In this document: positions 1-64,000 of the stretch, piece by piece
How the letters are laid out: the number at the start of each line of letters is the position of its first letter
Position numbering within the stretch: the stretch's first letter is position 1
Source of the DNA: an uncultured Planctomycetales bacterium
GTDB taxonomy: Bacteria > Omnitrophota > Gorgyraeia > Zapsychrales > JAHFFX01
Length of the DNA stretch: 64,000 nucleotides
Assembly: GCA_964612665.1 (NCBI GenBank)
Contig: CAZTCI010000001.1
Span: 380,896 to 444,895 of the forward strand
Direction of reading: 5' to 3'
Program-made: the position numbers and the translations under genes
Notes under the pieces: model-generated
The model's input: the letters and a program-made list of their open reading frames with translations, nothing else
Told to the model about the DNA's origin: nothing
Databases searched by the model: none

Positions 1-55
1 ATCGCTGGTGAAAAAATCTCTAATAAAAAAAAACATGACAGAAGAAAATTTTTGT

Positions 56-559
56 TCATGTTTGCCCCAAGTCCGTTTTCTCCAATACTTCCAAATCTTC
101 GACCAAATCCATATTCTCAATGACATCATAATCACTGGCTAAATCTATATTGCGCACAAATTCAATTTGGTCAGAATTTAAACTAGCAATTTGCTGTTGT
201 GTATTTCGATTATCCGCCACTCTATGAAAAATAAAAAATCCGGCAAATAATATAATCAGTAAAGGAACTAAAACGGTGCGCTCGCGCAATGATGATAATA
301 TTTGTTCTAAAAATCCTAACGATTTTTTGGAACTTGAAGATTCGCCAGCGAGTTTCGTCCAAAATTGCGCCATGTGGTCGGGGCGAGGTTCAATCGGGTC
401 CCATTCGCCTAAAATTTTGTGAAGTTTTTCGTAGATTTTAAATTCCTGAAGACAGGATGGACAGACTTTGAGGTGAGACTTAACTTGAGCGTTTTCCTCG
501 GCGGTCAGCTGGTTATCGAGAAATAAAGGAATGAGAGATTTAATGTGTGCTGTATTCAT
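56..559 (-). CDS. anti-sigma factor with zf-HC2 zinc-finger (CPSC..H) and one TM segment; cognate of adjacent ECF sigma
   Basis: 167 aa; N-terminal HxxxCxxC-type motif (HLKVCPSCLQEF), central hydrophobic helix, immediately downstream of ECF sigma gene on same strand. Confidence 0.6.
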   Translation of the reverse strand: MNTAHIKSLIPLFLDNQLTAEENAQVKSHLKVCPSCLQEFKIYEKLHKILGEWDPIEPRPDHMAQFWTKLAGESSSSKKSLGFLEQILSSLRERTVLVPLLIILFAGFFIFHRVADNRNTQQQIASLNSDQIEFVRNIDLASDYDVIENMDLVEDLEVLEKTDLGQT

Positions 560-627
560 ATTTTAGCCCTCAATTGCTTTAACACTTCAAAATCAAAAAT
601 GTTCCGCTGTTTCTTTGGGCCAAATTT

Positions 628-1275
628 TCAATTGAAATCTTTAAGCAAACTTTCCAGTTTTTCTTTAAGATTCTCTTTCGCTCGATTCAAAAGCGATTTA
701 ACAGCCTTAACAGAACAATTCATTGTCTGCGCGATCTGTTCATAAGAAAATTCTTCATACCGCTGCAAGATAATGGCCAAGCGCTGATTCTCAGGGAGTT
801 CTTCAATGGCTTTTTGAATGAGAACGGTTTTTTCCTGCTGTAAAAGATTATGATCGGGACTGGAAGCGGCCTGCGCTTCAATGTGAATCTTGGGCTGATC
901 TGCTTCTTCTCCGAAACTTTGCTCGAGTGATAGATCTTTCTTTTGAGGGCGGCGCAATTCATTAAGCGCTGTATTTTTGGCGATAGTAAAAGCCCAGGTT
1001 TGAAATTTGGAACGAGGATGATATGACGCGGCGCTTTTATAAATGCGGACGAAAACTTCCTGTGTTAAATCTTCGGCGAGCTCGCGATCGTTTACAAAGC
1101 GGTATATGAAATTTAAAATACGCGCGTAATATTTGCGCATAAGGGTTTCAAAAGAAGCCGTGTCGCCTTTTTGAAAAGCTAATAAGAGCTGGACGTCGGG
1201 GTCTTGGGTGTAATCTTTATGGGAAGGGAAAAAGGACACTTTAGTTTGGGAGAAAATCTCAAAATAAATTTCCAA
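628..1275 (-). CDS. RNA polymerase ECF-type sigma-70 factor (sigma-24 family)
   Basis: region 2 (ARILNFIYRFVNDRELAEDLTQEVFVRIY) and region 4 HTH (FSYEQIAQTMNCSVKAVKSLLNRA) motifs; track start is a TTG so the true start is uncertain. Confidence 0.85.
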   Translation of the reverse strand: MEIYFEIFSQTKVSFFPSHKDYTQDPDVQLLLAFQKGDTASFETLMRKYYARILNFIYRFVNDRELAEDLTQEVFVRIYKSAASYHPRSKFQTWAFTIAKNTALNELRRPQKKDLSLEQSFGEEADQPKIHIEAQAASSPDHNLLQQEKTVLIQKAIEELPENQRLAIILQRYEEFSYEQIAQTMNCSVKAVKSLLNRAKENLKEKLESLLKDFN

Positions 1276-1379
1276 ATTACAAGCACCAAATTACAAATAA
1301 ATCTTAAATTCCAATGTCAAAACAACAAAACTTGAATTTTGGAATTTCGAATTTGATTATTATTTGGTGCTTGTAATTT
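1274..1379. promoter_or_regulatory. perfect 18-bp inverted repeat (aaattacaagcaccaaat / atttggtgcttgtaattt) spanning the sigma-factor upstream region
   Basis: arms at 1274-1291 and 1362-1379 with ~70 bp AT-rich spacer containing a nested aaattccaa/ttggaattt repeat; lies between ECF sigma start and upstream gene stop. Confidence 0.5.
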
Positions 1380-1393
1380 AGAAATTAACTCAA

Positions 1394-2533
1394 TTATCCT
1401 TTCAAGGCTTTATTTAAATCAGTGATTAAATCCTCTGCCGCTTCGATACCGATCGAAACGCGGATCGTTTCTTTTGTCATGCCGGAAGTTTGCAAAGCTT
1501 TTTCGCCCATCGACGCATGACTCATGGACCAGGGATGTTCGATAAGAGATTCGACACCGCCGAGGGATTCGGCCAGGGCGAAATATTTCAAACTTTTAAA
1601 GAAACGCTCGAGCGAAACTTTGGATGTATTCAATTCAAAAGCGAGCATCCCGCCGAAACCTTTCATCTGTTTTTTGATCAAGTCTTGCTGGAGATGGCTT
1701 TTTAAGCCGGGGTAGTAAACTTTTTTAACGTTGGGATGTTTTTCTAAAAACTGTGCGACGGCCAAAGCGCCTTGTTGATGAGCTTCCATCCGTTGGGCTA
1801 AGGTTTTAACACCTCTTAAAACCAGCCACGAATCAAACGGCGATTGCGAAACGCCTAAGGCGTTGACCAGGAATCGGAGTTTCTCTTTTATCTTTTCATC
1901 CCGATAGACGATCGCACCGCCGACGACATCGCTGTGGCCATTAATATATTTTGTCGTCGAATGCACAATAATGTCCGCGTCGAATTCAAAAGGCCGTTGA
2001 AAATACGGCGACAAAAACGTGTTATCCACGACACTGATTAACTTATGTTCTTTGGCAATCTTGATATTGCCGTCTAAATCAATGATGTTTAAAAGCGGAT
2101 TCGATGGTGTTTCGATCCAAATCATTTTCGTTTCTTTACGCACCGCTTTCTTGACCGCTTTCAAATCGCGCATGTTAATAAAAGAAAAATCAATTTTCAT
2201 CTCTGAAAAAACCCTGGCAAAAAGCCGGTAACTGCCGCCGTAAATATCATCACCGGTAATCACATGATCGCCCGGCTGAAGCAAAAACAAACAGGCGGTA
2301 ATTGCAGCCATGCCTGTCGCAGTCACGGAGCAACCAATGCCGCCTTCTAAGTCGGCGATATTTTCTTCAAGAGCCGCCCGCGTCGGGTTGCCGCTACGCG
2401 TATAATCATAACCTTTATTTTTTCCGAGAGCGTCGAAATAAAATGTTGAGGTGGGATAAATCGGTGTGATGACGGAATTAAAACTGGAATCTTTATTAAC
2501 GCCGGTGTGAACCGATTTGGTACGAATATTCAT
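1394..2533 (-). CDS. PLP-dependent Cys/Met metabolism enzyme (cystathionine gamma-synthase / beta-lyase / methionine gamma-lyase family)
   Basis: 379 aa; trans-sulfuration family hallmarks (N-terminal TKSVHTG, internal STTKYINGHSDVVGG PLP-lysine region); SD aaggagg before ATG. Confidence 0.85.
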   Translation of the reverse strand: MNIRTKSVHTGVNKDSSFNSVITPIYPTSTFYFDALGKNKGYDYTRSGNPTRAALEENIADLEGGIGCSVTATGMAAITACLFLLQPGDHVITGDDIYGGSYRLFARVFSEMKIDFSFINMRDLKAVKKAVRKETKMIWIETPSNPLLNIIDLDGNIKIAKEHKLISVVDNTFLSPYFQRPFEFDADIIVHSTTKYINGHSDVVGGAIVYRDEKIKEKLRFLVNALGVSQSPFDSWLVLRGVKTLAQRMEAHQQGALAVAQFLEKHPNVKKVYYPGLKSHLQQDLIKKQMKGFGGMLAFELNTSKVSLERFFKSLKYFALAESLGGVESLIEHPWSMSHASMGEKALQTSGMTKETIRVSIGIEAAEDLITDLNKALKG

Positions 2534-2722
2534 TAATCCTCCTTGATGTGCAGAGACAGACTGACAGGTATTCTTAAATTAATTATGACGATAAATCTCA
2601 TGTGTCCCAACGTCAAAATAAATCACCTCATGAGCGTTAACAAATCGAAATAAAACCCGATAGTCACGATGATAGAATACGCCCAGTAACCTTCTGGTGC
2701 GCTATGACATTAATTTCTGCGA

Positions 2723-2803
2723 CCACCGGGTGACGCGTAGGGGCCCCTTCCCGCGCGCACGATAGGAGCACGGGAAGGGGCCGAAGCGGCAGGACCCGCT
2801 GGT
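2723..2803. other. GC-rich structured element A (possible ncRNA or cis-regulatory RNA), homologous at both ends to element at 25614-25733
   Basis: ~60% GC island in AT-rich DNA; internal perfect hairpin ggggccccttcccg...cgggaaggggcc; termini CCACCGGGTG...GGCAGGACCCGCTGG match termini of element B and can pair as a closing stem. Confidence 0.4.
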
Positions 2804-2908
2804 TATTATCGATAAATTCCGTCTCCCTCTACTGAGGTTCCTTTTAGTTTATGTGTTCTCAAAGATGATGCAAATCATGGACAATACGGATTGGACGACT
2901 CGTGAAAC

Positions 2909-3106
2909 TTAGCGTAATTCTGATAGTGAACGAACTATCTCTGTCTTGCCGTTCTTAAATTCCTTCTCTCCGCGTTTAATCTTTCCGATAGCTTCTTTAA
3001 ATTCTCCAATCTGTCTGCGCATTGACTCATATTCAGATTTCCGGATAACAACTAAATCATCTCCGTGGGTAGTCAAACCGTGGGGAATATTAATCAAAGA
3101 TTTCAT
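2909..3106 (-). CDS. Phd/YefM-like antitoxin (orphan; no intact toxin partner)
   Basis: 65 aa; HGDDLVVIRKSEYESMRR resembles the Phd/YefM core (G.PVAVLVS.EEYE.L); downstream 2590-2700 holds only a stop-interrupted reading frame of possible toxin remnant. Confidence 0.45.
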   Translation of the reverse strand: MKSLINIPHGLTTHGDDLVVIRKSEYESMRRQIGEFKEAIGKIKRGEKEFKNGKTEIVRSLSELR

Positions 3107-3163
3107 ATAATCACCCTTTCCATTCTTAGAAACTTATGTTTCGCCGGGCCGTCTCTAACGCAA

Positions 3164-3838
3164 TTAATTATTCTTTACAAACGCAAATCCAAACACGCGG
3201 TTCGTTTTGGGATCAATTGTTTTAGATGTCATTTCTTGACGGGTTTCTAAACTCACGTCATCTTCATATTTGACGATCAACCGCCACGTCGGCTTCGACC
3301 GGTTATGGACCTTGGCCACAAACTCCTGTCCTAGAAAGCATCCCTTGGTGAAGGACACATAATCGGTTTCGCTGACATTTAAAACCATCTCATCGGTAAA
3401 ATCGATTCCAGGCCAGGGGATTTTATTCTGCAGGCGAAACAAAGTAAATTCATCGTCGCCTATATTACTTTCTAAATCCCGTTTGGTTAAAAGTAAACGC
3501 CCGGCTTTCTGCGGGATTGTTAAATCTTGTTTCTCGACACGACCATTGCTATCGCAATCAAAATACACCATGTAATCTTCTCTAGTCACCGCCACTTTGC
3601 TTAACCGTACAAACCGCTCAATGTGTTTGAACGCCACCTCTTCATAACGGCGTTCCAAAACAATCAAATATTCATCGTCTTCTCTTTTGACTTGATCAAA
3701 AGTCGCCACGATTTTTCCATGAATATCTAAAAACGCGTTATGCGGTTGATCAAGAGTATTGGAAGTAATACCGTTTAAGAAGGCAGCCGCATTATTTTGA
3801 ATTCTCCAGACGAGCTTACTTAATCTGTAGATCCTCAT
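3164..3838 (-). CDS. YgfZ/GcvT-family folate-binding protein (CAF17-like, short form)
   Basis: 224 aa; C-terminal signature KGCFLGQEFVAKVHNRSKPTWRL matches the YgfZ KGC[YF]xGQE..AR....G..K.RL motif. Confidence 0.55.
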   Translation of the reverse strand: MRIYRLSKLVWRIQNNAAAFLNGITSNTLDQPHNAFLDIHGKIVATFDQVKREDDEYLIVLERRYEEVAFKHIERFVRLSKVAVTREDYMVYFDCDSNGRVEKQDLTIPQKAGRLLLTKRDLESNIGDDEFTLFRLQNKIPWPGIDFTDEMVLNVSETDYVSFTKGCFLGQEFVAKVHNRSKPTWRLIVKYEDDVSLETRQEMTSKTIDPKTNRVFGFAFVKNN

Positions 3839-4254
3839 AATTCAAATGTATCAAGTAATGCTTTTGTCGAATAAACAGTAAGCGGTAATCCCTCATAATC
3901 TTTATCATTAGACCAAACCGGCGTTTGATCGTGAAGAGCCAAAGCAGATAAATGAACGTCATCCGGTTCTCGGTGATCTAAATATTTTTTAGCAACGGTC
4001 ATTTTGCTTTTATAATAATTTTCCTTCTTAATACTTAAGGGAAGCATTCGTAATGAAACTTCCAATGTAACAATATTCATTTGATACTTAACAGCGAAAT
4101 GAGAAAGATATCTCTGCACTTCTTGAATATTAAATTGAGTTGTTATAATTTCAATATGCCGATGAAGGAATACCCTTAATGCGGCTTTTCCAATAATAGC
4201 TGAGAGTATTACATTGCTATCTGCGGCGAGTTTTTTTAAATTTCTCGAAATCAT
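3835..4254 (-). CDS. PIN-domain toxin (VapC-like)
   Basis: 139 aa; acidic PIN residues (DSNVILSAI..., ...DVHLSALALHDQTPVWSNDKDY); overlaps upstream antitoxin gene by 4-40 nt (coupled). Confidence 0.7.
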   Translation of the reverse strand: MISRNLKKLAADSNVILSAIIGKAALRVFLHRHIEIITTQFNIQEVQRYLSHFAVKYQMNIVTLEVSLRMLPLSIKKENYYKSKMTVAKKYLDHREPDDVHLSALALHDQTPVWSNDKDYEGLPLTVYSTKALLDTFEL

Positions 4255-4480
4255 TCAGAATGTCTTCTTCAGCAACCTTTTTCGATGTCAATTCGCTGGC
4301 AATTTCACGGCCTAAATATTCCAAAAATTCTTTTTTCAGTTCCCAGGGAATATCTTTGACTTGGGCCAAAGGAAGAAAACACCCCACCATTTTGCCGTGG
4401 TTGGTAATCAAGACCATCTCTCCTGATCTTCCGTATTCCGAAAGACTGCTGCGAAATTTTCTGACAGATGCTAATTTCAT
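4217..4480 (-). CDS. Phd/YefM-family antitoxin (likely start MKLASVRK at ~4480)
   Basis: MKLASVRKFRSSLSEYGRSGEMVLITNHGKMVGCFLP matches Phd/YefM N-terminal consensus; immediately upstream of PIN toxin. Confidence 0.7.
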   Translation of the reverse strand: MKLASVRKFRSSLSEYGRSGEMVLITNHGKMVGCFLPLAQVKDIPWELKKEFLEYLGREIASELTSKKVAEEDILNDFEKFKKTRRR

Positions 4481-4546
4481 TTTCCACCTCGGTGAAAGGA
4501 TAACAGATGACGAGAATTGTGTCAAAGATGTGTACACAAATTTAAC

Positions 4547-5272
4547 TTACCACAAAATCTCTTTACGGTCGCGGAAAAATTTCCCGCGCGGGCCGTTGTC
4601 CGGTAAGGTAGCCAACCACACCGCGGTGTCAGCGCCCTCGGCGACCGAACGTGTCGCATTCGGTCCGCCCATCTCCGTCTCAACCCAGCCAGGACACATA
4701 CTGTTGGCCAAAATGTTTTCTCCTTCTAGTTCATCATTAAAAATCCGGGTAAGAACATTGATCGCTGTTTTCGAAATCCGGTAACCCGGATATCCGCCAT
4801 TCATGTCGGAAAGTTGTCCCATACCGCTTGACATGTTAACCACGCGGCCATAATTTCTTTTTTTCATCAAAGGAATCAATGCCTGTCCCAAAAGCAGCGA
4901 CCCGTAAACATTTGTTTCCATTGTCTGGCGGATGGTTTCAATTTTTGCTTTGAAGATACTGGGAAATTCCTCGCCAGGCTCAGTCTTATCTAAAAAAACG
5001 CCGGCATTATTGACGAGGATGTCACATTGCCCGAATTCTTTTTCCATAAAATTACCCAAACGGAAAATGCTCGCCGGGCTATTAACATCGAGCTGAAAGT
5101 AACGCACAGGCAGCTCTTCTTTTTCCATCTCTTGGCATACGGCTAAACCTTTTTCCTCATCGCGGCTGGTTAAAATAACGAGGATGCCCTTTTGAGCAAG
5201 CTGCCGGCAGATTTCTAAACCAATGCCCCGATTAGCGCCGGTCACAACAGCAATACGTTCTTTTGAAATCAT
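4547..5272 (-). CDS. short-chain dehydrogenase/reductase (SDR) family oxidoreductase
   Basis: 241 aa; TGANRGIG Rossmann motif, NNAG motif, YxxxK-like catalytic region (YRISK). Confidence 0.85.
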   Translation of the reverse strand: MISKERIAVVTGANRGIGLEICRQLAQKGILVILTSRDEEKGLAVCQEMEKEELPVRYFQLDVNSPASIFRLGNFMEKEFGQCDILVNNAGVFLDKTEPGEEFPSIFKAKIETIRQTMETNVYGSLLLGQALIPLMKKRNYGRVVNMSSGMGQLSDMNGGYPGYRISKTAINVLTRIFNDELEGENILANSMCPGWVETEMGGPNATRSVAEGADTAVWLATLPDNGPRGKFFRDRKEILW

Positions 5273-5613
5273 AAAATCTCTCCGTAACTAATGCTTTTAT
5301 TATCCGGGCCCATTTTAATTGGCTCTCGAAACTAAGTCAACCCTTCGTTTCTATAACCTTAACGCTGTATGCGAGTTTCTCGTCATTACAACCATTTGTA
5401 AAAAAGATGGCTTCAGCCAAAAGCGGCCACAATGACATAAATAAAAGACTTAGATCACGCTTTTCCAAAATTATGCTCGTCGTTATTTTCTTCTCACGTT
5501 TAAATGCCTGTTTTCTTTAAAAGAAAATTGTTCTTTTTTTTAAAACCAAAATATATAATGACACGCTTGTCCTCGAAATTTTTTTACTAACCAATGATTC
5601 AAAAGGAAATCAC

Positions 5614-8004
5614 ATGAAAAAAATCTATCTGATCGCAATGAGTTTATTCTTAGTTTTATTTTTAGCGCGTAACGGCCATACGGCTTCTAATGTAAGCGCA
5701 CCTCAAGATTTTTCCGCGATCAAACAATTCTCCTCTCATCAAATTAACGATCTGAATTTTGTCGACGGGGTTCCAAAACGTTTGGTCATAAAGTTCAATG
5801 ACAACGTCCGGCCCCGTTTTAATTCCTCACAAAATTTGTTTTCTCTGTCAAATGTGGATTTAACCGACGTCTTGAACCTAACCAAGTCCTTGAGATTACA
5901 GCTTCACAAATTAATCAATCTGCCCGACGATAATCTTGAGGCATTAAAGCAAAGGTCTGAAACGTTATCTGGCCGGCCTCAAAAAGATTTAAACGCCTTC
6001 ATTCAGGTTAATTTACCGGCGTTCATGAGTGACGCTCAGATTGCGCAAATTGCAAGCCTGCTGGAGCAACTTAATTCCGTTGAATATGTTTATCTTGAAC
6101 CTCTTGCGATTGAACCTCCCGGTGACATCGCTCCGCCAACGCCGAATCTGGCATCGTTTCAAGGTTATTTCACACCGGATCCTGGCCTGGATGTTGCTTC
6201 GGCCCGTGCGTTAGGCATAACCGGCACGGGAATCCGGTTGTCGGATTGTGAGTACGGACTTAACCGCAATCATGAAGATCTCGTCGACAAAGTTATCACC
6301 ATTGAACCCGGCCAAACAATCAATCCGCAAGTCTTCTCACTTGGCTATGACGAGCACGGGACAGCGGTCGCGGGTATTGGCAACGCGGTTGAGAATAATT
6401 ATGGAATTAACGGCATCGCGCCTCTAGTTGATTACTATTTTTATCCAGAATGGACGGTTGAAGAAAGTTATCGCCGGGTCACAGCCATTACCCACGCGAT
6501 TGCCAATTCGAAACCGGGCGATGTGGTTCTTCTGGAAATGCAGACAATTTACTATGGGAATTCCTACGGCCCGGCGGAATTAGACCCGGCTGTCTGGAGC
6601 GCGGTTAAGCAAGGAACGGACGCGGGTGTCATTGTGGTCGCCGCCGCGGGTAACGGCGCGCAGGATTTAGACAGCGCCACTTATGCTTCTTATATGAGCC
6701 GCGGTGACAGCGGCGCGATTCTCGTCGGAGCTGGAACCAATGACGCGTATCACTCGCCGCTTTCTTTTACAACGTTTGGTTCGCGGGTCAACGTCCAGAG
6801 TTGGGGCACAGGTGTGTTTACTCTAGGCTATGGCGATTTTGCGGAATACGGCAGCGATCCAAACCAAAAATATACCGCGAACTTTAATGGGACCAGTTCA
6901 GCCTCGGCGCTTGTGGCTTCCTCAGTCAGTTTACTTCAATCTTACGCCGTTTCCAAAATCGCAAGACGATTAACGCCGGTCGAAATGCGTAACATCATCA
7001 TCAATACCGGCATCGCTCAAGGCGCGGGCGTTCACGTCGGGCCGGGCCTGAATATCAAAGCCGCCATGAACGCGATCGATGCGATTAAAATTACTTTAGA
7101 AAGTCACTGGCTGGAAGCTGAGTATCCATCTTCTATTGTTGCGCCAATGACACCGATTAAAGATGCAACAGCTTCTAACGGCGTTTATGTTTACGTTAGC
7201 CCGTCGGACACGAGCAACATAATCGGCTCGGCGACTTACACCTTTAAAATTACACAGCCCGGTGATTATGTTATTTGGGGCTTGAACATTGCTGCTAATA
7301 ATAGCCGCAATTCTTTTGGCGTTGCTGTTGATTCTGCGCCAGCCAAAATTTGGAATATTCCTCTGGGAACGACCTGGAAATGGAACCCGGTCATTGTTGA
7401 TGGAACGACACCCGCGAAATTTACATTCACCACCGGCACCCACACACTCACCATCGTTCAGTCCGAAAAAGGCACCAAGTTAGATAAAATTCTTGTGACC
7501 AATGATTCTTCTTTGATTCCGACGGGAAAAGGCGAGCCGGGAGAAATTGAAAGCCATTGGGTTGAAGCGGAAACTTACACGAGCCGCGTAGCGCCGATGA
7601 CTGTCGTCGTCGATACCGCAGCGTCCAAGGGAAAATATATTACTGTACCCACTACAACAACCTCTAAAACACAAGGTTTAACCACTTACACAATCAACAT
7701 TACAACGCCGGGAAATTATCTAATTTATGGCCGGGACCTTTCGCCTAATTCCAGTCAAAACGCTTTTTACGTGTCGATGGATGCCGGCGCAGATAAAAAT
7801 TGGGTAACGCAAATCTCCTCGAGTTTTATTTGGGATAAGGCCAACGATTCTGGAATCGCAAATCCCGTCGTGTTTCCTCTAACTCAAGGCAAGCACACAC
7901 TCACCATCAAACAAAATAAAAAAGGAACCCAATTAGATAAACTTCTCATAACCAATGATCCCAATTTAGTTCCGAGCGGCTTAGGCCAAACCGCGGGATT
8001 CTAA
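5614..8004 (+). CDS. secreted subtilisin-like (S8) serine protease with two tandem C-terminal CBM6/CBM35-like beta-sandwich domains
   Basis: 796 aa; signal peptide; catalytic His (HGTAVAGIG) and Ser (GTSSASALVAS) motifs; two ~125-aa repeats each starting HW[LV]EAE and ending G.HTLTI...KLDK[IL]L[VI]TND. Confidence 0.8.
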   Translation: MKKIYLIAMSLFLVLFLARNGHTASNVSAPQDFSAIKQFSSHQINDLNFVDGVPKRLVIKFNDNVRPRFNSSQNLFSLSNVDLTDVLNLTKSLRLQLHKLINLPDDNLEALKQRSETLSGRPQKDLNAFIQVNLPAFMSDAQIAQIASLLEQLNSVEYVYLEPLAIEPPGDIAPPTPNLASFQGYFTPDPGLDVASARALGITGTGIRLSDCEYGLNRNHEDLVDKVITIEPGQTINPQVFSLGYDEHGTAVAGIGNAVENNYGINGIAPLVDYYFYPEWTVEESYRRVTAITHAIANSKPGDVVLLEMQTIYYGNSYGPAELDPAVWSAVKQGTDAGVIVVAAAGNGAQDLDSATYASYMSRGDSGAILVGAGTNDAYHSPLSFTTFGSRVNVQSWGTGVFTLGYGDFAEYGSDPNQKYTANFNGTSSASALVASSVSLLQSYAVSKIARRLTPVEMRNIIINTGIAQGAGVHVGPGLNIKAAMNAIDAIKITLESHWLEAEYPSSIVAPMTPIKDATASNGVYVYVSPSDTSNIIGSATYTFKITQPGDYVIWGLNIAANNSRNSFGVAVDSAPAKIWNIPLGTTWKWNPVIVDGTTPAKFTFTTGTHTLTIVQSEKGTKLDKILVTNDSSLIPTGKGEPGEIESHWVEAETYTSRVAPMTVVVDTAASKGKYITVPTTTTSKTQGLTTYTINITTPGNYLIYGRDLSPNSSQNAFYVSMDAGADKNWVTQISSSFIWDKANDSGIANPVVFPLTQGKHTLTIKQNKKGTQLDKLLITNDPNLVPSGLGQTAGF

Positions 8005-8017
8005 AAAAAAAAATAAA

Positions 8018-8054
8018 AGAGCCAAGATGAATTTTCATCTTGGCTCTTTTATTC
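8018..8054 (+). terminator. rho-independent terminator of protease gene
   Basis: agagccaagatgaattttcatcttggctct hairpin followed by tttatt. Confidence 0.8.
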
Positions 8055-8059
8055 TAAAA

Positions 8060-8327
8060 AATTTTATTTTATCGAAATAACTGAGTTAATTGTTCTTTAT
8101 CACTTTTAATTTCGTTCATGATTAAATGAAGATTAGCAGGAACTATGTCGAGGATGACGGTATAAAGCCCTTGGACGTTTTGAATCGTGCCTGGTTGTTG
8201 TGCTACAGGCAGCGGCACATCCTTGATCGTCGTGTTTAATTTGCAAATTCAGTAATTGCGCATCGAAATTAATACCACCGACGTTATCTTCCTTTTTAAC
8301 TTCCGGGAGCTTTTTCTTGGTTGAATC
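8060..8327 (-). pseudogene. frameshifted remnant of a paralog of the secreted GG-motif protein family (see 8328, 52919, 54078)
   Basis: no ORF >=60 aa; minus-strand frames give ...EDNVGGINFDAQLLNLQ (cf. AGGLNFNFDSYLGS of 52919 protein) and ...GTIQNVQGLYTV (cf. TIQAVSNLNAV) in different frames. Confidence 0.3.
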
Positions 8328-8690
8328 TTATTTAGATTCGTAAACGTTAGAAAGATTTATATTCCCACCCTGAACTTCCGATAAAAAAACAATATTCGAT
8401 TGAATCGTGACTTTGGAATCAACCGCATTGACATGAATGAGCCCGGCGGAACTTAAAAGCGCCTGGTTAAGTACGGACCCGATTGATGACAAGGATTTTT
8501 CCAAAGGAATCTCTTTGGTTAAAGGATCCAAAACTGTTTTAACAATGTCGTCGGAAATTCCAGTGGCAACAATTTGATCCAGTTGCTGGTCGGTAAGTTC
8601 GGTGACTTCGGCGAAAATCGGGGACTGTATTAAGAGAAAAAGCAAGAAGGCAATAACACACAATATACTTTTTTGGCAGCTGACAACCAT
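8328..8690 (-). CDS. small secreted protein, minimal member of GG-leader-like/NAV-motif family
   Basis: 120 aa; Sec signal peptide then ELTDQQLDQIVATG motif; C-terminal HVNAVDSKVTIQSNIV resembles the NAVxSAVAxQTNV motif of the 54078 and 52919 proteins. Confidence 0.6.
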   Translation of the reverse strand: MVVSCQKSILCVIAFLLFLLIQSPIFAEVTELTDQQLDQIVATGISDDIVKTVLDPLTKEIPLEKSLSSIGSVLNQALLSSAGLIHVNAVDSKVTIQSNIVFLSEVQGGNINLSNVYESK

Positions 8691-8699
8691 TCTTCGCTC

Positions 8700-9040
8700 C
8701 TTTGATTGAAGATTAGGCTCTCCCCGATGATTCTATCGGGGTCCCGATTCCTCAAAATGATTTAGAAAGTCGGGAGAAGCTTTGTCTAGACCGCGCTGAT
8801 TTCAGCAGGGGCCCAGCCCTGAACCCAACGTGGTTCAGGGGTCCTGCCCTTTCGGACAGTTTACCTTTTTCAAAAATCGGTAATAGGTTTTCTCTCCTAT
8901 AACCGCATCAAATATAACATATTATTGCCACTCGGCAAGGTGGGATGAAGTAGTGCATGCGCGGCGTAAAGCGCCGGGGGCCTGGCCTCTAATTAAATCC
9001 GCGGGCCAGGCCCATCGCTTCGTCTACATATTTAGAGTAG
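8700..9040. other. GC-rich structured intergenic region (possible ncRNA), unclassified
   Basis: multiple GC stems in AT-rich context: ccccgatgattctatcgggg, ccctgaacccaacgtggttcaggg, gggcctggcc...ggccaggccc; weak similarity to RNase P P4/P15 strings (gaaagtcggga, gcggcgtaaagcgccg) but not convincing. Confidence 0.3.
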
Positions 9041-9044
9041 GGAT

Positions 9045-10391
9045 TTAATTCTTTTGAGACTTCATTTCCAAAATCAGCAAAACGAAGAAAATTAAAGCGG
9101 AGAAAATTGTAAAAAAGGCGCTCCACTCAGATGTTTTCAAAAACATCGTGACCATCGTGGTCAACAGGCCAAGGGTAATATAGGTAAAAGGTTTTGTTAG
9201 AGGATGTGTTTTGAAGCGCGGACTGAATTCCGTTTCCGGACGCAAAAAGAAAAAAAACAAAGGAACCATTAACAGATGATAATGCAGCCAGACCAGCCCG
9301 CTCGCCAGAAAAAGCGTCAAACAGCCAAAACCATAAATCAAGAAAGTTTCTTTAAGCGCCTTTTCTTCTCTCATCGACTGTTGAGAATGAGACGCTTTCG
9401 CATTGGACTTTTCTAAGGAAAACCAAACCCACACAAATAAACCGATCATAATAGCGTAAATCAACAAAGAAATATTGAAGCCCATCCAATCAGCTAAAAT
9501 TTTGGCTAGACTGTAATTCCCCGTATGAATGGTGAACGGACAAGAATTAATATTCAAACTGACAAACCACCTTTTCCAAATATCAAGCTGAACAGTTTTA
9601 AAATAAGCAGCCGCTTCAATGAATGCGCAAGCCCAGCTTACCAAAACACCCAGCGCAAACGCTCCCATCTTCCTTATATCTTTATTGAGAAGCATTCCTA
9701 AAAACGCAAATAACAAAATGAAGCACGTGTTAGGTTTTAATATGACTGAAAACCCCAAAGCTAATCCGGCACCGAAAATTTGGCTGAACTTTTCTCCCCT
9801 CGCTAAAAGAAAAATAAAGAGTGTAACTAAGAATAATTGAATTTGATTAATGTTGGCAACCCGCATATCGGAAAGATAAGGAAAATACCAGCTGACAAAA
9901 ACCGAAAAAAGAAGAAAAAGTGTAAGGTAAGGAAATCTTAGCATCCGTCCCAAAATAAAAAACGCCGCTGTAAAGGCGATCAGCAAAATGACAAGAAACT
10001 TATCTTTATCGGAGAGAAAGTTTCCACTGATCAAATGGCTTAAGGTTGCGTAAAAAAAAGGCGTTGCCGTCATAATGACCTGTCCATCGTACATCTTTAA
10101 GACCGTATCAAAGACAAAACTTTCTTCCTCCGAAGGTGGATTACGCACAAATTCTTTTTTAGTTTCCTCGGCGAGCTTTTTTCGGTCATTATCCACGTAA
10201 AGCGTCTTAATATATCCCCCTTCAACCCCATGCGGCACCAGCCACCAGGTATAAAGATCAATCGCATGCTGATTTTGACCATATTGGTAGGCGCCGAAAA
10301 AACTGTTTAGAAATAAAATGAAAGCTGGGATGAGGACTGGATGGTGAAATTTATTGGGAATGGATACTGGAGTTGATTTTGAAGTTTTCAT
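9045..10391 (-). CDS. polytopic integral membrane protein, possible GT-C/DUF2029-type glycosyltransferase
   Basis: 448 aa, >=10 predicted TM helices, no soluble catalytic motif recognised. Confidence 0.35.
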   Translation of the reverse strand: MKTSKSTPVSIPNKFHHPVLIPAFILFLNSFFGAYQYGQNQHAIDLYTWWLVPHGVEGGYIKTLYVDNDRKKLAEETKKEFVRNPPSEEESFVFDTVLKMYDGQVIMTATPFFYATLSHLISGNFLSDKDKFLVILLIAFTAAFFILGRMLRFPYLTLFLLFSVFVSWYFPYLSDMRVANINQIQLFLVTLFIFLLARGEKFSQIFGAGLALGFSVILKPNTCFILLFAFLGMLLNKDIRKMGAFALGVLVSWACAFIEAAAYFKTVQLDIWKRWFVSLNINSCPFTIHTGNYSLAKILADWMGFNISLLIYAIMIGLFVWVWFSLEKSNAKASHSQQSMREEKALKETFLIYGFGCLTLFLASGLVWLHYHLLMVPLFFFFLRPETEFSPRFKTHPLTKPFTYITLGLLTTMVTMFLKTSEWSAFFTIFSALIFFVLLILEMKSQKN

Positions 10392-10392
10392 G

Positions 10393-10980
10393 TTACGGAT
10401 CGTTTGTTGGATCCTGATTGTTTTTTAAAATATTCTCTAATTTATTGAATGATGCTTTTCCAAAACGAAGTGTTAGTTGTTTTAGTAATTTTATGTCAGT
10501 TTTCTGGGCGGAAATTTTTAAGGCATTTAACGCGTCTTGAATGTCTTTTGGACTTCCAGCAAAAATTTTCATAGCAATAAAATCTTCGACACCTATAATT
10601 TTAATTTCAACACCATTGAAAGAAGTTTTAATAGTTCGATTGAATACCTCTGTGTTTATTCCTTTTATTCCTGTCAAGAGATCAACCCGATTTTTAAATT
10701 GATCTTGAATATTTATAACGGAATCAATCGGATCTTCGAAATTGCCTCGACGGACAGTGGCGACAAACCCATCTTCCGTCAACAAATCCAATAACTCTGT
10801 TAATTTTCTTTCATGTTTCTCTATAGAAATAAGCGCATCAACATCCACACTTGCTCTTACGACTCCATAAAAAGAAGCCGCAAACGCGCCAATGATGGCG
10901 TAAGAAATTTCCAATTGATCTAATCTCTTAATGACTTTTAGTAAAAGCAATGAGGATTCGCCAGGACCTTTGATATTCAT
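10393..10980 (-). CDS. putative nucleotidyltransferase-fold protein (MNT/AbiEii-like), possible toxin-antitoxin component
   Basis: 195 aa; GAFAASFYGVVRASVDVDALI resembles the nucleotidyltransferase GS...D.D motif; 4-nt overlap with upstream small ORF. Confidence 0.35.
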   Translation of the reverse strand: MNIKGPGESSLLLLKVIKRLDQLEISYAIIGAFAASFYGVVRASVDVDALISIEKHERKLTELLDLLTEDGFVATVRRGNFEDPIDSVINIQDQFKNRVDLLTGIKGINTEVFNRTIKTSFNGVEIKIIGVEDFIAMKIFAGSPKDIQDALNALKISAQKTDIKLLKQLTLRFGKASFNKLENILKNNQDPTNDP

Positions 10981-11168
10981 CGTCGGTGGGATTTTCTTGT
11001 GGGCGTTTTCAAAACCTTCAGATCTTTACGATACCTTTTGCCGGCCTGCGCCACCTTGTGCATTAAACGTGAAAGATTTAAAAAGGCGACCAGCCGTTCT
11101 TCTGGAGTCATGGATTTATAAAGCTTAATTAAAGCTTCTTGATCTTTGAGGGCAACGTTAGATTTCAT
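10977..11168 (-). CDS. small hypothetical protein cotranscribed with nucleotidyltransferase
   Basis: 63 aa ORF, ATGA overlap with downstream gene; basic C-terminus. Confidence 0.3.
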   Translation of the reverse strand: MKSNVALKDQEALIKLYKSMTPEERLVAFLNLSRLMHKVAQAGKRYRKDLKVLKTPTRKSHRR

Positions 11169-11250
11169 GAGTAGAATATATCATAAAAAATGTCGACGAA
11201 AACAGTTTATGGCTACAATTGCCAAGCTGCTCATTCAGGTGTTGGGCAGG

Positions 11251-11907
11251 TTAAGGCTGCAACCGCTCAATCACCCAGCGGCCGGATTTTTTTGTATATT
11301 GAAAACGGTCGTTCAAGCGGTTTTGTCGTCCCTGCCAAAATTCAAATTCATCTGGAATCAGCCGGCAGCCGCCCCAAAATGGCGGGAGCGGGATTTCCTG
11401 GCCTTGAAATTTTTTGCGAAGCGCTTCTATTTTTTTCTCAAGGGCTTCGCGACTGGAGACCAATTGACTTTGTTCGGAAATGAAAGATACCAATTTCGAT
11501 TCTTCCGAACGAGTACGGAAATATTTTTCTGATTCATCGCGGGTCGTTTTTTCGACACGGCCGATGATCCGGATCTCCCGTTCTTGCTCGGGCCAAAAAA
11601 ATAAAAGCGCAGCTTGAGGATTGGCTTCTAAATCTTTAGCCTTAGGGCTCGAATAATTCGTATAAAAGATAAAACCTTTTTCGTTGAAACCTTTTAAAAG
11701 AACGACCCTCGACGAAGGTACACCTTTCAGTGACGCCGTTGACAAAGTCATGGCATTGGGTTTCGCAACCTTTGCGGCAACCGCTTCTTCAAGCCAGCGG
11801 CCGAACTGTTCAAACGGATTTGACGCGAGATCTTTTTTTTCAAGTTTTCCAAAATGATACTCATGCTTTAAATTCATCACTTTTTCTAAATCGCTATAGT
11901 CCTTCAC
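11251..11907 (-). CDS. pdxH: pyridoxamine/pyridoxine 5'-phosphate oxidase
   Basis: 218 aa; PdxH motifs LSTASLKGVPSSRVVLLKGFNEKGFIFYTNYSS... and C-terminal RLNDRFQYTK..W..ERLQP. Confidence 0.9.
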   Translation of the reverse strand: MKDYSDLEKVMNLKHEYHFGKLEKKDLASNPFEQFGRWLEEAVAAKVAKPNAMTLSTASLKGVPSSRVVLLKGFNEKGFIFYTNYSSPKAKDLEANPQAALLFFWPEQEREIRIIGRVEKTTRDESEKYFRTRSEESKLVSFISEQSQLVSSREALEKKIEALRKKFQGQEIPLPPFWGGCRLIPDEFEFWQGRQNRLNDRFQYTKKSGRWVIERLQP

Positions 11908-11975
11908 ATTATTCTCCGATATACCTATTCAACTGCGGTGGTTGAATGAATTCCCGCAGCTCAATCGGTGTTCGT

Positions 11976-12401
11976 CTAATTCTGGAGTTTTATCTCCATC
12001 GAAATCTTCGCGTTCAAAAGCCTTGAAATCGGACATCCCGCCTTGGCCGTGTTGGCGGCCTTCTCGAAAGCGGCCCGATCAGCGCCTGGTACTTTGGCTT
12101 GAACTTGTAGAAAACTTTCAGTCACAGTAAAACCTTGTTCTAATTTTTCCATCGTAATTGTTGCGGTCGTTTCAATTTTCTGAGGTTTCATCCCTGCTTT
12201 GCCAAGCTCGGCGGATAATGCCATCGAAAAACACCCGGCATGGGCGGCGGCAATTAATTCTTCTGGATTTGTGCCCACTCCATTTTCAAAACGTGTGACA
12301 AAAGAATATTGCGCGTTTGACAGCGTACCGCTCTCGGTTGAAATTATTCCTTTCCCTTCTTTTAAATCGCCGTTCCAGACGGCGGAGGCTTTTCGTTTCA
12401 T
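11976..12401 (-). CDS. osmC: OsmC-family peroxiredoxin-like protein (likely start MKRKASAVWNGD)
   Basis: near-full-length similarity to OsmC (WNGDLKEGKG..STESG...GTNPEELIAAAHAGCFSMALS...AKAGCPISRLL). Confidence 0.85.
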   Translation of the reverse strand: MKRKASAVWNGDLKEGKGIISTESGTLSNAQYSFVTRFENGVGTNPEELIAAAHAGCFSMALSAELGKAGMKPQKIETTATITMEKLEQGFTVTESFLQVQAKVPGADRAAFEKAANTAKAGCPISRLLNAKISMEIKLQN

Positions 12402-12462
12402 AATTTTTTCCTTTCTTTTAACCAGCACAACTGGGCAACTGATAACTGGCAAACTAAAAAAC

Positions 12463-13425
12463 TCATTTGTTCATCTGCGCCTGAGCACTTGCGTTGCATT
12501 TGGTCATTAATTCTGACGAGGCCTTCATGTATTCTTGATTGATTTCCATATGATCCTGGGTTGAAAGCCGCTGCAAATAACGCGCCGGCTGAGCTGGATT
12601 GGCAGGAGTTATATTGGGCGAATTTTTTTGTTCGGCTTCTCTAACAGAGGCTAGGTCTGCTTCCCAATCTTTACGATCTTGAGCCGAAAGATTTATTGAT
12701 TTCATTTTAGCTTCCATTTTATCGCCGAGTAATTTCCAGCGCAAGGCAGTGATTCCTTTCATACATTCCTGAAGACCGCTCATCGCCGCTTGACCAGCCA
12801 TCGCATGTTCACGATGGCGCTTTTTCATAGCCTGAAGCTCGGTGTTTTTCGACGGAGCATCATTGGTCCCACCATAACCCAGCTCGGTACGGTGGCCCAC
12901 GCCCATGTGGTCCGCGCCTTCACATTTGTTCATGATTTCCTGAGACTTTTTTGCATATTCAGTGTTAACTGCGTCCTGGTCATCCTCCGTCACATCCATC
13001 AAATACCGCTGCGAATCTTTTGGATTTGCCATTTTGATATTGTCCGTCTTATTGTTAACCGCTTCTTTGAAGGCCGCCAAGTCTTCTTCCAAATTCTTGC
13101 GTTGTTGATTGGTCAGTATTTCGGTCTGTAATTTTTTCCCTATGAGGTCTACATAAAGTTTGGAGCGGTAGCCTTTGAGCGGATCCATACACTGGTCCAT
13201 GACCTCCATATAATCCAAACACGTCGCTGTGTTCTGGCCTTTGCAGTGGCCCTGCCCTTGGAGCGCGTAAGGAGATTTTTGGGACGTGGTTGTCTGGTCC
13301 ATCCCCGCCGGCATATTTAATTTTTGAGTGGCGGCGCTGATTTTGTCGAGTAGTCCAGCGTTAACTTCATGTGACATTGAAAAAACAATTGTGCTGAGAA
13401 TGATAATTACAATTCCTTTTTTCAT
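12463..13425 (-). CDS. secreted LTXXQ-motif (CpxP/Spy/ZraP-like) periplasmic protein with internal duplication and His-rich segment
   Basis: 320 aa; signal peptide; two ~60-aa repeats (LTNQQRKNLEEDLAAFKE... / LSAQDRKDWEADLASVRE...); His-rich HMGVGHRTELGYGG...HREHAMAG. Confidence 0.5.
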   Translation of the reverse strand: MKKGIVIIILSTIVFSMSHEVNAGLLDKISAATQKLNMPAGMDQTTTSQKSPYALQGQGHCKGQNTATCLDYMEVMDQCMDPLKGYRSKLYVDLIGKKLQTEILTNQQRKNLEEDLAAFKEAVNNKTDNIKMANPKDSQRYLMDVTEDDQDAVNTEYAKKSQEIMNKCEGADHMGVGHRTELGYGGTNDAPSKNTELQAMKKRHREHAMAGQAAMSGLQECMKGITALRWKLLGDKMEAKMKSINLSAQDRKDWEADLASVREAEQKNSPNITPANPAQPARYLQRLSTQDHMEINQEYMKASSELMTKCNASAQAQMNK

Positions 13426-13439
13426 AGTTCTCCTTTACT

Positions 13440-13712
13440 TTAACTTTTAAATCGTTCACCGATAAAATTCACGCCGATGACCAACTTTACAACGAATACT
13501 AATAAAATTTTGTCTTCAATCATATACAGGACTCGGTAATCACCACAACGCATTCGGTATTTTTCTTCACCACATAACTTTATACAATCTGAGGGACGAG
13601 GATTTTCGGAAAGGGCTGATATTTTTTCCAGAATCTTTTTAATATCCGAGGATGGGAGTTTCTTAATTTCTTTCGCCGCTGACTTCTTGATTTCAATTTT
13701 ATATCTTTCCAT
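13440..13712 (-). CDS. RelE/ParE-family type II toxin
   Basis: 90 aa; ...LSENPRPSDCIKL..EKYRMRCGDYRVLYMIEDKILLVFVVKL typical RelE/ParE C-terminal half; overlaps upstream antitoxin by 14 nt. Confidence 0.8.
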   Translation of the reverse strand: MERYKIEIKKSAAKEIKKLPSSDIKKILEKISALSENPRPSDCIKLCGEEKYRMRCGDYRVLYMIEDKILLVFVVKLVIGVNFIGERFKS

Positions 13713-13932
13713 CTTTTTTTAATTCTTTGAGAAGTTGTTCATAGGAGATGGACGATTCCTTACGACGATCGGCAAAGGCTTGAAGATCCTGCTGATCTTC
13801 CAACAATTCATGGCGAATAGCTTCATTGACCAAATCAGAAACGGAGCGGGATGTTTCTGCTGCTTTCAATTTAAGAATTTTATGCAGATGGGGATCGAGA
13901 TAAACAGTGGCGCGTTTAATAGGTTTAATCAT
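13699..13932 (-). CDS. ribbon-helix-helix (CopG/ParD-like) antitoxin
   Basis: 77 aa; ATVYLDPHLHKILKLKAAETSRSVSDLVNEAIRHEL RHH fold signature; upstream of RelE toxin. Confidence 0.75.
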   Translation of the reverse strand: MIKPIKRATVYLDPHLHKILKLKAAETSRSVSDLVNEAIRHELLEDQQDLQAFADRRKESSISYEQLLKELKKDGKI

Positions 13933-14004
13933 GAGGAAACCTCCTTTTGCCCAAGAATAGCAGTACAGCGTTATGACGTCAAGACGTTATTCTTGAGGCA
14001 AACC

Positions 14005-14955
14005 TTATACTGAATCCTCTAAAATCGCTTCGCGCAACTTTAGGTAATCTTCAATGATCTTTTTGTGATCGAAGGTGTAATCTAAATTTAAAAGATCTTC
14101 ATAAGGAACTATTTTTAAACCTTTAGCATCGTCGCCCGCCCGGGGTTTTCCTTGACCCTGCGCGACGAAAACCGTGCCGATTGTGTGAAAGCGCGGATCG
14201 CGGTTCGGATCGGAGTAAGTATGAAATTGACGCAAGTTTAAAAGTTCCATGTTTGTTTCTTCTTGGGCTTCCCGACGGACTGCGGCTTCGAGTGTTTCAC
14301 CGTAATCTACAAACCCACCGGGCAATGCGAACCCGTAAGGTGGGTTGGAACGTTCGATGACAATGATTCCCTCAGGAAGTTCAATCACCACATCCACAGT
14401 GGAATAAGGACCGAACGCCAAGTCATTTAAAAAATGATTTACATAACCGTTCACCTGTTTGTCAAAGACTTGAAACGCTTCCTCATCGTAAAGACAGAAA
14501 CTAATTTCCTTTAAACTTGTCGGCCTACGCAAGATTTTAATCACTTCTTGTGTCATTATTTTGGCGGCCGCCGTTAGCGGAAAATGACCAACACCGCAGC
14601 CCAGCGCCGGAAAAGCGATTGATGTTAATTTTAATTCGTTAGCCACACACAATGCGCTTGCGCAGGACTGGCGAATTTTCCCTTCATCGGTTTTAAAATC
14701 CATCGCCATCGTAGCTGCGTGAATAATGTATTTAGATTTAAGCCGCCCGGCGCGGGTCCAAACCGATTCTCCGACGGCAATCGGGCCTTTCTTGACAGCT
14801 TCTTCCTCAATGTCTTGACCGCCTTTTTTACGAATGACGCCCGCAACGCCCCCACCCATGACCAGTTCGTTATTGGCGGCATTCACGATCGCATCGCAAC
14901 TTAATTCGGTGATATCACCTTTAACTATTTTTAATTCCGCATTTTTTATTTTCAT
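14005..14955 (-). CDS. macro domain (ADP-ribose binding/processing) fused to NUDIX hydrolase
   Basis: 316 aa; N-terminal macro signature (KGDITELSCDAIVNAANNELVMGGGVAGVI); C-terminal NUDIX box GGFVDYGETLEAAVRREAQEETN. Confidence 0.8.
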   Translation of the reverse strand: MKIKNAELKIVKGDITELSCDAIVNAANNELVMGGGVAGVIRKKGGQDIEEEAVKKGPIAVGESVWTRAGRLKSKYIIHAATMAMDFKTDEGKIRQSCASALCVANELKLTSIAFPALGCGVGHFPLTAAAKIMTQEVIKILRRPTSLKEISFCLYDEEAFQVFDKQVNGYVNHFLNDLAFGPYSTVDVVIELPEGIIVIERSNPPYGFALPGGFVDYGETLEAAVRREAQEETNMELLNLRQFHTYSDPNRDPRFHTIGTVFVAQGQGKPRAGDDAKGLKIVPYEDLLNLDYTFDHKKIIEDYLKLREAILEDSV

Positions 14956-14964
14956 GCCTATCTC

Positions 14965-16395
14965 CTAAACCTGAGCGGCGATTTTTTCGGCCAGTTTCAG
15001 GGCTTCTTTCTTCGTCGTCAATTTCCCCAGCGCTTGTTGTTCTTCGATCTCTCTTAAAATTTTGGCAAAGATCGGCGAAGGTTTTAACTTTAATACCTTA
15101 ATTAAATCATGCCCGTTGATCAAACGCACCAGCGGTTTTTGCCGTTTCTTTTCAAAATACTGCGAGACTAAACGCCTGACAATCGATTCGTGATGCTGCT
15201 GATCCTCTTCGCTCGTCAGCGGTCCGCGCGTCGAGCGCTGGTCCGCGAGCGACAATAAAAGAATGCTGGTTGCTTCCTCTTTAGTATCGCGGAAATATCG
15301 AAAGATCATCCGCTCGCTTGGATTTTTGAAATTCGATAAATAACCAGGGCGAAGATGCCATTGGACCATATCTTCAAGCATATGGCGTTCTTGGACTGAA
15401 AGTCTAAGCATCTTCGCAATCGCCCTTGAAATATTTTTTCCGACATGCTCGTGCCCGTGAAATGACATCCGGTCTTTTTCCTGTTTTTGAGTCGCTGGTT
15501 TACCGATATCATGCAATAGCGCGGCCAGTTTGATAATATCCTGACGCGTGTGCATTCCCGAAATTTTTTGTTGAAGGTATTCGTGGAGTTCCGGATCGCG
15601 GTTGGCTTCGTCTAAAACTTTTTCCAGCTCAGCGACGACCAAAAGCGAATGCGGCCAGACGTCCAGATGATGATAACCGCCTTGCTTGACGCCGTACATA
15701 ACTTGGATCTGCGGCATGACCTGTGCGAGCAATCCAATTTTGTCCATGTCTTGAAGCGTTTTCGCTGTACGCGGTGAGGCGAAGATCTTAAAAAACTCAT
15801 CGCGGATTCTTTCTGCCGAAACCGTATTAATCAACGTCTGGTCTTTCTTAATTTGATGCGCCGTCTTGGATTCAATCTTAAAATTCAGAATCGCTTTCAA
15901 ACTATACGCACGCAGCAAACGCAGCGGGTCTTCTTGAAATATTTTGGGAGTGGTCATTCGGATTTGTTTCGCCTTTAGATCTTTTTTTCCGTTTTTAAGA
16001 TCCTCAATCACTTTAACCAAATCCGTCGAGTCCTTAAGCCGGCTTACATCGGCACAAAATGTATTAATGGTAAAATCGCGGTGCGTTAAATCGGCTTTCA
16101 AACTTGGCGCGCGAAAATCCGCAAAATCAAAGATCAAAATCTGTCCGTTTTGTTTTTTGACAACCCGCGCGCAGCCGTTTTCTTTATCTAAAAGCACAAA
16201 GGCGCCTTTAATCTTGCGGCTAAAAAGACGGCCGAAAGAAATCGCGCCTCTCTCGACGGCAAAATCAAAATCAAGACACGGGCGGCTCAACAAATAATCC
16301 CGCAGAAAGCCGCCCACTAAATATATTTTCGTTTTCTTTCGTTTAGCCAGCGCTTGAATGGTTTTGATGTGAGGATATTCGGTAATGAAGGACAT
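14965..16395 (-). CDS. cca: CCA-adding tRNA nucleotidyltransferase with HD domain
   Basis: 476 aa; polymerase-beta head (LVGGFLRDYLLSRPCLDFDFAV) and HD motif (HHLDVWPHSL...LLHDIGKP). Confidence 0.85.
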   Translation of the reverse strand: MSFITEYPHIKTIQALAKRKKTKIYLVGGFLRDYLLSRPCLDFDFAVERGAISFGRLFSRKIKGAFVLLDKENGCARVVKKQNGQILIFDFADFRAPSLKADLTHRDFTINTFCADVSRLKDSTDLVKVIEDLKNGKKDLKAKQIRMTTPKIFQEDPLRLLRAYSLKAILNFKIESKTAHQIKKDQTLINTVSAERIRDEFFKIFASPRTAKTLQDMDKIGLLAQVMPQIQVMYGVKQGGYHHLDVWPHSLLVVAELEKVLDEANRDPELHEYLQQKISGMHTRQDIIKLAALLHDIGKPATQKQEKDRMSFHGHEHVGKNISRAIAKMLRLSVQERHMLEDMVQWHLRPGYLSNFKNPSERMIFRYFRDTKEEATSILLLSLADQRSTRGPLTSEEDQQHHESIVRRLVSQYFEKKRQKPLVRLINGHDLIKVLKLKPSPIFAKILREIEEQQALGKLTTKKEALKLAEKIAAQV

Positions 16396-16409
16396 AAAGG
16401 TCGGAATTT

Positions 16410-16634
16410 TTAGGCTTCTAAAAAGTCGCCGACTGAAATGCCAGCCTGTTTTAAGATCGCCCGCAATGTACCTTGCGGTATATCGCCTGGATGATTAGGA
16501 ATAGTTGTTCGTTTTCCAGTGGCAGGATTCCACCAGATTTCGTGACTGCCAGCGGCTTGCCGGTCAAATTCGAAACCTAATTGTCGTATTTTTTGAATTA
16601 CTTTACGATAATTGTAGCCTGCAAGTGTTCCCAT
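16410..16634 (-). CDS. hicA: HicA-family toxin
   Basis: 74 aa; GSHEIW....TTIPNHPGDIPQGTLRAILKQAGI matches HicA consensus. Confidence 0.85.
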   Translation of the reverse strand: MGTLAGYNYRKVIQKIRQLGFEFDRQAAGSHEIWWNPATGKRTTIPNHPGDIPQGTLRAILKQAGISVGDFLEA

Positions 16635-16879
16635 TAAGCAATTCCAACGGCGAGTGGCATATCAATCGACTTGATAATTTTATTTCTAATTTTGGCAGGG
16701 AGTTTACCTTCATGTTCACGATAAGATTCAATTAATTTGCGCGCAACATCGCGGGCAATTTCTAGAGTTTCATTAATTGTACGGCCTTGAGCAACTAAAC
16801 CAGGAAGTTCATTACTTGTCGCCAAATAATAACCTTCGGGAAGTTTCTCAAGATGTACAGAAAAAATTATTTCATTCAT
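16634..16879 (-). CDS. hicB: HicB-family antitoxin (start MNEIIF at 16879 with SD ggaggtg)
   Basis: YYLATSNELPGLVAQGRTINETLEIARDVARKLIESY = HicB/UPF0150 motif; 1-nt overlap with hicA. Confidence 0.8.
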   Translation of the reverse strand: MNEIIFSVHLEKLPEGYYLATSNELPGLVAQGRTINETLEIARDVARKLIESYREHEGKLPAKIRNKIIKSIDMPLAVGIA

Positions 16880-16911
16880 AGAATTCACCTCCAGATTAAG
16901 TATAGCATGAT

Positions 16912-16984
16912 GTCGTCGTTCGTGGTTCGTTGTTCGGGGCATTCGTACTTTAATTCCACGAACAAACGAAAAACGAACGACGAG
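16912..16984. repeat. intergenic hairpin with hexamer-repeat arms (gttcgt... / ...acgaac)
   Basis: gtcgtcgttcgtggttcgttgttcg ... cgaacaaacgaaaaacgaacgacgag; between BFN-domain gene stop and hicB start. Confidence 0.6.
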
Positions 16985-16985
16985 A

Positions 16986-17390
16986 TCATGTCTTAAAAAA
17001 CGCCGCCTTATTCAAAACTTCTTCTTCGACAAAAATCGCGGCGCCGGAGCGGACGGCCAGGGCAATCCCATCAGAAGGACGGGCGTCAACGAGTTTTGTC
17101 TGGCCGTCAGATGTTTTAATTTCCAGCTTCGCGTGAAAGGTATTGTCGACGAGTTTGTCAATGACGAGCCGTTCAAGTTTCGCGCCGAGGGCATCGATCG
17201 TGGTTACCAGCAAATCATGAGTCATCGGCCGCGGGACCTCAAGCCCAGAGAGTTTCATCTTAATACTTGAGGCTTCCAAAAAACCGATCACAATTGGAAA
17301 CTGGCGTTCGCCCTTCTTTTCTCGAAGGACAATGATTTGATCCTGGCGTTTTTCGTCGATTATAATTTTGCTGAGTTCGACTTGGATCAT
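16986..17390 (-). CDS. bifunctional nuclease (BFN/DUF151) domain protein
   Basis: 134 aa; RPMTHDLL...ARPSDGIALAVR...AIFVEEEVL conserved DUF151 residues. Confidence 0.7.
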   Translation of the reverse strand: MIQVELSKIIIDEKRQDQIIVLREKKGERQFPIVIGFLEASSIKMKLSGLEVPRPMTHDLLVTTIDALGAKLERLVIDKLVDNTFHAKLEIKTSDGQTKLVDARPSDGIALAVRSGAAIFVEEEVLNKAAFFKT

Positions 17391-17408
17391 TTATTCTCCT
17401 GATTATAG

Positions 17409-17475
17409 TTTTCCAGTTAACCAGTTTCCAGTTTACAAGTTTAGAAAATATCGAACTGGAGAACTGGCCAACTAA
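17409..17475. repeat. intergenic hairpin element with tandem ccagtt arms and complementary aactgg arms
   Basis: ttttccagttaaccagtttccagtttacaagtt...cgaactggagaactggccaactaa between BFN gene and nrdR. Confidence 0.7.
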
Positions 17476-17967
17476 TTATTTTCGATTCTTCTTTTTAATT
17501 TTCTTCTGTGCTCTATTCTTATCCAAAATAACCTTCAGTTCTCCCATAAACTGATTAATGTCCCGAAACTGACGGTACACCGACGCAAAACGCACGTAAG
17601 CGACTTCATCAAGACTGGCTAAAGTATTCATGATGAGTTCGCCTAAATCCTTGGCTTCAACTTCGCGGTCGTATTTTTTTTGAACCGCACGCTCGATTTG
17701 GGTCGTGATCTCTTCAATCTTTTCAATGCTGACCGGACGTTTTTCGCAGGCCTTCATTAACCCCGCGATAATTTTTTTGCGGTCAAACGGCTGGCGCCGG
17801 CCGTCGCGCTTAACGACCATAAGCGGCACTTGCTCGACGTATTCGTAAGTTGTAAACCGGCGTTCACATTTTAAACATTCCCGCCGCCGCCGGATCGAAG
17901 CCCCATCCTTGCTTAATCGCGAATCGATGACTTTAGTTTCTTTGTAGAGGCAGGTCGGGCATTTCAT
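17476..17967 (-). CDS. nrdR: transcriptional repressor NrdR
   Basis: 163 aa; MKCPTCLYKETKVIDSRLS...RRRRECLKCERRFTTYE zinc ribbon + ATP-cone. Confidence 0.95.
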   Translation of the reverse strand: MKCPTCLYKETKVIDSRLSKDGASIRRRRECLKCERRFTTYEYVEQVPLMVVKRDGRRQPFDRKKIIAGLMKACEKRPVSIEKIEEITTQIERAVQKKYDREVEAKDLGELIMNTLASLDEVAYVRFASVYRQFRDINQFMGELKVILDKNRAQKKIKKKNRK

Positions 17968-17970
17968 ATT

Positions 17971-18045
17971 TCAGTTTACCAGTTCTCCAGTTAACCAGTA
18001 ACCAGTCGATTTTCTAAACTGGCCAACTGGAAACTGGATAACTGG
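17971..18045. repeat. intergenic hairpin element, ccagtt x4 / aactgg x4 arms
   Basis: tcagtttaccagttctccagttaaccagtaaccagtcgattttctaaactggccaactggaaactggataactggctaa between nrdR start and glyA stop. Confidence 0.75.
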
Positions 18046-19293
18046 CTAACTCAAAAGCGATTGATATAAAGGGAATTTCTTTGTCAACTCCACTACTTCC
18101 TTCCGGACTTTGTCCAACGCCTTCTCATCATCTTTATGCGTTATCGCTTCATCAATCAAAGCGGCAATGGCGGTCATGTCTTTTTCCTTCATGCCGCGGG
18201 TTGTGACCGCCGGTGTGCCAATGCGAAGACCGCTCGTCACCATTGGCGGCGCGGGATCAAACGGGATTAAGTTTTTATTAACCGTGATCTGCACGAGATC
18301 CAAAACATGCGCAGCGTCTTTTCCAGAAATATTTTTAGGACGCAAGTCCACCATAAAAAGATGGTTGTCCGTTCCACCGGCGACAATGCGGTAACCTTTT
18401 TTCGCAAGTTCCTCGGCCAATTTCTTTGAATTAACAATGATTTGTTCTTGATATTTTTTGAATTCGGGCGCGAGGGCTTCTTTGAAGGCAACCGCTTTTC
18501 CGGCGATCACATGCATTAAAGGTCCGCCTTGAATTCCTGGAAAAATCGACATGTCGACTTTCTTGGCGAATTCTGCCCGGCACAAAATCATGCCGCCTCG
18601 CGGACCGCGCAACGTTTTGTGGGTTGTCGTCGTCACAAATTCGGCAAAAGGAACAGGATTCGGATGGAGACCTGTTGCAACCAGCCCCGCAATATGCGCC
18701 ATATCAACGAAAAGATATGCGCCAACCTTATCACAAATTTCACGAAAACGTTTGAAATCAATTATACGCGAATACGCCGAGGCGCCGGCCAAAATCATTT
18801 TCGGTTTATGTTCCAACGCCAGTCGTTCAATCTCATCATAATCTAACAATTCAGTTTGCGGATGGACTTTATAGGAAACAATATTGTAAGTTTTCCCGGA
18901 GAAATTAATTTTGTGCCCGTGTGTCAAATGACCGCCGCAGGCCAAGTCCAGCGCTAAAACGGTTTCGCCGTTTTTTAAAACCGACATGTACACCGCCATA
19001 TTCGCCTGAGATCCGGAATGCGGCTGCACGTTGACATGTTCGGCGCCAAAAAGTTTTTTGGCCCGTTCAATCGCCAGGTTTTCCACGACGTCAACGTTCT
19101 CGCATCCGCTATACCAACGCGCCGCCGGATATCCTTCGGCATATTTGTTCGTCATGACCGAACCTTGCGCTTCCAAAACCGCTTCAGAGACGAAATTTTC
19201 AGAAGCGATGAGCTCCAGATTGTCGTTTTGTCGTCGGATTTCTTTTTGAATGGCGTTGTAGACGTCGAGGTCGGTTGTTTTCAAGTGTTGCAT
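18046..19293 (-). CDS. glyA: serine hydroxymethyltransferase
   Basis: 415 aa; full-length SHMT similarity incl. PLP-lysine region [14 protein letters not shown]. Confidence 0.97.
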
Positions 19294-19357
19294 TTATTAC
19301 TCCTTTTATTCGAATAAACTGAAGTAGACACCAGACAGGTCGCAAGACACAAGAAAT

Positions 19358-19840
19358 TTATGTGTCATGTGTCCTATGTCCTATTATCTTTTTATCGCAA
19401 ACCTTTTTCTCAATCTGCCGAATCTGCCTCACCCGCCGGGCGTGGCGTCCGCCGGTGAATTCCGTCATCAACCAGGCTTGAATTAAATCCGGCATTTCGT
19501 GCGGCGGCATAAATTTGGCGCCTAAAACTAAAATGTTCGCGTCGTTATGTTCCCTCGATAAAATGGCCGCTTGTTTATGATAACAAAGCGCCGCGTTAAT
19601 GCCATGAACCTTGTTGGCGGCAATCGTGTGGCCAATGCCGGTCATGCAGACTAAAATGCCTTTGGCTTTTTTGTTGGCGGCAACCGCTTCAGCGACTTTA
19701 AAGGACAGCTTAGGATAATCGCAGGGCTCTTCATCGAAACTCCCGACGTCAATAACATCATAATTCAAACGCGCGAGCATGTCTTTGATTTGACTTTTAA
19801 GCTGAAACCCGCGGTGATCGGCGCCTATGTAAATTTTCAT
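19358..19840 (-). CDS. rpiB: ribose-5-phosphate isomerase B
   Basis: 160 aa; MKIYIGADHRGFQLK... RpiB/LacAB family. Confidence 0.9.
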   Translation of the reverse strand: MKIYIGADHRGFQLKSQIKDMLARLNYDVIDVGSFDEEPCDYPKLSFKVAEAVAANKKAKGILVCMTGIGHTIAANKVHGINAALCYHKQAAILSREHNDANILVLGAKFMPPHEMPDLIQAWLMTEFTGGRHARRVRQIRQIEKKVCDKKIIGHRTHDT

Positions 19841-19852
19841 AGTCTTAAATAG

Positions 19853-19890
19853 TTTTCCAGTTGACAGTTAAAAACTGGAGAACCGGCAAA
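19853..19890. repeat. intergenic ccagtt/aactgg hairpin element (short copy)
   Basis: ttttccagttgacagttaaaaactggagaaccggcaaa between rpiB start and tsaC-PTP stop. Confidence 0.6.
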
Positions 19891-20979
19891 CTAAATCAAC
19901 TTCGCAATCTTCTCAATCGCCTCTTTAATCGTCCACAAACATTCTTCATAAGCGTTAAATGTTTTGCCCATCGGGTCAGAGATATCAATGTCGTCGGATT
20001 CCCAGCGGCCCAAGTTCGCAAATTCTTTAAGGAGATAAACCCGTTTTTCAACTTCCGGCACTTTATCTAAAATCTGCTGGCGGTGTGAACGCGTCATGAC
20101 CAGAATCAAATCCGCTTTCTTGAGCATGATCCGGCTGACCGGCTGGGAAAGATGACCGCTCGCGTCAACTCCTTCGCGTTTGAGTACCTCTATCGTGTCA
20201 CCACTCGCTGGGGCCGTAATAAAAACACCTGTCCCGGTGGAAATAACGTCAACATCTCGACGGCTGCCGAGCGCTTTTTTAAGAAGATACTCAGCCATGA
20301 CCGAACGGCAGCTGTTACCTGTGCACACAAATAAAACTGTTTTGCGCCCGATGGCTTGGTCAACATCCGATTGATGAATTTTTCCTTCGCGCGTCACGCG
20401 CGGCGGGCCGTTTGTAAAATCAACTATCGAAGAGCTAATGCCGATCCGGCAGGGCCCAGCATCCAACGCGACATCAACCAACCCATCCAGATCTCTCAAC
20501 GCTTCCTGACAATTAGTCGGCGCCGGATTATTTTCAAAATTGGCCGACGGAGCAGCCAAAAGACATTCGGAAACCTCAACCAATCCCAGCGCCACCCGAT
20601 GATCCGGCATGCGCACACCAATTGTTTCGCCGGCTTTTTTACCTGGGATAACAACGGTCAATGGGCCAGGCCAATATTTATCAACCAATTTATATAAAAT
20701 GGGTTCATTAAATGCGGTTAAACTCAAAACCTGAGAACGTTTTGAAATCAACACGGCGAACGGTTTTTGATCTGAACGTTTTTTAACTTCCCTTAAACGC
20801 GCAAGCGCTTTAGGGTTATTTAAATTTGCGCCCACGCCATAGACTGTTTCCGTCGGAAAAATAACCAGTCCGCCTTGCCGAATAATTTTCGCGCAGGCAG
20901 CCAATTTATCCATTTCTGGAAATTCGGGATGTATGGGGATAATCTTAGTTTTCATATCAGTTCTTGGCTCATAGCTCAT
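19891..20979 (-). CDS. tsaC: fusion: L-threonylcarbamoyladenylate synthase (TsaC/YrdC domain) + low-molecular-weight protein (Tyr/Arg) phosphatase
   Basis: 362 aa; N-terminal YrdC (IIRQGGLVIFPTETVYGVGANLNNPKA), C-terminal LMW-PTP P-loop (VLFVCTGNSCRSVMAEYL, C-X5-R) and DPMG... D-P loop. Confidence 0.8.
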   Translation of the reverse strand: MSYEPRTDMKTKIIPIHPEFPEMDKLAACAKIIRQGGLVIFPTETVYGVGANLNNPKALARLREVKKRSDQKPFAVLISKRSQVLSLTAFNEPILYKLVDKYWPGPLTVVIPGKKAGETIGVRMPDHRVALGLVEVSECLLAAPSANFENNPAPTNCQEALRDLDGLVDVALDAGPCRIGISSSIVDFTNGPPRVTREGKIHQSDVDQAIGRKTVLFVCTGNSCRSVMAEYLLKKALGSRRDVDVISTGTGVFITAPASGDTIEVLKREGVDASGHLSQPVSRIMLKKADLILVMTRSHRQQILDKVPEVEKRVYLLKEFANLGRWESDDIDISDPMGKTFNAYEECLWTIKEAIEKIAKLI

Positions 20980-21036
20980 TGCTCATGATGTGCTCAAAAG
21001 AATTTCAATGAGCCATGAACCAAAAACTATGAACTT

Positions 21037-22326
21037 TTATATATTAACTTTCTTAAACGCCTTGGCGCCTATATCTCGTCTAAAAAAACATTTTTCAAAT
21101 GTAATGCGATCAACCGCCTTATAAGCGGTTTGAACAGCCTGTTCGATTGTTGAACCCAAACCTGTCACACCTAAAACCCGTCCGCCGGAAGTAACGATTT
21201 CTCCACCGACATTTTTAGTGGCAGCATGAAACACAATGGTGTCTGCAGATTCTTTAATATCACGCAATCCCTGGATTGTTTTTCCTGTTTCAAACGCCCC
21301 CGGATAACCGCCCGACGCCAAAACAACGCAGACACACCGGCGTTTGTCCCATTCCAACTGCATGCCGCTTAAATCTTCGTTGACGCTGGCCAGCATGATC
21401 TCAACCAAATCATTTTTAAACCGCGGAATAATGGCCTGAGTCTCAGGATCGCCAAACCGAACATTATATTCTAATACAAAAGGCCCGCGGTCGGTTAACA
21501 TTAATCCGGCGTAAAGAATCCCTTTAAACGTGTGTCCTTCCTCATCCATGCCGGCGATCGTCGGTTCAACAATGCGCGTTGAAATTTCTTTTAATAAATT
21601 CTTAGAAATGAGATTAGTCGGCGAATACGCACCCATGCCGCCGGTGTTAGGACCTAAATCGTCGTCAAAGATTCTTTTATGATCCTGCGCTGAATCAAGG
21701 ATCACAAAATCCTGCCCGTCGCTGGCAATCAGGATGGAAACTTCTTCGCCTTCTAAAAATTCTTCAATCACAACCCGGGCGCCCGCTTCTTTAAAAATTT
21801 TTTGTTCGAGCATCTGGCTGACAGCTTCCTTGGCTTCTTGAAAAGAATTGCAAATGATAACGCCTTTGCCGGCGGCGAGACCGTCGGCTTTAATGACAAC
21901 CGGATAATTCTTGGGCTTTAAAACCGCCAGGACACGTGCCGCGGCCTGCATATCCGTCACCACGTGAAATTCCGCCGTCGGAATATCAAAGCGTTTCATA
22001 AACTCTTTAGAAAAAACTTTGCTGCCTTCAAGCTGTGCCGCTTCTTTCGTCGGACCAAAAATTTTTAAGCCCGCCTTTTCAAATTGATTTACAATACCGG
22101 CCACCAGCGGCGCCTCCGGCCCAACGACGGTTAAATCGATTTTTTTTTCTTTGGCAAATTTGAGAAGCCCGGGAATGTCAGTTGCCTCTATCGCGACACA
22201 CTTCGCTTGCTGGGCCATCCCGGCGTTTCCCGACGCGCAGAAAATTTCTTTAACCAGCGGACTTTGGCTGATTTTCCAAACCAACGCATGTTCACGACCG
22301 CCGGAACCAATAACTAAAACTTTCAT
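21037..22326 (-). CDS. purD: phosphoribosylamine--glycine ligase
   Basis: 429 aa; ATP-grasp PurD full-length similarity. Confidence 0.95.
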   Translation of the reverse strand: MKVLVIGSGGREHALVWKISQSPLVKEIFCASGNAGMAQQAKCVAIEATDIPGLLKFAKEKKIDLTVVGPEAPLVAGIVNQFEKAGLKIFGPTKEAAQLEGSKVFSKEFMKRFDIPTAEFHVVTDMQAAARVLAVLKPKNYPVVIKADGLAAGKGVIICNSFQEAKEAVSQMLEQKIFKEAGARVVIEEFLEGEEVSILIASDGQDFVILDSAQDHKRIFDDDLGPNTGGMGAYSPTNLISKNLLKEISTRIVEPTIAGMDEEGHTFKGILYAGLMLTDRGPFVLEYNVRFGDPETQAIIPRFKNDLVEIMLASVNEDLSGMQLEWDKRRCVCVVLASGGYPGAFETGKTIQGLRDIKESADTIVFHAATKNVGGEIVTSGGRVLGVTGLGSTIEQAVQTAYKAVDRITFEKCFFRRDIGAKAFKKVNI

Positions 22327-22341
22327 TTCTAGAATTCCTTC

Positions 22342-23343
22342 TTATATAAATTTTATTTTCTGCTTGGAACCATCAACAACTTCCCCAATTTCCCAGCTCA
22401 AAAATCTATGCTTTTCAAGAAATCCTAAGACCCAGGGCGCATCCGTTCGAGAGACAACCAGCGCCAGGCCGATGCCCATATTAAATGTAGTAAACATGTC
22501 ACGCTCCAGGACATGGCCTTTCTTTTGAATCTTTAAGAATATTTCTGGAACCGGCCAGCTGGCTTTTTGGATTTGAAAACATTTTCCGTCTGGGACAATC
22601 TTGGTCAATTTTTCATAAAACGCGCCGCCGGTTATGTGAGCGATACCTTTCACCTTAAATTCTTCAAGCAAAGCCAAAACCGGTTTGACATAAATGCGGG
22701 TTGGTTCCAAAAGTTCGTTGGCATATTTTTTCTGCTCGCTTTTGGAGAAAACTTTACGGACAAGCGAATAGCCGTTGGAATGGATTCCGCTTGAGGCCAA
22801 ACCGATGATCCGGTCGCCGGTTTCAATTTTAGAACCGTCGATAATTTTTTCTTTTTCAACGACCCCGACGGCAAAGCCGGCTAAATCGTAGTCGTCACCT
22901 TTGTACATGCCTGGCATTTCGGCAGTTTCGCCGCCGATTAAACTGCAGCCCGCGAGTTTGCAGCCTTTGACAATTCCCGCCATGACATCATTCAAAATTT
23001 TTGTGTCCAATTTTCCGCAGGCAATGTAATCTAAAAAGAAAAGCGGCCGGGCGCCGGTGCACAGAACATCATTCACATTCATCGCGACCAAATCAATCCC
23101 AACTGTATCATGCTTGCCGACGAGATTTGCAATCAATAATTTTGTTCCAACTCCGTCGGTTGAAGAAACCAAAACTGGCTCTTTAAATTTTTCTTTAGAC
23201 AAAACGAAAAGCGCGCCGAAAGATCCTTTGCGTTTTAAAACTGCGGGATTGATTGTACGCGCGGCCATTTTGCGGATACCGTCGACGAAACGGTTGGCTT
23301 TGGTGATGTCGACGCCGGAGGATTTGTAGGTAATTTTCTTCAT
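22342..23343 (-). CDS. purM: phosphoribosylformylglycinamidine cyclo-ligase (AIR synthetase)
   Basis: 333 aa; MKKITYKSSGVDI...PurM. Confidence 0.95.
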   Translation of the reverse strand: MKKITYKSSGVDITKANRFVDGIRKMAARTINPAVLKRKGSFGALFVLSKEKFKEPVLVSSTDGVGTKLLIANLVGKHDTVGIDLVAMNVNDVLCTGARPLFFLDYIACGKLDTKILNDVMAGIVKGCKLAGCSLIGGETAEMPGMYKGDDYDLAGFAVGVVEKEKIIDGSKIETGDRIIGLASSGIHSNGYSLVRKVFSKSEQKKYANELLEPTRIYVKPVLALLEEFKVKGIAHITGGAFYEKLTKIVPDGKCFQIQKASWPVPEIFLKIQKKGHVLERDMFTTFNMGIGLALVVSRTDAPWVLGFLEKHRFLSWEIGEVVDGSKQKIKFI

Positions 23344-23400
23344 AATTTTGGTGATTTCGCCAGAGACGACCCATCAGGCCGTCTCTACAGACGGTTGTTG

Positions 23401-24222
23401 TTATCGATTATCATCTGGTTTCGGCGCTTTCGGCGGTGTGGTTTTTTCACGGAACCGATTCGCTTCCATAATCGGAATGTTTCCTTCGGTTGGAACATAA
23501 ATGACCTGCATATTGTTCCCCTGCAAACCGTTGATCCACAGATAACGCAAATAATTCTCGTCGATACTTCCAGAAATAATTTTATTACTTTTCGCCACCC
23601 CTTCGGCGCGGGCGACTTCGATTTCCGCGTCTTTTTTGGCTTTTTGCAATTCAAATTCTTTTTGAAGCGCTTCCTGCTCAGTTTTTAATTTCTGTTGAAT
23701 GCTGTAAGCAAACGCATCCGGTAAACGAACATCGCGCAGCAATACGTCCTGCACGTAAATACCTCTTTGATCGACTTTTTCTCTCAAGAATTCCAAAATC
23801 TTTTGCCCGATTTCTTTGCGTCCAGCTTCGGAAAAAAGCGCTTTGACTTCATAACCGCTGACCACGTTACGGACCGCTTCCCTAATATAAGGCTCTAACA
23901 CCGTCGCGACGTAATCCTGCCCGATGGTTTTGCGGACGAAGACCACTTTTTCCTTGGGAACATTGTACAGGACGGAAATATCCAGCGTCGAGATTAATCC
24001 TTCAGAAGACGGAACATTCGCGGTCTCTTTAAGCTGCTGCGTTTTTAGGTCCCACTTTTCAATCCAGCTAAAAACCGGAAAATACATGTGCCAGCCGGTT
24101 GCCAGCGCTTCGTCTTGGATCTTTCCAAAATCCGCTTTAACGCCGCTTTCACCGTCGTCGATTGTGACCATGCCGCATCCCGCTAAAAAGACCAAACTGA
24201 ACAAGACCATTAACCGTTTCAT
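23401..24222 (-). CDS. SPFH/Band-7 (prohibitin-like) lipoprotein
   Basis: 273 aa; lipobox LAGC; SPFH domain features and coiled-coil C-terminus. Confidence 0.7.
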   Translation of the reverse strand: MKRLMVLFSLVFLAGCGMVTIDDGESGVKADFGKIQDEALATGWHMYFPVFSWIEKWDLKTQQLKETANVPSSEGLISTLDISVLYNVPKEKVVFVRKTIGQDYVATVLEPYIREAVRNVVSGYEVKALFSEAGRKEIGQKILEFLREKVDQRGIYVQDVLLRDVRLPDAFAYSIQQKLKTEQEALQKEFELQKAKKDAEIEVARAEGVAKSNKIISGSIDENYLRYLWINGLQGNNMQVIYVPTEGNIPIMEANRFREKTTPPKAPKPDDNR

Positions 24223-24270
24223 TACCGTTCCTCCTTTAAGGAATTTTTCCCTAAATATAATTACCTCTTT

Positions 24271-24483
24271 TTACCCTACCAAAACATATTCCGAAATAGC
24301 CCTCGGTTTAGGAATAGGAAATCCATCTTCAATCAAACCTTTAATATGGTCATTAATGGCTTTATACATATTCTTTTCTGTCTGTTCAACGGTCTTACCG
24401 GTCGCAATGCAACCAGGTAAATCCGGTGAGTAAGCAGAATAATTTTTCTTGCTTTTTCAATAACAATAAAGGAATCGATACAT
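24271..24483 (-). pseudogene. hicB: hicB antitoxin gene disrupted by two frameshifts
   Basis: minus-strand frames read MYRFL(Y) / IVIEKARK / NYSAYSPDLPGCIATGKTVEQTEKNMYKAINDHIKGLIEDGFPIPKP (HicB consensus) in three frames; extra T in ttccttTattg and missing A in agaaaaatt relative to an intact frame. Confidence 0.6.
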
Positions 24484-24484
24484 A

Positions 24485-24700
24485 TCAATCCTCCGCCTTT
24501 AATCCTGCTTGCTTTAATACGCTATTTAATGTACCCGGAGCAATGTCATGCCCTGGATGTCCAGCAATGGTTACACGTCCAGATTTAAATCGATGCTTAT
24601 ACTGCCTATGGCTTCCTTTACTGGCCTTTTCTCTCCCAACGATAAGGTGTTCTATCATTCCCAGGGAGAAAAGGCCTAGTACTAGACTTTTGCAATGCAA
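24485..24700 (-). pseudogene. hicA: hicA toxin gene with its 5' region replaced or interrupted by an ~84-bp repeat element
   Basis: C-terminal 45 aa (SKGSHRQYKH...VTIAGHPGHDIAPGTLNSVLKQAGL) is classic HicA; first ~25 codons of the track ORF (TTG start) are encoded by the repeat element 24623-24705. Confidence 0.5.
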
Positions 24701-24705
24701 AAGTC
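24623..24705 (+). mobile_element. MITE/REP-like structured repeat, copy 1 (inverted copy at 51996-52079)
   Basis: 83 bp ~92% identical to the reverse complement of 51996-52079; contains 13-bp inverted repeat ggccttttctctc...gagagaaaaggcc plus palindromes tagtacta and acttttgcaatgcaaaagt. Confidence 0.7.
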
Positions 24706-24773
24706 AGTAATTCTGACTATATACCAACCATCGCGTTCAACCCGCCTGATAACATCTCTAATTTTTATGAATT

Positions 24774-25568
24774 TTATATGAACTTTTCTCGGACATAATT
24801 TATTCCATTCTCAAAAATCTTCGCTCCGTCGCCATATGTGCCTTTTGTTTCCAACCGCGTCCAAAACGGATGCTGGGTAAATAAAAAATGTCGCTCCGGA
24901 TGCGGCATCAAACCAAAGACCAAACCTGTTTCATCACAAATCCCGGCGATATCATCGACCGAGCCATTGGGATTTTCTGGATAAAAGGGTTCCCCTCCGT
25001 TTTCAGCGCAATAACGGAACACAACTTGGTTGTTAGTCTTTAATTTTTCTAAAATTTTTTTATTCTGTGGAACAAATTTTCCTTCACCGTGAGCCACCGG
25101 CAGAAAAATCGGCCGATTGATGCCTTTGGTCCAAATCGATTTTCCCGACGGCTTTAAATGAATCCAGCGGTCTTCGAATTTAGAAGAATCGTTTGTCATT
25201 AAAGTGACTTGCTGGGTGAATTGATTCTTGCCTTCAGCGCCGGGCAGAATACCGGCTTTGGTTAAAATCTGAAAACCGTTACAAATACCAATAATCGGTT
25301 TTTTCGCTTCAACGAATTGTTTGATCTGACCGCCTAACCGTAAACGCAATTCGTTGGCCAGAATTTTTCCGGACGCGATATCGTCCCCGTAGCTGAATCC
25401 GCCCGGGATCGCCAAGATATGATAATCCTTTAATTGCTTCCCGCCAGAAATTAATTCATTAATGTGGACCAAATCGACTTGCGCACCGAAATGCTCAAAA
25501 GCGAATTTTGTTTCTTGATCGCAATTGGTGCCCGCGGTTCTAATAATAATCACTTTAATTGTATTCAT
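24774..25568 (-). CDS. purQ: phosphoribosylformylglycinamidine synthase I (glutaminase subunit)
   Basis: class I GATase; likely start MNTIKVIIIRTAGTNCD at 25568 (alternatives 25577/25592); the 310-aa track ORF is a TTG-started over-extension through the GC-rich element. Confidence 0.85.
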   Translation of the reverse strand: MNTIKVIIIRTAGTNCDQETKFAFEHFGAQVDLVHINELISGGKQLKDYHILAIPGGFSYGDDIASGKILANELRLRLGGQIKQFVEAKKPIIGICNGFQILTKAGILPGAEGKNQFTQQVTLMTNDSSKFEDRWIHLKPSGKSIWTKGINRPIFLPVAHGEGKFVPQNKKILEKLKTNNQVVFRYCAENGGEPFYPENPNGSVDDIAGICDETGLVFGLMPHPERHFLFTQHPFWTRLETKGTYGDGAKIFENGINYVREKFI

Positions 25569-25613
25569 TTGATTCATATTATTAGAAGTCATCTCATAAA
25601 TGGTATTGAGCGG

Positions 25614-25733
25614 GCAGCGGGTGCACGGCGAGCCGATTGTGGGAGGAGCCCCCGGCCCGCCGTATCCGCTTGCCGGGGCGGGCACACCGGGCGGAGGGAC
25701 CCACAAACGGTTTGCCGTGACAGGACCCGCTGC
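25614..25733. other. GC-rich structured element B (possible ncRNA/riboswitch-like leader upstream of purQ), homologous termini to element A
   Basis: 120 nt, ~70% GC; termini GCAGCGGGTG...GACAGGACCCGCTGC form a 9-bp closing stem and match element A termini; internal stems (cacggc/gccgtg, ccggggcgggc/gcccgccccgg). Confidence 0.4.
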
Positions 25734-25771
25734 CTTCGCTATTTATGAGATACGTTCTAGTCTTTTATCTT

Positions 25772-25806
25772 AACTGGGTAACTGGAAACTGGCCGAACTG
25801 GCGAAC
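25772..25806. repeat. tandem aactgg repeat tract immediately downstream of purSL stop
   Basis: taactgggtaactggaaactggccgaactggcgaac (5 copies), same hexamer as the glyA-operon intergenic elements. Confidence 0.6.
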
Positions 25807-28716
25807 TTATAACGCCAATGGTTGCTTCCACGCGCTTTTTAAATCATCAATATACGCATTTACGTAAATTTTCTTATCAATTCCATAAATAACAAATTCC
25901 GACGAGGATTCAACCCGCCCGATTTGTCCAAAGGCAATTCCTTTTAATGTACTTTCAAATTCTTTCTGATGCGCCGGATCGACTTCAATGACAAACCGCG
26001 AGTTCGATTCTGAAAACAAAATAGCATCACTGCGGCCTTTTCCTTTAAAAGGAACTTTGTCTAAACGAACGGTCGCGCCTAATCCACCGGCAAAAGCCAT
26101 TTCCGCTAGCGTCACGCCGAGTCCGCCTTCCGAACAATCATGAATCGCACGCGCCAACCCTCGATCGACAATTTGGCTGACGGCCTGAAAGATTTTCTTG
26201 CCGCGGTTTGTATCAACCGTCGGAACCATTTGGCCTAACAAACCATACGTGTCCAAGTAAATCGACCCGCCCAGTTCTTCTCGCGTTTCCCCGATGACAT
26301 AAATAAAATTCTTCGGTTTTTTAAAATCCATGGAGACAACTTTACTCGCATCATCCAAAATTCCGATCGCTGAAATCAAAAGCGTGCCAGGGATCGCGAG
26401 TGATTTTCCATGTTCGGTATATTCATTATATAAACTGTCTTTTCCTGAAATAAACGGCACACCATACCCGATGGCAATTTTATAACACGCTTCCGCCGCG
26501 CGAACTAAACTTCCCAAACGGTCGGGTTTATCCGGGTTTCCCCAACAAAAATTATCCAGGATCGCAATGCGATCGAGCTTTCCTCCGACGGCAATAATCT
26601 GGCGAATCGCTTCATCAATGACCGAGGCCGCCATCCAATAAGGGTCGATCATCCCAAAACGGACATTGATTCCATTCGAAACCGCGATTGCTTTCAGGGA
26701 ATTTAACTTCGGCCGCAAGACCGCCGCATCCGACGGGCCTTCACAGTGAACGCCCACCAAAGGTTTCAAGACACTCGCGCCCTGAACTTCATGATCATAC
26801 TGGCGGATGACCCATTCTTTAGAACAAACATTATAATGACCTAACACCTCTAACAATTTCTTGGTTAACTCCGTCGGGGCGATCCATTTTTCTTTTTTTA
26901 ATTTTGGTGCTGTAAAAATGGCTTCTTTCGTGATCTGTGGAATCCCGCCGTGTAAAAACGCCATCGACAAATCCGAAACCTGAACGCCATTGTAAAAAAT
27001 TTCAAGCTGTTTTGTATCTGTAAATTGCCCAATGACGCTCGCTTCAACGCCTTCGTCGGCAAAAATTTTAGAAAGCTTGGCGATATTTTCTGGTGGGACG
27101 GCTAACACCATACGTTCCTGGGATTCTGAAATCCAAATCTCATGATATTTTAAGCCTTGATACTTAAGCGGAACTTTTTCCAACTCAACGCGACATCCGA
27201 GATGTTCGCCCATTTCTCCGACGGCGCTGGACAATCCACCCGCACCGCAATCCGTAATCGCCGAAAAAAGATTCTGATCACGCGCTTGCAGGAGAACATC
27301 CATTAATTTCTTTTCCTGAATGGGATTACCAATCTGCACCGCGCCGGATGAAATGACTTCGGAATCCTGGGTCAATTCTCCGGAAGAAAATGTCGCGCCG
27401 TGAATTCCGTCGCGTCCAGTACGTCCGCCAGCCACAACAACTAAATCACCCGTGCGCGCTTTTTTGTGCACGCGGTTGTTTGGAATCATGCCGACGTTGC
27501 CGCAAAAAACAAGCGGATTGCCAACAAACCGCCGGTCAAAAAGAATCGCGCCGTTGACCGTCGGGATTCCCATTTTATTTCCATAATCACGAACGCCGGC
27601 CACAACACCTTTCATGACGCGTTTGGGATGAAGCGTTCCGACGGGTAATTCTTTAAACGTCATTTCCGGCGGAGCAAAGCAAAAGACATCGGTGTTGCAC
27701 AAAGGCTTCGCACCTAAACCTGTTCCCAAGGAATCGCGGATAACGCCGCCGACGCCGGTATTAGCGCCGCCGAAAGGTTCTAAAGCTGAAGGATGATTAT
27801 GTGTTTCAACTTTAAAGGTGACATTGTCCTCGTCGTCAAACTCAATCACCCCGGCGTTATCGTAAAAAACTGAGACGCACCAGGGTTTGTCGATTTTTTG
27901 GGTGGCTTTGACGATTGTAGATTTTAAAAGATTTTTAATCAGACGCGTTTTTGTTTTGCCGCCGATTTTTTCTTGATAGCGGATGTTCCCGCGGAAAGTT
28001 TTGTGATGACAATGTTCGCTCCAGGTCTGGGCGATTGTTTCGAGTTCGCAGTCCGTCGGGTCGCGTTGGATTTGGCGGAAATGATTTTGAATGGTTTTCA
28101 TTTCGTTGAGATTCAAGAAAAGCTGGTCTTTTTGGCTAAGCTCTTGGAGCTCTCGATCGGAAGCTTCACGCAGTCTAACTAAAACAAGATCAAATTTATT
28201 GGAGGAAATGTTTGAAGGTGTCGAGGAGGTGACAGGCTTCATTTCCGACGAGACGACATGCTGGATCAATTTGTTGGCCAGAACACGGTTAACAATCGTT
28301 TCAAGCTCACGGTCAGAAACGCGGCCGTAGATAAAATATTTTTTCGCGGTACGAACCGCGCGCACTGATTGAATGCCGAGATCACGAATGCCTTTTAAAG
28401 TTGATTCTTCAACCGGATCCATGACGCCCGGGTTGTAAGCGATTTCAACGGTTTTTAAAGTCTTGGAAAAATTTTTCTGTTTGGCTAGGGTATCGGCTTT
28501 CCCACAAGTGTACACTTGAACAATTGGATCAACTAACAGTTCACGGCCGATTAAGTCTACCTGTTCAGCGGATAAATCCCCGTCGATAAGATAAACCGAC
28601 GTGACCTTGACTTCTTTAACTGAATCAATGCCAAGGTCAAGAATATCCTTGCGAACACTTTCGCCCGCAGCGTCAAAAATACCTTCTCTGTCTTTAACCT
28701 CAATCCGCCAGATCAT
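25807..28716 (-). CDS. purL: phosphoribosylformylglycinamidine synthase II with N-terminal duplicated PurS-like domains (PurS-PurS-PurL fusion)
   Basis: 969 aa; PurL AIRS/AIRS_C repeats, N-terminal ~220 aa with two PurS-like segments. Confidence 0.85.
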   Translation of the reverse strand: MIWRIEVKDREGIFDAAGESVRKDILDLGIDSVKEVKVTSVYLIDGDLSAEQVDLIGRELLVDPIVQVYTCGKADTLAKQKNFSKTLKTVEIAYNPGVMDPVEESTLKGIRDLGIQSVRAVRTAKKYFIYGRVSDRELETIVNRVLANKLIQHVVSSEMKPVTSSTPSNISSNKFDLVLVRLREASDRELQELSQKDQLFLNLNEMKTIQNHFRQIQRDPTDCELETIAQTWSEHCHHKTFRGNIRYQEKIGGKTKTRLIKNLLKSTIVKATQKIDKPWCVSVFYDNAGVIEFDDEDNVTFKVETHNHPSALEPFGGANTGVGGVIRDSLGTGLGAKPLCNTDVFCFAPPEMTFKELPVGTLHPKRVMKGVVAGVRDYGNKMGIPTVNGAILFDRRFVGNPLVFCGNVGMIPNNRVHKKARTGDLVVVAGGRTGRDGIHGATFSSGELTQDSEVISSGAVQIGNPIQEKKLMDVLLQARDQNLFSAITDCGAGGLSSAVGEMGEHLGCRVELEKVPLKYQGLKYHEIWISESQERMVLAVPPENIAKLSKIFADEGVEASVIGQFTDTKQLEIFYNGVQVSDLSMAFLHGGIPQITKEAIFTAPKLKKEKWIAPTELTKKLLEVLGHYNVCSKEWVIRQYDHEVQGASVLKPLVGVHCEGPSDAAVLRPKLNSLKAIAVSNGINVRFGMIDPYWMAASVIDEAIRQIIAVGGKLDRIAILDNFCWGNPDKPDRLGSLVRAAEACYKIAIGYGVPFISGKDSLYNEYTEHGKSLAIPGTLLISAIGILDDASKVVSMDFKKPKNFIYVIGETREELGGSIYLDTYGLLGQMVPTVDTNRGKKIFQAVSQIVDRGLARAIHDCSEGGLGVTLAEMAFAGGLGATVRLDKVPFKGKGRSDAILFSESNSRFVIEVDPAHQKEFESTLKGIAFGQIGRVESSSEFVIYGIDKKIYVNAYIDDLKSAWKQPLAL

Positions 28717-28867
28717 TTAATTGTGCCTAAAAATAATAACGGGCGTATTTATCATACGCCCTGTTTTTAAACCTGAAAATCATCTTATTCAAAACAACCA
28801 GGAATCCTTATGCGAAGGCGTTGTGCTGTATTTCTTGCGTCGACACTACAAAATGCATTAACAAACA

Positions 28868-29512
28868 CTATTGAACAATGCCCGCCGGGGAATTCGTATC
28901 TTCTTTTGCCTTATCCGTATCGCTCCATTGTACATCGTCGGGCGGGACAAATTTATCTTCTGGGATTTTAACATCGGTCTGAACATTATTGGCGATTTGT
29001 GTTATTTCGGTGCCGCCCTTCGTTTTTACCGTCATCTTTAAAGGAAGCGATCTCCAGACCCAAACTTTACCTTCGCCCACCTTCGATTCAAATATATCGC
29101 ACAATTTACCGTTAACCTTATCTGTTCCCAATTTTGTAAATTGCTTCGACCATTCTTTCTCGTCCGAAAAATTGGCTATGTCGTTTTCATCGCTTATAGG
29201 TTTCTTCATCCCCACATGCCGGTCCAAATCAACCATGTAAAATTCTTTATCGCTTTTTAAAAGTAATTTATTGGTCCAATTGTTTTTTTCACCGCTTTTC
29301 ATCTCGGTTTTAGAATAAGTCGCTTCGCGCTTGCCCCATTGATCGAAATAAGTTGTTATATTTATTTCTTCCGGAGGTTGGTTGACGGCATTGAAAGTCA
29401 TCTTATATTCAATGACACCGGATTCGAATTGATAACGATTATCTTGCGCATAAACGTTTCTGTTTGAAACCAGACAAACGATTGCAATAAAAAAAATTAA
29501 ATATTTCTGCAT
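28868..29512 (-). CDS. secreted hypothetical protein
   Basis: 214 aa; signal peptide (MQKYLIFFIAIVCLVSNRNVYA); embedded in pur operon. Confidence 0.5.
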   Translation of the reverse strand: MQKYLIFFIAIVCLVSNRNVYAQDNRYQFESGVIEYKMTFNAVNQPPEEINITTYFDQWGKREATYSKTEMKSGEKNNWTNKLLLKSDKEFYMVDLDRHVGMKKPISDENDIANFSDEKEWSKQFTKLGTDKVNGKLCDIFESKVGEGKVWVWRSLPLKMTVKTKGGTEITQIANNVQTDVKIPEDKFVPPDDVQWSDTDKAKEDTNSPAGIVQ

Positions 29513-29524
29513 GTTAGTTCAAGC

Positions 29525-30229
29525 TTACCGATTCACCCGGCTCAACACTTCTTGATAAGCCTCTTCAATATGCCCTAGATCCCGACGGAAACGGTCTTTG
29601 TCCATTCGCTCGCCAGTGCCGACTTCCCACAAACGACAGGTGTCTGGGGAAATTTCATCAGCTAGCACAATTTTATCTTTGAGTTTGCCAAATTCGATTT
29701 TGAAATCGATCAAATCCAAGTGGAGCATCAAAAAATATTCGGTAAGAAACGTATTGATTTTTAACGTATAACTGCGGATGGCGTCCATGTCTTCATCGGT
29801 CGCGAAACCTAATGCCCGGATATGCGTTTCGTTGACCAGAGGATCATTCATGGCATCATCTTTAAAACAAAATTCAATGATAGGGCACGTAAGCCTACGA
29901 CCTTCTTCCACTTTAAAGACCCGGCATAAAGAACCCGCCGCCACGTTGCGGACAATCACCTCAAGCGGAAACATCTGCACCTTTTTAACCAACACTTCGC
30001 ATTCACCAAGAACCCGCACGAAGTGTGTCGGAATGCCTTTTGTTTCCAAGTATTGAAAAACTTTCGCCGAGATCTGATTGTTGATCATCCCTTTATGCTG
30101 GATGACCCCGCGCTTGGCAGCGTTAAAACAAGTTGTTTCGTCTTTGAAATATTGGATGAGAAAATCAGGAGAATCGGTTGCGTAGACAATCTTGGCCTTA
30201 CCCTCATAAATCTTTTGGGTTTTTTCCAT
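29525..30229 (-). CDS. purC: phosphoribosylaminoimidazole-succinocarboxamide synthase
   Basis: SAICAR synthetase; likely start MEKTQKIYEGKAKIVY. Confidence 0.92.
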   Translation of the reverse strand: MEKTQKIYEGKAKIVYATDSPDFLIQYFKDETTCFNAAKRGVIQHKGMINNQISAKVFQYLETKGIPTHFVRVLGECEVLVKKVQMFPLEVIVRNVAAGSLCRVFKVEEGRRLTCPIIEFCFKDDAMNDPLVNETHIRALGFATDEDMDAIRSYTLKINTFLTEYFLMLHLDLIDFKIEFGKLKDKIVLADEISPDTCRLWEVGTGERMDKDRFRRDLGHIEEAYQEVLSRVNR

Positions 30230-30292
30230 AAGGTTTAGAACCCCGGATAAGCACACTCCGCCAGTGTTCCTCCGACGGACGTGAAGACCTTT

Positions 30293-31585
30293 TTAAAGCC
30301 CTAATTTTTTAAATATTCTATCGCGATATCTTGTGTAATATTTGATGTCAAAACACGCGTCGATCTCGCTGGTCTTTAAATATTTTCGAACCTTTCTGTC
30401 ACGGTTGAGAACATCGCGGAAGTCGGAGGTTTCCTGCCAGACTTGCATCGCACAATGTTGAATAATCGCATACGCTTCTTCACGCGTTAACCCTTTTTTC
30501 ATAAGCTCAAGTAAAACGCGCTGTGAATAAATCAATCCGCGGGTCTTGGCAATACTGGCGATCATGTTCTTAGGATACACCAAAAGCCCGTCGAGAAGCG
30601 GAATAAATTTATTTAACATATAATTCAAAATAATCGTGCTGTCGGGCAAAATCACGCGTTCCGCCGACGAATGACTGATGTCACGTTCATGCCAGAGGCT
30701 TATATTTTCCAAAGCGACCTGGGCATTCGCCCGCAAAACGCGTGATAATCCTGAAACTCTTTCGCAGGTAATCGGATTGCGCTTGTGCGGCATGGCGGAG
30801 GAACCTATTTGACCTTTAAAAAATGGTTCTTCAGCTTCCAAGACTTCGGTTTTTTGTAAAAGCCGGATTTCGGTGGCAAATTTATTTAAGGAAGATCCAA
30901 TCAAAGCGACTGTCGCGATGAATTGGCAGTGATGATCACGTTGGATAATTTGAGTGGCAACATTGGCAGGTTTTAAATTCAATTTTTCGCACACGTATTC
31001 CTCGACGTGTGGATCGATATTGGCATAGGTGCCTACGGCGCCGGATAATTTTCCAACACGGATATTTTCGCGTGCCTGCTCCATACGCTCTAAATTACGT
31101 TTGGTTTCATCGTACCAGACCGCGAGCTTCAAACCAAAGGTCGTAGGTTCAGCATGAACACCATGAGTTCGCGCGATGCAGACCGTGTCTTTATATTTTT
31201 TCGCTTTAATTTTTAAGACGTTTAAAAGTTTTTTTAAATCCGCGATAATAATATCACTCGCCTCGACGCACTGAATTGATAAAGCGGTATCCAAAAGATC
31301 AGAAGACGTCAAGCCCATATGGAGATAACGGGATTCTGGCCCTAAGTTCTCGCCCACATTTACAATAAAGGCAACAACATCATGTTTGGTTTTTTCTTCG
31401 ATTCTTTTGACTTCATCAATGTCGAACTTGGCGTTCTTACGGATTTTTTCCATGGCAGGCTTGGGGATAATCCCAAGTTTGGTCATTGCTTCACAGGCGA
31501 GAATTTCAATTTGCAGCATAATTTCCATCTTATGCTTTTCGGACCACACATTACCCATCTTCGAGAGCGTGTAACGATCAATCAT
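30293..31585 (-). CDS. purB: adenylosuccinate lyase
   Basis: 430 aa; fumarate-lyase signature GSSAMPHKRNP. Confidence 0.95.
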   Translation of the reverse strand: MIDRYTLSKMGNVWSEKHKMEIMLQIEILACEAMTKLGIIPKPAMEKIRKNAKFDIDEVKRIEEKTKHDVVAFIVNVGENLGPESRYLHMGLTSSDLLDTALSIQCVEASDIIIADLKKLLNVLKIKAKKYKDTVCIARTHGVHAEPTTFGLKLAVWYDETKRNLERMEQARENIRVGKLSGAVGTYANIDPHVEEYVCEKLNLKPANVATQIIQRDHHCQFIATVALIGSSLNKFATEIRLLQKTEVLEAEEPFFKGQIGSSAMPHKRNPITCERVSGLSRVLRANAQVALENISLWHERDISHSSAERVILPDSTIILNYMLNKFIPLLDGLLVYPKNMIASIAKTRGLIYSQRVLLELMKKGLTREEAYAIIQHCAMQVWQETSDFRDVLNRDRKVRKYLKTSEIDACFDIKYYTRYRDRIFKKLGL

Positions 31586-31872
31586 GCTTTAACTCCTTTG
31601 AAACATCCTTGTCGGTACCTCTATATTTATATAAGAAGAGGTAAATTTGAATGAGCGCGTGTAATATATCAAAAAAGAAATTCTTAATCAAACAAAAATA
31701 AAAAATATATTAGAATTACAAACTATTTGAATACAATAACTTATGAATATATTATAAAAAGTAATAAGCGCTGCGCTTTTGAATTTACACGAAGGTTTTG
31801 TTCTAAAGACAACTATGCCGACGTTTTACAACCGGCAAGTTTCAAAGTAAGTGACGTTTACAAATTGCAACT

Positions 31873-32562
31873 TTACTTGGAGGGGCCTGGAGGAGAAACA
31901 GCTTTAGCATTAGCATTCGGCATTTTTTCCTGAAAATAGGTCATACTGGCCTTCATGCTATCTTCCATAATCATGGGCATGACCTTAATCAGTTTACGGC
32001 CGGTTGTGCTTCGATAAAACGCTATTAATTCTTTGAGTTCAGTCTCGGTAAAATACTTATCATAGATAGGAACCAGGCGGGAAATGATTTCGTTAATATT
32101 TAGGATAGATTTTAAAGTAGTTTTCTGCTGCTCTGGAGCCTGCAGCATAATTTGATCGAACATGTCTGTCATCGTTTTACGGGTGCCGCTGGCATCAATT
32201 AAGGTGAGAATGAGTTCTTTTTTATCGGCGGTTGCGGATACAGCTGATGTATCAGATGTCGACGGCGTAGGCGTTGTTGAAGAAGTAGTTGTCGGGGTTA
32301 TGGGAGAAACATTTGTTGATTTATCAGTTATGGGTTTAGGCGGAATTGGTGCGGCTTCATTATCTTTCTCAATGTGATCTATTTCATCTAAATAATAGGT
32401 GATTTTAACGCCGCTAATATCAACTTTAATTTGATCGGCTGTTTGTTCAACGACTTTGGCGCGGATCGTTTTGCCATTTTTAAAATAAAGCGTATCGCCG
32501 TAGGCAGCTTGGCTGGCAAAAAGAAACCCAACAATTAAAAAGCCAATGATCTTTCGCGGCAT
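31873..32562 (-). CDS. secreted protein with Thr/Ser/Pro-rich linker and C-terminal DUF2059-like domain
   Basis: 229 aa; signal peptide; low-complexity TPTTTSSTTPTPSTSDTS linker. Confidence 0.45.
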   Translation of the reverse strand: MPRKIIGFLIVGFLFASQAAYGDTLYFKNGKTIRAKVVEQTADQIKVDISGVKITYYLDEIDHIEKDNEAAPIPPKPITDKSTNVSPITPTTTSSTTPTPSTSDTSAVSATADKKELILTLIDASGTRKTMTDMFDQIMLQAPEQQKTTLKSILNINEIISRLVPIYDKYFTETELKELIAFYRSTTGRKLIKVMPMIMEDSMKASMTYFQEKMPNANAKAVSPPGPSK

Positions 32563-32701
32563 GAGAGCTCCTTTAATATTAATGCTAACTTAAACGTCTA
32601 CTAAAATAATGGCTTATTGTAGTGAGTTTATAAAATTGGGTCAAACAAAATGTAAATATAAATTCAATTCTCTATATTAAAAACATAAACTAAAACCTTG
32701 G

Positions 32702-33814
32702 TTGAAGCCAAATACTTTGTGTGATACCATATCGCCCATGATTGCGGACTTGAGAAAACAAATTGACCAAAGCCTCGCGGAATTTTTAGAAAAAACCCGG
32801 CGAGATTACAAACTGCATTTGGTCCATCCTATCCTTTTTGAAAGCATCAAAGATTTTACGCTGCGTGAAGGCAAAAGAATCAGACCTCTCTTACTCATTT
32901 TAAGCTACAAAGGATATTCACCCGCCAATAAACGTCTATCCAAGTCATTTTATAATGCCGCAACCTGCATTGAGTTCCTTCACAATTTCATGTTGATTCA
33001 CGATGATATTATCGACCGTTCTGATCTGCGTCGGGGCAAACCAACCTTGCATCGGCTCTTGGAAAAAACTGTCAAAACCAAAGAACAAGCCAAACTGGGT
33101 TACGATCTAAGTATTATCGCCGGTGATATCGTTTATGCCTTGGCGATTGATGCCTTTTTATCTATCGATGAATCACCGCAGCGCAAAGAAAAGGCGCTTA
33201 AGTATTTTATTCAAACCGCCGCTTTCACCGCTATGGGAGAATTTATTGATATTCTCCACGGTGTTCAACCCATTGAACAGGTCCGTGAAGAAGATGTCTT
33301 TTTGAATTACACGCTTAAAACCGCGCGCTATACCTTCGAATGCCCGCTTGTCGTCGGAGCAATCCTGGCCGGCGTCGATAAAACTGAAATCAAAAATCTT
33401 TCGCAGCTTGGTTTAATGATTGGACAGGCTTTTCAGATTCAAGATGATATTTTAGGAGTGTTTGATTCTGAAAAGAACATTGGCAAGTCTATTCTAAGTG
33501 ATATCGCCGAGTCGAAAAAGACGATTTTAGTGTGCCATGCTTATAATCATTTAAAAGGCGCTAAGCGAAAAGCATTCTTGAAATGTTTTTCAAAACCAGA
33601 AAAAACTTTTCAAGATCTTCTCGCTCTTCGTGAAATCTTTGTCGACAGCGGCAGCTTGGCCTACAGTCTTAAAGCGATTAAAAACCGCCTTAAATTTTCC
33701 GACGAAATCTTAAATAAACTTAAGATGCAGTCACCTTACCGTCAGGTAATTGCCGATTCTCTTTTTCTTTTATTTCAACAAAGTAAAAATATTGGCCAGG
33801 CAAACGGCGTCTAA
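32702..33814 (+). CDS. trans-polyprenyl diphosphate synthase (GGPP/heptaprenyl synthase family)
   Basis: 370 aa; first (LIHDDIIDRSDLRRG) and second (FQIQDDILGV) Asp-rich motifs. Confidence 0.85.
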   Translation: MKPNTLCDTISPMIADLRKQIDQSLAEFLEKTRRDYKLHLVHPILFESIKDFTLREGKRIRPLLLILSYKGYSPANKRLSKSFYNAATCIEFLHNFMLIHDDIIDRSDLRRGKPTLHRLLEKTVKTKEQAKLGYDLSIIAGDIVYALAIDAFLSIDESPQRKEKALKYFIQTAAFTAMGEFIDILHGVQPIEQVREEDVFLNYTLKTARYTFECPLVVGAILAGVDKTEIKNLSQLGLMIGQAFQIQDDILGVFDSEKNIGKSILSDIAESKKTILVCHAYNHLKGAKRKAFLKCFSKPEKTFQDLLALREIFVDSGSLAYSLKAIKNRLKFSDEILNKLKMQSPYRQVIADSLFLLFQQSKNIGQANGV

Positions 33815-35871
33815 GGTTTTAAAAAAGGACTCCCTGTTTCTTTTAATTGTTTGGCCTGCGCAATGAGTTGGCCAAATTGTTTCTCATCGGGATAAAAACG
33901 TAATCCCTCCTGCCAAACCGCAATAGCTTGATCAAAATTCTCCAAATTCCCATAAAACTTTCCCAATTCTACATAAGTGTTTTTAAAATTTGGCGAAACT
34001 TTCAAGGCTTTAGCAAAGGCTTTTTGAGCTAATTCCGTCGCAGTGCTCTGGGCGGACAAACTTCCTAAATCAGTTAAAAGCTGCGGGTCGCGGCTAACCT
34101 TAATAAGCCTTTCACCATATAAAGTTATTTCATCTTTATTTTTATCACTAAAAGCGATTTGGATTAAAAGCCACAAAGATGATTCATCTTCAGGGTCGAG
34201 TTCTAAATTCTTTAAAAGAAAACTGCGCGCGGCTCTGTCGTTGCCGTCGGAGCGGTAAATGTTCACTAAGTTAAGAGCCGGTTCGCGCAAAAAAGGATTC
34301 AGCGTCAAAGATTTTAAGAAGGCGATCTTAGCACCGCCGGAATCCTGCTTTCTTAAATAAGCCACCCCCAAATCATCATAAGCCAGCGCAGAATTAGGAT
34401 TATAAACCAAAGCTTTTTTAAAATTGTCAACGGCAGAATCCAAATTGTTATTCCCCAAATCAATAAGCCCTAGATTAATGTAGGTCTGGTAGTCAGTGAA
34501 TTGGTTTTCTAACGATTCTCGGAACAATTTTTGAGCTTCTTGCCAGTTTCCTTCGTCGAGATAAGCGCTGGCCAGATGAAATTTAAGCGACCGGTATTCA
34601 GGGTTAATGCCGATCCAGTATTGACAATATGTCTTCTCATTTTTCCAAAGCCCATTATATGTCCGCGACATTATGATAAGCGTAACGACCAACAAACTAA
34701 CCACGCCATACCAAACCCCGATATTAATTTTATTCTTAAGCTCAATTAAAAAAAGCGCCGTTAATAAAAATAGCCCGATCGATCCAAAAATAACCCAATG
34801 CGGTTCCATCATAAATCCGACGTGTTTTTGAAAGAAAGTGGCCAGCGAAACCGGCGCCAAGCCTAAACTAAACCATACCAAGGCCAGCACAAAATTTTGA
34901 CGTGATCGGTAAAAATAAATAAAAAGCACCGCCCCAAAGATTAAAGCTGCCCCCAACATCAACCATAAAAGTGTGTCTTTCACTAACGGCGTGATCCATA
35001 TGAAAACAATGCCTTTAAAGAGAAAGAATTTTTGCAGATACCAAAAAATAAGTTTAAAGAAAGTAGCCAGGTAATTGACAAGAGCGAAATCTCCCGTCGT
35101 AGCTTTATCCACAATACTCGTTTTAAGACTGGCTGTATGCCAACGAAAGACAAGATAACCGGCCAACACAATAAAATAAGGAACGCTTAATTTTAAAATC
35201 CTTTTAAAATCATAGCGCTTAATCAAAAACAATCCAGCCATCACATACACCGGCAATATAAGCGCGGTTTCATGACACAAAAAACTAGCGGCGTAAAATA
35301 ATAGGCTCAAAGAATAATAAACCAGTTTCATTTTTTTCCCCTGAGCCAGCCAGAAGAATGTAAAACTCAAAAGCATCGCCGCCACCTGCAATGCAAAAAC
35401 AAACGCTGTAATGTAATTAACAATTATTCCGTTAATCGGGTGGACGCAAAAAAGGACAGCCGTTAATAAAGCAGCATTCTCATCTTTTAAAATCAAATTC
35501 AATAAAAAATAAAGCAGCCAAGCGCAAAAAAAGAATAGAAAAAGATTCAAACAGTGATACCCGACGGGCGAATCTCTAAAAAATAAGTAGAAAACCATAA
35601 TCAGGCTATGCTGCAAAGGACGGTAGTAAACATCTGACTTGGCGTTTTCTATGGCAAAGTTTTTTCGGAAATCTGGGATGAATTGAAAATAGAGATGATT
35701 GATGTTGCGGATTCTTTCGTCTTGGAGTAAAAGGCTTCGGTCATCGATCATGAAATCATTTCTTAGACTATTGCTAAATGTAACGAGACATAAAATAAAC
35801 AAAATAACCGCTGTAATTAGACGCTTATGTTTTTGCCAAAAATTAGATTGCGTTATATTCAAATTAGCCAA
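33811..35871 (-). CDS. polytopic membrane protein with C-terminal TPR repeats (PMT/TMTC-like GT-C candidate)
   Basis: 686 aa; ~11 TM helices N-terminal, >=6 TPR-like repeats C-terminal; 4-nt overlap with convergent polyprenyl synthase gene end. Confidence 0.55.
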   Translation of the reverse strand: MANLNITQSNFWQKHKRLITAVILFILCLVTFSNSLRNDFMIDDRSLLLQDERIRNINHLYFQFIPDFRKNFAIENAKSDVYYRPLQHSLIMVFYLFFRDSPVGYHCLNLFLFFFCAWLLYFLLNLILKDENAALLTAVLFCVHPINGIIVNYITAFVFALQVAAMLLSFTFFWLAQGKKMKLVYYSLSLLFYAASFLCHETALILPVYVMAGLFLIKRYDFKRILKLSVPYFIVLAGYLVFRWHTASLKTSIVDKATTGDFALVNYLATFFKLIFWYLQKFFLFKGIVFIWITPLVKDTLLWLMLGAALIFGAVLFIYFYRSRQNFVLALVWFSLGLAPVSLATFFQKHVGFMMEPHWVIFGSIGLFLLTALFLIELKNKINIGVWYGVVSLLVVTLIIMSRTYNGLWKNEKTYCQYWIGINPEYRSLKFHLASAYLDEGNWQEAQKLFRESLENQFTDYQTYINLGLIDLGNNNLDSAVDNFKKALVYNPNSALAYDDLGVAYLRKQDSGGAKIAFLKSLTLNPFLREPALNLVNIYRSDGNDRAARSFLLKNLELDPEDESSLWLLIQIAFSDKNKDEITLYGERLIKVSRDPQLLTDLGSLSAQSTATELAQKAFAKALKVSPNFKNTYVELGKFYGNLENFDQAIAVWQEGLRFYPDEKQFGQLIAQAKQLKETGSPFLKP

Positions 35872-35877
35872 GCTCCC

Positions 35878-37002
35878 TCAGACCAACCGCGCAGCAATTT
35901 CATCTAAAATTAACCGCCCTTGCGGAGTCACTTTTAAATATTTCTCTTCCTTCGCTAAAAACTTCCCTTCAATAAGCCGGCCAATTTCACCTTGCGCTTC
36001 CGTCGGCAAAGACAAACCAAACTGTTCAGTCACCTGAATTATATCAACACCTTTATTCATTCTTAAACCAAAAACAATTGTTTCCATCAAACGTTTTTGC
36101 AGAGATAACTCTTCCCGCGCTTCAACCGGTGACAAACCATTATTAAGTTTAATGATATAGTCATCGACCCGTTGCACATTCCACGAACGCACGCCGTTTA
36201 TGTGCGAATGAGCCCCAACACCCAGGCCAATATAATTACCGCCTTCCCAATAATTAAGATTGTGTTCCGATTCTCGTCGATGTTGAGCAAAATTGCTTAC
36301 TTCATATTGATTAAAACCAGTGTGCGCCAAAAGTTTTAAGACTAACTCATATTGAGCGGCCCTTTTTTCAGAATCATCCAATTGAACTTTGATGACATGA
36401 AAACGGCTGGGTTCTTCAATTGTTAGCGTGTATAAAGATAAATGCTCACTGTTAAGCGCTGTAATCGCGGTGACGTCTTCTTTGATCTCTTGGTCTGTTT
36501 GCCCCGGGAAAGAGTACATTAAATCGCAATTAATGTTTTGAAAACCACAAGCACGTAAGCTTTTAAAAGTTTGCACCGCTGTTGCCGCCGTGTGGCAGCG
36601 GCCGAGATATTTTAGATAACGGTCATTTAAAGTTTGTATCCCTAAACTAAAGCGGGTCACGCCTTCCTTTTTTAACAGCTCGAGTTTTTCCGGACTCAAA
36701 CCTTCAGGATTCCCCTCGACGGTAATCTCACATTCAGGCGACCACTTAAAATTTTCTTTTAGAATTTCAAAAAGTTCGGAAAGTTGCTCCGTATTTAAAT
36801 AAGTAGGGGTTCCCCCTCCCAAATAAATCGTTTGAACAAACGTTCCCGCGTATTGTTGAGCTTCTTTGGACAAACTATTGAGGTAAGGCTCAATACGGTT
36901 ATCGTGGCCCACAGCCACAACGAATGAGCAATAAAAACATTTTTTTTGGCAAAAAGGAATATGGATATACAGAGAAGTTTTCATAAAAATATTATCCGTC
37001 AT
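35878..37002 (-). CDS. hemW: radical SAM heme chaperone / oxygen-independent coproporphyrinogen oxidase-like
   Basis: 374 aa; CxxxCxxC (HIPFCQKKCFYCSF) radical SAM motif, HemN_C-like tail. Confidence 0.85.
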   Translation of the reverse strand: MTDNIFMKTSLYIHIPFCQKKCFYCSFVVAVGHDNRIEPYLNSLSKEAQQYAGTFVQTIYLGGGTPTYLNTEQLSELFEILKENFKWSPECEITVEGNPEGLSPEKLELLKKEGVTRFSLGIQTLNDRYLKYLGRCHTAATAVQTFKSLRACGFQNINCDLMYSFPGQTDQEIKEDVTAITALNSEHLSLYTLTIEEPSRFHVIKVQLDDSEKRAAQYELVLKLLAHTGFNQYEVSNFAQHRRESEHNLNYWEGGNYIGLGVGAHSHINGVRSWNVQRVDDYIIKLNNGLSPVEAREELSLQKRLMETIVFGLRMNKGVDIIQVTEQFGLSLPTEAQGEIGRLIEGKFLAKEEKYLKVTPQGRLILDEIAARLV

Positions 37003-37084
37003 TTTTTATAATAACATGTGCTTGGGAAATCTCCGAAATGAAATAGAGCAATATTTCAAGCGATGTTATAATGAATTCCATTTT

Positions 37085-37549
37085 ATGAGTAAAATTTTTC
37101 CTGCCTTAATCAGTTTCTTTTCTGGAACGTCATGGCGGCTCAAGCTTCCTGTTGTATTCATTCTCTTCATCATTTTAACTAACGCTTTAACGATTTTTAA
37201 GCATTGCCGAGAGGCTTCGCCAAAATTTACGGCCCGGACTTCTTTACCCGGCGCAGCCGAATCGCAAGAACCGGGTATGGAATTTGAAAGTTTCAGAAAC
37301 TTCCTCAAGGATGTTCCCAAAATTGATTTTCTAACGGACAAACCCATGGCCGCCGAGAATAACGACGGGCAATTCTTAGGCGCTCAATATATTTTGGTGC
37401 CTGTCTTTTTAGAGTTGAACGGCCATGATAACAAAATGGTACTCATTGATGCAACGAGCACCTTTGCCGGCAAACAAATGTTACAAGATATCAAAGCCCA
37501 AGCACTATCCGTTAATGCTTACGGAAAAATCCTGGCGGAACGGCAATGA
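37085..37549 (+). CDS. hypothetical membrane-anchored protein (likely start MSKIFPAL)
   Basis: N-terminal TM helix; ATGA overlap with downstream membrane protein gene. Confidence 0.4.
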   Translation: MSKIFPALISFFSGTSWRLKLPVVFILFIILTNALTIFKHCREASPKFTARTSLPGAAESQEPGMEFESFRNFLKDVPKIDFLTDKPMAAENNDGQFLGAQYILVPVFLELNGHDNKMVLIDATSTFAGKQMLQDIKAQALSVNAYGKILAERQ

Positions 37550-38880
37550 TAGCAATCTTTTCAATACTTCCTGCAGGGCTGTTAGTCATTCCTTTACTTT
37601 TTAGAAAAAAAAACCTTTCTTTTCTCTTTGTAATTTTTTTAGCGATCGGATTAGGCTCTGGCATAAACGCCTGCCTGACCTTTTTGGCTTTTTTAATAAG
37701 CGGACAATTCAATCCAAAAATAATTATCGGGTTGTATATCTTTGTAATCGGTTTTTTAATTGTAATGAATGTCTTTTTCCGACGTGATTCTATGCGGGGA
37801 TTCTTCCTTCCGGAATTTTGGAAATTCGATGGCTGGGATTTAGCTTTTATTGGTTCGTTGATAGAATTTGGTTTCCTGGCCTACACCTTTGCTGTTGTTC
37901 AGCATCCTTTTGGAGAATGGGATGGCTGGGCTTTATGGAATATGAAAACAAAATTCCTCATCTTCGGCGGTGAACGGTGGCAAGATATTTTTAAACTGCA
38001 TTGGCACACCCAGCCAGATTATCCGCTTTTACTTCCATTCTTAAACGCCTGGCAATTTGCCGTCGGGCCAGAGAATCTTCAGCAAATTACGCTCAATACC
38101 GGAGTATTATTTACCTTAAGTACCGCCGGGCTGTTGTATACCGGGCTGAGCCGGTTAATTCCAAAGGGAATGGCTTTCTTAACTTTTATTGTTCTGTCGT
38201 CACATTATTCTTATATTTTCCGCGGCACCGCTCAATATGCGGATATTCTTTTAGCCTATTATATTTTGGCCGTGCTCTTAGGAATTAAACTGTCTTTTAA
38301 AGAGAATAGCAAAGAATGGTTAATATTAAGCGGTATCTTCGCCGGATTCATGGCATTTACTAAAAACGAAGGATTAACAATCGCCTTACTTATTATTTTG
38401 ATCTTACTCGCGCTCTCTCTTGCCAAACGTTTTGCAGTCAGCCGTTTGATGATCACGGCTTATCTAACCGGCCTTGTGCCCAGCCTTTTGCCGACGGTGT
38501 TCTTTAAGATTTTCTTGGCGCCCGCAAACCGCGATATTCTTCTTTTCGATCCTCACGCTCACTTAAAATTCTTTAATTTTGAAGGCTGCTATATTATTTT
38601 GTCATCTTTGAACTGGGCTTTGGGTTTAGACGACTGGAAATTTACTTGGCTTTTAATTCTATTTCTAATTCTCTTAAACGCCCGCCAGCTTTATGCAAAC
38701 GAAAATAAACTTCTCACTCTTTTTTTTATCACTTATTTTATAATTATCTTTTTCATTTACTTAACGACCGTGAACTTCGATCTTTCCTGGCGGTTGAACC
38801 GGACATTGCCTAGGATTTTGCTATATGTTTTACCATCGCTTCTATTTTTTAGTTTTACGATGGGTTGGGAGAAAAAATAA
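37546..38880 (+). CDS. polytopic integral membrane protein (GT-C-like?), hypothetical
   Basis: 444 aa, >=11 TM helices; operon with YfhO-like gene. Confidence 0.4.
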   Translation: MIAIFSILPAGLLVIPLLFRKKNLSFLFVIFLAIGLGSGINACLTFLAFLISGQFNPKIIIGLYIFVIGFLIVMNVFFRRDSMRGFFLPEFWKFDGWDLAFIGSLIEFGFLAYTFAVVQHPFGEWDGWALWNMKTKFLIFGGERWQDIFKLHWHTQPDYPLLLPFLNAWQFAVGPENLQQITLNTGVLFTLSTAGLLYTGLSRLIPKGMAFLTFIVLSSHYSYIFRGTAQYADILLAYYILAVLLGIKLSFKENSKEWLILSGIFAGFMAFTKNEGLTIALLIILILLALSLAKRFAVSRLMITAYLTGLVPSLLPTVFFKIFLAPANRDILLFDPHAHLKFFNFEGCYIILSSLNWALGLDDWKFTWLLILFLILLNARQLYANENKLLTLFFITYFIIIFFIYLTTVNFDLSWRLNRTLPRILLYVLPSLLFFSFTMGWEKK

Positions 38881-38883
38881 CTC

Positions 38884-41244
38884 ATGCCAAAAATGAAACC
38901 ATGGCAAGAATATAGCTTGATTGGCGTTATCCTTTTTCTTTTATTGGCCGTCTTTTTTTACGATATATTTTTCTGGGGCAAGACTTTTAAAGTCACAACC
39001 GCCAGTTCCCAGGCCATGTTCGATGGAGTTTACGGTCAAAGTAATAACAAGCCCAAATTTATTCCCGTCAATGGAACGGACGCGGCGGTATTGGAAGAAC
39101 CCATTTGGGAATTTATCCGCAACAATATCCGCCAAGGCATTCTTCCTTTATGGAATCCGCATCAAGCGTGTGGATTTCCTTTGATCGGTATGCTTGAGGT
39201 CGGACTCTTCTTTCCCCTTCATCTAATTTTGATTATTTTTCCAAACATTTACGCCTGGGACATTCTGATTCTAAGCCGATTTCTTTTGAGTGGGCTTTTT
39301 ATCTATATTCTCATGCGGCGCTGGCGTTTTTCCCGAGCTTCGGCCATCATCAGTGCGATTGTTTTTATGTTTAGCGGCCCAATGATTGTCCTTCAATATT
39401 GGACAGTCAACGTCGACATTCTGGCGCCTCTTATCATTTTATGTTTAGAAGAGTTAATAGCTTATCCGACGTTGCGGCGCATGGTAGGAACGGCCCTAGT
39501 GGTTGCGTTAACTTTTTTTGCCGGGCATCCGGAACATATTTTCTTAGTGAACGTGGTTGGATTTTTATTTTTTTGCTTCCGGCTTTATACACGGCGCGAC
39601 AAAACAAATCCCGCCAAAGCGATCAAATTACTTTTTATCTCTTATGCATTGGGGATTGGACTGGCCGCGGTTGTGCTATTACCATTTCTCTTTAATTTAA
39701 AATACGAATTCTGGCATGGCCATCCGCCGGGCACAGGTTTGACGACGGGAGAATTTAGAGAAAGGATTATTACGCTTGGACTTCCTTTCTTTTTTCAAAA
39801 GGAAACGCTGGATTACGAATGGAATTTTTCCGGCTGGTGGGGCGGTTATTTAGGTATCCTGCCTTTAATGCTGGCGATTGTCAGTCTATTCAACCGGCAT
39901 AAACATTTTCTAAATTATTTTTTCGTTATCTTGGCTTTCTTAATGATCGCCAAGTCTTATAGTTTTGCTTTTATCAATTGGATTGGGTATCTGCCGGTTT
40001 TTGATAATTGCCGGTATTATATTCATACTCCCCATTTAGTCGCCTTATGTGTGAGTTTAGCAGCGGGGATGGGTGTCCGGACTGTGATCGTCGGGAAAAA
40101 GGCGTTTTTAAAAAGTCGGGTCCTCAGCGTGGTTTTTGTAATAGTTATTGGAATTAATTTATGGTTGGTACGTTCCACTCATTACTGGCCAACTGCGATA
40201 GCCGCGAGCCGATTTGCCTGGGTCGTAATGTTTTATTTTTTGCTTATTCTGTGGTTTAAAGACAACAAAAAGATCAGCAAACAATTTGCCGCAGGCTGTC
40301 TGATATTTATTCTCTGTTTCGAACTTTTCAACTATGTTCATCGCGAACGTGTTTACCGGTTTAATTCTTTCCCCAAAGTTCCTTACATTGATTTTCTTAA
40401 GAAACAAGAACCACGCGCGCGATCTTATGGGATATTCTGGGACTTTTATCCCAACACGGCGACCGGATTTGGCGTCGATGATTTCGGGATTTTCTTTAGC
40501 CTGCTTCCCAAACGTTTTGTTTATTTCGTCAACACCTTGATTAAACCCAATAACTTTCAAAGCGACCTGCGGCCGCCAGCGTTGCGTGCGATTCCTCTCG
40601 TTGACCAAGGGAAAGAATATTTAAATTTATTAAATGTTAAATATTTTGTTTCTCCGCCGACGCCAGACATGCGCAAGCTTTTAAATAATTTTGATGAGAT
40701 CCCACTTTTTCAAAACAGAGTTTATAGCGGTGAAGCAAACATCTATCCGCGGCGCTTGGCTTTGGAGCGCAGCTTTGTTGTGCACCGGACGATTTCAACG
40801 AATGATGAAAAAACTGTTCCAGTTATCCTCAAGCAAATCGAACCTCTTTTGAACAAAGTAATTGTAATCAACAATCCGCCGTCTTCTATAATCGTGAAAC
40901 TCGAACACATGCTTAAATCCGCGCCGCCCGACGATAATTCTCAGGCGCAGGTGATTTCTTATTCAGCGAATGAGGTGTTGATTGATGCGGATTTAAAAAA
41001 CCCGGGGCTGGTTGTTTTAAGCGACAGCTTTCATCCTGAATGGAAGGCGTATGTGGATGGTAACCCTTCTTATATTTTTCAAACGGATTATCTAATCCGC
41101 TCGGTTCTGGTTGATAGAGGAAAACACCGGATCCGTTTTGCTTTTCAACCGGCGTCTTTTTATATCGGAGGCTGGATCAGCTTGCTATGTGCTTTGATTG
41201 TCCTTATTGTCTGGACAAAATCCCATCGGCAAAATCCCATTTAA
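38884..41244 (+). CDS. YfhO-family membrane glycosyltransferase-like protein
   Basis: 786 aa; ~13 N-terminal TM helices, ~280-aa extracytoplasmic domain, single C-terminal TM (GGWISLLCALIVLIVW) = YfhO architecture. Confidence 0.5.
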   Translation: MPKMKPWQEYSLIGVILFLLLAVFFYDIFFWGKTFKVTTASSQAMFDGVYGQSNNKPKFIPVNGTDAAVLEEPIWEFIRNNIRQGILPLWNPHQACGFPLIGMLEVGLFFPLHLILIIFPNIYAWDILILSRFLLSGLFIYILMRRWRFSRASAIISAIVFMFSGPMIVLQYWTVNVDILAPLIILCLEELIAYPTLRRMVGTALVVALTFFAGHPEHIFLVNVVGFLFFCFRLYTRRDKTNPAKAIKLLFISYALGIGLAAVVLLPFLFNLKYEFWHGHPPGTGLTTGEFRERIITLGLPFFFQKETLDYEWNFSGWWGGYLGILPLMLAIVSLFNRHKHFLNYFFVILAFLMIAKSYSFAFINWIGYLPVFDNCRYYIHTPHLVALCVSLAAGMGVRTVIVGKKAFLKSRVLSVVFVIVIGINLWLVRSTHYWPTAIAASRFAWVVMFYFLLILWFKDNKKISKQFAAGCLIFILCFELFNYVHRERVYRFNSFPKVPYIDFLKKQEPRARSYGIFWDFYPNTATGFGVDDFGIFFSLLPKRFVYFVNTLIKPNNFQSDLRPPALRAIPLVDQGKEYLNLLNVKYFVSPPTPDMRKLLNNFDEIPLFQNRVYSGEANIYPRRLALERSFVVHRTISTNDEKTVPVILKQIEPLLNKVIVINNPPSSIIVKLEHMLKSAPPDDNSQAQVISYSANEVLIDADLKNPGLVVLSDSFHPEWKAYVDGNPSYIFQTDYLIRSVLVDRGKHRIRFAFQPASFYIGGWISLLCALIVLIVWTKSHRQNPI

Positions 41245-41452
41245 CAACTTCCACAGCACAGCACAGGACCGTTTCTTTATTACCCTTACTTCTACAATAA
41301 CTTCTGTAGGAACGGGTACATTTCAATTAATTTTTTTAATCGTTAGATTGCCCTGCTCGAATGGGGACACTTCCATCAAAACTCTCTGGAATGGCTAGAG
41401 ATAAAAGAAAACGGTCCTGTATTTCTGCAAGAACCCTAAAGAACCCTATGGA

Positions 41453-42211
41453 TTATCGGTTACTAGACTGACTGACGAGATTATTATTTCTGGGGGCATC
41501 GGAAAAACGGTTAATCATAACAGCGAAGATAATTCCCAACTCATATAACAGCAACAAAGGAATCGCCATTAAACATTGTGAGCAGACATCCGGCGGGGTT
41601 AGGATCGCGCTCACGATAAAAATAAAAACAACGGCGTAGCGCCGCTGCTGCCGTAAGAATTCGGGAGTCGCGATACCAATTTTTGTTAAAAAAACCAAAA
41701 GCAAAGGAAATTCAAAGACGACGCCAAAAGACAAAACAAACGTCGTTACAAAATTCATATACTGGCTTACCGTAATCATTGGGACTAACGTAGCGGAAGA
41801 AAAACTCAGCAGGAATTTTAAAGAGATGGGAATAATTACAAAATAACCAAACACAATACCGACTATAAAAAAAATAAATGAAATCGGCCCGAAAAAATAA
41901 ACGTATTTCTTTTCTGAATCCGTGAGCGCCTGCCTGACAAACGCCCAGAACTGATACAAAAAAAAAGGAAAGCTTACTAAAAAGCCTCCCCACAACGTGA
42001 TCGTCATGTAAGTTCCAAACGCCTCGCCAGGCGCTGTAAAAACCAAATGCCCGACGGGCTCAATTAAAAACTCCAGAATGCGGTCACTAAAACCGTATAC
42101 CCCAAAACAAACCAGTATAAAAACAATAAACGACTTAATGAGCCGGCCCCGAAGCTCCTCTAAATGTTCCCAAAATGATAAACTGGAAATGCCTTGATCA
42201 TTTTTTCTCAT
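41453..42211 (-). CDS. tatC: twin-arginine translocase subunit TatC
   Basis: 252 aa; six TM; N-terminal [13 protein letters not shown] TatC motif. Confidence 0.9.
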
Positions 42212-42377
42212 CTTTGGGGGGTTCTTTAATATCGTGTTCTATGTCGCTGGCAGCTTTCTTAAATTCCTTAAGAGCTCGTCCAATCGCCGCGCCAATTTCA
42301 GGTAAACGCGCCGGCCCAAAAAAGATTAAAATGATAACCAAGATTAAAAGCAGTTCTCCTATCCCGATACGTCCCAT
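42195..42377 (-). CDS. tatA: twin-arginine translocase subunit TatA/E (60 aa, missed by >=60-aa ORF track)
   Basis: [45 protein letters not shown]...; stop overlaps tatC start. Confidence 0.85.
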
Positions 42378-42511
42378 GACCAGGTCCCTCCTTTTAAAAT
42401 TATTTTAGAATGTAAGCGCAGATAAATGCTGAAAGAAAACCAGCGAGGACAGTATAGCATAACAATGGAAGGAAGTGATGAAGCGCGGTGACATAAAAGT
42501 GTCGCCCGTAA

Positions 42512-43009
42512 CTATTCTAAGGCTACGCGATAATAATCTTTTGAATACTGATCGATCGAAGATTGGGATTTAACGTAAGAAATAATATCAAAGGGAAGAT
42601 CGACTGTGACGCTGTCAATGACTCGATCACCGTCGTAAACATTCAACTTACTTCCCGGTCGAAGTCCATTTAAAGCGCCGAGAGTAATAATCATATATTC
42701 AGTCTTGCGGTCGATCCATAAATAACCGCTCGTTCGTTTGCTTTCGGTATCGCCGTAAAGGCTTTGCGCGCGTTCAACCAGGCTGTCCAATTTAACCGGC
42801 CCTTTGGCGGCGAGTTCGGTGGTTGTCATTTTAGTGCGCAGCGCCTCGTTTTCCTCAGCGAGCTTGCCCATTTGGGATTTCATTTCGGAAAGTTCCTTTC
42901 TCGTCGTATTTTTTTCTTTACTGGAACTCCCCATCATGACAGCCCACACGACAATAGCAGCGACGATAAAAATCAAACCATAAAAAATTGTTTTATTTTG
43001 GTTAGCCAT
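42512..43009 (-). CDS. hypothetical membrane-anchored coiled-coil protein
   Basis: 165 aa; N-terminal TM, coiled-coil (SEMKSQMGKLAEENEALRTK). Confidence 0.45.
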   Translation of the reverse strand: MANQNKTIFYGLIFIVAAIVVWAVMMGSSSKEKNTTRKELSEMKSQMGKLAEENEALRTKMTTTELAAKGPVKLDSLVERAQSLYGDTESKRTSGYLWIDRKTEYMIITLGALNGLRPGSKLNVYDGDRVIDSVTVDLPFDIISYVKSQSSIDQYSKDYYRVALE

Positions 43010-43107
43010 AGATTCCTTTTGGGTAAAAGGTTTTAAAGAATTGATAACGAATTAGCCATTTTTTAACACGCCGCCCCACGCTTGTCAATTACAGAAAGCT
43101 TTTTTTT

Positions 43108-43241
43108 CAACCGTCTTTTTTCTTCGCCGAATCCGAACATCCGCATCCGCCACCGCACCCGCCTTTCTTTTTTAAGCGGGATACGAGATACAAAATAGCC
43201 AGAACAACGACAGCACCCATTGCTATTGTTTGAATATTCAT
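43108..43241 (-). CDS. FeoB-associated Cys-rich membrane peptide (44 aa)
   Basis: MNIQTIAMGAVVVLAILYLVSRLKKKGGCGGGCGCSDSAKKKDG: TM helix + GGCGGGCGC motif, immediately downstream of feoB. Confidence 0.7.
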
Positions 43242-43305
43242 GAAGCCGCTCCTTTCTCTAATTTTTCTTCCAAACCTGCCCAACACCGGGTGTTGGGCAG
43301 GTTTT

Positions 43306-45420
43306 TTATGAAAACCCCAACCAATGTCCGCCCTGATAAACTAACAACGCCATCAAATAAGCGAGGCCCGTCATATAAACAATCTGAAAAAGCGGCCAGC
43401 GCCAGCTGTTGGTTTCGCGAAAAACAATTGAAACCGTGCTCATGCATTGCATCGCGAATACATAAAAAACCATCAAACTCACGCATGACAGCGGCGTAAA
43501 AAGCGGCCGCCCGTCGTGCCAGCGCGCCGAACGAAACGCCTTACGCAGCGGTTCGCTTTGCTCGTTGGTTTGATCAATGTTAAACACAATGTTCATGGTG
43601 CTCACAAAAACTTCGCGCGCGGCAAATGAACCGATCAGTCCAATGCCGATCCGCCAATCATAGCCGAGCGGTTTGATAACCGGTTCCAATAAAACGCCTG
43701 TCTTTCCGGCGAAACTATTCTTTAAACTCTCGTCGGGTGAAGCGCCAATTCTTTTAGGATAACTCATAAGCGCCCACAAGACAATCGACAAAGCGAAGAT
43801 CATTGTCCCTGCGCGTTTTAAAAAAAGACAGCTGCGTTCCCACATGTGAAGCAAAACAGTTTTTAAAGCCGGCATTCTGTACGGTGGGAGTTCCATAATG
43901 AGTACTGGCGTCTGTCGTTTAAAAAGAGTTTTTTTCAAAATGACCGCAACACAAAAAGCGCCAATTATGCCCAACAAGTACATAACAAGCATAATGCCAG
44001 CTTTTTGTAAAGGCGATGCCGTCGGGATGAGCGTGGCAATTAAAACAGTATAAACTGGCAGCCGCGCCGAACAACTCATCAAAGGCGCGATCAGAATCGT
44101 GACAAGTCTGTCTTTGGGATTTTCAATGGAACGCGTTGCCATGATTCCTGGAATCGCGCAGGCGAATGAACTTAAAAGTGGAATAAATGATTTTCCGTGT
44201 AAGCCGGCTTTACTCATTACACGATCCATAATAAAAGCCGCCCTGGCCATGTAACCGGTATCCTGCAAAAGTCCGATAAAGAAAAACAAAATCAAAATCT
44301 GCGGCAGAAAAATAACAACGCCGCCAACGCCGGCAATAATACCGTCGGTAATCAAATCCCTTAAATCCCCGGCCGGCATGATTGTGCGGACCGTATTGGC
44401 GAGACCCACAAAAACTTTATCAATCCAATCCATCGGATACGTCGCCACCGAAAAAATTGTAAAGAACATAAAAGCCATCAGGCCAATAAAAATAATCCAT
44501 CCCCACAGGCGGTGCGTTAAGACGGCATCCAACCGGTCGCTTTTACTTAAACTTGAAACACCTGTTTCGCGAATTGTATTTTTTAAAATATTTTGTATCC
44601 AGCTATACCGCGCTTCAATCGCTGCCGAACGCCAATTGATGCCGGAGGCAGTCAAATTTTTCCGGATATTTTGAACGCACTGTGAAATCTGCGTGACTCC
44701 GTCGGATAAATCGCCCCATTGTTTGTCTTCATGGGCAATGAGAATTTGGGCTTCGCTAAAGGCAGTTTTTTCATCAAGCTTCTGATGGATTGCAAGTGCT
44801 TTAATTAAAGGAACAATTTCTTTTTCCATAACTTCAGGCATCCGCCATTGTCTTTGATAAACGGCTTTGGTTTCACTGCCAATCGCTCTTTTTAAAGCTT
44901 CGAGTCCTTCTTGGGTCGTCGCAACCATTTGAATCACTGGAACGCCCAGTGCCTTAGAAAGCCCGTCGACATCGATCGTTTTGCCTTGTTGTAAAGCCGT
45001 GTCCATCATATTGAGCGCGATAATCATCGGTAATCCTAAATCTTGAATCTGTGTAACCAGATAAAGATTCCGCTCGCAATTACTCGCGTCAACAACGCAG
45101 ACAACCAGATCAGGTTTGGGCGTGTCTTCAACTCTTCCTAAAAGAACGTCACGGGCGATTTTTTCATCGGGCGAACGCACCGCGAGACTATAGGTGCCGG
45201 GCAGATCAAGGATATTAATAATTCTGTTTTCAGCACTCACCATCCGTCCCAATTTTTTCTCGACGGTCACACCGGGATAATTGCCGACCTTTTGTTTTAA
45301 CTTTGTCAACGCGTTAAAGACGGTTGTTTTACCGGAATTAGGATTTCCAGCGAGCGCGACGAGTAATGGTTTTTGAGTTTGAGTTACTGGCGATTCTGAA
45401 ATGAGCGGTGAGTTAGGCAT
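43306..45420 (-). CDS. feoB: ferrous iron transporter FeoB (likely start MPNSPL at 45420; track ORF over-extended to 45543)
   Basis: G-domain (GNPNSGKTTVFNAL, DLPG), gate motifs and three permease regions. Confidence 0.92.
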   Translation of the reverse strand: MPNSPLISESPVTQTQKPLLVALAGNPNSGKTTVFNALTKLKQKVGNYPGVTVEKKLGRMVSAENRIINILDLPGTYSLAVRSPDEKIARDVLLGRVEDTPKPDLVVCVVDASNCERNLYLVTQIQDLGLPMIIALNMMDTALQQGKTIDVDGLSKALGVPVIQMVATTQEGLEALKRAIGSETKAVYQRQWRMPEVMEKEIVPLIKALAIHQKLDEKTAFSEAQILIAHEDKQWGDLSDGVTQISQCVQNIRKNLTASGINWRSAAIEARYSWIQNILKNTIRETGVSSLSKSDRLDAVLTHRLWGWIIFIGLMAFMFFTIFSVATYPMDWIDKVFVGLANTVRTIMPAGDLRDLITDGIIAGVGGVVIFLPQILILFFFIGLLQDTGYMARAAFIMDRVMSKAGLHGKSFIPLLSSFACAIPGIMATRSIENPKDRLVTILIAPLMSCSARLPVYTVLIATLIPTASPLQKAGIMLVMYLLGIIGAFCVAVILKKTLFKRQTPVLIMELPPYRMPALKTVLLHMWERSCLFLKRAGTMIFALSIVLWALMSYPKRIGASPDESLKNSFAGKTGVLLEPVIKPLGYDWRIGIGLIGSFAAREVFVSTMNIVFNIDQTNEQSEPLRKAFRSARWHDGRPLFTPLSCVSLMVFYVFAMQCMSTVSIVFRETNSWRWPLFQIVYMTGLAYLMALLVYQGGHWLGFS

Positions 45421-45427
45421 AATTAAA

Positions 45428-45664
45428 TTAATTTGGGAGGCTAATTTGAATAGCTTCCGCTTCTTGGCGGCGTAAGGAAAGATGATAGCCGCGGACTTTA
45501 ATGTCAATCGGATCACCGAGCGGTGCAAAGCGGACAACTTCAACCTGCGTACCGCGGGTCAATCCCATTTCTAAAAGACGCTGGCAGATTTCATCCTGGC
45601 CAGAAAGATTTTGGACTTCGCCTTTTTGGCCAACAGACATTTGGCTTAAAGGAATAATTGACAT
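45428..45664 (-). CDS. feoA: FeoA family protein
   Basis: 78 aa SH3-like FeoA (GQKGEVQNLSG...LEMGLTRGTQVEVVR). Confidence 0.85.
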   Translation of the reverse strand: MSIIPLSQMSVGQKGEVQNLSGQDEICQRLLEMGLTRGTQVEVVRFAPLGDPIDIKVRGYHLSLRRQEAEAIQISLPN

Positions 45665-45697
45665 AAATAATCCTGAAAAGAAATTTTTTTACAATAG

Positions 45698-45925
45698 CTA
45701 TCGACTGATAGCTTCGACGAGAATGTTTTTGGCAAGATACTTACTTAAGGCGACTTTGACGCCGCAGACATGGCAGATGCAGGCACCGCCCTGGGAAATT
45801 TTTTTGACTTCGGCAAATTCGCAAAAACCCATCTCACGCAGGCGCTGGCAAACGGCCGGTTCAGCCTGAATGGCTTTGATTCGGACAGGAAGGTCAACTG
45901 AAATGTCGCAGAGATTAGTGGTCAT
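45698..45925 (-). CDS. feoA: second FeoA-domain protein
   Basis: CDISVDLPVRIKAIQAEPAVCQRLREMGFCEFAEVKK; likely start MTTNLCD. Confidence 0.7.
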   Translation of the reverse strand: MTTNLCDISVDLPVRIKAIQAEPAVCQRLREMGFCEFAEVKKISQGGACICHVCGVKVALSKYLAKNILVEAISR

Positions 45926-46424
45926 AAGATTTATTAGGGGCAATAGTTTGTTTTTCAGCACATCGGTCACAATAACCGTTAATGACGTTGGTCCGCCATA
46001 ATATTTTAAACTTTTGTTTTTGACAGATTTTCTTTTGGGCTTCTTCTAATTCTTTGGAATAAAATTCGACGAGTGTTCCGCAGCCTAGACAACGGAAATG
46101 ATCATGCTCAAAATGGCCGAGCGTGCGTTCATACAAGGTTTGTCCGGCTTCGGCAACCGATTCTCTTAAAAGACCCGCGTCTAAAAAATAAGGAACTGAT
46201 CTATAAATGGAGGTTTTGGCAATTTTGGAGTGCGGATGGTGCTGACGGATCCGGGAAAAAAGTTCGTCAACATGAAAATGCCCGTCGGCGCGGTAGATTT
46301 CTTTGATGATGATCTCGCGTTCAGGCGTGTAGCGCATTTTTTTTTGGGTGCAATATTTTCGAAAAAGGTCCAAGGCTTCGTTAATGGCGTCGATGGAAGC
46401 TTGGGCTGGATTGGGTGTCTTCAT
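45915..46424 (-). CDS. fur: Fur-family metalloregulator
   Basis: 169 aa; HHPHS...HFHVDELF, HDHFRCLGCG and CDRC metal-site motifs. Confidence 0.88.
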   Translation of the reverse strand: MKTPNPAQASIDAINEALDLFRKYCTQKKMRYTPEREIIIKEIYRADGHFHVDELFSRIRQHHPHSKIAKTSIYRSVPYFLDAGLLRESVAEAGQTLYERTLGHFEHDHFRCLGCGTLVEFYSKELEEAQKKICQKQKFKILWRTNVINGYCDRCAEKQTIAPNKSYDH

Positions 46425-46444
46425 TTCGATTGTTTAAATAGTTA

Positions 46445-46475
46445 ATTCTTATTGCAACTAAAGTGCAATAAGAAT
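46445..46475. promoter_or_regulatory. 12-bp perfect inverted repeat operator (attcttattgca-N7-tgcaataagaat) upstream of fur-feo operon, candidate Fur box
   Basis: located ~20-50 nt upstream of fur start codon; AT-rich palindrome. Confidence 0.55.
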
Positions 46476-46572
46476 ACTAAAAAGGCTTTATCTTGTCAAA
46501 TAATTTTTAGAGAATATTGGTTGGTTTTTTTCTTGGGCTTTCGTCGGGAGTTTGGCGGGTGAGCGGCAAGGA

Positions 46573-46625
46573 AACGCCGGGCGGCCCTGTTCGGCGCAAA
46601 TTTATCGTCAGGGCCGCCCGGCGTT
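46573..46625 (-). terminator. 17-bp perfect GC-rich hairpin downstream of GH5 gene
   Basis: aacgccgggcggccctg-N19-cagggccgcccggcgtt; no strong T-tract. Confidence 0.55.
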
Positions 46626-46648
46626 TACCTAGCTTTCTCATTCCATTC

Positions 46649-49600
46649 TTACGGCGCCTGAATATACCCCTTCAATATTTTCAACAAAGAAGCATTAGGC
46701 AGATGATGTGTTGCCGTATCATATTTCGAAATCTTACGGTTTAAATCATTTAAAGAATCGTTTTGAAAGTCGGCGATGGATTCATCGTCTCCAAAGTGAT
46801 CATACATCCCCCATTCCGACGGATAATCATACATTTTGTATGACCACATCGACCAACTCCAGTTCTGATCATTAAATGTTTTAAGCATCAGATCCCAAAC
46901 GGCCTTGTCACCAAAGCCATTAAATTCACCGACCATGACGGGAACCTGATAAAGCGACTGCTTGGAATAACGTACCTTACCCGACCATTGATCCACCCCA
47001 TCTTGCCCGTCGATCAAATATTTCTGCTCTTCAGCCAAATTCAAAACGCCGATAATCTGGCCGTTTTGATCAAATTTGAATCCGTAATAATGGAATTGAT
47101 ACATAATATTCGTCCATTGAAAAACCGACGGGTTAGGCAACGTGTCCCAATCCTTGTTACTAGGAATTCCTTCCATGACAATAAGGTGTACGGTATCGTT
47201 GGCCCCGCCGCTGGAACCAGGAAGCCGAATCGTCCGATATAACCAATCATATAAACTCCACAGCGCCTGATAACCTTGGCTAATATTCGGATAATATAAC
47301 GGGTCGATGGCCCCGAATGGTTCATTAATTAAATCGTACCCCAACACGACGGTATTCTTTTTATAATGATTCGCAATCGCCCGCCAAAGCTCAGCCGTTC
47401 GTTGACGATAAACTTTATTCGCGGGATTAAAAAGCTGATGATAAAATCCTGCGGACGGACTTTTAGCGGATTGACGGCCCGTATGAAACGACGTGCTCTG
47501 CGATCCCGGCGCGCCGTGCAAATCTAAAAGCACATACATCCCGCGGTCCGCGCACATATCTAAAATCTTATCCACTGCCGAGAAATCATAAAGACCCGGA
47601 ACCCAGCTCCCCTTCGCATTTAAATCACGAATATTACGGTAATATAAAGGAAGCCGGACAAAATTTATTCCCATTCTGAAGAGATTGTTCAAGTCTTCTT
47701 CTTGGATGTAAGTGTTCTGATACGACGTGATCAAACTTTGCATCGAAACATCGCCAAATCTCTGGGACAAAATGCTGCGGATCGTCCAGTCATCCGGAAT
47801 CGACGCTGGCGCCCCGCTTCCTAAAAGCATCCAAGGTTCAAGCAGGAAATAATTTCCCAAGTTGACCCCGCGCAATTTAATGACCGGACCGTTGCCTTGG
47901 TTCTCTCGAAGATCGGTAGCGACGGCTTTAATAAAACCGTTAGGATTATACGCCAATGCCGGACTAAAGTTCGTGGCGTCGATAATCTGTTGATTGGCAT
48001 CAGTCTTAATTCCGCGTACGCGATATGATTTTCCTAACAGCGCCGAAATATTTTTAACCGGTCCCTTGTAAATTTGAACCCACGGCCCGTTTTTGGAATC
48101 GCCGCGCTGGACTTCATAAAGCGTTGTCTGCGGGATTGGAACCAATTGGATAACCCCCTGCTGTAATCTCGCATATTTGATAAGCGCAGGTTTGGGTTGA
48201 TATAAAACAACATCACTCCAATCTGACAGATACGGAACATGCCCATCGCTCGAAGTTGTTTCCCAACGCACACGCAGCGATGCCGGTTGAAGTCGGTTAT
48301 AGTTAAAAAAGTTTTGATGACCCGTATAAACCGTTGTCCATGGACCATCTGACCCAGCCGTACTTTCTTGCAATGTGTAGAACGCTGCCCCGGCGTAGTC
48401 ATTCCATTGAACAACTCCCGTCGGTAAATTGGCCTGATTAATAACCAGCGCAGGTCCTTTGGTCGCACGAATATCATCAAAATAATATGTCCCAGGCCAA
48501 TAGACTTGGAGCTGGATTTTATTTAAATCATCCAAGTTTAAATCCGCCGGCAGCGCGCTCAATGGAACCGATAACTGCGTCCACTGGCCATAATCGGCCG
48601 CCCGTTTTGTCCAGATCGTAAACGGTTCGACATTGTATTTGGGATTGTCCCAATCAAAGAATTGAACATTAACATTATTGGCAAGTCCGTTTTGGGCGAG
48701 CGAATAAACCCAGAACGTCAAGCGGTCATACGGTTTTGGATTTAAAGCTGTCGGATTTAAATCTACGTGCCAGAAATCTTGAAAAGAACAGGCCAATTTC
48801 GAATCGCAGCGGCGTTCTTGAGATTTCATTCCTGTCCCACCCCAAAAATCAAGCGTCTGGAGTTTCCAAGATTGCACGCCTTCATGCGCGAGCGTCGTTT
48901 CCAGATCAATATTACCGTTCCAAGCCCATCCGCAATCGCCTGGATTTCCCGTCGAGCAAGTCCATGGTTCAAACGTTTGATAAACGCGATCGGCGGACTC
49001 AATTTGAATATCATCCAGATAATAATCGCCTGGAAATTCGTTCACAAAATTAATTTTATCAACTGAAGTCCAATCGAAATTATTAGGAAGCTGCGTCAAC
49101 AAAATTGTGATTTGTGTCCATGTTCTAAATTTCGCTTTTTTCGTTGCGAAGACTTCAAAGCCTGAGAAAGCATCGCCTGTGTCTCTATAAATATTTTTAT
49201 CAAAGAATCTCACGCGGACTTCATTATCAGCGGCGTTAGAAGGATCCGCCCAGATCCAAAATGTCAGACGGTCGTTACGGTCGGGCTCAAAGTTGACGTG
49301 ATAAGTTTGAAATTGCGCCGGAATGGTTGTGCCGCCGAAAGAATTATTAGAGTGGACATGCCACGCTTGAACGCCGGCATGCACTTGAGTTGTTGAAAGT
49401 TCCGTGCTCGCGCCGTTTAATCCCCATCCATATTCGGGCGCGCCGCTTGGACTTCCCGGCGGGGGCGGGGTTCCGTTATTTGGTTCGAAATTTTGGTAGA
49501 CATGTCCTAAATTTCCTGCGTTATAAAGCGCGTTGATCTCATTAGACGATAAGACACGATTATAAACGCGTAACTCATCCAACAGCCCGCTAAAAATCTG

Positions 49601-50293
49601 CAGATCCCACGGCCGCTTGCCGATATAAAGATCCCAGCTTGTTTGCGGCGCAATCGTTCCAAAATTTTTCTGATTTCTTAACTGCCCGTCGATATAAACG
49701 CTCGCCCGGCCGTTTGTTCCATCATAAGTCACAACCAGGTGATGCCATTCGTTAAACGGCTGGTCATTGGTGCTGATAACATAGTGGAAGGCATCGCCTT
49801 TGGTATCAATTAAATTGGCGCCGGTTCCCAGATTTTCCCATTGATATCCAATTGTATTTGTCCAGAGATGAACGCCGGAAACTGTTCCGTCGGAATATTC
49901 TAAAAGAGGATTTTGCTGGAAACTAGCTGGTTGGTTTTTGCGGTTGTCGGAAGCGTTATACCAGGTGGCGAGGGTTAAGTTGTTTCCAAGGTTAAGGGAA
50001 GGACTCGCAGGAATTTTAATAAACCCATCCCCTCCGTCGAATTGATAAGCGCCGCCCACGCGTCCACTCGGTGTGTAAGAGACGTGTCCATTGATGATGC
50101 CAGTATTATTGTAACCGCTTAAATCTGTAACGGTCCCATTTGCATTCAGCGCATCGAATGAATAATATAAAACTAACCCATTTGTTGAATCAGCGTGGCA
50201 GGGCCGAACCCCGAATCCGCCTATTAAAAAAACCATACAAAACAAAAACTGCGCGAGTCTCACGATAATTCTTCCCATTCTCTGTATCTCCAT
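46649..50293 (-). CDS. secreted multidomain glycoside hydrolase: LamG-like domain, two CBM-like repeats, two Ig/FN3-like domains, C-terminal GH5
   Basis: 1214 aa; signal peptide; LamG motif region; duplicated ~150-aa domains (YQ.FEP..GW..NG...L.TT..H.GVQ.W...DRLTFW...PG.YY.DDI); GH5 features (VRLPL, LLDLHGAPGSQ, DLINEPFG acid/base, MVGEFNGFG nucleophile region). Confidence 0.8.
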   Translation of the reverse strand: MEIQRMGRIIVRLAQFLFCMVFLIGGFGVRPCHADSTNGLVLYYSFDALNANGTVTDLSGYNNTGIINGHVSYTPSGRVGGAYQFDGGDGFIKIPASPSLNLGNNLTLATWYNASDNRKNQPASFQQNPLLEYSDGTVSGVHLWTNTIGYQWENLGTGANLIDTKGDAFHYVISTNDQPFNEWHHLVVTYDGTNGRASVYIDGQLRNQKNFGTIAPQTSWDLYIGKRPWDLQIFSGLLDELRVYNRVLSSNEINALYNAGNLGHVYQNFEPNNGTPPPPGSPSGAPEYGWGLNGASTELSTTQVHAGVQAWHVHSNNSFGGTTIPAQFQTYHVNFEPDRNDRLTFWIWADPSNAADNEVRVRFFDKNIYRDTGDAFSGFEVFATKKAKFRTWTQITILLTQLPNNFDWTSVDKINFVNEFPGDYYLDDIQIESADRVYQTFEPWTCSTGNPGDCGWAWNGNIDLETTLAHEGVQSWKLQTLDFWGGTGMKSQERRCDSKLACSFQDFWHVDLNPTALNPKPYDRLTFWVYSLAQNGLANNVNVQFFDWDNPKYNVEPFTIWTKRAADYGQWTQLSVPLSALPADLNLDDLNKIQLQVYWPGTYYFDDIRATKGPALVINQANLPTGVVQWNDYAGAAFYTLQESTAGSDGPWTTVYTGHQNFFNYNRLQPASLRVRWETTSSDGHVPYLSDWSDVVLYQPKPALIKYARLQQGVIQLVPIPQTTLYEVQRGDSKNGPWVQIYKGPVKNISALLGKSYRVRGIKTDANQQIIDATNFSPALAYNPNGFIKAVATDLRENQGNGPVIKLRGVNLGNYFLLEPWMLLGSGAPASIPDDWTIRSILSQRFGDVSMQSLITSYQNTYIQEEDLNNLFRMGINFVRLPLYYRNIRDLNAKGSWVPGLYDFSAVDKILDMCADRGMYVLLDLHGAPGSQSTSFHTGRQSAKSPSAGFYHQLFNPANKVYRQRTAELWRAIANHYKKNTVVLGYDLINEPFGAIDPLYYPNISQGYQALWSLYDWLYRTIRLPGSSGGANDTVHLIVMEGIPSNKDWDTLPNPSVFQWTNIMYQFHYYGFKFDQNGQIIGVLNLAEEQKYLIDGQDGVDQWSGKVRYSKQSLYQVPVMVGEFNGFGDKAVWDLMLKTFNDQNWSWSMWSYKMYDYPSEWGMYDHFGDDESIADFQNDSLNDLNRKISKYDTATHHLPNASLLKILKGYIQAP

Positions 50294-50568
50294 ATTTTGA
50301 TAAATTCCAATTTGATTTTGGTTCTCACTTAAAATCCAAGCAATGAACTCTTAGCGAGAATTAAATAATGAAAGTAAGTGTACCCTCAGTTAAGAAAAAA
50401 GCAAGCTCTCTCACACAGACAAAGAAACTCTTTCTGGATGAATTCAATCTCAGGAAAGAATAGGGATGTTACGATTTAATTGATTTTATAAGTTGAGAAT
50501 CGTTGTTGTATATTAGGGAATAATAAATGCTATTGACCATTTATTATTTCAATAAGTGAGGAGAGAAA

Positions 50569-51969
50569 TTAAAACGTGATTGGGAAACGGACGTCCACCG
50601 TCATGTCTGGAGCATCGGTTGTAAGTCCCATCGAAACACCAAAGTCAAGCGAATGATATTCATCAATGGCCCAGTTAACACCAGTTTTAAAATTAGCAAC
50701 GTTCAGAAATGAACCGCCGACGGAATTATCATTACGAACCATCTTGGTCGTTATACTTTGATCAAATGAAAAAGTAATAGCAGTTTGATAACTCAACGCA
50801 ATCGCTGTTCCGACGCTATAACCAAGCGTGTCGCCGGGTTTAACATCACCAAAATTTTCAATATCTTGCCGGGCAAAATTATAGGTATAGCTTAAACTTC
50901 CAAAAATAACCGCCGGGTCGCTCGATTTAGCCGCAATAAGTGAACCGCGCAAACCCCAATGTCCGGTGCCTAACCCAATATCATGGTTATATGGTTCGCG
51001 TCCCGTCGGAGGTTTAACACTAAAGTTTGCGACCAAATCCGGCATTAAACCATGCTCCCAACCGATCTGCCGGCTTACACCAAATTCAATATCACCCAAC
51101 CCTTGTGTACCGCGTGTGGTTTCAGCGGTGGTTGACGTTAAAACAGTACGATCAAATTCACCGCGGTAAGGAATCTTTAACTCAGTTTGGAAATTATCAA
51201 AGAGCCCGTATTTTGCCGATAGTGTTTCAATAAAGACATCTCTCTTAATTTTTTGCACGTCAATATCTCCGACGACCAAAACAGGCAGAATACTGAAACC
51301 TTGGATGCTGATTGTGTTGGCCGATGAATGCGCATAAGTAAAACTCGGTTCAACCTGCATTTTCCCCTTGCCTAGCAGAATACTTCCTCTTTGCTGTAAG
51401 GTCCGTTCCAAGGATTCGGTCCGTTCAGTGGTACCTCCGGCCACATCCAAGTCCTTGTCATCCTTTTTAACGGCTTTACCGGGTCTCCTGTCTTTAACTG
51501 GCGACTTCGACATGCCAGGACCCACTTGTAGTCCGGGCTCGACATCGCCACTGGCAGCATATTGATCCAAATCCTGATCAAGCAACTGTCTTCGCTGCTT
51601 TTCTTTGTCGAGAATTTCTAAAACAATTTGATGGACGGCGGTTTGTAAATCTTCGTTATTAGTTTTTGATAAGAAATCAGACGGGGGGGATTGCGGTTGG
51701 GCAATTTTTTGCACAGATGGTATTTCTGCAATTTTTGTTGAAGCATCGGAACCGTGTTTGATTTGGGCCTTCACTAACTGAGGAATTTCTTGTAAAACTT
51801 CGTTGCGGACTTCTTCTTTTAATTCTTGTTTAATTTGGCTTCTCAATCTTTCAGTGAGCTCTTTATAATTTTTTTCCTGCGCTTCTTTGTTCCAGCGCAC
51901 CAAAAGAACAGCCGTTAAAATGCCAATACTTACAGTAAGCAATAAACTCTTTAATTGAGGATTTTTCAT
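50569..51969 (-). CDS. outer-membrane beta-barrel protein with N-terminal coiled coil (FapF-like secretion pore candidate)
   Basis: 466 aa; N-terminal signal/anchor, heptad coiled coil (res 30-75), Pro/Gln/Asp-rich linker, ~270-aa C-terminal alternating-hydrophobic beta-strands ending ...VRFPITF (C-terminal Phe). Confidence 0.6.
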   Translation of the reverse strand: MKNPQLKSLLLTVSIGILTAVLLVRWNKEAQEKNYKELTERLRSQIKQELKEEVRNEVLQEIPQLVKAQIKHGSDASTKIAEIPSVQKIAQPQSPPSDFLSKTNNEDLQTAVHQIVLEILDKEKQRRQLLDQDLDQYAASGDVEPGLQVGPGMSKSPVKDRRPGKAVKKDDKDLDVAGGTTERTESLERTLQQRGSILLGKGKMQVEPSFTYAHSSANTISIQGFSILPVLVVGDIDVQKIKRDVFIETLSAKYGLFDNFQTELKIPYRGEFDRTVLTSTTAETTRGTQGLGDIEFGVSRQIGWEHGLMPDLVANFSVKPPTGREPYNHDIGLGTGHWGLRGSLIAAKSSDPAVIFGSLSYTYNFARQDIENFGDVKPGDTLGYSVGTAIALSYQTAITFSFDQSITTKMVRNDNSVGGSFLNVANFKTGVNWAIDEYHSLDFGVSMGLTTDAPDMTVDVRFPITF

Positions 51970-51995
51970 AGTTTTTAGACTTATAGCCTCCTACT

Positions 51996-52079
51996 GACTT
52001 TTGCATTGCAAAAGTCTAGTACTAGGCCTTTTCTCTCGGAGAATGATAGAACAACCTTATCTTTGGGAGAGAAAAGGCC
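51996..52079 (-). mobile_element. MITE/REP-like structured repeat, copy 2 (inverted relative to 24623-24705)
   Basis: 84 bp; reverse complement ~92% identical to 24623-24705; intergenic between OM barrel gene start and C39 peptidase gene stop. Confidence 0.7.
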
Positions 52080-52088
52080 AGTAATCAA

Positions 52089-52799
52089 TTAAAATTCACC
52101 CGTATGAATCGTCGTACTGATTACATCGGGAGTCATTATGCTACGCATTAATTTATAATCAACTGAAACAAAATCTTTTTCTGCAATCTTTAAAGCATAA
52201 TCACTATTTTTGTCTTCATGAGGTTTTTCAACCAATAATCCGATGCCATCCAGCCATAAATCTTGAAACTTATTAATTTTCATCGAGACATTACCGACGG
52301 CAGGGTCAGCGATAAAAACACGGTCAGCCATCACAGCTTTTACAATAACAAAATGGCGGTAATTCCTAAATTTAATGGGAACTAAAACCGGTTTATGCAG
52401 ATGGCGCAAAAAATCAATGTCCATCTTATAACCTGTCACATTATAACCTTTTTGTTTTGCATAAGTTTTTAAATCAAATAAAGAGAATCCCCGGCGTTCT
52501 TTAATTTTTGCTAACGGCACAACTTGCAGAAGTGAATTAATAATCTCACCTTCCGAAACTGGATCATTGAGATAATAATTTAACAGCGTTGAAAGTCCAG
52601 CAGCACCACAACTAAAATCCAGACTTTGCGTAACGATGTTTGTGCGTCGGATGTCGCGCAAGGGTTTGATGTCTTTGTTAATCCGGATTCCGAATGAAGA
52701 AAAACTAATAGCCCAACTAGAAGATGGAATTAAAGGAATTAGAAAAAGACTGAAAAGCAGGAAGAAATTTTTATGGGCCTTTGTGAAGCTACTATACAT
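52089..52799 (-). CDS. standalone periplasmic papain-like C39-family cysteine peptidase (FapD-like)
   Basis: 236 aa; signal peptide; catalytic Cys context DFSCGAAGLSTLLNYY, downstream His/Asp region typical of peptidase C39/C39-like. Confidence 0.7.
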   Translation of the reverse strand: MYSSFTKAHKNFFLLFSLFLIPLIPSSSWAISFSSFGIRINKDIKPLRDIRRTNIVTQSLDFSCGAAGLSTLLNYYLNDPVSEGEIINSLLQVVPLAKIKERRGFSLFDLKTYAKQKGYNVTGYKMDIDFLRHLHKPVLVPIKFRNYRHFVIVKAVMADRVFIADPAVGNVSMKINKFQDLWLDGIGLLVEKPHEDKNSDYALKIAEKDFVSVDYKLMRSIMTPDVISTTIHTGEF

Positions 52800-52838
52800 T
52801 ATTAAGGGCTTTTATAAAATCTTTTTTAGAAATTTTGA

Positions 52839-52876
52839 CCCCTGAGCTATTGAAGTTGGAATAAATAGCTCAGGGG
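52839..52876 (-). terminator. intra-operon hairpin (attenuator/partial terminator) between secreted subunit gene and C39 peptidase gene
   Basis: cccctgagctat-N14-atagctcagggg, 12-bp perfect stem. Confidence 0.45.
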
Positions 52877-52918
52877 TTCTATAGTTTAGCGAAAAAATAC
52901 AAGCACTCTAAATTGCAA

Positions 52919-53971
52919 TTAAGGCTGAATTTGGAAGATAGAATAGTTACTCAGTTTAAGATCGTTTGAATTGTTTACATTACCAACTGTTGAATTCATC
53001 AATACCGTTAAATTGATCTGCACAGGTACAATGCTTCCAGCAGCATTGATATTAACAAAGGCGCTCAATTGTTGCTGCGCCGTATCGGTAACATTGACTG
53101 AGTTGATGCCGCCGCCCGTTGTTGAGAACGGTATCGGAATAACGTTATTGCCGCCACTATTAGCGACAGCAACTTTAAAATTACCTCCATGATTTGCAGC
53201 TAACACATCCAAAACATATGGCGAAGTTATGGCTGCCGGTGAAGTCGGCGTTGTCGGAGCGGCTGTCTGAGTGGGTACTGTTACATTAATGTTATTAGAT
53301 GGCGCCACTTGATTTGAAGTCGCTCCCGCTGCGTCGGCAGGTAAGGCAGAATTGGCCGCGACAACATTGGCTTGTGACGCTTGAGATGAAGCTGCATTTT
53401 GAGCAATTGATCCTGCTCCTCCTAATGGAGCACCAGAAGCTAATGATGAATCGGGAATATTTGTTGTTTCAGGTTTCATAATCCCAACTGTCTCGACGGG
53501 AGTAATAGGCACTTCAGGGCCTACGGTTACCGAAGGTGTCGCATGTGCAGAAAGTGGATTTTCTACATCTGTCAAGCTACTAGCTAAACTAGATGAGGGC
53601 AGTGAAGATCCAGCTGATGATGCTGATGACGCGTTAGATGGTGCTACTATATTTGTTGTATCGGCTCCGGCTGGGGATTTTGGAGACGTCGGCGTAGATA
53701 AGGACACTTTGACATTGGGATTATTAGTGTTCACTAAAAATGGATTGTTTTGAGTACCGAGTGTTACAGGACCTTTGGTAACACTATCCGCACTAGTACC
53801 CACCGAGCCAAGATAACTATCAAAATTAAAATTTAATCCTCCCGCGTGAATCTGGTCTAATTCATAATCGGAAAGAATAATAGCTTGACCCGCAAAAGCA
53901 TAAGAAATTTGAGATAACATAAGAACTGCGGTAAATCCTAAAGAAAATTTCTTTGACGCCATTTTTCTCAC
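52919..53971 (-). CDS. secreted Ala/Ser/Thr/Pro/Asn-rich protein with post-signal double-glycine-like motif (candidate fibre/amyloid subunit)
   Basis: 350 aa; Sec signal peptide (..ISYAFA|GQ), then ILSDYELDQIHAGG|LNF; C-terminal FVNINAAGSIVPVQINLTV motif related to paralogs. Confidence 0.6.
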   Translation of the reverse strand: MRKMASKKFSLGFTAVLMLSQISYAFAGQAIILSDYELDQIHAGGLNFNFDSYLGSVGTSADSVTKGPVTLGTQNNPFLVNTNNPNVKVSLSTPTSPKSPAGADTTNIVAPSNASSASSAGSSLPSSSLASSLTDVENPLSAHATPSVTVGPEVPITPVETVGIMKPETTNIPDSSLASGAPLGGAGSIAQNAASSQASQANVVAANSALPADAAGATSNQVAPSNNINVTVPTQTAAPTTPTSPAAITSPYVLDVLAANHGGNFKVAVANSGGNNVIPIPFSTTGGGINSVNVTDTAQQQLSAFVNINAAGSIVPVQINLTVLMNSTVGNVNNSNDLKLSNYSIFQIQP

Positions 53972-54028
53972 CTCTTCTCCGGCATTAGCTGTAATAGATT
54001 TTTACATTACTTTTTCAACTGGTACTAC

Positions 54029-54058
54029 AGTGGTGGGAGGAAAAATCCTCCCACCACT
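54029..54058 (-). terminator. intra-operon perfect hairpin between large repeat-protein gene and next subunit gene
   Basis: agtggtgggagg-aaaaat-cctcccaccact (12-bp stem). Confidence 0.5.
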
Positions 54059-54077
54059 TGAAGCTCAACGGCTTAGA

Positions 54078-56639
54078 TTACAAACCGCCGTTTACCACTG
54101 TGGCCACGTTGGTCTGGCTAACATTGCCGCTGATACTGCTTGAATTGGCAACGTTAGTTTGGATCGCAACAGCTGAACCAACAGCGTTTAAGTTGCTAAC
54201 TGCTTGGATCGTCGCCTGAGATCCACCAGTGACGTAAAGCTTGTTCTTCACAGCTTTCGTCTTGGTTTCTTTCAGACTGATATCAGCGGTCTCGGTATTA
54301 GTTTTAGTCTTTGAGACTTCCTTGATCTCGCTTTGATCCACAGTTTCTTTGTTTGAGTGAGATGAAGCACTTGCATCAGAACTTGAGGCGTCTTTTGAAG
54401 CTGCAGCTGACGCACTCTCGGCTGAAGAAGATGACGCTGAAGAATCATGAGATGAAGCTGATTGAGCAGCAGATGAACTTGCCGCTGTGCTTGAGCTGCT
54501 TGAGTCACCAGAAGCTGATGCTGAAGCAGTTGCATCCTTAGAAGCCTTCAACGTTGCATTCAATGTTTTATCATCTGCCGACGCTGAATTGCTGGCTGAC
54601 GAGCTGCCTTGTGCGGCTTTACTCGAAGAACCTGCGCTAGAATCGGTAGATGCTTTGTCGCTATCTGAAGCAGCTGAACTGCTGGCGGCTTCTTTATCTT
54701 TTGAAGCAGCTAAATGCGCATCCAAAGTAGCACTATCGGATGATTTAGCTGAATCAGATGATGAAGCGGCACTTGAAGAAGCTGCATTAGCTTGTTCAGC
54801 ACTGCTATCTGAAGCTTTAGCATTGCCTGAAGCTGATGAATCTTTAGCTGCGCTTAAGCTGGCATCAACATTGGCGTTGTGTGACGATGACGCCGCTGAT
54901 GAACCAGAAGCACCGCTTGCAGAAGATGCGCTGGCTTGTTCAGCACTGCTATCTGAAGCTTTACCATTGCTTGAAGCTGATGCATCTTTGGAAGCGCTTA
55001 AGTTTGCATTGAGGTTGGCATTATCAGATGATGAAGCTCCTGACGATGCTGAACTTTCATTGCTGCTACCACTACTAGCTGAAGCTTGGTTGCTTCCGGT
55101 TGCGGCAGCTGAACTGCTGGCAGCATCGCTGTTTGTTGAAGCAGCGTTTTTATCTTTAGTTGCGGTATTTGTTGTTGCTGTACCTTCTCCCGTGGATGAT
55201 CCACTGCTTGTTGATGAATCCTGGGTAGAGGCACCACCACCTGATGAGCTCTGATTCGTGCTCGTACCCGTCGCGGCGCTACCAGTTCCCTCTAATGAAG
55301 TGGAACTTGAGGTCTTTGACGAATTTGATTGAGCCGTATCATTGCTTGTGGAAGCAGCGGCATCTGAGCTGCTGGACGTGCTACCACTTGAACTTGAAGC
55401 GGCATCAGCTGATTTGCTGGCTGAAGCATCGCCAGAAGCAGCAGATGAATTCTTTGAAGCTGTCAAACTAGCATCCAGTTTACCTGAATCATTAGCTTGA
55501 GCATTTGATTCTGAAGCCGCATCATGTGATGACGCAGCGCTTGAAGTCGAAGAATCGCTTGATGCACTTTGTGCACCGCTATTCTTGGCTGATGACTTAC
55601 CAGCAGATAAGCTAGCATCCAAGCTGGCTTTATCACTTGATTGTGAAGCTGATTCTGAACCAGCATCATGTGATGAAGCGGCGCTTGAATTTGAAGAATC
55701 GCTGGCTTGAGCAGCAGAAGCGCTTTCGCCTGATGCGTTCTTCGTAGCAGACAAGCTGCCATCGACAGCCGCTTTATCTGAAGAAGAATCACCTGAGCCT
55801 GAAGCCGCATCATGTGATGAAGCGGTACCGGCTGCGGCTGATTCAGCTGATTCAGATGATGAGCTTTCAGCAGCAGAAGCACTGCTTTGTGAAGAAACGC
55901 TTGAAGTAGCACTTAAACTAGCATCAATGGCAGCATGATCACCACTTTCTGATCCCGCAGCTGAAGAAGCAGCGTCAGCAGATGATTGTGAAGCTTGATC
56001 AGAAGCTGAAGCTGAATCACCAGATTTATCACTGCTGGTAGCCGCTTGGCTAGCAGAAGCTGAGAAGCTAACCGCTTCTTTTGAAGCTTCGGCTGATGAG
56101 CTTGCCGCTGAATCAGTCGTTTCAGTGGTAGTCACATTCTTATCAGTGTTTGTAATCGTTTTATTTGACGACGATGAATCGCTGTAATGAACTGTCAGAT
56201 CTTTGCTATCAACAACGTTTTTGTTGGTGACGTTAGCTTCATTGCTCTGCGTTAAATCAACAGCGCCTTCAGTCGCGTTCGAAACGTTGGTCTGGACGGC
56301 AACAGCGCTGTCAACGGCATTCGCGTTGCTAACGGCTTTCAGTTCAGCCTGCGCTTGACTGTCGATGACCATTTTATTTTTCTTGGTAGCATCAGCTTTA
56401 TAGCCACCTTGGCTATCTGCAGCAGCATCGCCGCCATCACTATTTTTTGCTAAAACCCACTCGCCGGCGGCAATTTCATCCATTTGCTTATCGGAAAGAG
56501 CAACACCTTCAGCAGCAGAAGCTGACGAGATGCGAAAAGCAAGCGGATAAACCGCAAACATGAGCGTTAATAATAAGATACTGATTTTTCTCGAATTCAT
56601 GACTATTACCTCTATTTGTTGAATGATGGTTAGTAACAC
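54078..56639 (-). CDS. very large secreted Ser/Ala/Asp-rich tandem-repeat protein with GG-leader-like N-terminal motif and duplicated NAVxSAVAxQTNV end motifs (candidate fibre/adhesin)
   Basis: 853 aa; signal peptide; ALSDKQMDEIAAGEW; >=8 repeats carrying [LV][DN]A[SHT]L[STK]A[SGAT]K at ~40-aa period; motif AELKAVSNANAVDSAVAVQTNV near N-term and ATIQAVSNLNAVGSAVAIQTNV near C-term. Confidence 0.65.
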   Translation of the reverse strand: MLLTIIQQIEVIVMNSRKISILLLTLMFAVYPLAFRISSASAAEGVALSDKQMDEIAAGEWVLAKNSDGGDAAADSQGGYKADATKKNKMVIDSQAQAELKAVSNANAVDSAVAVQTNVSNATEGAVDLTQSNEANVTNKNVVDSKDLTVHYSDSSSSNKTITNTDKNVTTTETTDSAASSSAEASKEAVSFSASASQAATSSDKSGDSASASDQASQSSADAASSAAGSESGDHAAIDASLSATSSVSSQSSASAAESSSSESAESAAAGTASSHDAASGSGDSSSDKAAVDGSLSATKNASGESASAAQASDSSNSSAASSHDAGSESASQSSDKASLDASLSAGKSSAKNSGAQSASSDSSTSSAASSHDAASESNAQANDSGKLDASLTASKNSSAASGDASASKSADAASSSSGSTSSSSDAAASTSNDTAQSNSSKTSSSTSLEGTGSAATGTSTNQSSSGGGASTQDSSTSSGSSTGEGTATTNTATKDKNAASTNSDAASSSAAATGSNQASASSGSSNESSASSGASSSDNANLNANLSASKDASASSNGKASDSSAEQASASSASGASGSSAASSSHNANVDASLSAAKDSSASGNAKASDSSAEQANAASSSAASSSDSAKSSDSATLDAHLAASKDKEAASSSAASDSDKASTDSSAGSSSKAAQGSSSASNSASADDKTLNATLKASKDATASASASGDSSSSSTAASSSAAQSASSHDSSASSSSAESASAAASKDASSSDASASSHSNKETVDQSEIKEVSKTKTNTETADISLKETKTKAVKNKLYVTGGSQATIQAVSNLNAVGSAVAIQTNVANSSSISGNVSQTNVATVVNGGL

Positions 56640-56801
56640 TATTCACAACAATTGGGCGCTGAAAGATTCAGCATTAACCCGTTCTACTCAATATTACTTT
56701 GTTATTTTTTGTTATTGTGGTGGCGTTTATTACACCGCAGTCATATTCAAGCCACCTTCTTATCTCACCCCCCTTCTTGTTCTTTAGAAATATTCAAAAT
56801 A

Positions 56802-56845
56802 AAAACCCCCTACGGTTTTTAAATCTATTCACTGACGGGGGTTTT
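56802..56845 (-). terminator. rho-independent terminator of araC-family gene
   Basis: aaaaccccc-N27-gggggtttt with T-run on minus strand (tttttattttg). Confidence 0.6.
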
Positions 56846-57030
56846 ATATTTATAAGTTGTGAATTTCTTGACTGACATAACTGTGGCGCCTTCATTTGAT
56901 GAATTTGATAACCTACTATAAGACATACAGATTTTTTTGACAATGGACTAATTTGTTAAAGAATAGTAAATTTTTGCGGTTAAGCCAATTATGTTTCTGT
57001 TTTAATTTAAATCTCAAAACTAAAAGCCTC

Positions 57031-57867
57031 TTATTCCCATCTTTTTTTTGTTTTCACTGCGACTTTTCTTTTTTCCGGCTTACTGCGGTATTCTGCAGGA
57101 GACACTCCCTGAAACTTCTTGAAAACTTTACTAAAATAACCTGGATCCTCAAATCCACAAGAATACGAGACCTGGCTGACCGAAAGACTCTTATCCCGAA
57201 GCAATCGAGAGGCTACCGTAATTCTGCGATTATTAAGAAAATTAGAAAACGTCGTCTTAAGTTCTTTGGTAAAAAGATGACTCAAATAATAGTAGCTTAC
57301 ATTATTCTGTTCAGAGACTGAAGCTAAGGAAAGCTCAGGAATGTGGTAATTACTATTAAGGAACTGAATGACTTTAAAGAGAATCTTTTTTTGGTGAGTG
57401 ACTTCCTTGCCTTTAAAATCATCTAAAAATTTAAAATCATGACTGACGAGCCGGTTAATTGTTTCTTCCAGAAATTGGCACATCGATTCCAGCTGGCTTT
57501 TATTCAATCGAAGCTGGGTATTCTCGCCGCTGTAAAGGTAACCGATGACGCTTTCTTGAAAAACAATGGGAACCAAAATTTTGATAAATCCTTCTGGGCA
57601 GGCAAAAGTCACTGGCTTGAGCGTTCGGGTGGCTTGCTCTATATAGAGAGGAAGAATGGTTAGGTTATTGGCGGTTTTATAGGCACTTCTAATATTACGG
57701 TGCAAAATACGTTCTTCAGCAATCTCATTTTTCAAAAAAAATGGGATCGGATTTCCCTGTTCATCTAGCAGGTCAAGATCGATCCCATTAAACTTGCGTA
57801 AAAATTCATGAACAATAGATAATGCTTTTGAATCCTTAAGATACTCCATAACAATTGCGGCTGACAT
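57031..57867 (-). CDS. AraC/XylS-family transcriptional regulator
   Basis: 278 aa; C-terminal dual HTH (RITVASRLLRDKSLSVSQVSYSCGFEDPGYFSKVFKKFQGVSPAEYR). Confidence 0.85.
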   Translation of the reverse strand: MSAAIVMEYLKDSKALSIVHEFLRKFNGIDLDLLDEQGNPIPFFLKNEIAEERILHRNIRSAYKTANNLTILPLYIEQATRTLKPVTFACPEGFIKILVPIVFQESVIGYLYSGENTQLRLNKSQLESMCQFLEETINRLVSHDFKFLDDFKGKEVTHQKKILFKVIQFLNSNYHIPELSLASVSEQNNVSYYYLSHLFTKELKTTFSNFLNNRRITVASRLLRDKSLSVSQVSYSCGFEDPGYFSKVFKKFQGVSPAEYRSKPEKRKVAVKTKKRWE

Positions 57868-58134
57868 TTCTCGCTCCTTTGGCTAGAAAAAATTTTGTCC
57901 GTTTACAATTTAGATACACGTATTCTTAAAGATTGATTCACCATTTTTGAAATAACATAAATGTGTTGCGCTTGTTAGTGAGGCTATAAAATACATGATA
58001 TGAATTTTATGTCAACAGGACACAATTGGACAAACCAGGACAGCTTAAAGCACTGAAATTACATTAGATATTTTTCTAATAAAAAACTTAAAAACTCGAC
58101 GGGATTCTTGAAAAATAAAAAAGCTAGAGCATTT

Positions 58135-59049
58135 TTAGGAAAGTCTCATCTTAAATTTGATGATGCTCTCTCGGATGGAAGTTGATTTTTGATTGGATTG
58201 AATTGTGGCGGCAGACTGGGGCGTTTCGGGCTGGTATTTTTTCGATTGAAGAATTTTTTCTAAATTTGAGGTAAGCGATTCCAAAGGTTTTTCGTAGCCA
58301 AAACTAAACAACGTGTTAATAATGCGCAGGAATTCTAAAATGTATTTAATGGCGTTTTCTAAATTGACGACAACCCCGATATCGGAAGGTAACGGTGAGA
58401 AGATAATATGTTTATCGTCCTGAACCATATATTCATTGTCACCCAAAATACTTGGATGCGAAAAACGCGAACACAGTCTAAAAGTGATTTCGTATTCCTC
58501 TAATAAATTTTTGTCCACTTGTTTGGCCATGTCACGAATCGCTTTTCCAGACCAGGTAACCAGCGCCTGATCGGAGATGATATGAAATTCTTTTTTAAAT
58601 TCATCGACCTTGTCTAAAATCATTTTTTTTCTTTTAAGAAAATTATTCTTTTCATCCGGTGAAGCCGATTCTATTTGTTTTTCCTGCTCGGCCAAATGGC
58701 GTTTAAAAACCACCCACTTATAAGCGACGAAACGTTTAGCCAGATTATTGGCAGATTGTTTGTCGTGGATGATGTATTTTGTGGTGACGAGATTTTCAAA
58801 AAGGGATCTTAACAGGGTTGAAACATCTTGGCCGTAGCCTTGTTCACACAAAATAAGAATTGAGGCGTATGTTTTGATCGAGCGGCTCACGACGAAAAGA
58901 AAGATGCGTTGATAGGCAGGCAAGTCAAAAAGCCGTAACTCGCGTTTGTTAAATTCTTCTAAAAGCGAACGGCCGCAATCATCAACGCTGTGGGCGAGAT
59001 CGAAAAGTTTTTTGTTATTTTGTTGGAGGGATTGGGAGAAGTTGGTCAT
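58135..59049 (-). CDS. hypothetical protein (likely start MTNFSQS)
   Basis: ~305 aa; no recognised domain; track ORF over-extended through GC hairpin. Confidence 0.4.
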   Translation of the reverse strand: MTNFSQSLQQNNKKLFDLAHSVDDCGRSLLEEFNKRELRLFDLPAYQRIFLFVVSRSIKTYASILILCEQGYGQDVSTLLRSLFENLVTTKYIIHDKQSANNLAKRFVAYKWVVFKRHLAEQEKQIESASPDEKNNFLKRKKMILDKVDEFKKEFHIISDQALVTWSGKAIRDMAKQVDKNLLEEYEITFRLCSRFSHPSILGDNEYMVQDDKHIIFSPLPSDIGVVVNLENAIKYILEFLRIINTLFSFGYEKPLESLTSNLEKILQSKKYQPETPQSAATIQSNQKSTSIRESIIKFKMRLS

Positions 59050-59069
59050 AATTTTGATTAATAGATGCG

Positions 59070-59119
59070 TGGGCGTTGGGCGGCCGGCAACGACGCAGCG
59101 CCGCCGGCCGCCCAACGCC
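59070..59119 (-). terminator. 17-bp GC hairpin downstream of pgi
   Basis: gggcgttgggcggccgg-N16-ccggccgcccaacgccc. Confidence 0.55.
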
Positions 59120-59136
59120 CGGCGCTTCTTAATGGA

Positions 59137-60438
59137 TCACTCATTTTTCCCAAGCAATTTAAACATCTTCGTCTTATAAGCCTCAACGCCTGGCTGATCA
59201 AACGGGTTAACGCCTAAAAGATATCCAGAAATCCCGACGGCCTTTTCAAAAAAATAATACAAATGCCCCAAATGAAACGCATCCGCCTTACAAAGCGTGA
59301 TCGTCATGTTCGGCACACCGCCTTCGAAATGCGCATCCGCCGTCGCCAAATACGCCTGACGGTTCACAAAATCCAAATCTTTATCAGCTACACAATTAAA
59401 CCCATCAACATCTTGCGCGTCGTGAGGAATCATAAGAGCATGATTAGCTTTATCCAGCATCAAAAATGTTTCAAAGAGATTACGTGTCCCATCCTGCATC
59501 AGCTGTCCCATCGAATGCAGATCCGTCGTTAATATTAGGGAAGCTGGAAAAATCCCTTTGCCGTCTTTCCCCTCGCTTTCCCCATAAAGCTGTTTCCACC
59601 ATTCCAACACATAAAAGAAATTCGGATAAAAAGATGACTGAACTTCAATCGCCTTTCCCTTATTATAGAGAAGGAACCGGCTCGCCGCGTAACGGTAGGC
59701 CGCGTTTTGTTCCCAATCCATTTTGCTGTATTCACTTTGACCTTTACGCGCGCCTTCGACTAAACTTTTGATGTCAACGCCCGCAATCGCCAGCGGCACC
59801 AACCCGACTGGTGTTAGAACCGAAAACCGTCCGCCGACATCATCTGGAATTTCGAATGTCCGGTAACCGGCTTTGTCCGCAATCTTGCGTAAGGCGCCTT
59901 TCTTGGCGTCGGTGACACAGATGATCCGTTTTTTAAGTTCGTTGCCTCTATATTTCTTTTCCATGAATTGTTTGATGATTCGAAACACAACCGCCGGCTC
60001 CGTCGTCGTTCCTGATTTCGAAATCACAACAACAGTGACCCGCTTATCTTTCAGATCTTCCAACAAATTGTATAAATAATCCGAATTCAAATTATGCCCG
60101 GCATAATGCACCGGAATTTTCGATCCGCCCAGGAATTCAATGCTGGACCGAATCCCCAAATACGACCCGCCAATCCCAATCGACACCAGCGCATCCGAAT
60201 TCTTTCGAACCTCTTCGCCAAGCTTAACCAATTCACTGATAAATTTATCTTCAACTCTCGATGGCAAATCCAGCCACCCCAAAAATTCTTTCCCCTTGCC
60301 TGTTCTTTTCTCTAACGCGTCGTGGGCTTTCTTGACTTGTGGGATAATTTTTTCAATGTCCTTTTTCTCAATGAAACCTTTCAGATTCGCCTGATTAAGC
60401 ACGATACTCATAACTTTTCTTCCTTTCTTTGCTTTCGA
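59137..60438 (-). CDS. pgi: glucose-6-phosphate isomerase (short bacterial/archaeal-type PGI; likely start MSIVLNQ)
   Basis: PGI signatures (DVGGRFSVLTPVGL, GESEGKDGKGIFP-like region); track ORF extended 72 codons upstream. Confidence 0.85.
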   Translation of the reverse strand, partial: SKAKKGRKVMSIVLNQANLKGFIEKKDIEKIIPQVKKAHDALEKRTGKGKEFLGWLDLPSRVEDKFISELVKLGEEVRKNSDALVSIGIGGSYLGIRSSIEFLGGSKIPVHYAGHNLNSDYLYNLLEDLKDKRVTVVVISKSGTTTEPAVVFRIIKQFMEKKYRGNELKKRIICVTDAKKGALRKIADKAGYRTFEIPDDVGGRFSVLTPVGLVPLAIAGVDIKSLVEGARKGQSEYSKMDWEQNAAYRYAASRFLLYNKGKAIEVQSSFYPNFFYVLEWWKQLYGESEGKDGKGIFPASLILTTDLHSMGQLMQDGTRNLFETFLMLDKANHALMIPHDAQDVDGFNCVADKDLDFVNRQAYLATADAHFEGGVPNMTITLCKADAFHLGHLYYFFEKAVGISGYLLGVNPFDQPGVEAYKTKMFKLLGKNE

Positions 60439-61357
60439 CGTAATGGTACCACTTGCGGTAGGGTGCGTAAATATTATCGACATTAAACGGCCGTCGATCC
60501 GGATTATTTTTGCATGCGTCACTACAAGCGCCTTGCATTTGAATGGCCGCATCACGGCTGCACAGGAAAAGGCGATTGCATTCCGGGTTCGAACAATTGA
60601 TATATGTGTCGCATGGCACGTTAGAAATTTCGCAACGTCCAATCGGTTCAAGCGCTTTAGGATTGACCGGAACCGCTAAGCGGTCATCGAACACAAAACA
60701 TTTTCCTTTGAAATGTGCACCGTCTTCTTTCTGCGCGTAGTTGATGATCCCGCCGCGCAGTTGATAAACATTTTGAAATCCTTTCTGTTTCATAAAGGCT
60801 GAGAATTTTTCGCACCGGATCCCGCCGGTGCAATACATTAAAACTTTCTTACGCGGATTGAGGTTCGCCTCTTTCATCCACTGCGGGAAGTCGTAAAAAT
60901 TCTCGAGCGGCGGCTGGATCGCGCCATCGAAATGACCGATTGCGCTTTCATAGTTGTTACGCACATCCAACAAAATAAAATCCTCGTCGGACTCAAGCGC
61001 TCTCCGCCATTCGCTGGGTTCCAAATAATTTCCACCTTGCGCATTTGGATCAACGGGCAAATCGCTCTTAAGCGTCACCATCTCGGGACGGATTTTAACT
61101 TTCAATTGATTAAATGGAATGAAATCGCAGGGTTCTTCTTTGAATTCTGTGTTTTCGAAACCTGGATAAGCGTGGAGAAATTTTTTATAGCGCTCGATAT
61201 TCTCCGTCAAACCGCAAAGTGTGCCGTTAATTCCCTCGTGGACAACATACACCCGGCCTTTTAATTCCAACGCCAAGCAGCGCAATTTTTGTTCGAACCA
61301 GAATTGTTGCAGGTCTTCGATAGGAGAGAATTGATAATAGAGGATAACTTGATACAT
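60395..61357 (-). CDS. trhO: rhodanese-domain tRNA U34 hydroxylase TrhO (YceA/UPF0176) with Cys-rich C-terminal extension
   Basis: 320 aa; rhodanese active-site CTGGIRCEK; C-terminal CxxC-rich tail. Confidence 0.8.
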   Translation of the reverse strand: MYQVILYYQFSPIEDLQQFWFEQKLRCLALELKGRVYVVHEGINGTLCGLTENIERYKKFLHAYPGFENTEFKEEPCDFIPFNQLKVKIRPEMVTLKSDLPVDPNAQGGNYLEPSEWRRALESDEDFILLDVRNNYESAIGHFDGAIQPPLENFYDFPQWMKEANLNPRKKVLMYCTGGIRCEKFSAFMKQKGFQNVYQLRGGIINYAQKEDGAHFKGKCFVFDDRLAVPVNPKALEPIGRCEISNVPCDTYINCSNPECNRLFLCSRDAAIQMQGACSDACKNNPDRRPFNVDNIYAPYRKWYHYVESKERKKSYEYRA

Positions 61358-61359
61358 AA

Positions 61360-62532
61360 TTAAGACATTTTAATAGAAACTGTTTTCCCAAAATCAGCGT
61401 CAAGGATTGAACTTTCCAGAGGCACTTCATTTGCAGGGCAGGTGATTGGTGTTTCGATAATGCCTCCGGCCAAAACAACATCGCCGTCGTAAACCACAAC
61501 CGATTGTCCCGGCGTGACGGACTTTTGCGGCACGACGAATTCGATGCGCGCCATGTGATTATCGAGAGAGGTCAAATAAGCTTCAACTTCCGGCGCGTTA
61601 TAACGGATTCGGACCTTCACTTTAAGATTTTCCAAAGGCGGTTCGATGCTTAGATAATTCATTTGAACGGCGATCAAACCTTTTGCGTAGAGTTTTGTTA
61701 AATTCCCGACGTAAACCGTGTTCGTTGCCTTATCAATTTTGTAAACATAAACCGAATAACCCAATGCGATCCCCAACTTATCGCGCTGTCCAATTGTGTA
61801 ATTGATGATGCCCTTGTGCTCGCCGACGATTTTGCCGTTCTCATCGACAAATGGGCCAGGCGTGATCGCTTGCGTACCAACACGATCTTCAATAAACTTC
61901 TTATAACCCGTCGATGGCACGAAGCAGATATCTTGACTTTCTGGTTTCTCAGCGGTATTCAGCTTATACTTGCGGGCGAGTTCGCGGACTTCGATCTTCG
62001 TGAGCCCGCCGATCGGCATCCAGACGTGCGGCAGGGTTTCCTTCTTCATACTATAGAGGAAATACGATTGGTCCTTCTTAGGATCGAGGCCTTTTTTTAA
62101 TTCAAACTTTTCATTGGCCTGATTAAATTCCACTTTACCATAATGGCCCGTTGCCAAAACATCCGCGCCGAGTGCACGGACTTTTGCGTAAAGCGAACCA
62201 AACTTCAAATGCTGATTGCACTGAACGCAAGGATTCGGCGTGCGGCCGTTTAAATATTCGTTGGTGAAATTGTCGATGATTTTGTCGTTGATGTCTGCGG
62301 CAAAATTGAAGACGTAATGCGGAATGTCAAGAATCTGCGCCGCGCGCTGAGCATCTTGAATACCCTGGACCCCGCAGCACGACGGGCGGTCAGAATTCGG
62401 GTGAGTGATGTTAAAACACATAGTCACACCAACCACCTCATAACCCTGCTCCTTCATGAGCCCGGCCACGACAGAAGAATCCACCCCGCCGCTCATGGCG
62501 ACGAAAATTTTCTCATTTTTATTATTTGTCAT
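61360..62532 (-). CDS. mnmA: tRNA-specific 2-thiouridylase MnmA
   Basis: PP-loop VAMSGGVDSSV, catalytic Cys region; likely start MTNNKNEK. Confidence 0.92.
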   Translation of the reverse strand: MTNNKNEKIFVAMSGGVDSSVVAGLMKEQGYEVVGVTMCFNITHPNSDRPSCCGVQGIQDAQRAAQILDIPHYVFNFAADINDKIIDNFTNEYLNGRTPNPCVQCNQHLKFGSLYAKVRALGADVLATGHYGKVEFNQANEKFELKKGLDPKKDQSYFLYSMKKETLPHVWMPIGGLTKIEVRELARKYKLNTAEKPESQDICFVPSTGYKKFIEDRVGTQAITPGPFVDENGKIVGEHKGIINYTIGQRDKLGIALGYSVYVYKIDKATNTVYVGNLTKLYAKGLIAVQMNYLSIEPPLENLKVKVRIRYNAPEVEAYLTSLDNHMARIEFVVPQKSVTPGQSVVVYDGDVVLAGGIIETPITCPANEVPLESSILDADFGKTVSIKMS

Positions 62533-62564
62533 ATTCTTTAAAAAAGAAGTAGAGATGCAAGAAA

Positions 62565-62963
62565 CTATAACCAATTTTCAATTTTCAATTTTGGAATCCG
62601 TTTGAATTCACGCTCATTATTTGTAACCAAAATAGCCGAAACAGAGGCCGCGTGGGCGGCTATCTGCATGTCCAGAGGACCAATAAGCGCCCCTGCTTTT
62701 TCCAGCGCTGCCCTAATCTTTCCGTAAGTAAATGCAGCATGCTCATCATAGGTAAGAATTTTTAACGGAGCGATAAATTCCGTGAGGGCCAGAAGATTTC
62801 TTGAAGGATACAAACTCTTTTCCACGCCGTAGACAAGTTCACTTAAGGTAACAACGGAAACAGCAACATCATCTATGTTCTTTTGTCGGAGCTTTCTTAA
62901 AATATTCTCAGATTTCTTTTTAATAAGATAGATGCAGGTATTGGTGTCTAATAAATATTTCAT
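62565..62963 (-). CDS. vapC: PIN-domain toxin VapC
   Basis: 132 aa; MKYLLDTNTCIY... PIN acidic residues; 4-nt overlap with vapB. Confidence 0.85.
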   Translation of the reverse strand: MKYLLDTNTCIYLIKKKSENILRKLRQKNIDDVAVSVVTLSELVYGVEKSLYPSRNLLALTEFIAPLKILTYDEHAAFTYGKIRAALEKAGALIGPLDMQIAAHAASVSAILVTNNEREFKRIPKLKIENWL

Positions 62964-63199
62964 CCCAGACTTTCCCTTGAATCCCGCTCACGCGGTTGAT
63001 TACGTTCCTGTAAATAGTCATCGGTGAATTTATCCAAACTACCAGCCAAAGATCCCCACGGATTTCTTTTAGGAATGAGCATAATAATGCCTTCCACTTT
63101 ACGGATATAGACTTCTTTCTCTCCTTTTCCAAAACGACATTCTTTAGGGAGCCTGACCGCCTGACTTCGGCCATTCGAAAATAATTTGGCAATCTTCAA
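62960..63199 (-). CDS. vapB: AbrB/SpoVT-type VapB antitoxin
   Basis: MKIAKLFSNGRSQAVRLPKECRF...EVYIRK swapped-hairpin motif. Confidence 0.8.
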   Translation of the reverse strand: MKIAKLFSNGRSQAVRLPKECRFGKGEKEVYIRKVEGIIMLIPKRNPWGSLAGSLDKFTDDYLQERNQPRERDSRESLG

Positions 63200-63268
63200 A
63201 CGACACCTCCTCGATTTGTCAATAATAAGTATATACCAGAGTATATATCAAATTGCTTCTTCTTATAT

Positions 63269-64000
63269 CTATTTTTTCGCCAATTCTTGCACCGTATTGA
63301 GCGCTTCATAAATAGCACTAAGCAGTTGATCTATCTGTTTCATGGAAATCACTAAAGGCGGCATAAGGACGATCACATTACCAAGCGGCCTAAGAATCAC
63401 GCCATGCTTACGGACTTCTTCACACACTTTCATGCCGACGCGTTTTTCCCAAGGAAACGGTGCTTTCGTCCGTCGATCCTTGACCAATTCAATCCCAACC
63501 ATAAAACCCTTTTGCCGCACGTCGCCAACGGAGGCTAAATTATAAAACTTTTTTAAACCCTTGGCTAAGTATTTTATTTTGGGTTGAAGCTCGCGTAGCG
63601 TCTGGTCTTTTTCAAAAATTTTTAAATTAGCCAGCGCTGCTGCGCAGGCGAGCGGGTTTCCAGTATAAGTGTGACCGTGAAAAAAAGTTTTTTGGGCTTT
63701 GTAATCAAAAAGGAATCCATCAAATATGTGTTGCGTTGTCAAAGTTGCCGCCAGTGGCAAATAGCCGCCGGTTAATCCTTTGGCGAGACACAAAAAATCC
63801 GGCGTCACGTTTTCGTGTTCGCAGGCGAACATTTTTCCGGTCCTTCCGAAACCCGTAGCAACCTCGTCGGCAATCAATAAAACATTATACTTTTTGCAAA
63901 GCTGAGCGATGCGCTTTAGAATTCCGTCGGGCCAAACAATCATCCCTGCTGCGCCTTGGACAAGCGGTTCCACAATCAGCGCCGCAATCGTATCGTGTTC
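63269..64000 (-). CDS. bioA: adenosylmethionine-8-amino-7-oxononanoate aminotransferase (class III), 5' end beyond window
   Basis: C-terminal 234 aa incl. ADEVATGFGRTGKMFA PLP-lysine region; reading frame continues to window edge. Confidence 0.8.
   Translation of the reverse strand, partial: EHDTIAALIVEPLVQGAAGMIVWPDGILKRIAQLCKKYNVLLIADEVATGFGRTGKMFACEHENVTPDFLCLAKGLTGGYLPLAATLTTQHIFDGFLFDYKAQKTFFHGHTYTGNPLACAAALANLKIFEKDQTLRELQPKIKYLAKGLKKFYNLASVGDVRQKGFMVGIELVKDRRTKAPFPWEKRVGMKVCEEVRKHGVILRPLGNVIVLMPPLVISMKQIDQLLSAIYEALNTVQELAKK

Follow-up and report, generated by a model that had tools for sequence, protein, structure and literature searches.

The window, by which is meant the whole 64,000-nucleotide stretch of DNA that was analysed, contains two short GC-rich islands, A and B, which lie upstream of a Cys/Met-metabolism gene and of purQ, respectively. 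Their position raises the question of whether they are RNA leaders that regulate these genes or copies of a structured repeat, both of which had been put forward in the initial annotation. The two islands of high GC content in lower-GC DNA that it described are borne out by composition: in 60-nucleotide segments the GC content peaks at 0.77 in A and at 0.82 in B, whereas the window as a whole stands at 0.43 and its 99.9th percentile at 0.75, and A (2724-2801) and B (25615-25732) are the top two non-coding islands of the window by GC. On the plus strand A reads CCACCGGGTG...GGCAGGACCCGCTGG (2723-2802) and B reads GCAGCGGGTG...GACAGGACCCGCTGC (25614-25733). On the minus strand, on which all four genes flanking A and B are encoded, both share the reading 5'-CAGCGGGTCCTG-Y-C ... 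CACCCG(C/G)TG-3', and the exact 12-mer CAGGACCCGCTG occurs in the 64-kb window at A and B only. The coordinates, the termini and the internal stems that the initial annotation had named are correct for both elements (Table 1).

Both A and B are predicted to fold into a single long imperfect hairpin which is unbranched, and in each case the two strands fold equally well. The predicted energies on the two strands are -52.5 and -52.1 kcal/mol for A, with a z-score of about -4 (-4.2), and -84 and -88 kcal/mol for B, with a z-score of about -6. The foot of B consists of CAGCGGGT-CCT-G-T-C.. / ..G-CACCCGCTG, with a 3' side that is one nucleotide short of the usual, and its composite interior contains a CCTCCGCCCGGTGTG module that is also present in four metagenome copies (L109, L073, L161 and L106). 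On its outer sides B is enclosed by an AT-rich inverted repeat of 11 bp without mismatches (25591-25601 / 25741-25751), which can be read directly from the sequence. Two copies from metagenomes, L098 and L099, resemble A in their flanks, which points to an A-type subfamily with a length of about 120 nucleotides.

Table 1. Coordinates of elements A and B, their structural parts and the genes on either side of them in the window
Feature	Position	Strand	Remarks
A core hairpin, 78 nt	2724..2801	-	Subtype-1 interior CCCGTGCTCC..TGCGCGCGGG; 60 bits with model R1
A closing stem P1, 5' arm CAGCGGGT	2794..2801	-	Partner 2724-2731 (ACCCGGTG), one G.G mismatch
A foot, conserved 3-nt CCT bulge	2791..2793	-	Columns invariant in 30 and 17 aligned members
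A foot after bulge		-	G2790 pairs with C2732; C2789 opposite T2733 (Y.Y mismatch); C2788-G2734
A upper stem	2742..2782	-	GGCCCCTTCCCG (2771-2782) paired with CGGGAAGGGGCC (2742-2753); apical module 2754-2770
A plus AT-rich outer flanks (2802-2822, 2700-2723)	2700..2822	-	Flanks resemble metagenome copies L098 and L099
B core hairpin, 118 nt	25615..25732	-	28 bits, B outside the training set of the model
B extended palindrome	25591..25751	-	Closing stem runs on into the flanks (GG/CC, GCG/CGC)
Cys/Met-metabolism PLP enzyme gene	1394..2533	-	Low-coordinate side of A
65-aa ORF	2909..3106	-	No Pfam match; called as a gene in a Logan contig
purQ	24774..25577	-	GATase_5 domain; start 25577 agrees with the 267-aa database protein P0001
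purL, 969 aa	25807..28716	-	229-nt purL-purQ spacer contains B

The initial annotation had placed both elements immediately 5' of the metabolic genes; they are indeed upstream and on the same strand, but A is 190 nucleotides away from the start codon of the Cys/Met gene and beyond the only promoter-like sites on the minus strand near A, which are found at 2582-2616 between A and the gene. B is 36 nucleotides upstream of the purQ start (25577). A also lies 105 nucleotides past the stop codon of the 65-aa ORF, and B follows purL, so that each element is as much downstream of one minus-strand gene as it is upstream of another. This position would suit intrinsic terminators or attenuators of the 65-aa ORF and purL, all the more as A and B are strong GC-rich hairpins and further GC-rich hairpins occur in the spacers of this genome. 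However, neither at A nor at B is the hairpin followed by a T-run on the gene strand, and the 3' flanks of related elements in low-GC DNA (see below) have no consistent T-run either. Related copies are also located inside operons and coding regions, where efficient termination is out of the question, and a terminator function for A and B is highly improbable.

The reading of A and B as a cis-regulatory RNA or riboswitch, in which ligand-sensing leaders would control the Cys/Met gene and purQ, draws on their being structured GC-rich islands that precede metabolic genes on the same strand. A search of the whole window against Rfam 15 at gathering thresholds returned zero matches, and in E-value mode the regions around A and B gave noise alone at 10-23 bits (miRNA, snoRNA, and mraW at 14 bits). 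The classes that the initial annotation had singled out, ZTP (RF01750), ykkC-type/guanidine-I/PRPP (RF00442) and SAM-I (RF00162), are absent around A and B, and Rfam searches of twelve loci with relatives of the elements and of one further region likewise gave no family match at the elements. The fold speaks against a riboswitch as well, as each element forms one unbranched hairpin that has neither a multi-helix junction nor a conserved unpaired pocket, and A and B have the foot alone in common, their interiors being unrelated to one another. A further argument against this reading is that A precedes the promoter-like sites of the Cys/Met gene.

The relatives of A and B were collected by scanning JGI metagenome contigs with the pattern CAGCGGGTCCTG...CACCCGSTG, which listed at least 120 loci; as the pattern was itself taken from A and B, the family is sampled with a bias. 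About half of the loci listed are strong hairpins that start with CAGCGGGTCCTG-Y-C and end with G-Y-CACCCGCTG. Around 19 of these hairpins are GC-rich islands in DNA of 38-48% GC, as are A and B, and the others are located in contigs of 55-75% GC. The pattern matches that do not form hairpins are ordinary high-GC coding DNA and serve as a negative control. When the outermost bases of the pattern are relaxed, further copies are recovered whose closing stems are compensated (CCGC/GCGG, CCAC/GTGG, ACGC/GCGT, GGGC/GCCC and GCAC/GTGC). A covariance model, R1, was built from 30 members, including A and excluding B. Applied to the window with filters switched off, R1 scores A at 60 bits and B at 28 bits (E = 0.001) and finds nothing credible besides these two. 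In 500 kb of metagenome loci it recognises about 88 copies, with two to four in several of the loci, and the length of the element across the family is about 70-125 nucleotides.

The likeness between A and B might be a chance resemblance of two unrelated GC-rich hairpins, given that exact 12-mers frequently recur within 64 kb and that a looser pattern yields many chance matches in high-GC viral contigs. B is nevertheless detected by a model that left it out, and dozens of hairpins from unrelated contigs have the same foot, including the asymmetric bulge and the mismatch, which reduces the probability of a coincidence to next to nothing. In pattern scans of viral contigs nearly all hits were chance matches in high-GC coding DNA that do not form hairpins, with one or two possible members among them, and there is no sign of the family being carried by phages. 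A distant blastn search of the PLSDB plasmids with two high-GC members as query gave no match. A description of the family was not found in the literature searched by sequence string and by topic, which is no proof of its absence.

The foot is the only part that is common to all members. It is composed of a closing stem of 8-9 bp (NNRC-GGGT / ACCC-GYNN), in which the inner CGGGT/ACCCG is invariant and the outer pairs covary (CAGC/GCTG, CCGC/GCGG, CCAC/GTGG, ACGC/GCGT and GGGC/GCCC), followed by a three-nucleotide bulge that is CCT on one strand (AGG on the other), a G that is able to pair with an invariant C, a pyrimidine-pyrimidine mismatch which is always T.C or C.T, and an invariant C-G pair at the top. 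K-turn, loop-E and HDV-like ribozyme folds were considered for the foot and rejected by eye, the required G.A pairs or pseudoknot being absent. Above the foot extends a long stem of variable sequence and length that has accumulated many double compensating changes. In an alignment of 17 members 95.9% of the cells are paired and both sides change in 12 out of 26 pairs; the observed pairing measures are matched by 0 of 500 shuffles, and slid registers drop to 41-50% paired. The outer pairs of P1 and the helices P2 and P3 covary across the family, and the description of a closing stem with variable internal helices in the initial annotation holds as anatomy.

The interiors have a length of about 40-100 nucleotides and belong to several subtypes. 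Subtype 1, which includes A and the copies L098, L099, L113 and others, is characterised by the module CCGT(S)CTCG...TGCG(S)GCGG, subtype 2 by ...CTGCGGTAGCTAAAGCTTCCTCGG... and a third subtype by GGCGCTCCACCCATCCCC..., and AT-rich interiors are present in L086, L126 and L135. An apparent strand-specific folding (54 wobble against 3 A.C appositions) had been obtained with the structure predicted on the CAGCGGGTCCTG strand, and the claim was withdrawn because a strand-symmetric recount over 81 copies gave 93 wobble versus 110 A.C appositions. The predicted energy is slightly lower on the strand opposite the CAGCGGGTCCTG strand in 45 of 58 copies, and conserved wobble positions exist both ways, with T.G in subtype 1 and C.A in subtype 2. 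A strand preference of the fold is not established, in agreement with the absence of an orientation bias.

This absence was seen in a count of 83 copies, in which the flanking genes are both on the strand of the element in 21 cases, both on the opposite strand in 19, convergent in nine and divergent in five; gene-strand calls in the metagenome loci are approximate. A first rough count of about 69% sense copies was superseded by this better count. The neighbours of the copies have no gene family in common, and the sole recurrent 'family', translation GTPases, is made up of paralogues (LepA and IF-2) and does not represent a shared context. Riboswitches would be expected as sense-orientation 5' leaders of one class of genes. 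The members of the A/B family adjoin unrelated genes, among them rplM/rpsI, nusA, ftsZ and E2 genes, some are located within coding regions, and between co-directional genes 21 sense copies stand against 19 antisense copies. Together with the missing Rfam match and the unbranched fold, this leaves a riboswitch function for A and B barely tenable. The initial annotation had also held that a lack of Rfam hits combined with copies scattered without a bias towards 5' untranslated regions would indicate a REP-like repeat. This is what was found, the copies being those of other genomes, and its alternative reading of a GC-rich structured repeat is supported and extended by them. Two false riboswitch candidates upstream of genes for purine and sulfur metabolism are removed in this way, and it follows as a caution that GC-rich islands in AT-rich genomes, which are a standard lead for structured RNAs, can be dispersed repeats.

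The family is present in at least two phyla, Omnitrophota (this genome) and Actinomycetota (Solirubrobacterales), the assignment of coding copies to Solirubrobacterales being based on source names and NCBI records. Several contigs carry more than one copy, with three each in L145 and L191 and two each in L192, L122, L100 and L160. The three copies in L145 are near-identical and differ from one another by one or two bases. The flanks of pattern-matched members are not duplicated, there are no paired ends 0.3-4 kb apart in the metagenome loci examined that would indicate an autonomous element or a related insertion sequence, and no member of the Y1_Tnp family is present among the called genes of the annotated loci.

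A number of the high-GC copies are located in frame within genes. In a pyruvate-dehydrogenase-type E2 protein the lipoyl domain (8-79) and the E3-binding domain (140-175) flank the copy, which is translated as PAGPVAAGDPPPPAVPKASSGVVPPTAPPAGE; subtype-2 copies are found in frame in the linkers of BCCP proteins and a subtype-1 copy in the C-terminal tail of NusA. The coding copies are translated as Ala/Pro/Gly-rich peptides in flexible linkers. Third-codon-position GC was too noisy in such low-complexity linkers to serve for coding calls, and Pfam-verified cases and alignments of orthologues were used in its place. A peptide search with element translations returned 40 candidates, mostly short fragments, among them pieces of BCCP and E2 and the name Solirubrobacterales. 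A predicted read-through peptide in E2 and BCCP is, for example, AGPVAAGDPPPPAVAK. The length is divisible by three in 34 of 59 pattern-matched members. All coding copies have the same orientation, which selection alone would explain, since in the reverse orientation of one subtype-2 copy two of three frames have a stop and the open frame encodes an Arg/Trp/Cys-rich peptide.

The orthologous sites give an insight into the turnover of the element. At the E2 linker site the subtype-2 peptide is present in 110 of the best 120 homologues (68-99% identity), a list that is biased by the fact that the query itself contains the element peptide. Four orthologous E2 copies (L074, L241, L242 and L243) have compensated differences in every helix: the second pair of P1 is A-T, C-G or T-A, P2 is GCCG/CGGC, ACCG/CGGT or ACTG/CAGT, and P3 is GTTGC/GCAAC, CTCCC/GGGAG or CCCCC/GGGGG. 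These compensated changes alter the amino acids that are encoded by both arms. In other lineages the same E2 linker site is occupied by a subtype-1 copy (L171) or by a different perfect hairpin, GCGTTCGTCGAACTTCCCGC...GCGGGAAGAAAGACGAACGC (L244). L171 has two paralogous copies on one contig, and the differences between their stems are fully compensated. In the rplM-rpsI spacer, similarly, L113 and L155 carry subtype 1, whereas L132 carries subtype 2. The near-identical copies of L145 and the E2 and rplM-rpsI sites together show recent copying as well as long retention during which the hairpin is maintained.

These observations leave room for the main rival explanation, which is that the hairpin, as RNA or as DNA, is useful to the host, where it would be bound or processed by a conserved host factor and kept by selection. 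Its role may be that of a barrier to mRNA decay, a site of intercistronic processing, a ribosome pause at linkers or a binding site for a nucleoid protein. The conservation of the foot across two phyla, the retention of the element at the E2 linker in 110 of the best 120 orthologues, with arms that compensate at the nucleotide level, the fully compensated paralogues of L171 and the presence of another perfect hairpin at the same site in E2 orthologues that lack the family element are all in line with a selected structure. Yet the copies occur in either orientation relative to transcription and have no strand preference (93 vs 110, wobble vs A.C), no class of genes consistently adjoins them, and the list of E2 homologues favours proteins with the element peptide of the query. 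The phyletic spread is also patchy, with relatives of the organism of the window that do not have the family. On balance, a host-useful hairpin appears rather unlikely.

The relatives of the window are informative about the origin of B in particular. PurL places the window within Candidatus Omnitrophota, the closest of 54 genome loci being 68% identical, and the next-closest PurQ in the databases is 70% identical. The purL-purQ junction of the relatives consists of 2-44 nucleotides (nine loci), of 80-200 nucleotides of low-GC DNA, or of an intervening LOG-family gene, and none of their loci has a GC-rich purL-purQ spacer. Both a motif search and the covariance model found no copy of the family in 881 kb from these 54 loci of Omnitrophota and other relatives, and the family is therewith patchy, being present here and in Solirubrobacterales. 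Since the relatives have neither a copy nor a GC-rich spacer, B is likely to be a lineage-specific insertion into the purL-purQ spacer.

A and B are two copies of a dispersed, structure-constrained family of GC-rich palindromic repeats, which probably spreads non-autonomously. The best reading of this family, which has no match in Rfam 15, is that it resembles, by analogy, REP sequences or the palindromic elements of Rickettsia. It would have spread, in the past or at present, as a non-autonomous element by means of a putative trans-acting and structure-specific enzyme that recognises the bulged foot of the folded hairpin or of a cruciform, as is suggested by analogy with REP/RAYT, the ends of IS200/IS605 elements and attC/IntI. 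Selection may preserve the potential to form a hairpin after insertion, or else one arm may be corrected from the other by template switching. In the window, A and B would be passengers, with B an insertion in the purL-purQ spacer and A flanked by the 65-aa ORF and by the promoter region of the Cys/Met gene. Locally they would probably add a stem-loop of high stability to the purL-purQ transcript and to the RNA downstream of the 65-aa ORF, which could alter the processing or decay of the mRNA without ligand sensing. There are several points that do not sit easily with a dispersed repeat. The loci examined yielded neither a mobilising enzyme nor an autonomous partner, and no target-site duplication. 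The tips of the element vary, where DDE-type transposons have conserved inverted repeats, and the retention of the E2-linker element with compensating arms is explained by a structure under selection no less well than by a selfish insertion in decay. The data from the source genome amount to 64 kb and the sample of the family is biased. What is unusual about this repeat is the occurrence of one bulged foot in Omnitrophota and Actinomycetota, the in-frame copies in linkers, and a hairpin that is kept as the peptide changes.

The architecture of the family invites a comparison with integron attC sites, which act as folded single strands of about 60-140 nucleotides and have a short conserved closing stem, asymmetric extrahelical bases and a highly variable terminal structure. 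The members of the A/B family have a comparable overall length and a parallel architecture, as the closing stem is followed by asymmetric unpaired bases (the CCT bulge and the Y.Y mismatch) and by a variable terminal structure. An attC-type recombination site, in which the bulged foot would be the target of a recombinase and the interior or an adjacent gene would be exchangeable, could also account for the short same-strand genes of L145, each of which is followed by a near-identical copy, and for the differing interior subtypes at the same orthologous sites. The RYYYAAC...GTTRRRY core of attC is lacking, however, and the termini are NNRCGGGT ... ACCCGYNN. Unlike attC sites, the copies are found beyond cassette arrays, in housekeeping operons and in coding regions, and no integron integrase is seen nearby, neither among the called genes of the annotated loci nor, by eye, among the ORFs of the window. 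A genuine attC-type site is accordingly very unlikely. A broader proposal, which is offered tentatively and is doubtful as it stands, is that of a cross-phylum class of attC-like hairpins with an exchangeable interior, which are actively kept as hairpins in coding linkers and operon spacers. If true, this class would represent an undescribed structure-specific system of mobilisation or recombination, or else a bacterial use of strong hairpins. Should the hairpins be used at domain boundaries and cistron junctions, for the pacing of translation or the processing of mRNA, A and B would be the representatives of Omnitrophota.

The GC clusters of yeast mitochondria and the byps are palindromic islands of high GC content within AT-rich DNA and invade coding regions as well, and in this respect they resemble A and B, which reside in a genome of 43% GC. 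Both kinds are elements of a eukaryotic organelle. The ribosome skips byps, whereas in the A/B family the coding copies retain an open frame and have lengths that are divisible by three. MITEs are small, non-coding, multi-copy elements with complementary ends that are able to make in-frame fusions (PMC10969869). The A/B family differs from them in that it has no target-site duplication, in that its outermost pairs covary rather than being conserved, and in that a search of the loci examined gave no related insertion sequence.

REP sequences have a length of 20-40 nucleotides and are composed of an 8-9-bp stem, a loop of 4-5 nucleotides and an unpaired GTAG or CGTC head (PMC3733652). Like the A/B family, REP, BIME and REPIN elements are dispersed GC-rich hairpin repeats that are located between genes, often in operons, with some within genes; they have many copies per genome, an asymmetric feature at the foot of the stem and a patchy, family-specific spread (PMC3733652). 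The A/B family is longer (70-125 nucleotides), does not have the GTAG/CGTC head and has interiors that vary in both length and sequence. Its foot is moreover common to two phyla, and no gene for a RAYT, the transposase by which REP elements are mobilised, is seen in the annotated loci. The Rickettsia palindromic elements (RPE) are palindromic repeats of about 100-150 bp that are found between genes and frequently in frame in unrelated genes, where they insert at places that the protein tolerates by a mobilising mechanism that is unknown (PMC10969869). In-frame insertion in unrelated genes at tolerated sites is also what is found for the A/B family, in the linkers of E2 and BCCP and in the tail of NusA. 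The hosts of RPE are Rickettsia, which have AT-rich genomes, whereas the A/B family is GC-rich whatever the GC content of its host, and the two are likened by description. With many copies in abundant soil bacteria and with model R1 at hand, the spread and persistence of RPE-like repeats become testable. The A/B family differs from RPE in a further respect, which is that the arms of its hairpin co-evolve at one orthologous coding site.

In Solirubrobacterales, linker copies of the family element in the E2 acyltransferase gene are translated in frame. E2 orthologues without the element have another perfect hairpin, built in two tiers, at the identical position of the linker, as in the E2 gene of a Solirubrobacterales MAG (locus L244). 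Translation of this hairpin gives the pattern EPRSS...DER, which appears again in most of the 10 among the best 120 E2 homologues that are devoid of the family peptide. This suggests that the E2 linker either hosts a second family of in-frame hairpins or is a hot spot for such insertions.

The intergenic spacers of the window harbour further near-perfect, GC-rich hairpins in a genome of 43% GC, for example GGGCGTTGGGCGGCCGGC...GCCGGCCGCCCAACGCCC. None of these other spacer hairpins carries the family foot and each has a unique sequence; the one at 46575-46623 reaches just 13 bits with the family covariance model. Also present in the spacers is a second repeat family, AT-richer and composed of AACTGG-like hexamers (e.g. 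AACTGGAGAACTGGCCAACTAA), which is represented in both orientations and has one copy in the purL-purQ spacer, 26 nt away from the family element B.

Other repeats of the window include two stretches of about 93 nt each which are mutually complementary at 95-97% and separated by 27 kb. One of them overlaps a small ORF (24485-24700) that by eye looks like a HicA-type toxin gene, and the pair may be either a mobile module or a small gene that was duplicated. An AT-rich inverted repeat of 48 nt (83% complementary, 24-nt spacer) is located in the gap that separates the gene for an ECF-type sigma factor from the 3' end of the Cys/Met gene, and a large repetitive ORF, rich in Ser, Ala and Asp, includes 144-nt tandem repeats (repeat families D1-D3).

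Coordinates of repeats, hairpins and neighbouring features
Feature	Sequence	Position
E2 gene	L244	2001-3371
GC-rich near-perfect spacer hairpins	window	59051-59151, 46528-46635, 8925-9024, 8788-8851
AACTGG-like repeat copies	window	12416-12460, 17407-17449, 18004-18056, 19873-19894, 25759-25792
Complementary ~93-nt pair	window	24618-24709, 51992-52084
AT-rich inverted repeat	window	1267-1386
Repetitive ORF	window	54078-56639
c-di-AMP riboswitch	L113	5885-6045 (-)
mfd	L191	13635-17034
Enolase gene	L191	10925-11884
Element cluster	L149	2086-2327
Three near-identical family copies	L145	7353-7461, 8293-8401, 13861-13969

Among the metagenomic loci with family copies, the high-GC contig L113 additionally encodes, on the strand opposite to the rplM region and immediately upstream of it, a c-di-AMP riboswitch (RF00379, 81 bits). 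On L191, a 2.67-Mb contig of ERZ25039556, mfd appears to be broken up over three gene calls and the enolase gene is incomplete, which suggests frameshift errors of long-read assembly, and the gene calls of this contig therefore need caution.

At L149 the elements form a cluster: one copy is nested in or truncates another (internal GGCGGGTCCTGTCGC), and behind this pair lies an inverted copy of subtype 2. L145 holds three near-identical copies, each of which takes up the space between two short, co-directional genes, a layout resembling a cassette array. Of a fourth copy there, on the minus strand near plus-strand position 6394, a truncated 5' half is present, which breaks off after the foot.

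Follow-up and report, generated by a model that had tools for sequence, protein, structure and literature searches.

Palindromes of short tandem repeats in the spacers of an Omnitrophota operon

Heptamer-type arrays are the commonest longer simple repeats in prokaryotes. Among them, the STRR sequences of cyanobacteria (Calothrix/Nostoc) are intergenic tandem heptanucleotides, usually in long direct arrays, and STRR1 has the unit CCCCAGT. A different kind of repeat, the REP element, is classically held to protect upstream mRNA from degradation by 3' exonucleases. In Xanthomonas, arrays of the heptamer GGGAATC are 89–93% intergenic and lie mostly 0–50 bp from a stop codon; there are 70–75 convergent array pairs per genome, which are potential stem-loops and vary in length and sequence between species (Rehm et al. 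2015, PMC4692102). The TAACTGA repeats of marine Beggiatoaceae, cyanobacteria and some Bacteroidetes form intergenic sets of 2–6 units, and in Beggiatoaceae 169 sets are direct and one is inverted, with orientation fixed to the downstream gene (MacGregor 2015, PMC4679880). Operon-internal stem-loops of Clostridium cellulolyticum set the ratios of cistron mRNAs through their folding energy (Xu et al. 2015, PMC4423207). Our literature search found no follow-up study on the function of Xanthomonas-type heptamer pairs or of CCAGTT arrays.

We analysed a 64-kb stretch of Omnitrophota DNA (64,000 nt, hereafter the window) in which the spacers of a minus-strand operon, purL…purD-tsaC-rpiB-glyA-nrdR-BFN, carry repeat-armed hairpins. 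The elements identified, E1–E9, sit exclusively in spacers separating co-directional genes and are of two types, hairpins (n = 7; E1, E3–E8) and single-arm arrays (n = 2; E2, E9). Five unit motifs occur in adjacent spacers (CCAGTTn, GTTCGTn, AAATTnn, GCTCATn and GACACnn), and G-runs are absent from all of them. A tRNA/tmRNA scan of the window gave no match. The elements are as follows.

E1, 1262–1391, minus strand: hairpin with about six AAATTnn units per arm, period 7, 52 bp, flanked by genes for a PLP enzyme of Cys/Met metabolism and an ECF sigma factor
E2, 12429–12449, minus strand: single-arm array, CAGTT ×3 on the mRNA strand, without an inverted partner, in the spacer preceding an OsmC-like gene
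E3, 16904–16993, minus strand: hairpin with heptamer arms GTTCGTn / nACGAAC, 35 bp
E4, 17407–17475, minus strand: CCAGTT-type hairpin in the nrdR / BFN spacer
E5, 17969–18055, minus strand: CCAGTT-type hairpin occupying the whole glyA / nrdR spacer, about five units per arm, period 7–8
E6, 19326–19381, minus strand: weak hairpin of GACAC/GTGTC-type units in the rpiB / glyA spacer
E7, 19850–19893, minus strand: short CCAGTT-type hairpin in the tsaC-PTP / rpiB spacer
E8, 20951–21033, minus strand: hairpin with heptamer arms GCTCATn / nATGAGC in the purD / tsaC-PTP spacer
E9, 25772–25806, minus strand: single-arm array, CCAGTT ×4 on the mRNA strand, adjoining the purS-purL stop (25807)

The hairpins are a genuine, non-random feature. 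The window has 10 occurrences of the pattern CCAGTT(N0-3)CCAGTT, with 0.01 expected, and all are confined to the spacers at 17413–17467, 17979–18045 and 25772–25801. A k-mer test for a tandem array with an inverted partner array found six elements, compared with 0.12 in shuffles (shuffle maximum 2). This test was more informative than RNALfold-type local folding across the window, which gave chiefly long, irregular folds of 130 nt within genes and was unhelpful for ranking the hairpins. A gapless inverted-repeat search did not detect E4 or E5, because their unit lengths differ. A preliminary description of this DNA had taken the unit to be a tandem hexamer; TRF gave periods of 7, 8 and 15 with 2–5 copies, and the period is really 7–8 nt, the 6-nt core CCAGTT plus one or two variable bases. 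Self-similarity of the arms at lag 7–8 was 0.41–0.58 in E1, E3, E5 and E8 (0.52 at lag 7 in each arm of E1).

Folding of the mRNA (minus) strand against shuffled controls bore out the long hairpins with repetitive arms that had been claimed at E4 and E5. Both folded far past the controls, with −25.8 kcal/mol for 17400–17480 (z −5.5; antisense −20.3) and −42.5 kcal/mol for 17962–18055 (z −8.5; antisense −32.7). The GTTCGT/ACGAAC hairpin reported at 16912–16984 was recovered as E3 (16900–16995, −41.9 kcal/mol, z −7.9; antisense −46.2). E1 (−50.2 kcal/mol, z −10.2; antisense −39.0) and E8 (−39.7 kcal/mol, z −7.2; antisense −24.3) were similarly stable, and E6 was marginal (−20.2 kcal/mol, z −2.1). 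At 19853–19890, within E7, a hairpin does form (−14.5 kcal/mol, z −4.2), but instead of the three to five copies ascribed to each arm it has a single exact CCAGTT/AACTGG pair, accompanied by degenerate units. The hairpin proposed at 25772–25806 has one arm only (AACTGG ×4 and one degenerate unit on the plus strand); E9 showed neither a partner arm nor a fold (z 0.0 and −1.1). The preliminary list of five spacers had overlooked 1262–1391, 20951–21033, 19326–19381 and 12429–12449. It correctly placed the elements between cistrons, but labels such as 'BFN/nrdR' read right to left, the coding strand being the minus strand.

The placement of the hairpins relative to stop and start codons was regular. 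In six of the seven, the stem base lies −8 to +3 nt from the upstream stop codon, and in E6 the stop codon is in the loop. The stem encloses the BFN stop codon (16986–16988) in E3 and the tsaC stop UAG in E7, and has the glyA stop UAG in its 5' base in E5; it starts 1–3 nt past the stop in E1, E4 (1 nt after nrdR) and E8 (3 nt after purD). Upstream of the genes with a Shine-Dalgarno sequence (BFN, glyA and orf81), the stem ends 12–25 nt before the AUG and leaves the Shine-Dalgarno unpaired. Thus the BFN AUG is 25 nt beyond E4, with AGGAG free, and the orf81 AUG is 24 nt past the E3 stem, with GGAGG free. For the genes without a Shine-Dalgarno (nrdR, tsaC and rpiB), the stem ends 0–9 nt from the AUG, which is 1 nt beyond E5 for nrdR and 9 nt beyond E7 for rpiB. 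The tsaC start is probably at 20955, within the E8 stem, giving a 354-aa product of the same length as the relatives' proteins. Once the stem is subtracted, 0–30 nt of spacer is left. A check for occurrence within coding sequence found none there, overlap being limited to the last or first few codons. The 5' arm of E6 is translated as a C-terminal RpiB tail of 7–9 aa, which is missing in 6/6 relatives compared.

Three of the hairpins, E4, E5 and E7, are homologous: they have the loop or both ends in common, although one lies in the opposite direction to the other two. On the plus strand, E4 reads CCAGTT ×3 and CAAGTT, then the loop TAGAAAATATCG, then AACTGG ×2 and AACTAA. Its segment 17413–17449 is 89% identical to the reverse complement of 18009–18045 in E5, and the match between E4 (plus strand) and E5 (minus strand) extends through the loop TTTAGAAAAT. 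E7 has both ends in common with E4. The ends TAGTT...AACTA are common to all three copies in the window, and unit numbers vary across them. As six of the hairpins are packed into 4.2 kb of the 64-kb window, the term 'family' refers here to these three homologous copies.

In their architecture the hairpins belong to a repeat class already known from other bacteria, and the 'unusual construction' earlier attributed to them was overstated: heptamer arrays, including inverted pairs at stop codons, are documented. Like the Xanthomonas arrays, the elements are built from roughly 7-nt tandem units (usually about four in Xanthomonas), are intergenic and lie at or overlap the stop codon of the preceding gene. 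Convergent array pairs as in Xanthomonas are present in E1 and E3–E8 and absent in E2 and E9. In contrast to the Omnitrophota elements, however, a single G-rich, quadruplex-forming motif dominates the Xanthomonas genome, the period is strictly 7, and the arrays keep their loci across species; here at least five motifs that are not G-rich stand side by side, the period is 7–8, and most orthologous spacers are without elements. The STRR repeats are also intergenic, and the CCAGT core of STRR1 is contained in the Omnitrophota unit, but they belong to another phylum, usually form long direct arrays and are not known as operon-internal hairpins. CCAGTT-armed hairpins were also found in unrelated metagenome contigs, mostly of 60–68% GC, and in one of these (L170) CCCCAGT units shade into CCCAGTT units.

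The elements had also been proposed to be a REP-like family specific to this lineage. REP/REPIN sequences are likewise extragenic imperfect palindromes after genes within operons, in both orientations, and homologous extragenic palindromes are indeed present here; the lineage-specific part of the proposal is contradicted by the CCAGTT-armed hairpins in unrelated contigs. REP arms lack internal repeats, and REPs have a conserved tetranucleotide at the terminus, whereas the Omnitrophota arms are internally repetitive. REP/REPIN families comprise hundreds of near-identical copies and a RAYT gene, whose transposase mobilises them, compared with three homologous copies and no RAYT in the window. 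Pfam searches covering almost every window ORF of 100 aa or more found no transposase, RAYT or Y1_Tnp. The elements also differ from MITEs in being wholly palindromic and in having no direct target-site duplication at the ends of E4, E5 and E7.

The gene order tsaC-rpiB-glyA-nrdR-BFN was found at 10 Omnitrophota loci. No protein identical to the window's NrdR is on record, and the best match in a search for same-species relatives was 85% identical. The spacers at these loci are mostly 0–50 nt and mostly without repeat-armed hairpins; only some relatives (L002, L081 and L208) have periodic hairpins, with other motifs. Since the orthologous spacers are short and mostly hairpin-less, the hairpins are recent gains in the operon. 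Junctions are also rearranged relative to relatives, with LOG and purE missing and a HicA module inserted, and hairpins are located there. E3 and the L208 hairpin follow BFN, where relatives have canonical terminators, and from that position some termination role is possible.

The best explanation, to which we give an even chance, is that the elements are palindromes of simple sequence repeats, produced by slippage and copying, co-transcribed with the operon and tolerated by folding away. The arms consist of short tandem arrays of 7–8-nt units, one being the inverted copy of the other. Replication slippage would lengthen and shorten the arrays, and the inverted arm would arise through fold-back or template-switch copying, or the whole element would be copied to a new site. 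Such elements would settle right after stop codons, where the operon is compact and its spacers are short, and their transcripts would form long imperfect RNA stem-loops. Folding would loop out the inserted 45–130 nt and keep the distance from stop codon to RBS or start about that of insert-free relatives, so that seven insertions in one operon could be tolerated. Five unit motifs side by side in one operon argue that what the elements have in common is structure rather than sequence. The likeliest effect would resemble that of REPs: the stems would block 3'-to-5' exonucleases and might also be cut by a double-strand RNase, leaving cistrons with differing mRNA stabilities. Such an effect on stability is plausible.

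The same placement also fits a neutral or selfish mutational by-product without RNA-level function, because arrays could expand up to the stop codon and the RBS. Slippage-prone arrays and palindrome-correcting template switching would then fill the neutral space between stop and RBS, and any effect on the mRNA would be incidental. We consider this possible, if rather unlikely. Consistent with it are the lack of elements in most of the relatives' orthologous spacers and the different motif where they are present, the partnerless arrays E2 and E9, the absorption of one arm into the RpiB reading frame, and the position of hairpins at the rearranged junctions, where LOG and purE are missing and the HicA module is inserted. 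Strand asymmetry gave a mixed picture. Sense RNA was more stable than antisense in 6/7 window hairpins (22 v 8 G-U pairs), compared with 4/7 in relatives and 5/10 metagenome CCAGTT hairpins beside an ORF stop, so the bias is inconsistent outside the window; the asymmetry within it could alternatively come from a transcription-linked C-to-T bias. Against neutrality, seven insertions have been fixed in one essential operon with the RBS or start codon usable each time, and arm pairing is well kept, even at the variable spacer positions. Repeat-bearing spacers of Xanthomonas are, moreover, better conserved than control spacers (PMC4692102).

A role as intrinsic terminators or as attenuators, the latter put forward in the preliminary description, is not supported. 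The terminator scan of the window gave no match at any repeat-armed element. No U-tract follows any of them, the tails being AAAACUAUAA, AAAUAUG, GAUAUGAAA and similar, and no element combines a GC-rich stem with a direct U-tract. In a related proposal, the hairpins would be U-less terminators or insulators which, with new promoters, have split the ancestral operon into separately transcribed genes. E3 and the L208 hairpin do hold the post-BFN site that canonical terminators occupy in L081, L083 and L210. In addition, a promoter-like TGGAAA-17-TATAAT (10/12) lies in the E4 3' arm, upstream of BFN, and one metagenome hairpin (L093) separates the stop codons of two convergent ORFs. However, the terminator and promoter scan found each class at chance frequency (25 promoter-like sites in the region v 23.6 expected), and U-tailed, GC-rich canonical terminators are in use elsewhere (8012–8053). 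The stems ending 0–9 nt from the nrdR, tsaC and rpiB AUG leave no space for a promoter and leader. We regard this proposal as very unlikely.

Operon-internal stem-loops with a demonstrated effect are those of C. cellulolyticum, which similarly lie at cistron 3' ends within a polycistronic RNA and offer the likeliest mode of action here. Those are ordinary stem-loops rather than repeat-built ones and were studied with end-mapping and mutants, whereas the Omnitrophota hairpins are known from sequence. The selective RNA processing and stabilisation described there (PMC4423207) sets a precedent for dedicated RNase III/RNase E processing sites, or a regulated RNA switch, that would uncouple the stabilities of the cistrons. 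Such processing sites were the main proposal of the preliminary description and would imply that a regulatory device has evolved. At 34–52 bp the stems have sufficient length for RNase III, and the flanking cistrons are functionally unrelated. The hairpins are not conserved at orthologous junctions, though, so they are not a long-standing regulatory design of the operon, and they have neither an alternative-structure nor a ligand-type architecture. Rfam 15 gave no match at the gathering score, and at E ≤ 1 there were only microRNA precursor models, with 23–28 bits against cut-offs of 72–117 bits. We consider dedicated processing sites improbable.

The arrays might instead be sites for a sequence-specific protein that binds DNA or, as has been suggested for the TAACTGA repeats, RNA (a translational regulator, S1, Csp or a CsrA-type protein). 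The TAACTGA repeats are relevant here, as their core is nearly identical (TAACTGA v (N)AACTGG; on the other strand CAGTTA v CCAGTT(A/T)). They often abut starts that lack a Shine-Dalgarno, and the E5 3' arm does likewise, placing (T/A)AACTG(G/A) units right before the nrdR AUG in resemblance to those Beggiatoaceae arrays that stop about 1 nt short of start codons (PMC4679880). The CCAGTT core is also found again in unrelated contigs. In contrast to the TAACTGA arrays, those of Omnitrophota are hairpin-paired and copied both ways. The single arrays E2 and E9 are oppositely oriented, reading CCAGTT rather than AACTGG on the mRNA and following stops instead of preceding starts. Membership of the TAACTGA class was rejected on the AACTGG core, on the inverted pairs and on the presence of TAAACTGA only in the outermost E5 unit. 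Also against a binding protein are the five unlike motifs in neighbouring spacers of one operon, the homologous copies in either orientation, and a 7–8-bp period that fails to keep sites on one face of the DNA helix. We give this reading only a slim chance. Binding to an NrdR box or another operator was rejected separately, because the motifs are unlike from spacer to spacer.

A broader proposal is that an undescribed, widespread process or element builds palindromic 7–8-nt arrays behind stop codons in many phyla through a common sequence-specific factor. A YCAGTT(N) core recurs in the Omnitrophota elements, in soil-metagenome contigs of high GC, in the Beggiatoaceae and cyanobacterial TAACTGA arrays and in STRR1. 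Were the proposal true, the factor might be an enzyme that nicks or copies DNA or a protein that binds RNA, and plain slippage would not be the source. We think it quite improbable.

The hairpins amount to a compact natural experiment, in which a conserved operon gained seven hairpins that the spacers of most relatives are without. Homologous copies in both orientations and several adjoining motifs argue that structure matters, not sequence, and a tightly coupled operon can evidently take up inserts of 45–130 nt with its stop-to-start spacing preserved. The hairpins also distort gene calls, through over-extended start codons and the C-terminal tail on RpiB. If they set the mRNA stability of individual cistrons, they would provide a fast-evolving means of retuning the expression ratios of housekeeping genes.

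The genes around the hairpins are on the minus strand throughout, and their order was confirmed by Pfam. The window has a G+C content of 43%. An NrdR look-up found no genome of the same species in the searched collections; the best NrdR matches were 85% identical or lower, some of them to entries named Omnitrophica or Omnitrophota, and the window GlyA was 77% identical to that of Candidatus Zapsychrus exili and 75% to that of another Omnitrophota genome. These matches place the source bacterium in Omnitrophota. Longest-ORF starts were over-extended into hairpins or spacers at 628-1275, 16634-16942, 19891-20979 and 24774-25706. Likelier starts are 16879 for orf81, 20955 for tsaC-PTP (a protein of 354 aa, the length found in relatives) and 25577 for purQ (267 aa), while that of the ECF sigma factor is uncertain.

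Genes around the hairpins (window coordinates, Pfam assignments).
25807-28716, minus, purS-purL
24774-25577, minus, purQ
between purQ and purD, minus, Band 7, then purM
21037-22326, minus, purD
19891-20955, minus, tsaC-PTP fusion
19358-19840, minus, rpiB
18046-19293, minus, glyA
17476-17967, minus, nrdR
16986-17390, minus, bifunctional nuclease (BFN)
past BFN, minus, 81-aa ORF (orf81) and HicA, then CCA/poly(A) polymerase, then Macro-NUDIX

The preliminary description reported hairpins with tandem-hexamer arms between these cistrons. This finding stands on solid statistics and was rightly flagged as odd-looking, and the repeat-armed hairpins are real, with corrections. Pairs of CCAGTT units separated by 0-3 nt occurred 10 times in the window against 0.01 expected, and were confined to three spacers. 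A test for arrays (at least three spaced k-mer copies plus at least two spaced reverse-complement copies within 60 nt) returned six elements against 0.12 in shuffles, a density of 9.4 per 100 kb; the glyA loci of other phyla, 1.18 Mb in total, gave 1.2 per 100 kb. The proposed intergenic placement held, as none of the six lay inside a gene. The unit is not a tandem hexamer: Tandem Repeats Finder gave periods of 7, 8 and 15, not 6, and the CCAGTT-type unit has a core of six bases together with one or two variable ones.

Repeat elements of the window (minus strand, read as mRNA; fold intervals in brackets).
1262-1391, E1, 52-bp hairpin of AAATTnn units, z -10.2
12429-12449, E2, second single CAGTT array
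16904-16993, E3, hairpin (16900-16995, -41.9 kcal/mol, z -7.9)
17407-17475, E4, hairpin, nrdR|BFN (17400-17480, -25.8 kcal/mol, z -5.5)
17969-18055, E5, hairpin, glyA|nrdR (17962-18055, -42.5 kcal/mol, z -8.5)
19326-19381, E6, marginal GACAC/GTGTC hairpin, rpiB|glyA, z -2.1
19850-19893, E7, hairpin, tsaC-PTP|rpiB (19845-19895, -14.5 kcal/mol, z -4.2)
20951-21033, E8, GCTCATn hairpin, purD|tsaC-PTP, z -7.2
25772-25806, E9, single array after purS-purL, z 0.0

Folding energies on the mRNA strand agreed with the hairpins described at E3, E4 and E5. E7, also described as a hairpin, does fold, as a short and degenerate copy. The fourth CCAGTT site, E9, proved to be one array of four AACTGG units and a degenerate one, with neither a partner array nor a fold. 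Four elements (E1, E2, E6 and E8) had been overlooked.

A reading of the elements as attenuators or terminators found no support: a terminator scan matched none of them and no U-tract lies 3′ of them, while ordinary GC-rich, U-tailed terminators are present elsewhere in the window (8012-8053). U-less terminators paired with new promoters are a less likely explanation; promoter-like sites of the region occur at chance frequency overall. One sigma-70-like site matching at 10 of 12 positions (TGGAAA-17 nt-TATAAT, 17402-17430, minus strand) lies in the E4 3′ arm upstream of BFN. Rfam gave no match to the elements at gathering score and, at E ≤ 1, only far sub-threshold microRNA precursors, that is, generic long hairpins.

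Other repeats were also seen. Adjoining E9, in the 229-nt purL|purQ spacer, a 133-nt imperfect hairpin (25609-25741) has 73% G+C against 43% for the window. Its folding energy is -84 kcal/mol as sense RNA and -88 as antisense (z about -6), and no Rfam family matched it. Further hairpins rich in G+C occur at 2721-2805, 46533-46662 and 59027-59151, with several in the 354-nt spacer 8691-9044. A 93-nt dispersed repeat (24618-24709 and 51992-52084; 94.6% identity, inverted orientation) carries two adjacent hairpins per copy, and the 24.6-kb copy appears to interrupt a HicA-like reading frame, like a small MITE. An 853-aa ORF without a Pfam match contains a 144-nt tandem repeat (54772-55034; 1.8 copies, 81% matches) and more internal repeats at 55506-55820.

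We compared the operon with ten Omnitrophota loci retrieved via NrdR homologues, all of which keep the order tsaC-rpiB-glyA-nrdR-BFN-CCA. The relatives' spacers are mostly 0-50 nt and without periodic hairpins; glyA|nrdR, for example, measures 11 nt in L082, 15 in L083, 22 in L208, 4 in L210 and 44 in L204. The window hairpins are therefore gains specific to this lineage, made in spacers of ordinary short length. Hairpins with other units are present in some relatives: in L081, tsaC|rpiB carries GGTTACA units and glyA|nrdR a small hairpin, L002 shows the types GTCGCTC/GTGACnn, AGAGATGT and TCAGnnn, and L208 has a GAGTTTAC/AACTCGGC-type hairpin after BFN, where L081, L083 and L210 have canonical terminators. 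E9, E8 and E3 sit at junctions rearranged relative to most relatives (25578-25806, 20956-21036 and 16410-16879); a LOG-family gene is absent between purL and purQ, purE is absent between purD and tsaC, and BFN and CCA are separated by an inserted orf81-HicA module.

The E4 plus strand aligns with the E5 minus strand through arms and loop TTTAGAAAAT (89% over 37 nt, self-BLAST), and E7 and E4 have both ends in common (ATAGTTTTCCAGTT … AACTGGAGAAC(T/C)GGC(C/A)AACTAA). The CCAGTT hairpins are therefore copies of one element, differing by whole units and with one inverted relative to transcription, which points to copying plus slippage. Adjacent spacers carry five different motifs, so the common property of the elements is their fold, not their sequence. 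The same five motifs speak against a single sequence-specific binding protein, and protein-binding arrays are accordingly a less likely explanation.

In both sequence and folds, each stem has its 5′ base at the stop codon of the preceding gene. In E3 (BFN), E5 (glyA) and E7 (tsaC) this codon is within the stem, and in E4, E8 and E1 the stem begins 1-3 nt past it. E6 has been absorbed into the rpiB reading frame, because its 5′ arm encodes a 7-9 aa C-terminal RpiB tail (…IIGHRTHDT, 19358-19385) that is absent from six Omnitrophota relatives. The 3′ sides of the stems respect translation signals. Before BFN, glyA and orf81 the stem ends 12-25 nt ahead of the AUG, leaving AGGAG, AAGGAG or GGAGG unpaired, and at nrdR, tsaC and rpiB, all without a Shine-Dalgarno sequence, it comes as close to the AUG as 1, 0 and 9 nt, respectively. 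Taking out the stems leaves spacers of 0-30 nt, and in E5 the UAG and AUG face each other across the stem base.

For six of the seven window hairpins the sense RNA has the more stable fold (-39.7 vs -24.3 and -42.5 vs -32.7 are two examples), with 22 G-U pairs in the sense folds vs 8 in the antisense folds, a result suggestive of selection at the RNA level but one that transcription-linked C-to-T bias would also give. Sense RNA is the more stable in E4 and E5 alike, despite their inverted relation. The proportion was 4/7 for relatives' hairpins and 5/10 for metagenome CCAGTT hairpins abutting a long-ORF stop. The main rival explanation, that the elements are purely a neutral by-product, we consider somewhat unlikely; dedicated processing sites are also among the less likely explanations.

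Among the longer simple repeats of prokaryotes, heptameric ones are reported to be the most abundant (Mrazek 2007, cited in both PMC4679880 and PMC4692102). GGGAATC arrays in Xanthomonas are 89-93% intergenic, mostly 0-50 bp from a stop codon, and form 70-75 convergent pairs per genome, which are potential stem-loops (PMC4692102). TAACTGA direct arrays in marine Beggiatoaceae, cyanobacteria and some Bacteroidetes lie just upstream of starts without a ribosome-binding site (PMC4679880); that unit is about one base apart from the CCAGTT-type unit. In a scan of metagenomes, at least 120 loci had CCAGTT in three spaced units. Among the matches listed, those of period 9 were coding in appearance, 19-20 of the 69 of period 7 or 8 adjoined an inverted ACTGG array, and the resulting hairpins were mostly on 60-68% GC contigs unrelated to the source genome, 11/19 having a long-ORF stop within -12 to +25 nt of one end. 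Inverted 7-9-nt arrays of other motifs also occurred at glyA loci of other phyla (L036, L072, L074, L063 and L022), several with a CAG/CTG-containing core.

Inverted arrays at glyA loci of other phyla.
Chloroflexia, GATTTTA and TCAGGGA
Vicinamibacterales, TCAGGAA and CAGAATG
Planctomycetales, GTGATTAA
Methylomirabilales, GTTCACA
Methanoperedenaceae archaeon (Methanoperedens), CGCAAAGAA, period 9

Given the published arrays and these metagenome and other-phyla examples, the architecture is not new, nor is it specific to the lineage, which had been raised as one option; its class is known but poorly understood, and Omnitrophota is a new phylum for it.

The elements are repeat-built palindromes inserted behind stop codons, recently gained, copied between nearby spacers and varying by whole units. 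Arrays may have grown through replication slippage, the inverted arm arising from fold-back or template-switch copying, or from copying of whole elements. The elements would be transcribed with the operon and fold, which would bring the stop codon and the start region after it back to roughly their ancestral distance. The following cistron would then still be translated, with any coupling to termination kept. The likely effect would be REP-like shielding of the upstream mRNA from 3′ exonucleases, perhaps with RNase III cleavage; Clostridium cellulolyticum provides the documented analogue, selective RNA processing and stabilisation (PMC4423207). We give this combined reading, of co-transcribed slippage and copy palindromes tolerated through their fold and acting like REP elements, an even chance, its structural and evolutionary part being much firmer than its functional part. 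The finding is of moderate interest as a clean comparative case for the origin and tolerance of repeat palindromes inside operons, and it raises the question of what causes CAGTT-type cores to recur across phyla.

What the first reader, a model, noticed from the sequence alone, without database searches (positions are those of the whole stretch)
24271..24700. Decaying hicAB module inside the purine operon: hicB carries two homopolymer frameshifts and hicA is interrupted by the repeat element
HicB consensus peptides are readable only by switching frames twice. The frames give MYRFL / IVIEKARK / NYSAYSPDLPGCIATGKTVEQTEKNMYKAINDHIKGLIEDGFPIPKP. The cause is an extra T at ~24469 and a missing A at ~24440 in an A-run. 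The adjacent hicA keeps a perfect catalytic C-terminus (GSHRQYKH...HDIAPGTLNSVLKQAGL) but its N-terminal 25 codons come from the MITE-like element. Either both genes are dead (toxin inactivated first, antitoxin then drifting) or these are sequencing errors in homopolymers. An intact hicAB exists at 16410-16879 for comparison. The module is inserted between band-7/purM and purQ, interrupting an otherwise canonical pur operon.
Basis: seen in the sequence. Interest (0 to 1): 0.55.

Follow-up and report, generated by a model that had tools for sequence, protein, structure and literature searches.

The report
Dead hicAB toxin-antitoxin remnant in pur operon
A small toxin-antitoxin gene pair lodged between two purine-synthesis genes of an uncultured Omnitrophota bacterium is recently dead (a mobile mini-element and a lost start codon in the toxin, two one-base slips in the antitoxin), which is ordinary genome decay.

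Summary
On the minus strand, 24271-24768 carries a hicA-hicB pair wedged 5 nt after the purQ stop.

- **hicB (24483-24271):** it reads as a 70-aa HicB only after removing one T (TTT, 24468-70) and adding one A (A-rich stretch, 24443-50). The repaired protein aligns end to end at 77% identity with intact HicBs.
- **hicA:** it is split by an 87-nt two-hairpin repeat (24621-24707) flanked by TA. Removing 89 nt restores a gap-free 64-aa HicA (Pfam 3e-23).

The original 20 N-terminal hicA codons still lie upstream of the element (24768-24709). The codon where every homologue has Met is ATA, and no in-frame canonical start exists.

The frameshifts are unlikely to be errors. Two independently assembled public contigs are identical across them, and 314 A/T runs of 5 or more in the window's long ORFs are all in frame.

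In related Omnitrophota, purQ either abuts purM directly or is separated from it by other toxin-antitoxin genes, including intact orphan hicB genes. The junction is therefore an insertion hot spot.

The repeat has a second TA-flanked copy at 51994-52081 and no match elsewhere. It is probably a lineage-specific MITE.

Verdict: a real, ordinary, recently decayed toxin-antitoxin module of low interest.

The parts
24708..24768 (-). hicA 5' fragment. ATA sits at the Met position (24768-24766), followed by codons 2-20 and the first base of codon 21. It starts 5 nt after the purQ stop.
   Evidence: Translation. Alignment to 12 intact HicA proteins that all start MK(I/V)R. No in-frame ATG/GTG/TTG lies between the upstream stop and this codon (read).
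24621..24707 (-). 87-nt non-coding repeat (MITE-like) made of two tandem hairpins. It is flanked by TA at 24709-24708 and 24620-24619.
   Evidence: Pairwise alignment with the second copy. RNA fold -41.9 kcal/mol, z -6.2. Excising 89 nt restores gap-free HicA. Logan contigs break inside hairpin 1.
24485..24618 (-). hicA 3' fragment: codons 21-64 including the invariant G22-S23-H24, with stop TGA at 24487-24485.
   Evidence: Pfam HicA_toxin 1.6e-15 on the raw ORF and 3e-23 on the repaired protein. PDB HicA 4c26 and 6g26 at 1e-10.
24271..24483 (-). hicB pseudogene. It has +1 T in the TTT at 24468-24470 and -1 A in the A-rich stretch 24443-24450. A premature TGA follows after 8 codons.
   Evidence: Pfam HicB_lk_antitox 7.2e-12 after repair. 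PDB HicB3 4p78 at 5.7e-8.
51994..52081 (+). Second copy of the repeat. It is intergenic between two minus-strand genes, in the opposite orientation relative to transcription, and TA-flanked.
24774..25577 (-). purQ, the upstream neighbour. Its C-terminus is conserved up to the last residue.
   Evidence: Pfam GATase_5 2.3e-77. The NCBI-called 267-aa product P0245 is 100% identical. C-termini compared.
23401..24222 (-). Band-7/SPFH lipoprotein gene, the downstream neighbour. It is also a lineage-specific insert in the operon.
   Evidence: Pfam Band_7 1.1e-32. Orthologues in relatives lie away from pur genes.
22342..23343 (-). purM, which in uninterrupted relatives directly follows purQ.
   Evidence: Pfam AIRS and AIRS_C. 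Synteny in L043 and L047.

Best explanation
A horizontally acquired type II hicA-hicB cassette was inserted immediately after purQ, in the purQ-purM junction of an Omnitrophota genome. It is of the short 64-aa toxin / 70-aa antitoxin subfamily. The cassette is now a pair of young pseudogenes.

**Shown:**
- hicA has lost its start codon (ATG to ATA).
- hicA is split between codons 20 and 21 by an 87-nt two-hairpin mobile repeat. Including the TA, this shifts the frame by 89 nt.
- hicB carries two one-base slippage indels 20-25 nt apart, which create a stop after 8 codons.

**Inferred from how type II toxin-antitoxin systems work:** the toxin was disabled first, by the start-codon change or by the insertion. 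Only then could the antitoxin drift without killing the cell.

**Inferred from sequence:** all residues invariant among intact homologues are still present in both genes, so the decay is recent.

**Inferred for the repeat:** it is most likely a lineage-restricted MITE that duplicates a TA target, as IS630/Tc1-mariner-type elements do. The remnant is probably just co-transcribed passenger DNA of the pur operon.
For: - **Family.** The repaired HicA hits Pfam PF07927 at 3e-23. The repaired HicB hits PF15919 at 7.2e-12.
- **Homologues.** Thousands were found, with the best at 77-81% identity over 95-100% of the query and lengths of 61-71 aa.
- **Alignments.** There is no gap at the excision point, and 'MYRFLIVIEKA' matches the consensus in the frameshifted stretch. 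32 invariant columns are kept in HicA and 34 in HicB.
- **Indels.** The DNA alignment shows just one extra and one missing base.
- **Architecture.** The same hicA-then-hicB order occurs in the closest intact loci L055, L045 and L053.
- **Independent assemblies.** Logan contigs from SRR12313479 and SRR12313480 are identical to the window over 11,291 and 6,163 nt. This includes both frameshifts and the right MITE junction.
- **Assembly quality.** 25 ORFs of at least 300 aa cover 39,660 nt and hold 314 A/T runs of 5 or more with no frame break.
- **Genetic code.** TGA ends 10 long ORFs, so it is a stop codon here.
- **Insertion.** Relatives L043 and L047 have purQ directly followed by purM. The closest HicA and HicB homologues sit in unrelated contexts.
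- **Repeat.** The second, TA-flanked copy is in the opposite orientation.
Against: - Raw reads were not inspected. The public contigs come from the same sample series as the genome, so a minority intact allele or a MITE-free allele cannot be excluded.
- The left MITE junction and the ATA codon are not covered by any independent contig.
- ATA can serve as a very weak start codon in some bacteria.
- The order of the lesions cannot be resolved from one sequence.
- The MITE class rests on two copies and a weak terminal inverted repeat. No transposase was found.
Confidence: 0.85

Rival explanations
1. The two hicB frameshifts are consensus or assembly errors in homopolymers. On this reading hicB is an intact orphan antitoxin, like those in relatives L041 and L048, next to a MITE-killed hicA.
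For: - Both indels lie in homopolymer runs and have opposite signs, so correcting them restores a perfect HicB.
- Two relatives keep an intact orphan hicB at the same junction.
Against: - Separately assembled contigs from two runs carry both indels.
- The runs are short (T3, A5).
- 314 A/T runs of 5 or more in 39.7 kb of long ORFs are all in frame.
Confidence: 0.05
2. The locus is still expressed through recoding. This would need a +1 slip at CUU-U, then a -1 slip on the A-run in hicB, and removal of the 89-nt structured insert from the hicA mRNA.
For: - CTT-T resembles the prfB +1 shift site (from memory).
- The insert folds stably: -41.9 kcal/mol, z -6.2.
Against: - None of the listed homologues needs recoding. 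All are single ORFs of 61-97 aa.
- hicA has no start codon even if the insert were removed.
- The same insert occurs in antisense orientation in an intergenic spacer.
- No Rfam intron or ribozyme family matches.
Confidence: 0.01
3. The 87-89-nt repeat is not a TA-duplicating MITE. Instead it is a hairpin-ended derivative of an IS200/IS605-type element (PATE) or a REPIN, inserted 3' of a TAC target without duplication.
For: - The element consists of two separate subterminal hairpins rather than one long terminal inverted repeat.
- Both copies are preceded by TAC.
- The terminal inverted repeat is weak: CTGAC versus CTGGC, then about 11 of 17 bases.
Against: - Excision under that model gives R-I-T-G-S-H, replacing K21, which is at least 90% conserved. 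The TA-duplication model gives R-I-K-G-S-H.
- Both copies have TA on both sides.
Confidence: 0.12

Closest known systems
HicAB type II toxin-antitoxin systems (E. coli HicAB; Burkholderia pseudomallei HicAB, PDB 4c26/6g26; Yersinia pestis HicA3B3, PDB 4p78)
   Same: - A HicA_toxin domain with the conserved G-S-H motif, and a HicB N-terminal partial RNase-H-like domain.
- Toxin gene first, antitoxin second, 1 nt apart.
   Different: - Both genes are inactivated here.
- This HicB subfamily is only about 70 aa. It covers profile positions 1-64 of 123 and therefore lacks the C-terminal DNA-binding domain of the 140-aa HicBs (4p78 is 143 aa).
Orphan or degraded toxin-antitoxin loci, as catalogued in Klebsiella (PMC7192599)
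   Same: That paper reports abundant antitoxins without a functional toxin and interprets them as degrading TA pairs. Relatives L041 and L048 show exactly such orphan hicB genes at the same junction.
   Different: In this window the antitoxin has also decayed, and the toxin remnant is still recognisable.
Bacterial TA-duplicating MITEs (Correia/NEMIS of Neisseria, RUP of Streptococcus pneumoniae, IS630-derived MITEs). These comparisons are from memory.
   Same: Short (about 90-150 nt), non-coding, strongly folding, several copies, TA at both ends, able to land inside genes.
   Different: - Two tandem hairpins rather than one long inverted repeat.
- Very weak terminal repeats.
- No sequence match in 185,579 species genomes for the hairpin-1 core, or in JGI metagenomes for either hairpin.
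- No partner transposase identified.

Membership tests
HicAB type II toxin-antitoxin module | Toxin with a HicA (PF07927) domain, including the conserved catalytic His in the G-S-H motif | tested here: met
   Pfam 3e-23 over profile positions 2-58 of 58 after excision. G22, S23 and H24 are invariant in the alignment. The query His aligns with the Ala position of PDB 4c26; from memory, 4c26 is the H24A mutant.
HicAB type II toxin-antitoxin module | Adjacent antitoxin with a HicB N-terminal domain (PF15919) | tested here: met
   Pfam 7.2e-12 after repairing the two indels. 77% full-length identity to annotated HicB proteins.
HicAB type II toxin-antitoxin module | Two small co-oriented genes forming one operon, toxin upstream | tested here: met
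   hicA stop at 24487-24485 and hicB ATG at 24483. The same order is seen in L045, L053 and L055.
HicAB type II toxin-antitoxin module | HicB C-terminal DNA-binding (RHH/HTH) domain for autoregulation | tested here: not met
   The 70-aa protein covers only profile positions 1-64 of 123. All close homologues are also about 70 aa, so this is a feature of the short subfamily and not a result of decay.
HicAB type II toxin-antitoxin module | Intact, translatable reading frames (a functional module) | tested here: not met
   hicA has ATA at the Met position and an 89-nt insertion. hicB has a +1 and a -1 indel with a stop after codon 8.
HicAB type II toxin-antitoxin module | Toxin arrests growth and the antitoxin neutralises it | not testable with these tools
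   This needs expression of repaired and native alleles.
MITE (IS630/Tc1-mariner type) | Short, non-coding, present in several copies | tested here: met
   87-88 nt. Two copies in 64 kb, 94% identical. No further copies were found outside the window.
MITE (IS630/Tc1-mariner type) | TA target-site duplication | tested here: met
   TA lies on both sides of both copies. The empty site reconstructed from the HicA alignment needs exactly element + TA removed and keeps the conserved K21.
MITE (IS630/Tc1-mariner type) | Terminal inverted repeats matching an autonomous element's ends | tested here: inconclusive
   The ends are CTGAC and CTGGC, with about 11 of 17 matches allowing one gap (read). The tested window ORFs include no transposase.

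The most novel reading that the evidence does not exclude
The purQ-purM junction may be a conserved landing pad for toxin-antitoxin cassettes in one Omnitrophota clade. If so, the intact orphan hicB genes that two relatives keep there are domesticated, for example as anti-addiction factors or as part of pur operon expression. This genome would then show the terminal stage of one decay series, helped by a previously undescribed two-hairpin MITE family.
Probability: 0.12. Interest if true: 0.4.

Novelty: new member of a known kind. Interest (0 to 1): 0.15.

Why it matters
**Annotation.** The locus should be labelled as two pseudogenes plus a repeat, not as a 71-aa 'HicA' and small hypothetical ORFs.

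**Toxin-antitoxin turnover.** It gives a clean, datable snapshot. The toxin was hit twice, the antitoxin slipped twice, and there is no amino-acid erosion yet. Relatives sit at other stages: no insert, an orphan antitoxin, or other cassettes.

**Assembly.** The small repeat breaks short-read assemblies, which is useful to know when binning this lineage.

None of this changes current understanding of HicAB or of MITEs.

Tried and rejected
- **Repeat in public genomes.** An exact scan with the hairpin-1 core found 0 hits in one genome per GTDB species.
- **Repeat in metagenomes.** Scans of JGI metagenome contigs with hairpin-1 and hairpin-2 patterns both found 0 hits. There were also no hits in the 40 loci fetched up to that point.
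- **Repeat-derived ORFs.** A 30-aa repeat-encoded peptide was searched against 1.84 billion representative proteins to detect ORFs spanning other copies. It found 0 hits.
- **Rfam.** Nothing passed gathering thresholds on the whole window. A permissive scan of 24200-25900 gave only chance-level miRNA and sRNA matches.
- **TGA as a sense codon.** Rejected, because TGA terminates 10 long ORFs.
- **Programmed frameshifting or an intron-like insert.** Rejected; see the rival explanations.
- **Orthology of the window hicB with the orphan hicBs of L041 and L048.** Unresolved. Identities are 70% and 66%, lower than to unrelated-context homologues at 77%. The upstream DNA similarity is weak.
- **Independent cover of purQ and the left MITE junction.** Look-ups of two purQ start variants found no record. 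The purSL contig stops at the GC-rich hairpin.
- **Sequencing platform.** The run accessions appear in no paper of the library.
- **Promoter and terminator scan of 24100-25900.** Nothing above the shuffle expectation.

Full report
**What is in the sequence**

All genes from 19.9 to 31.6 kb lie on the minus strand. The order, with Pfam support, is:
- purB (30293-31585) and purC (29525-30256)
- a small gene with a sub-threshold DUF4412 match (28868-29512; 19.6 bits against a cut-off of 21.6)
- the purS-purL fusion (25807-28716) and purQ (24774-25577)
- the flagged stretch
- a band-7/SPFH lipoprotein gene (23401-24222)
- purM (22342-23343), purD (21037-22326), and sua5/LMWPc

**hicB**

hicB starts at ATG 24483 and, as written, stops after MYRFLYCY. 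I removed one T from the TTT at 24468-24470 and added one A to the A-rich stretch GCAAGAAAAATT (24441-24452). This gives a 70-aa protein.
- The protein hits Pfam HicB_lk_antitox at 7.2e-12.
- It matches 5,630 database proteins, the best at 77% identity over 100% of its length.
- In the alignment, the repaired stretch MYRFLIVIEKA-KNYSAYSPDLPGC matches the consensus almost residue for residue. All 34 invariant columns are kept.
- A nucleotide alignment with five intact hicB genes shows one extra and one missing base at exactly these places and no other indel.

**hicA**

The listed 71-aa ORF (24700-24485) begins inside a repeat, and only its last 44 codons are HicA. The genuine first 20 codons are still present at 24768-24709, in a different frame.
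- Removing 89 nt (the 87-nt element at 24621-24707 plus one TA) joins the two parts into a 64-aa protein.
- This protein hits Pfam HicA_toxin at 3e-23 over the whole profile.
- It aligns without any gap to 12 intact 61-67-aa HicA proteins (73-81% identity by BLASTP; 72-78% in the alignment), and G22-S23-H24 are kept.
- All of those proteins start MK(I/V)R. Here the first codon is ATA, and no ATG, GTG or TTG lies in frame between the upstream stop and this point.

PDB searches tie both repaired proteins to solved HicA (4c26, 6g26) and HicB (4p78, 6g1n) structures.

**Real lesions or errors?**

The evidence favours real lesions.
- The exact band-7 protein is encoded on four public contigs. The two fetched, Logan assemblies of runs SRR12313479 and SRR12313480, are identical to the window over 11,291 and 6,163 nt.
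- Both of those contigs start inside hairpin 1 of the repeat, so they contain both hicB indels and the right junction of the insertion.
- The window itself is clean. 25 ORFs of at least 300 aa (39,660 nt) contain 314 A/T runs of 5 or more without a single frame break.
- The stop-codon counts (TAA 38, TGA 10, TAG 10) show a standard code.

I could not inspect reads. No independent contig covers the left junction or the ATA codon.

**The repeat**

- A second copy lies at 51994-52081 on the plus strand, in a 119-nt spacer between two minus-strand genes. It is therefore in the opposite orientation relative to transcription. It is 94% identical.
- Both copies are bounded by TA on each side.
- The element folds into two tandem hairpins (-41.9 kcal/mol, z -6.2) and has only a weak terminal inverted repeat.
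- The empty site implied by the HicA alignment fits a TA duplication, which keeps the nearly invariant K21. It fits an insertion after TAC without duplication less well.
- It matches no Rfam family.
- Its hairpin-1 core is absent from one genome per GTDB species. Both hairpin cores are absent from JGI metagenomes. A repeat-encoded peptide is absent from 1.84 billion protein representatives.
- No transposase was found among the window ORFs I scanned.

I read it as a lineage-restricted MITE, most likely of the TA-duplicating kind. Its class remains open.

**Context in relatives**

The organism is an uncultured Omnitrophota bacterium. The best band-7 matches, at 61-75% identity, are Omnitrophota genomes, and the source contig is 779 kb.

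Neighbourhoods of purQ homologues at 68-71% identity show the following between purQ and purM:

| Locus | Between purQ and purM |
|---|---|
| L043, L047 | nothing; purM follows directly |
| L048 | an intact 70-aa hicB with no hicA |
| L041 | an MNT-HEPN pair, a purQ 3' remnant, a lipoprotein gene, then an intact orphan hicB overlapping the purM start |
| L049 | a Fic gene |

The junction is therefore a recurrent insertion site.

Two further points on context:
- The band-7 gene is also an intruder. Its orthologues in about 30 Omnitrophota genomes have no pur or hic gene within 8 kb.
- Whether the window's hicB is orthologous to the orphan copies is unresolved. The closest HicA and HicB homologues sit in unrelated contexts, and one identical HicB is paired with different upstream genes. 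That fits a mobile cassette.

**Mechanism**

- *Shown:* the family membership of both remnants, the four lesions, the exact insertion, and the insertion into an operon that is uninterrupted in some relatives.
- *Inferred from established type II toxin-antitoxin biology:* an antitoxin can only be lost after the toxin is disabled. The start-codon loss or the MITE insertion therefore came first, and the hicB slippage indels followed under relaxed selection.
- *Inferred from sequence:* no conserved residue has yet changed in either gene, so the decay is recent.
- *Inferred from anatomy:* the truncated HicA fragment lacks the N-terminal helix and any good translation start, so it is very unlikely to be toxic. 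The remnant is probably transcribed passively with the operon. hicA starts 5 nt after the purQ stop, and no promoter or terminator signal exceeds the shuffle expectation.

**Comparison, novelty and verdict**

This is a member of the HicAB family by sequence and architecture, but not a functional one. Its HicB belongs to the short subfamily without a DNA-binding domain. Degraded toxin-antitoxin pairs and orphan antitoxins are well documented (PMC7192599), and MITE insertions into genes are common. The only new items are an undescribed small repeat family and a local insertion hot spot.

Noticed in passing
window 25606-25745 (-), in the 229-nt purSL-purQ spacer: A GC-rich (about 74%) imperfect hairpin of about 135 nt, in a genome of 43% GC. 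Its RNA fold is -85.9 kcal/mol, z -6.1. It is unique in the window and matches no Rfam family. A Logan contig ends at it. In four relatives (L041, L043, L047, L048) a LOG (Lysine_decarbox-like) gene occupies this position.
   Followed up: partly
window 12429-12449(-), 17421-17441(+), 18017-18037(-), 25772-25792(-): Arrays of 4-5 tandem CCAGTT units at about 7-nt spacing, found at four mostly intergenic sites. Two of them lie just after the purSL and glyA stops. There are 4 matches against 0.01 expected by chance. This may be a protein-binding or regulatory repeat.
   Followed up: partly
L041:7510-8582 and L048:5001-6049: Two related Omnitrophota carry an intact orphan hicB (70 aa) between purQ and purM, with no hicA. 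L041 also has an MNT-HEPN pair and a leftover copy of the purQ 3' end (NNGAKIFENGV). In L048 purQ is extended by 14 codons that run up to hicB.
   Followed up: partly
window 21037-31585 compared with L041, L043, L047, L048, L049: The window's pur cluster lacks LOG (present in L041, L043, L047 and L048) and purE (present in all five relatives examined). Neither is found anywhere in the 64 kb by tblastn. The band-7 gene is found next to pur genes only in this genome.
   Followed up: partly
window 13440-13935 and 16410-16879: More toxin-antitoxin pairs are embedded in the same housekeeping gene array. One is RHH-ParE. The other is an antitoxin-first pair whose toxin is HicA (6.6e-21) and whose 81-aa partner has no Pfam hit.
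   Followed up: partly
L051-L054: One identical 71-aa HicB (P0121) is paired with HicA on one contig and with a DUF2283 protein on three others. This suggests partner swapping in this antitoxin subfamily.
   Followed up: no
window 53400-56640 (-): Long ORFs of 350 and 853 aa contain 144-nt tandem repeats and Ser/Ala-rich low-complexity sequence. They lie downstream of a C39 peptidase gene (52089-52799).
   Followed up: no

Follow-up and report, generated by a model that had tools for sequence, protein, structure and literature searches.

A TA-flanked double-hairpin repeat in Candidatus Omnitrophota, probably a non-autonomous MITE

Two copies of an 88-bp repeat are present in the stretch of Candidatus Omnitrophota DNA analyzed here (64 kb, referred to below as the window), one within a hicA toxin gene and the other in the spacer between two genes of an export locus. 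The repeat is probably a lineage-specific, non-autonomous MITE that integrates at TA dinucleotides and would be moved in trans, most likely by a DDE transposase encoded elsewhere in the genome. A MITE or a REP-type structured repeat had been predicted when the two copies were first recognized, and the former reading is supported: the repeat is small, structured, mobile and non-autonomous, its copies are discrete, one of them splits hicA, and there are further copies. The REP-type alternative is disfavored, since two of the four to five known copies lie inside coding sequence. The components of the two copies are as follows.

24621-24707, + strand: copy 1 element core, 87 nt, CTGGCC...GTCAG, with a 1-nt deletion relative to copy 2
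24619-24620: copy 1 left flanking TA, placed by frame restoration in hicA (one flanking TA is the hicA target)
24708-24709: copy 1 right flanking TA, also placed by hicA frame restoration
24621-24679, + strand: copy 1 unit A (hairpin A), an 11-13 bp stem GGCCTTTTCTC(TC)/(GA)GAGAAAAGGCC with a variable loop of ~33 nt
24682-24707, + strand: copy 1 unit B (hairpin B), CTAGACTTTTGCA-A-TGCAAAAGTCAG; an internal TA at 24680-24681 parts units A and B
51994-52081, - strand: copy 2 element core, 88 nt (unit A 52022-52081, internal TA 52020-52021, unit B 51994-52019)
51992-51993: copy 2 flanking TA, 3′ side in the element orientation
52082-52083: copy 2 flanking TA, 5′ side in the element orientation

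With their TAs the copies extend over 24619-24709 (+) and 51992-52083 (-), which confirms the two inverted copies of the original prediction and takes the similarity slightly past the limits first given to them (24623-24705 and 51996-52079). They are identical at 87 of 92 aligned columns (94.6%; BlastN E ~2e-35 against ~1 Mb of sequence), and a repeat finder returns them as paired arms, 24618-24648/52054-52084 (97%) and 24648-24709/51992-52053 (95%), with one indel between. The differences amount to three mismatches in hairpin A (loop and inner stem), one at CCCAA[C/A]GAT and a 1-nt gap; the sequence common to both copies in the same orientation is TTACTGGCC...AAAGTCAGTA. A 28-mer of the core matches at the two copies only, with no match expected (100 shuffles), and no third or partial copy is found in the 64-kb window. 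The copies are discrete and belong to no larger duplication, because their 60-nt flanks are 30% and 28% identical, as in random sequence; together with the further copies inferred from peptides (see below), this sustains the earlier view of discrete elements over that of a lone pair within a segmental duplication. The left junction of copy 1 and both junctions of copy 2 recur base for base in three independent Logan assemblies. The copies are oppositely oriented, both on one replichore (the window has a negative GC skew throughout), and they are also opposite relative to transcription.

The organization of the element is bipartite. Unit A has the general form CTGGCC...GGCCTAG over 60 nt, CTGGCCTTTTCTC(TC)-loop-(GA)GAGAAAAGGCCTAG, unit B is a 26-nt sequence CTAGAC...GTCAG, and the TA between them creates a central palindrome, CTAG-TA-CTAG. 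Fold prediction gives two independent hairpins on both strands and no single end-to-end stem. The predicted RNA folds reach about -36 to -42 kcal/mol (-36.5 to -41.9) with z of about -6 to -7 on both strands, and the DNA folds -20.6 and -22.1 kcal/mol with z of about -6.4: a strong double hairpin whichever strand is read. The second palindromic hairpin of the earlier description is present. The 13-bp inverted repeat described with it exists as well, although it is the stem of the first hairpin and not the termini of the element, and only 11 bp of it are perfect in copy 1.

The four end sequences are variants of CT(A)GRCYTTTKC (outer, TACTGGCCTTTTC and TACTGACTTTTGC; inner, TACTAGGCCTTTTC and TACTAGACTTTTGC), and degenerate patterns for these four variants match within the window at the element only. 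Comparison of the outer ends, CTGGCCTTTTC and CTGACTTTTGC (reverse complement), shows a perfect CTG/CAG and agreement at about 9 of 12 positions with one gap, and each unit taken alone has good inverted ends of 11-13 bp. The whole element looks like a lopsided head-to-head pseudo-dimer in which two TA-bounded mini-units have come to move as one. Neither unit B nor the outer 11 bp of stem A varies among the two DNA copies and two copies inferred from peptides; the variation falls in the loop of hairpin A and its inner stem, and the ends are constant.

The core of 87 or 88 nt contains no transposase gene, and its longest internal frames are ~30 codons. The element had been described as lacking coding capacity, which is true as far as a transposase is concerned, but the 88-nt version has one open frame on each strand, and an acyltransferase gene reads through it (see below). 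Over positions 24702-24718 there is a 6-bp palindrome (AGTCAG-AATTA-CTGACT) made up of the right end of copy 1 and the adjoining flank; the flank here mimics the element terminus, and the palindrome is the sole terminator-like call of the terminator scan. This end-like flank may be a coincidence or may reflect a target preference for end-like sequence.

Copy 1 lies within a hicAB toxin-antitoxin module, whose parts are listed here.

24710-24768, - strand: hicA 5′ fragment, ATA-KIRDVIRRVERDGWYIVR-I, the genuine first 19-20 codons
24485-24618, - strand: hicA 3′ fragment, KGSHRQYKH...KAED, then a stop
24485-24700, - strand: chimeric 71-codon ORF with a TTG start in hairpin B, 27 element-encoded codons and the C-terminal two-thirds of HicA
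24271-24488, - strand: hicB antitoxin gene, frameshifted at an A-run at ~24444-24456

Comparison with intact homologs indicates that the element is inserted in hicA at codon 20 and splits the gene. Removal of the core and one TA (89 nt) joins the two fragments into a 63-residue protein, ...RDGWYIVRIKGSHRQYKH..., which matches Pfam HicA_toxin as a single stretch (82.2 bits, profile positions 2-58 of 58); the chimeric ORF scores 57.3 bits and covers profile positions 16-58 only. The reconstructed protein aligns without a gap at the junction to 120 database homologs (70-81% identity, 61-69 residues); GSH is preceded by K in 102 of these and by R in 16. A 91-nt deletion, in which both TAs are removed, breaks the hicA frame, and therefore exactly two of the four flanking bases are target. 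Copy 1 had been thought to have either inserted into the 5′ end of hicA or replaced it; insertion stands, and replacement does not, as the real first 19-20 codons persist at 24710-24768.

The insertion is not the only lesion. Most homologs (112 of 120) begin with MK(I/V)RD, at the position where the window has ATA AAA ATT AGA GAT, and no in-frame ATG, GTG or TTG follows the preceding stop; the hicA start codon has therefore also been lost. A match to HicB_lk_antitox/UPF0150 is obtained for hicB only by splicing two frames at the A-run, and the same sequence is present in three Logan assemblies. The module thus carries three lesions, namely the split of hicA by the MITE, the ATA start of hicA and the hicB frameshift, and it is a decaying toxin-antitoxin pseudogene pair (24271-24768, - strand) located between purQ and a Band_7 gene. 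From this arrangement we infer that hicA was killed by the insertion and that the start codon and hicB were then free to decay. No true empty site was found in a sister strain, and the 54 related Omnitrophota purL loci have no hicAB beside purQ and so offer no empty site. The empty-site allele of hicA predicted by removal of the core and one TA is GTCAGAATTAAAGGAAGCC; models in which the boundary is shifted predict other sequences (...AGAAGTAAAGG... or ...ATTACAGGAAG...).

The window is rich in toxin-antitoxin genes and also contains PIN, PIN_2 and ParE/RHH modules. A second hicA paralogue is located 8 kb away (16425-16607, - strand); it is apparently intact, 40% identical to the reconstructed HicA, and preceded by an 81-codon gene.

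Copy 2 is located in an intercistronic spacer, between the genes for an outer-membrane barrel and a C39 peptidase, both on the minus strand, as had been predicted.

52089-52799, - strand: C39 peptidase gene, with its stop 5 nt upstream of copy 2
50569-51969, - strand: outer-membrane barrel gene of the Phenol_MetA_deg family, with its ATG 22 nt downstream of copy 2

The spacer is 119 nt with copy 2 and 29 nt after removal of the core and one TA, and copy 2 lies beside a GGAGG within it. Without the element the spacer reads TAATTGAT-TA-GGAGGCTATAAGTCTAAAAACT-ATG; the predicted empty site is TTGATTAGGAGGC, or, as the 29-nt spacer, TTGATTAGGAGGCTAT. In the fold models copy 2 would add a double hairpin of -38 to -40 kcal/mol to the C39-to-barrel mRNA, and by analogy with the Correia and ERIC elements this may alter the processing or stability of the message. 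Upstream of these genes, at 52919-56639 (- strand), are two large Ser/Ala/Asp-rich proteins of 350 and 853 aa with no Pfam match, one of which has 144-nt (48-residue) tandem repeats (54763-55050 and 55458-55825). Encoded directly upstream of the C39 and barrel genes, they are possible substrates of the export locus.

Additional copies were sought by comparing the open six-frame translations of both copies, concatenated, with a protein collection. Two NCBI-only singleton proteins, P0001 and P0002, match the element peptides. P0002 is an Acyl_transf_3 protein (OafA/YrhL-type) containing the segment TGLFSPKDKVVLSFPGRKGLVLDFCNAKVS(K), an insert of exactly 30 residues (90 nt, or 88 nt plus TA) that is absent from all 40 of its 40 nearest homologs and is placed between the conserved FFVISGFLITG and RLxRFY motifs. 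Its back-translation starts with TTT-ACT-GGC and ends with GTC-AGT-AAA, compatible with T-TA-CTGG...CAG-TA-A. P0001 is a Peptidase_S11 protein in which an N-terminal extension (residues ~25-85), probably the product of a mis-called start, runs through one complete copy (TGLFSPKDKLILSLSARKGLVLDFCNAKVSK) and then directly into a shorter, diverged relative (IWPFSRREKVLILDFLNIGLEK). The shorter relative suggests, at the level of the peptide, a subfamily with a reduced hairpin A and a tandem insertion. At least four copies are thus known (four to five with the shortened variant), two as DNA and the other two or three through their peptides. P0001, P0002 and the window are likely to derive from one assembly.

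The window genes are found on Logan contigs of SRR12313477-80, all of which break off within the element (at 24691, 52017 and 52056); the breaks expected from a de Bruijn model of the window with k=31 are at 24695, 52021 and 52006 instead. The stop at 52056 (…CCCAAAGATAAG) is the point where the P0001 copy (KDK followed by L) leaves copy 2 (KDK followed by V). These displacements from the two-copy prediction are suggestive only of extra copies or variants in the samples, as strain polymorphism could also produce the pattern and Logan contigs end at unrelated palindromes too.

Beyond these samples, the exact 21-mer GGCCTAGTACTAGACTTTTGC has no match in GTDB species representatives, JGI metagenomes or IMG/VR, the left-end 20-mer has none in JGI metagenomes, and the element is absent from 54 Omnitrophota purL loci (~0.9 Mb; nhmmer and BlastN). 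The window PurL is at most 68% identical to that of any GTDB species representative, and its best matches are in Candidatus Omnitrophota MAGs. Judged by these searches, the element appears to be restricted to one Candidatus Omnitrophota lineage within the data searched.

How might such an element move? A transposase acting in trans, and not encoded by the element, would mobilize it, and integration would take place at TA to leave a TA on both sides, the sites in the four known copies reading T-TA-A/G. Insertion bounded in this way is characteristic of IS630/Tc1-mariner-type DDE transposases, which work by cut and paste. Several features are in keeping with this. First, all four copies are compatible with a T-TA-CTGG 5′ end and a CAG-TA 3′ end. 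Second, the target is TTAA, which is symmetric, in three of the four cases. Third, hicA needs exactly one TA to be kept, and the P0002 insert is 88+2 nt. Finally, the ends are conserved as against a variable interior, there is no orientation preference (in two copies), and insertions occur in genes. Biochemical work on ISY100, a bacterial element of the IS630 family, has shown that TA is duplicated on insertion (PMC2170065); the same is deduced for RUP, and Correia and ERIC MITEs typically show it (PMC2229807). A TA-duplicating DDE transposase is the identity that we infer for the enzyme from the insertion sites, and it is the most likely mobilizer. The TA repeat would then be a true duplication, which in sequence is equivalent to one element-owned TA inserted next to a TA; the two are formally inseparable because TA is self-complementary. 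Neither a transposase gene, among the window genes examined, nor a longer element with matching ends is present in the 64-kb window.

Elements of the IS5/IS427 group make 2-3 bp duplications, and the mobilizer may belong to this group instead of the IS630 type. A piggyBac-type TTAA duplication was rejected, as the flanks are T-TA-C and G-TA-A and not TTAA on both sides. An attC site and a CRISPR repeat were also considered and rejected.

It seems unlikely that the element moves instead as single-stranded DNA under an HUH tyrosine enzyme (IS200/IS605 TnpA or RAYT), in the manner of a PATE- or REPIN-like element that inserts 3′ of TTA(C) without duplication and whose hairpins are the left- and right-end recognition sites. 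IS200/IS605 elements do recognize stem-loops and make no target duplication (PMC2817692), and the element has two different end hairpins and no one long terminal inverted repeat. There is a T before the TA in all four known copies, so that all read TTAC followed by TGG, and the hicA frame is restored equally well when the boundary is shifted by one or two bases, giving VRSKGSH. However, the ends of IS608-type elements use a guide and a cleavage-site spacing, and here the feet of the hairpins abut the element boundaries and leave no room for such spacing. The antisense version of this model predicts a T before GSH, which is seen in none of the 120 homologs. The copies are opposite on one replichore, whereas single-stranded DNA transposons are usually strand-biased, although with n=2 this is a weak test. 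Unlike REPs, two of the four to five copies lie within genes; the symmetric TTAA is the target in three of four cases, and there is no GTAG-type REP head. Placement of the feet at the boundaries, inversion of the CTG/CAG termini and the opposite orientations (of two copies) likewise set the element apart from PATEs.

A related proposal, which we consider very doubtful, is that an HUH/RAYT-like single-stranded DNA element targeting TTA(C) has had its 90-nt (30-codon) size and open frames selected for in-frame persistence in genes. If true, it would be a free-living Omnitrophota counterpart of the Rickettsia RPEs and would bridge REPIN-like and MITE-like behavior.

It is highly improbable that the repeat is an immobile host regulatory RNA or DNA element (an mRNA stabilizer or processing site, an sRNA or a protein-binding palindrome) that was duplicated or recruited at the two loci. 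The very stable folds on both strands and the position of copy 2 in an intercistronic spacer next to GGAGG are what such an element might show, but copy 1 breaks a conserved reading frame, another copy lies inside the acyltransferase gene, the two copies are opposite relative to transcription, and the repeat is absent from the 54 related Omnitrophota loci. Rfam likewise has no match in the window at gathering thresholds (the E-value mode returns only miRNA-type or chance-level hairpin matches far below threshold), and promoter and terminator scans find no promoter-like site or T-run terminator inside the element. Similarity by chance, an assembly artifact or a segmental duplication, for which it can be said that DNA is read directly for two copies only, has virtually no probability and is already refuted by the absence of expected shuffle matches, a BlastN E of ~1e-35, the unrelated flanks, the junctions that recur in independent Logan assemblies and the exact fit of the hicA halves around copy 1.

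The preferred reading, a TA-integrating MITE moved in trans, can be set against repeats known from other bacteria, and the Omnitrophota element has no sequence in common with Correia, RUP, RPE or CIR elements. Correia/NEMIS repeats of Neisseria are also without transposase coding (~100-150 bp), have TA at both termini, and lie inside operons and sometimes ORFs, where their transcript stem-loops affect mRNA processing (PMC2229807). Their 24-26 bp terminal inverted repeats, however, pair 5′ to 3′ in one long stem, whereas the Omnitrophota element has weak termini and two hairpins, and they share no sequence similarity with it and occupy another host phylum. RUP of Streptococcus pneumoniae is alike in size (~107 bp), in TA insertion and in having copies that inactivate genes, and is thought to be mobilized in trans by an IS630-family transposase, that of IS630-Spn1 (PMC2229807; the TA duplication mechanism is described in PMC2170065). 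Unlike RUP, the Omnitrophota element has one open frame per strand, and there is no partner IS among the window genes examined.

The RPEs of Rickettsia are palindromic elements of ~100-150 bp with an open frame that occur in-frame in conserved protein genes and leave the host ORF intact (PMC2229807), a likeness repeated in P0002, where the acyltransferase insert is exactly 30 codons. The sequences are unrelated, RPEs are found in Rickettsia only, and a target duplication is unclear for RPEs; the hicA copy, unlike RPEs, is disruptive because copy 1 has lost one base. CIRs of Caulobacter and Brucella also have TA termini, and their 5′ and 3′ sections fold as two independent stem-loops (PMC2229807), but CIRs are without terminal inverted repeats (those of the Omnitrophota element are weak), and their purely intergenic location, the stops that close every frame and their GANTC methylation motif are not shared by the Omnitrophota element. 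The REP/BIME/REPIN group resembles it in consisting of short imperfect palindromes in alternating orientation and composite structures that are candidate non-autonomous elements (PMC2817692). REPs, though, are extragenic and abundant and come with a flanked rayt gene, whereas the Omnitrophota copies lie inside genes, copy 1 in hicA and the P0002 copy in an acyltransferase ORF, and repeat two target bases.

By the generic criteria of size (below ~300 bp), absence of a transposase gene, dispersal as copies with unrelated flanks and a two-base target repeat, the element is a MITE; its outer terminal inverted repeats are weak. No description of MITEs in Omnitrophota was found in the literature searched. 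The family is new and appears lineage-restricted, and its behavior, which is well supported, is ordinary for MITEs. It provides a clean, well-bounded MITE example from the uncultured phylum Candidatus Omnitrophota and adds one more coding-compatible palindromic element, leaving current understanding unchallenged. It also accounts for the short-read assembly breaks of this organism at element sites. For annotation there are two consequences. The local hicAB is dead, so that to annotate it as a functional toxin gene whose N-terminus is novel would be wrong, and inserts of 30 residues like that in the acyltransferase should be recognized as transposon-derived.

Other structured repeats occur in and around the window. 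Between the purL stop (25807) and the purQ start (25568) there is a stretch of 130 nt (25600-25740, - strand) with 70-80% GC, compared with 43% GC for the genome, that is predicted to form a single extended, imperfect hairpin (-84 kcal/mol, z -4.8). The stretch belongs to no Rfam family, related loci lack a copy of it, and one Logan contig terminates within it at 25709; it may be either another palindromic insert or a leader RNA for purQ. A separate short repeat family, rich in CCAGTT (AGTTTTCCAGTTAACCAGTTTCCAGT...), is present at 17407-17449, 17981-18051 and 25759-25806; two inverted copies flank a small ATP-cone gene, and the third directly follows the purL stop codon. At 1267-1386 an inverted repeat with 48-nt arms (83% complementary) and a 24-nt spacer fills the gap that separates a sigma-70 family gene from a Cys/Met PLP enzyme gene, and is possibly a further structured intergenic element. 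Logan contigs also end at perfect palindromes outside the window, CCTTTTGTTTGGATCCAAACAAAAGG about 1 kb upstream of position 1 and GAGGTGCCAATTTGGCACCTC about 4.5 kb past its end, and the genome may carry several hairpin-repeat families.
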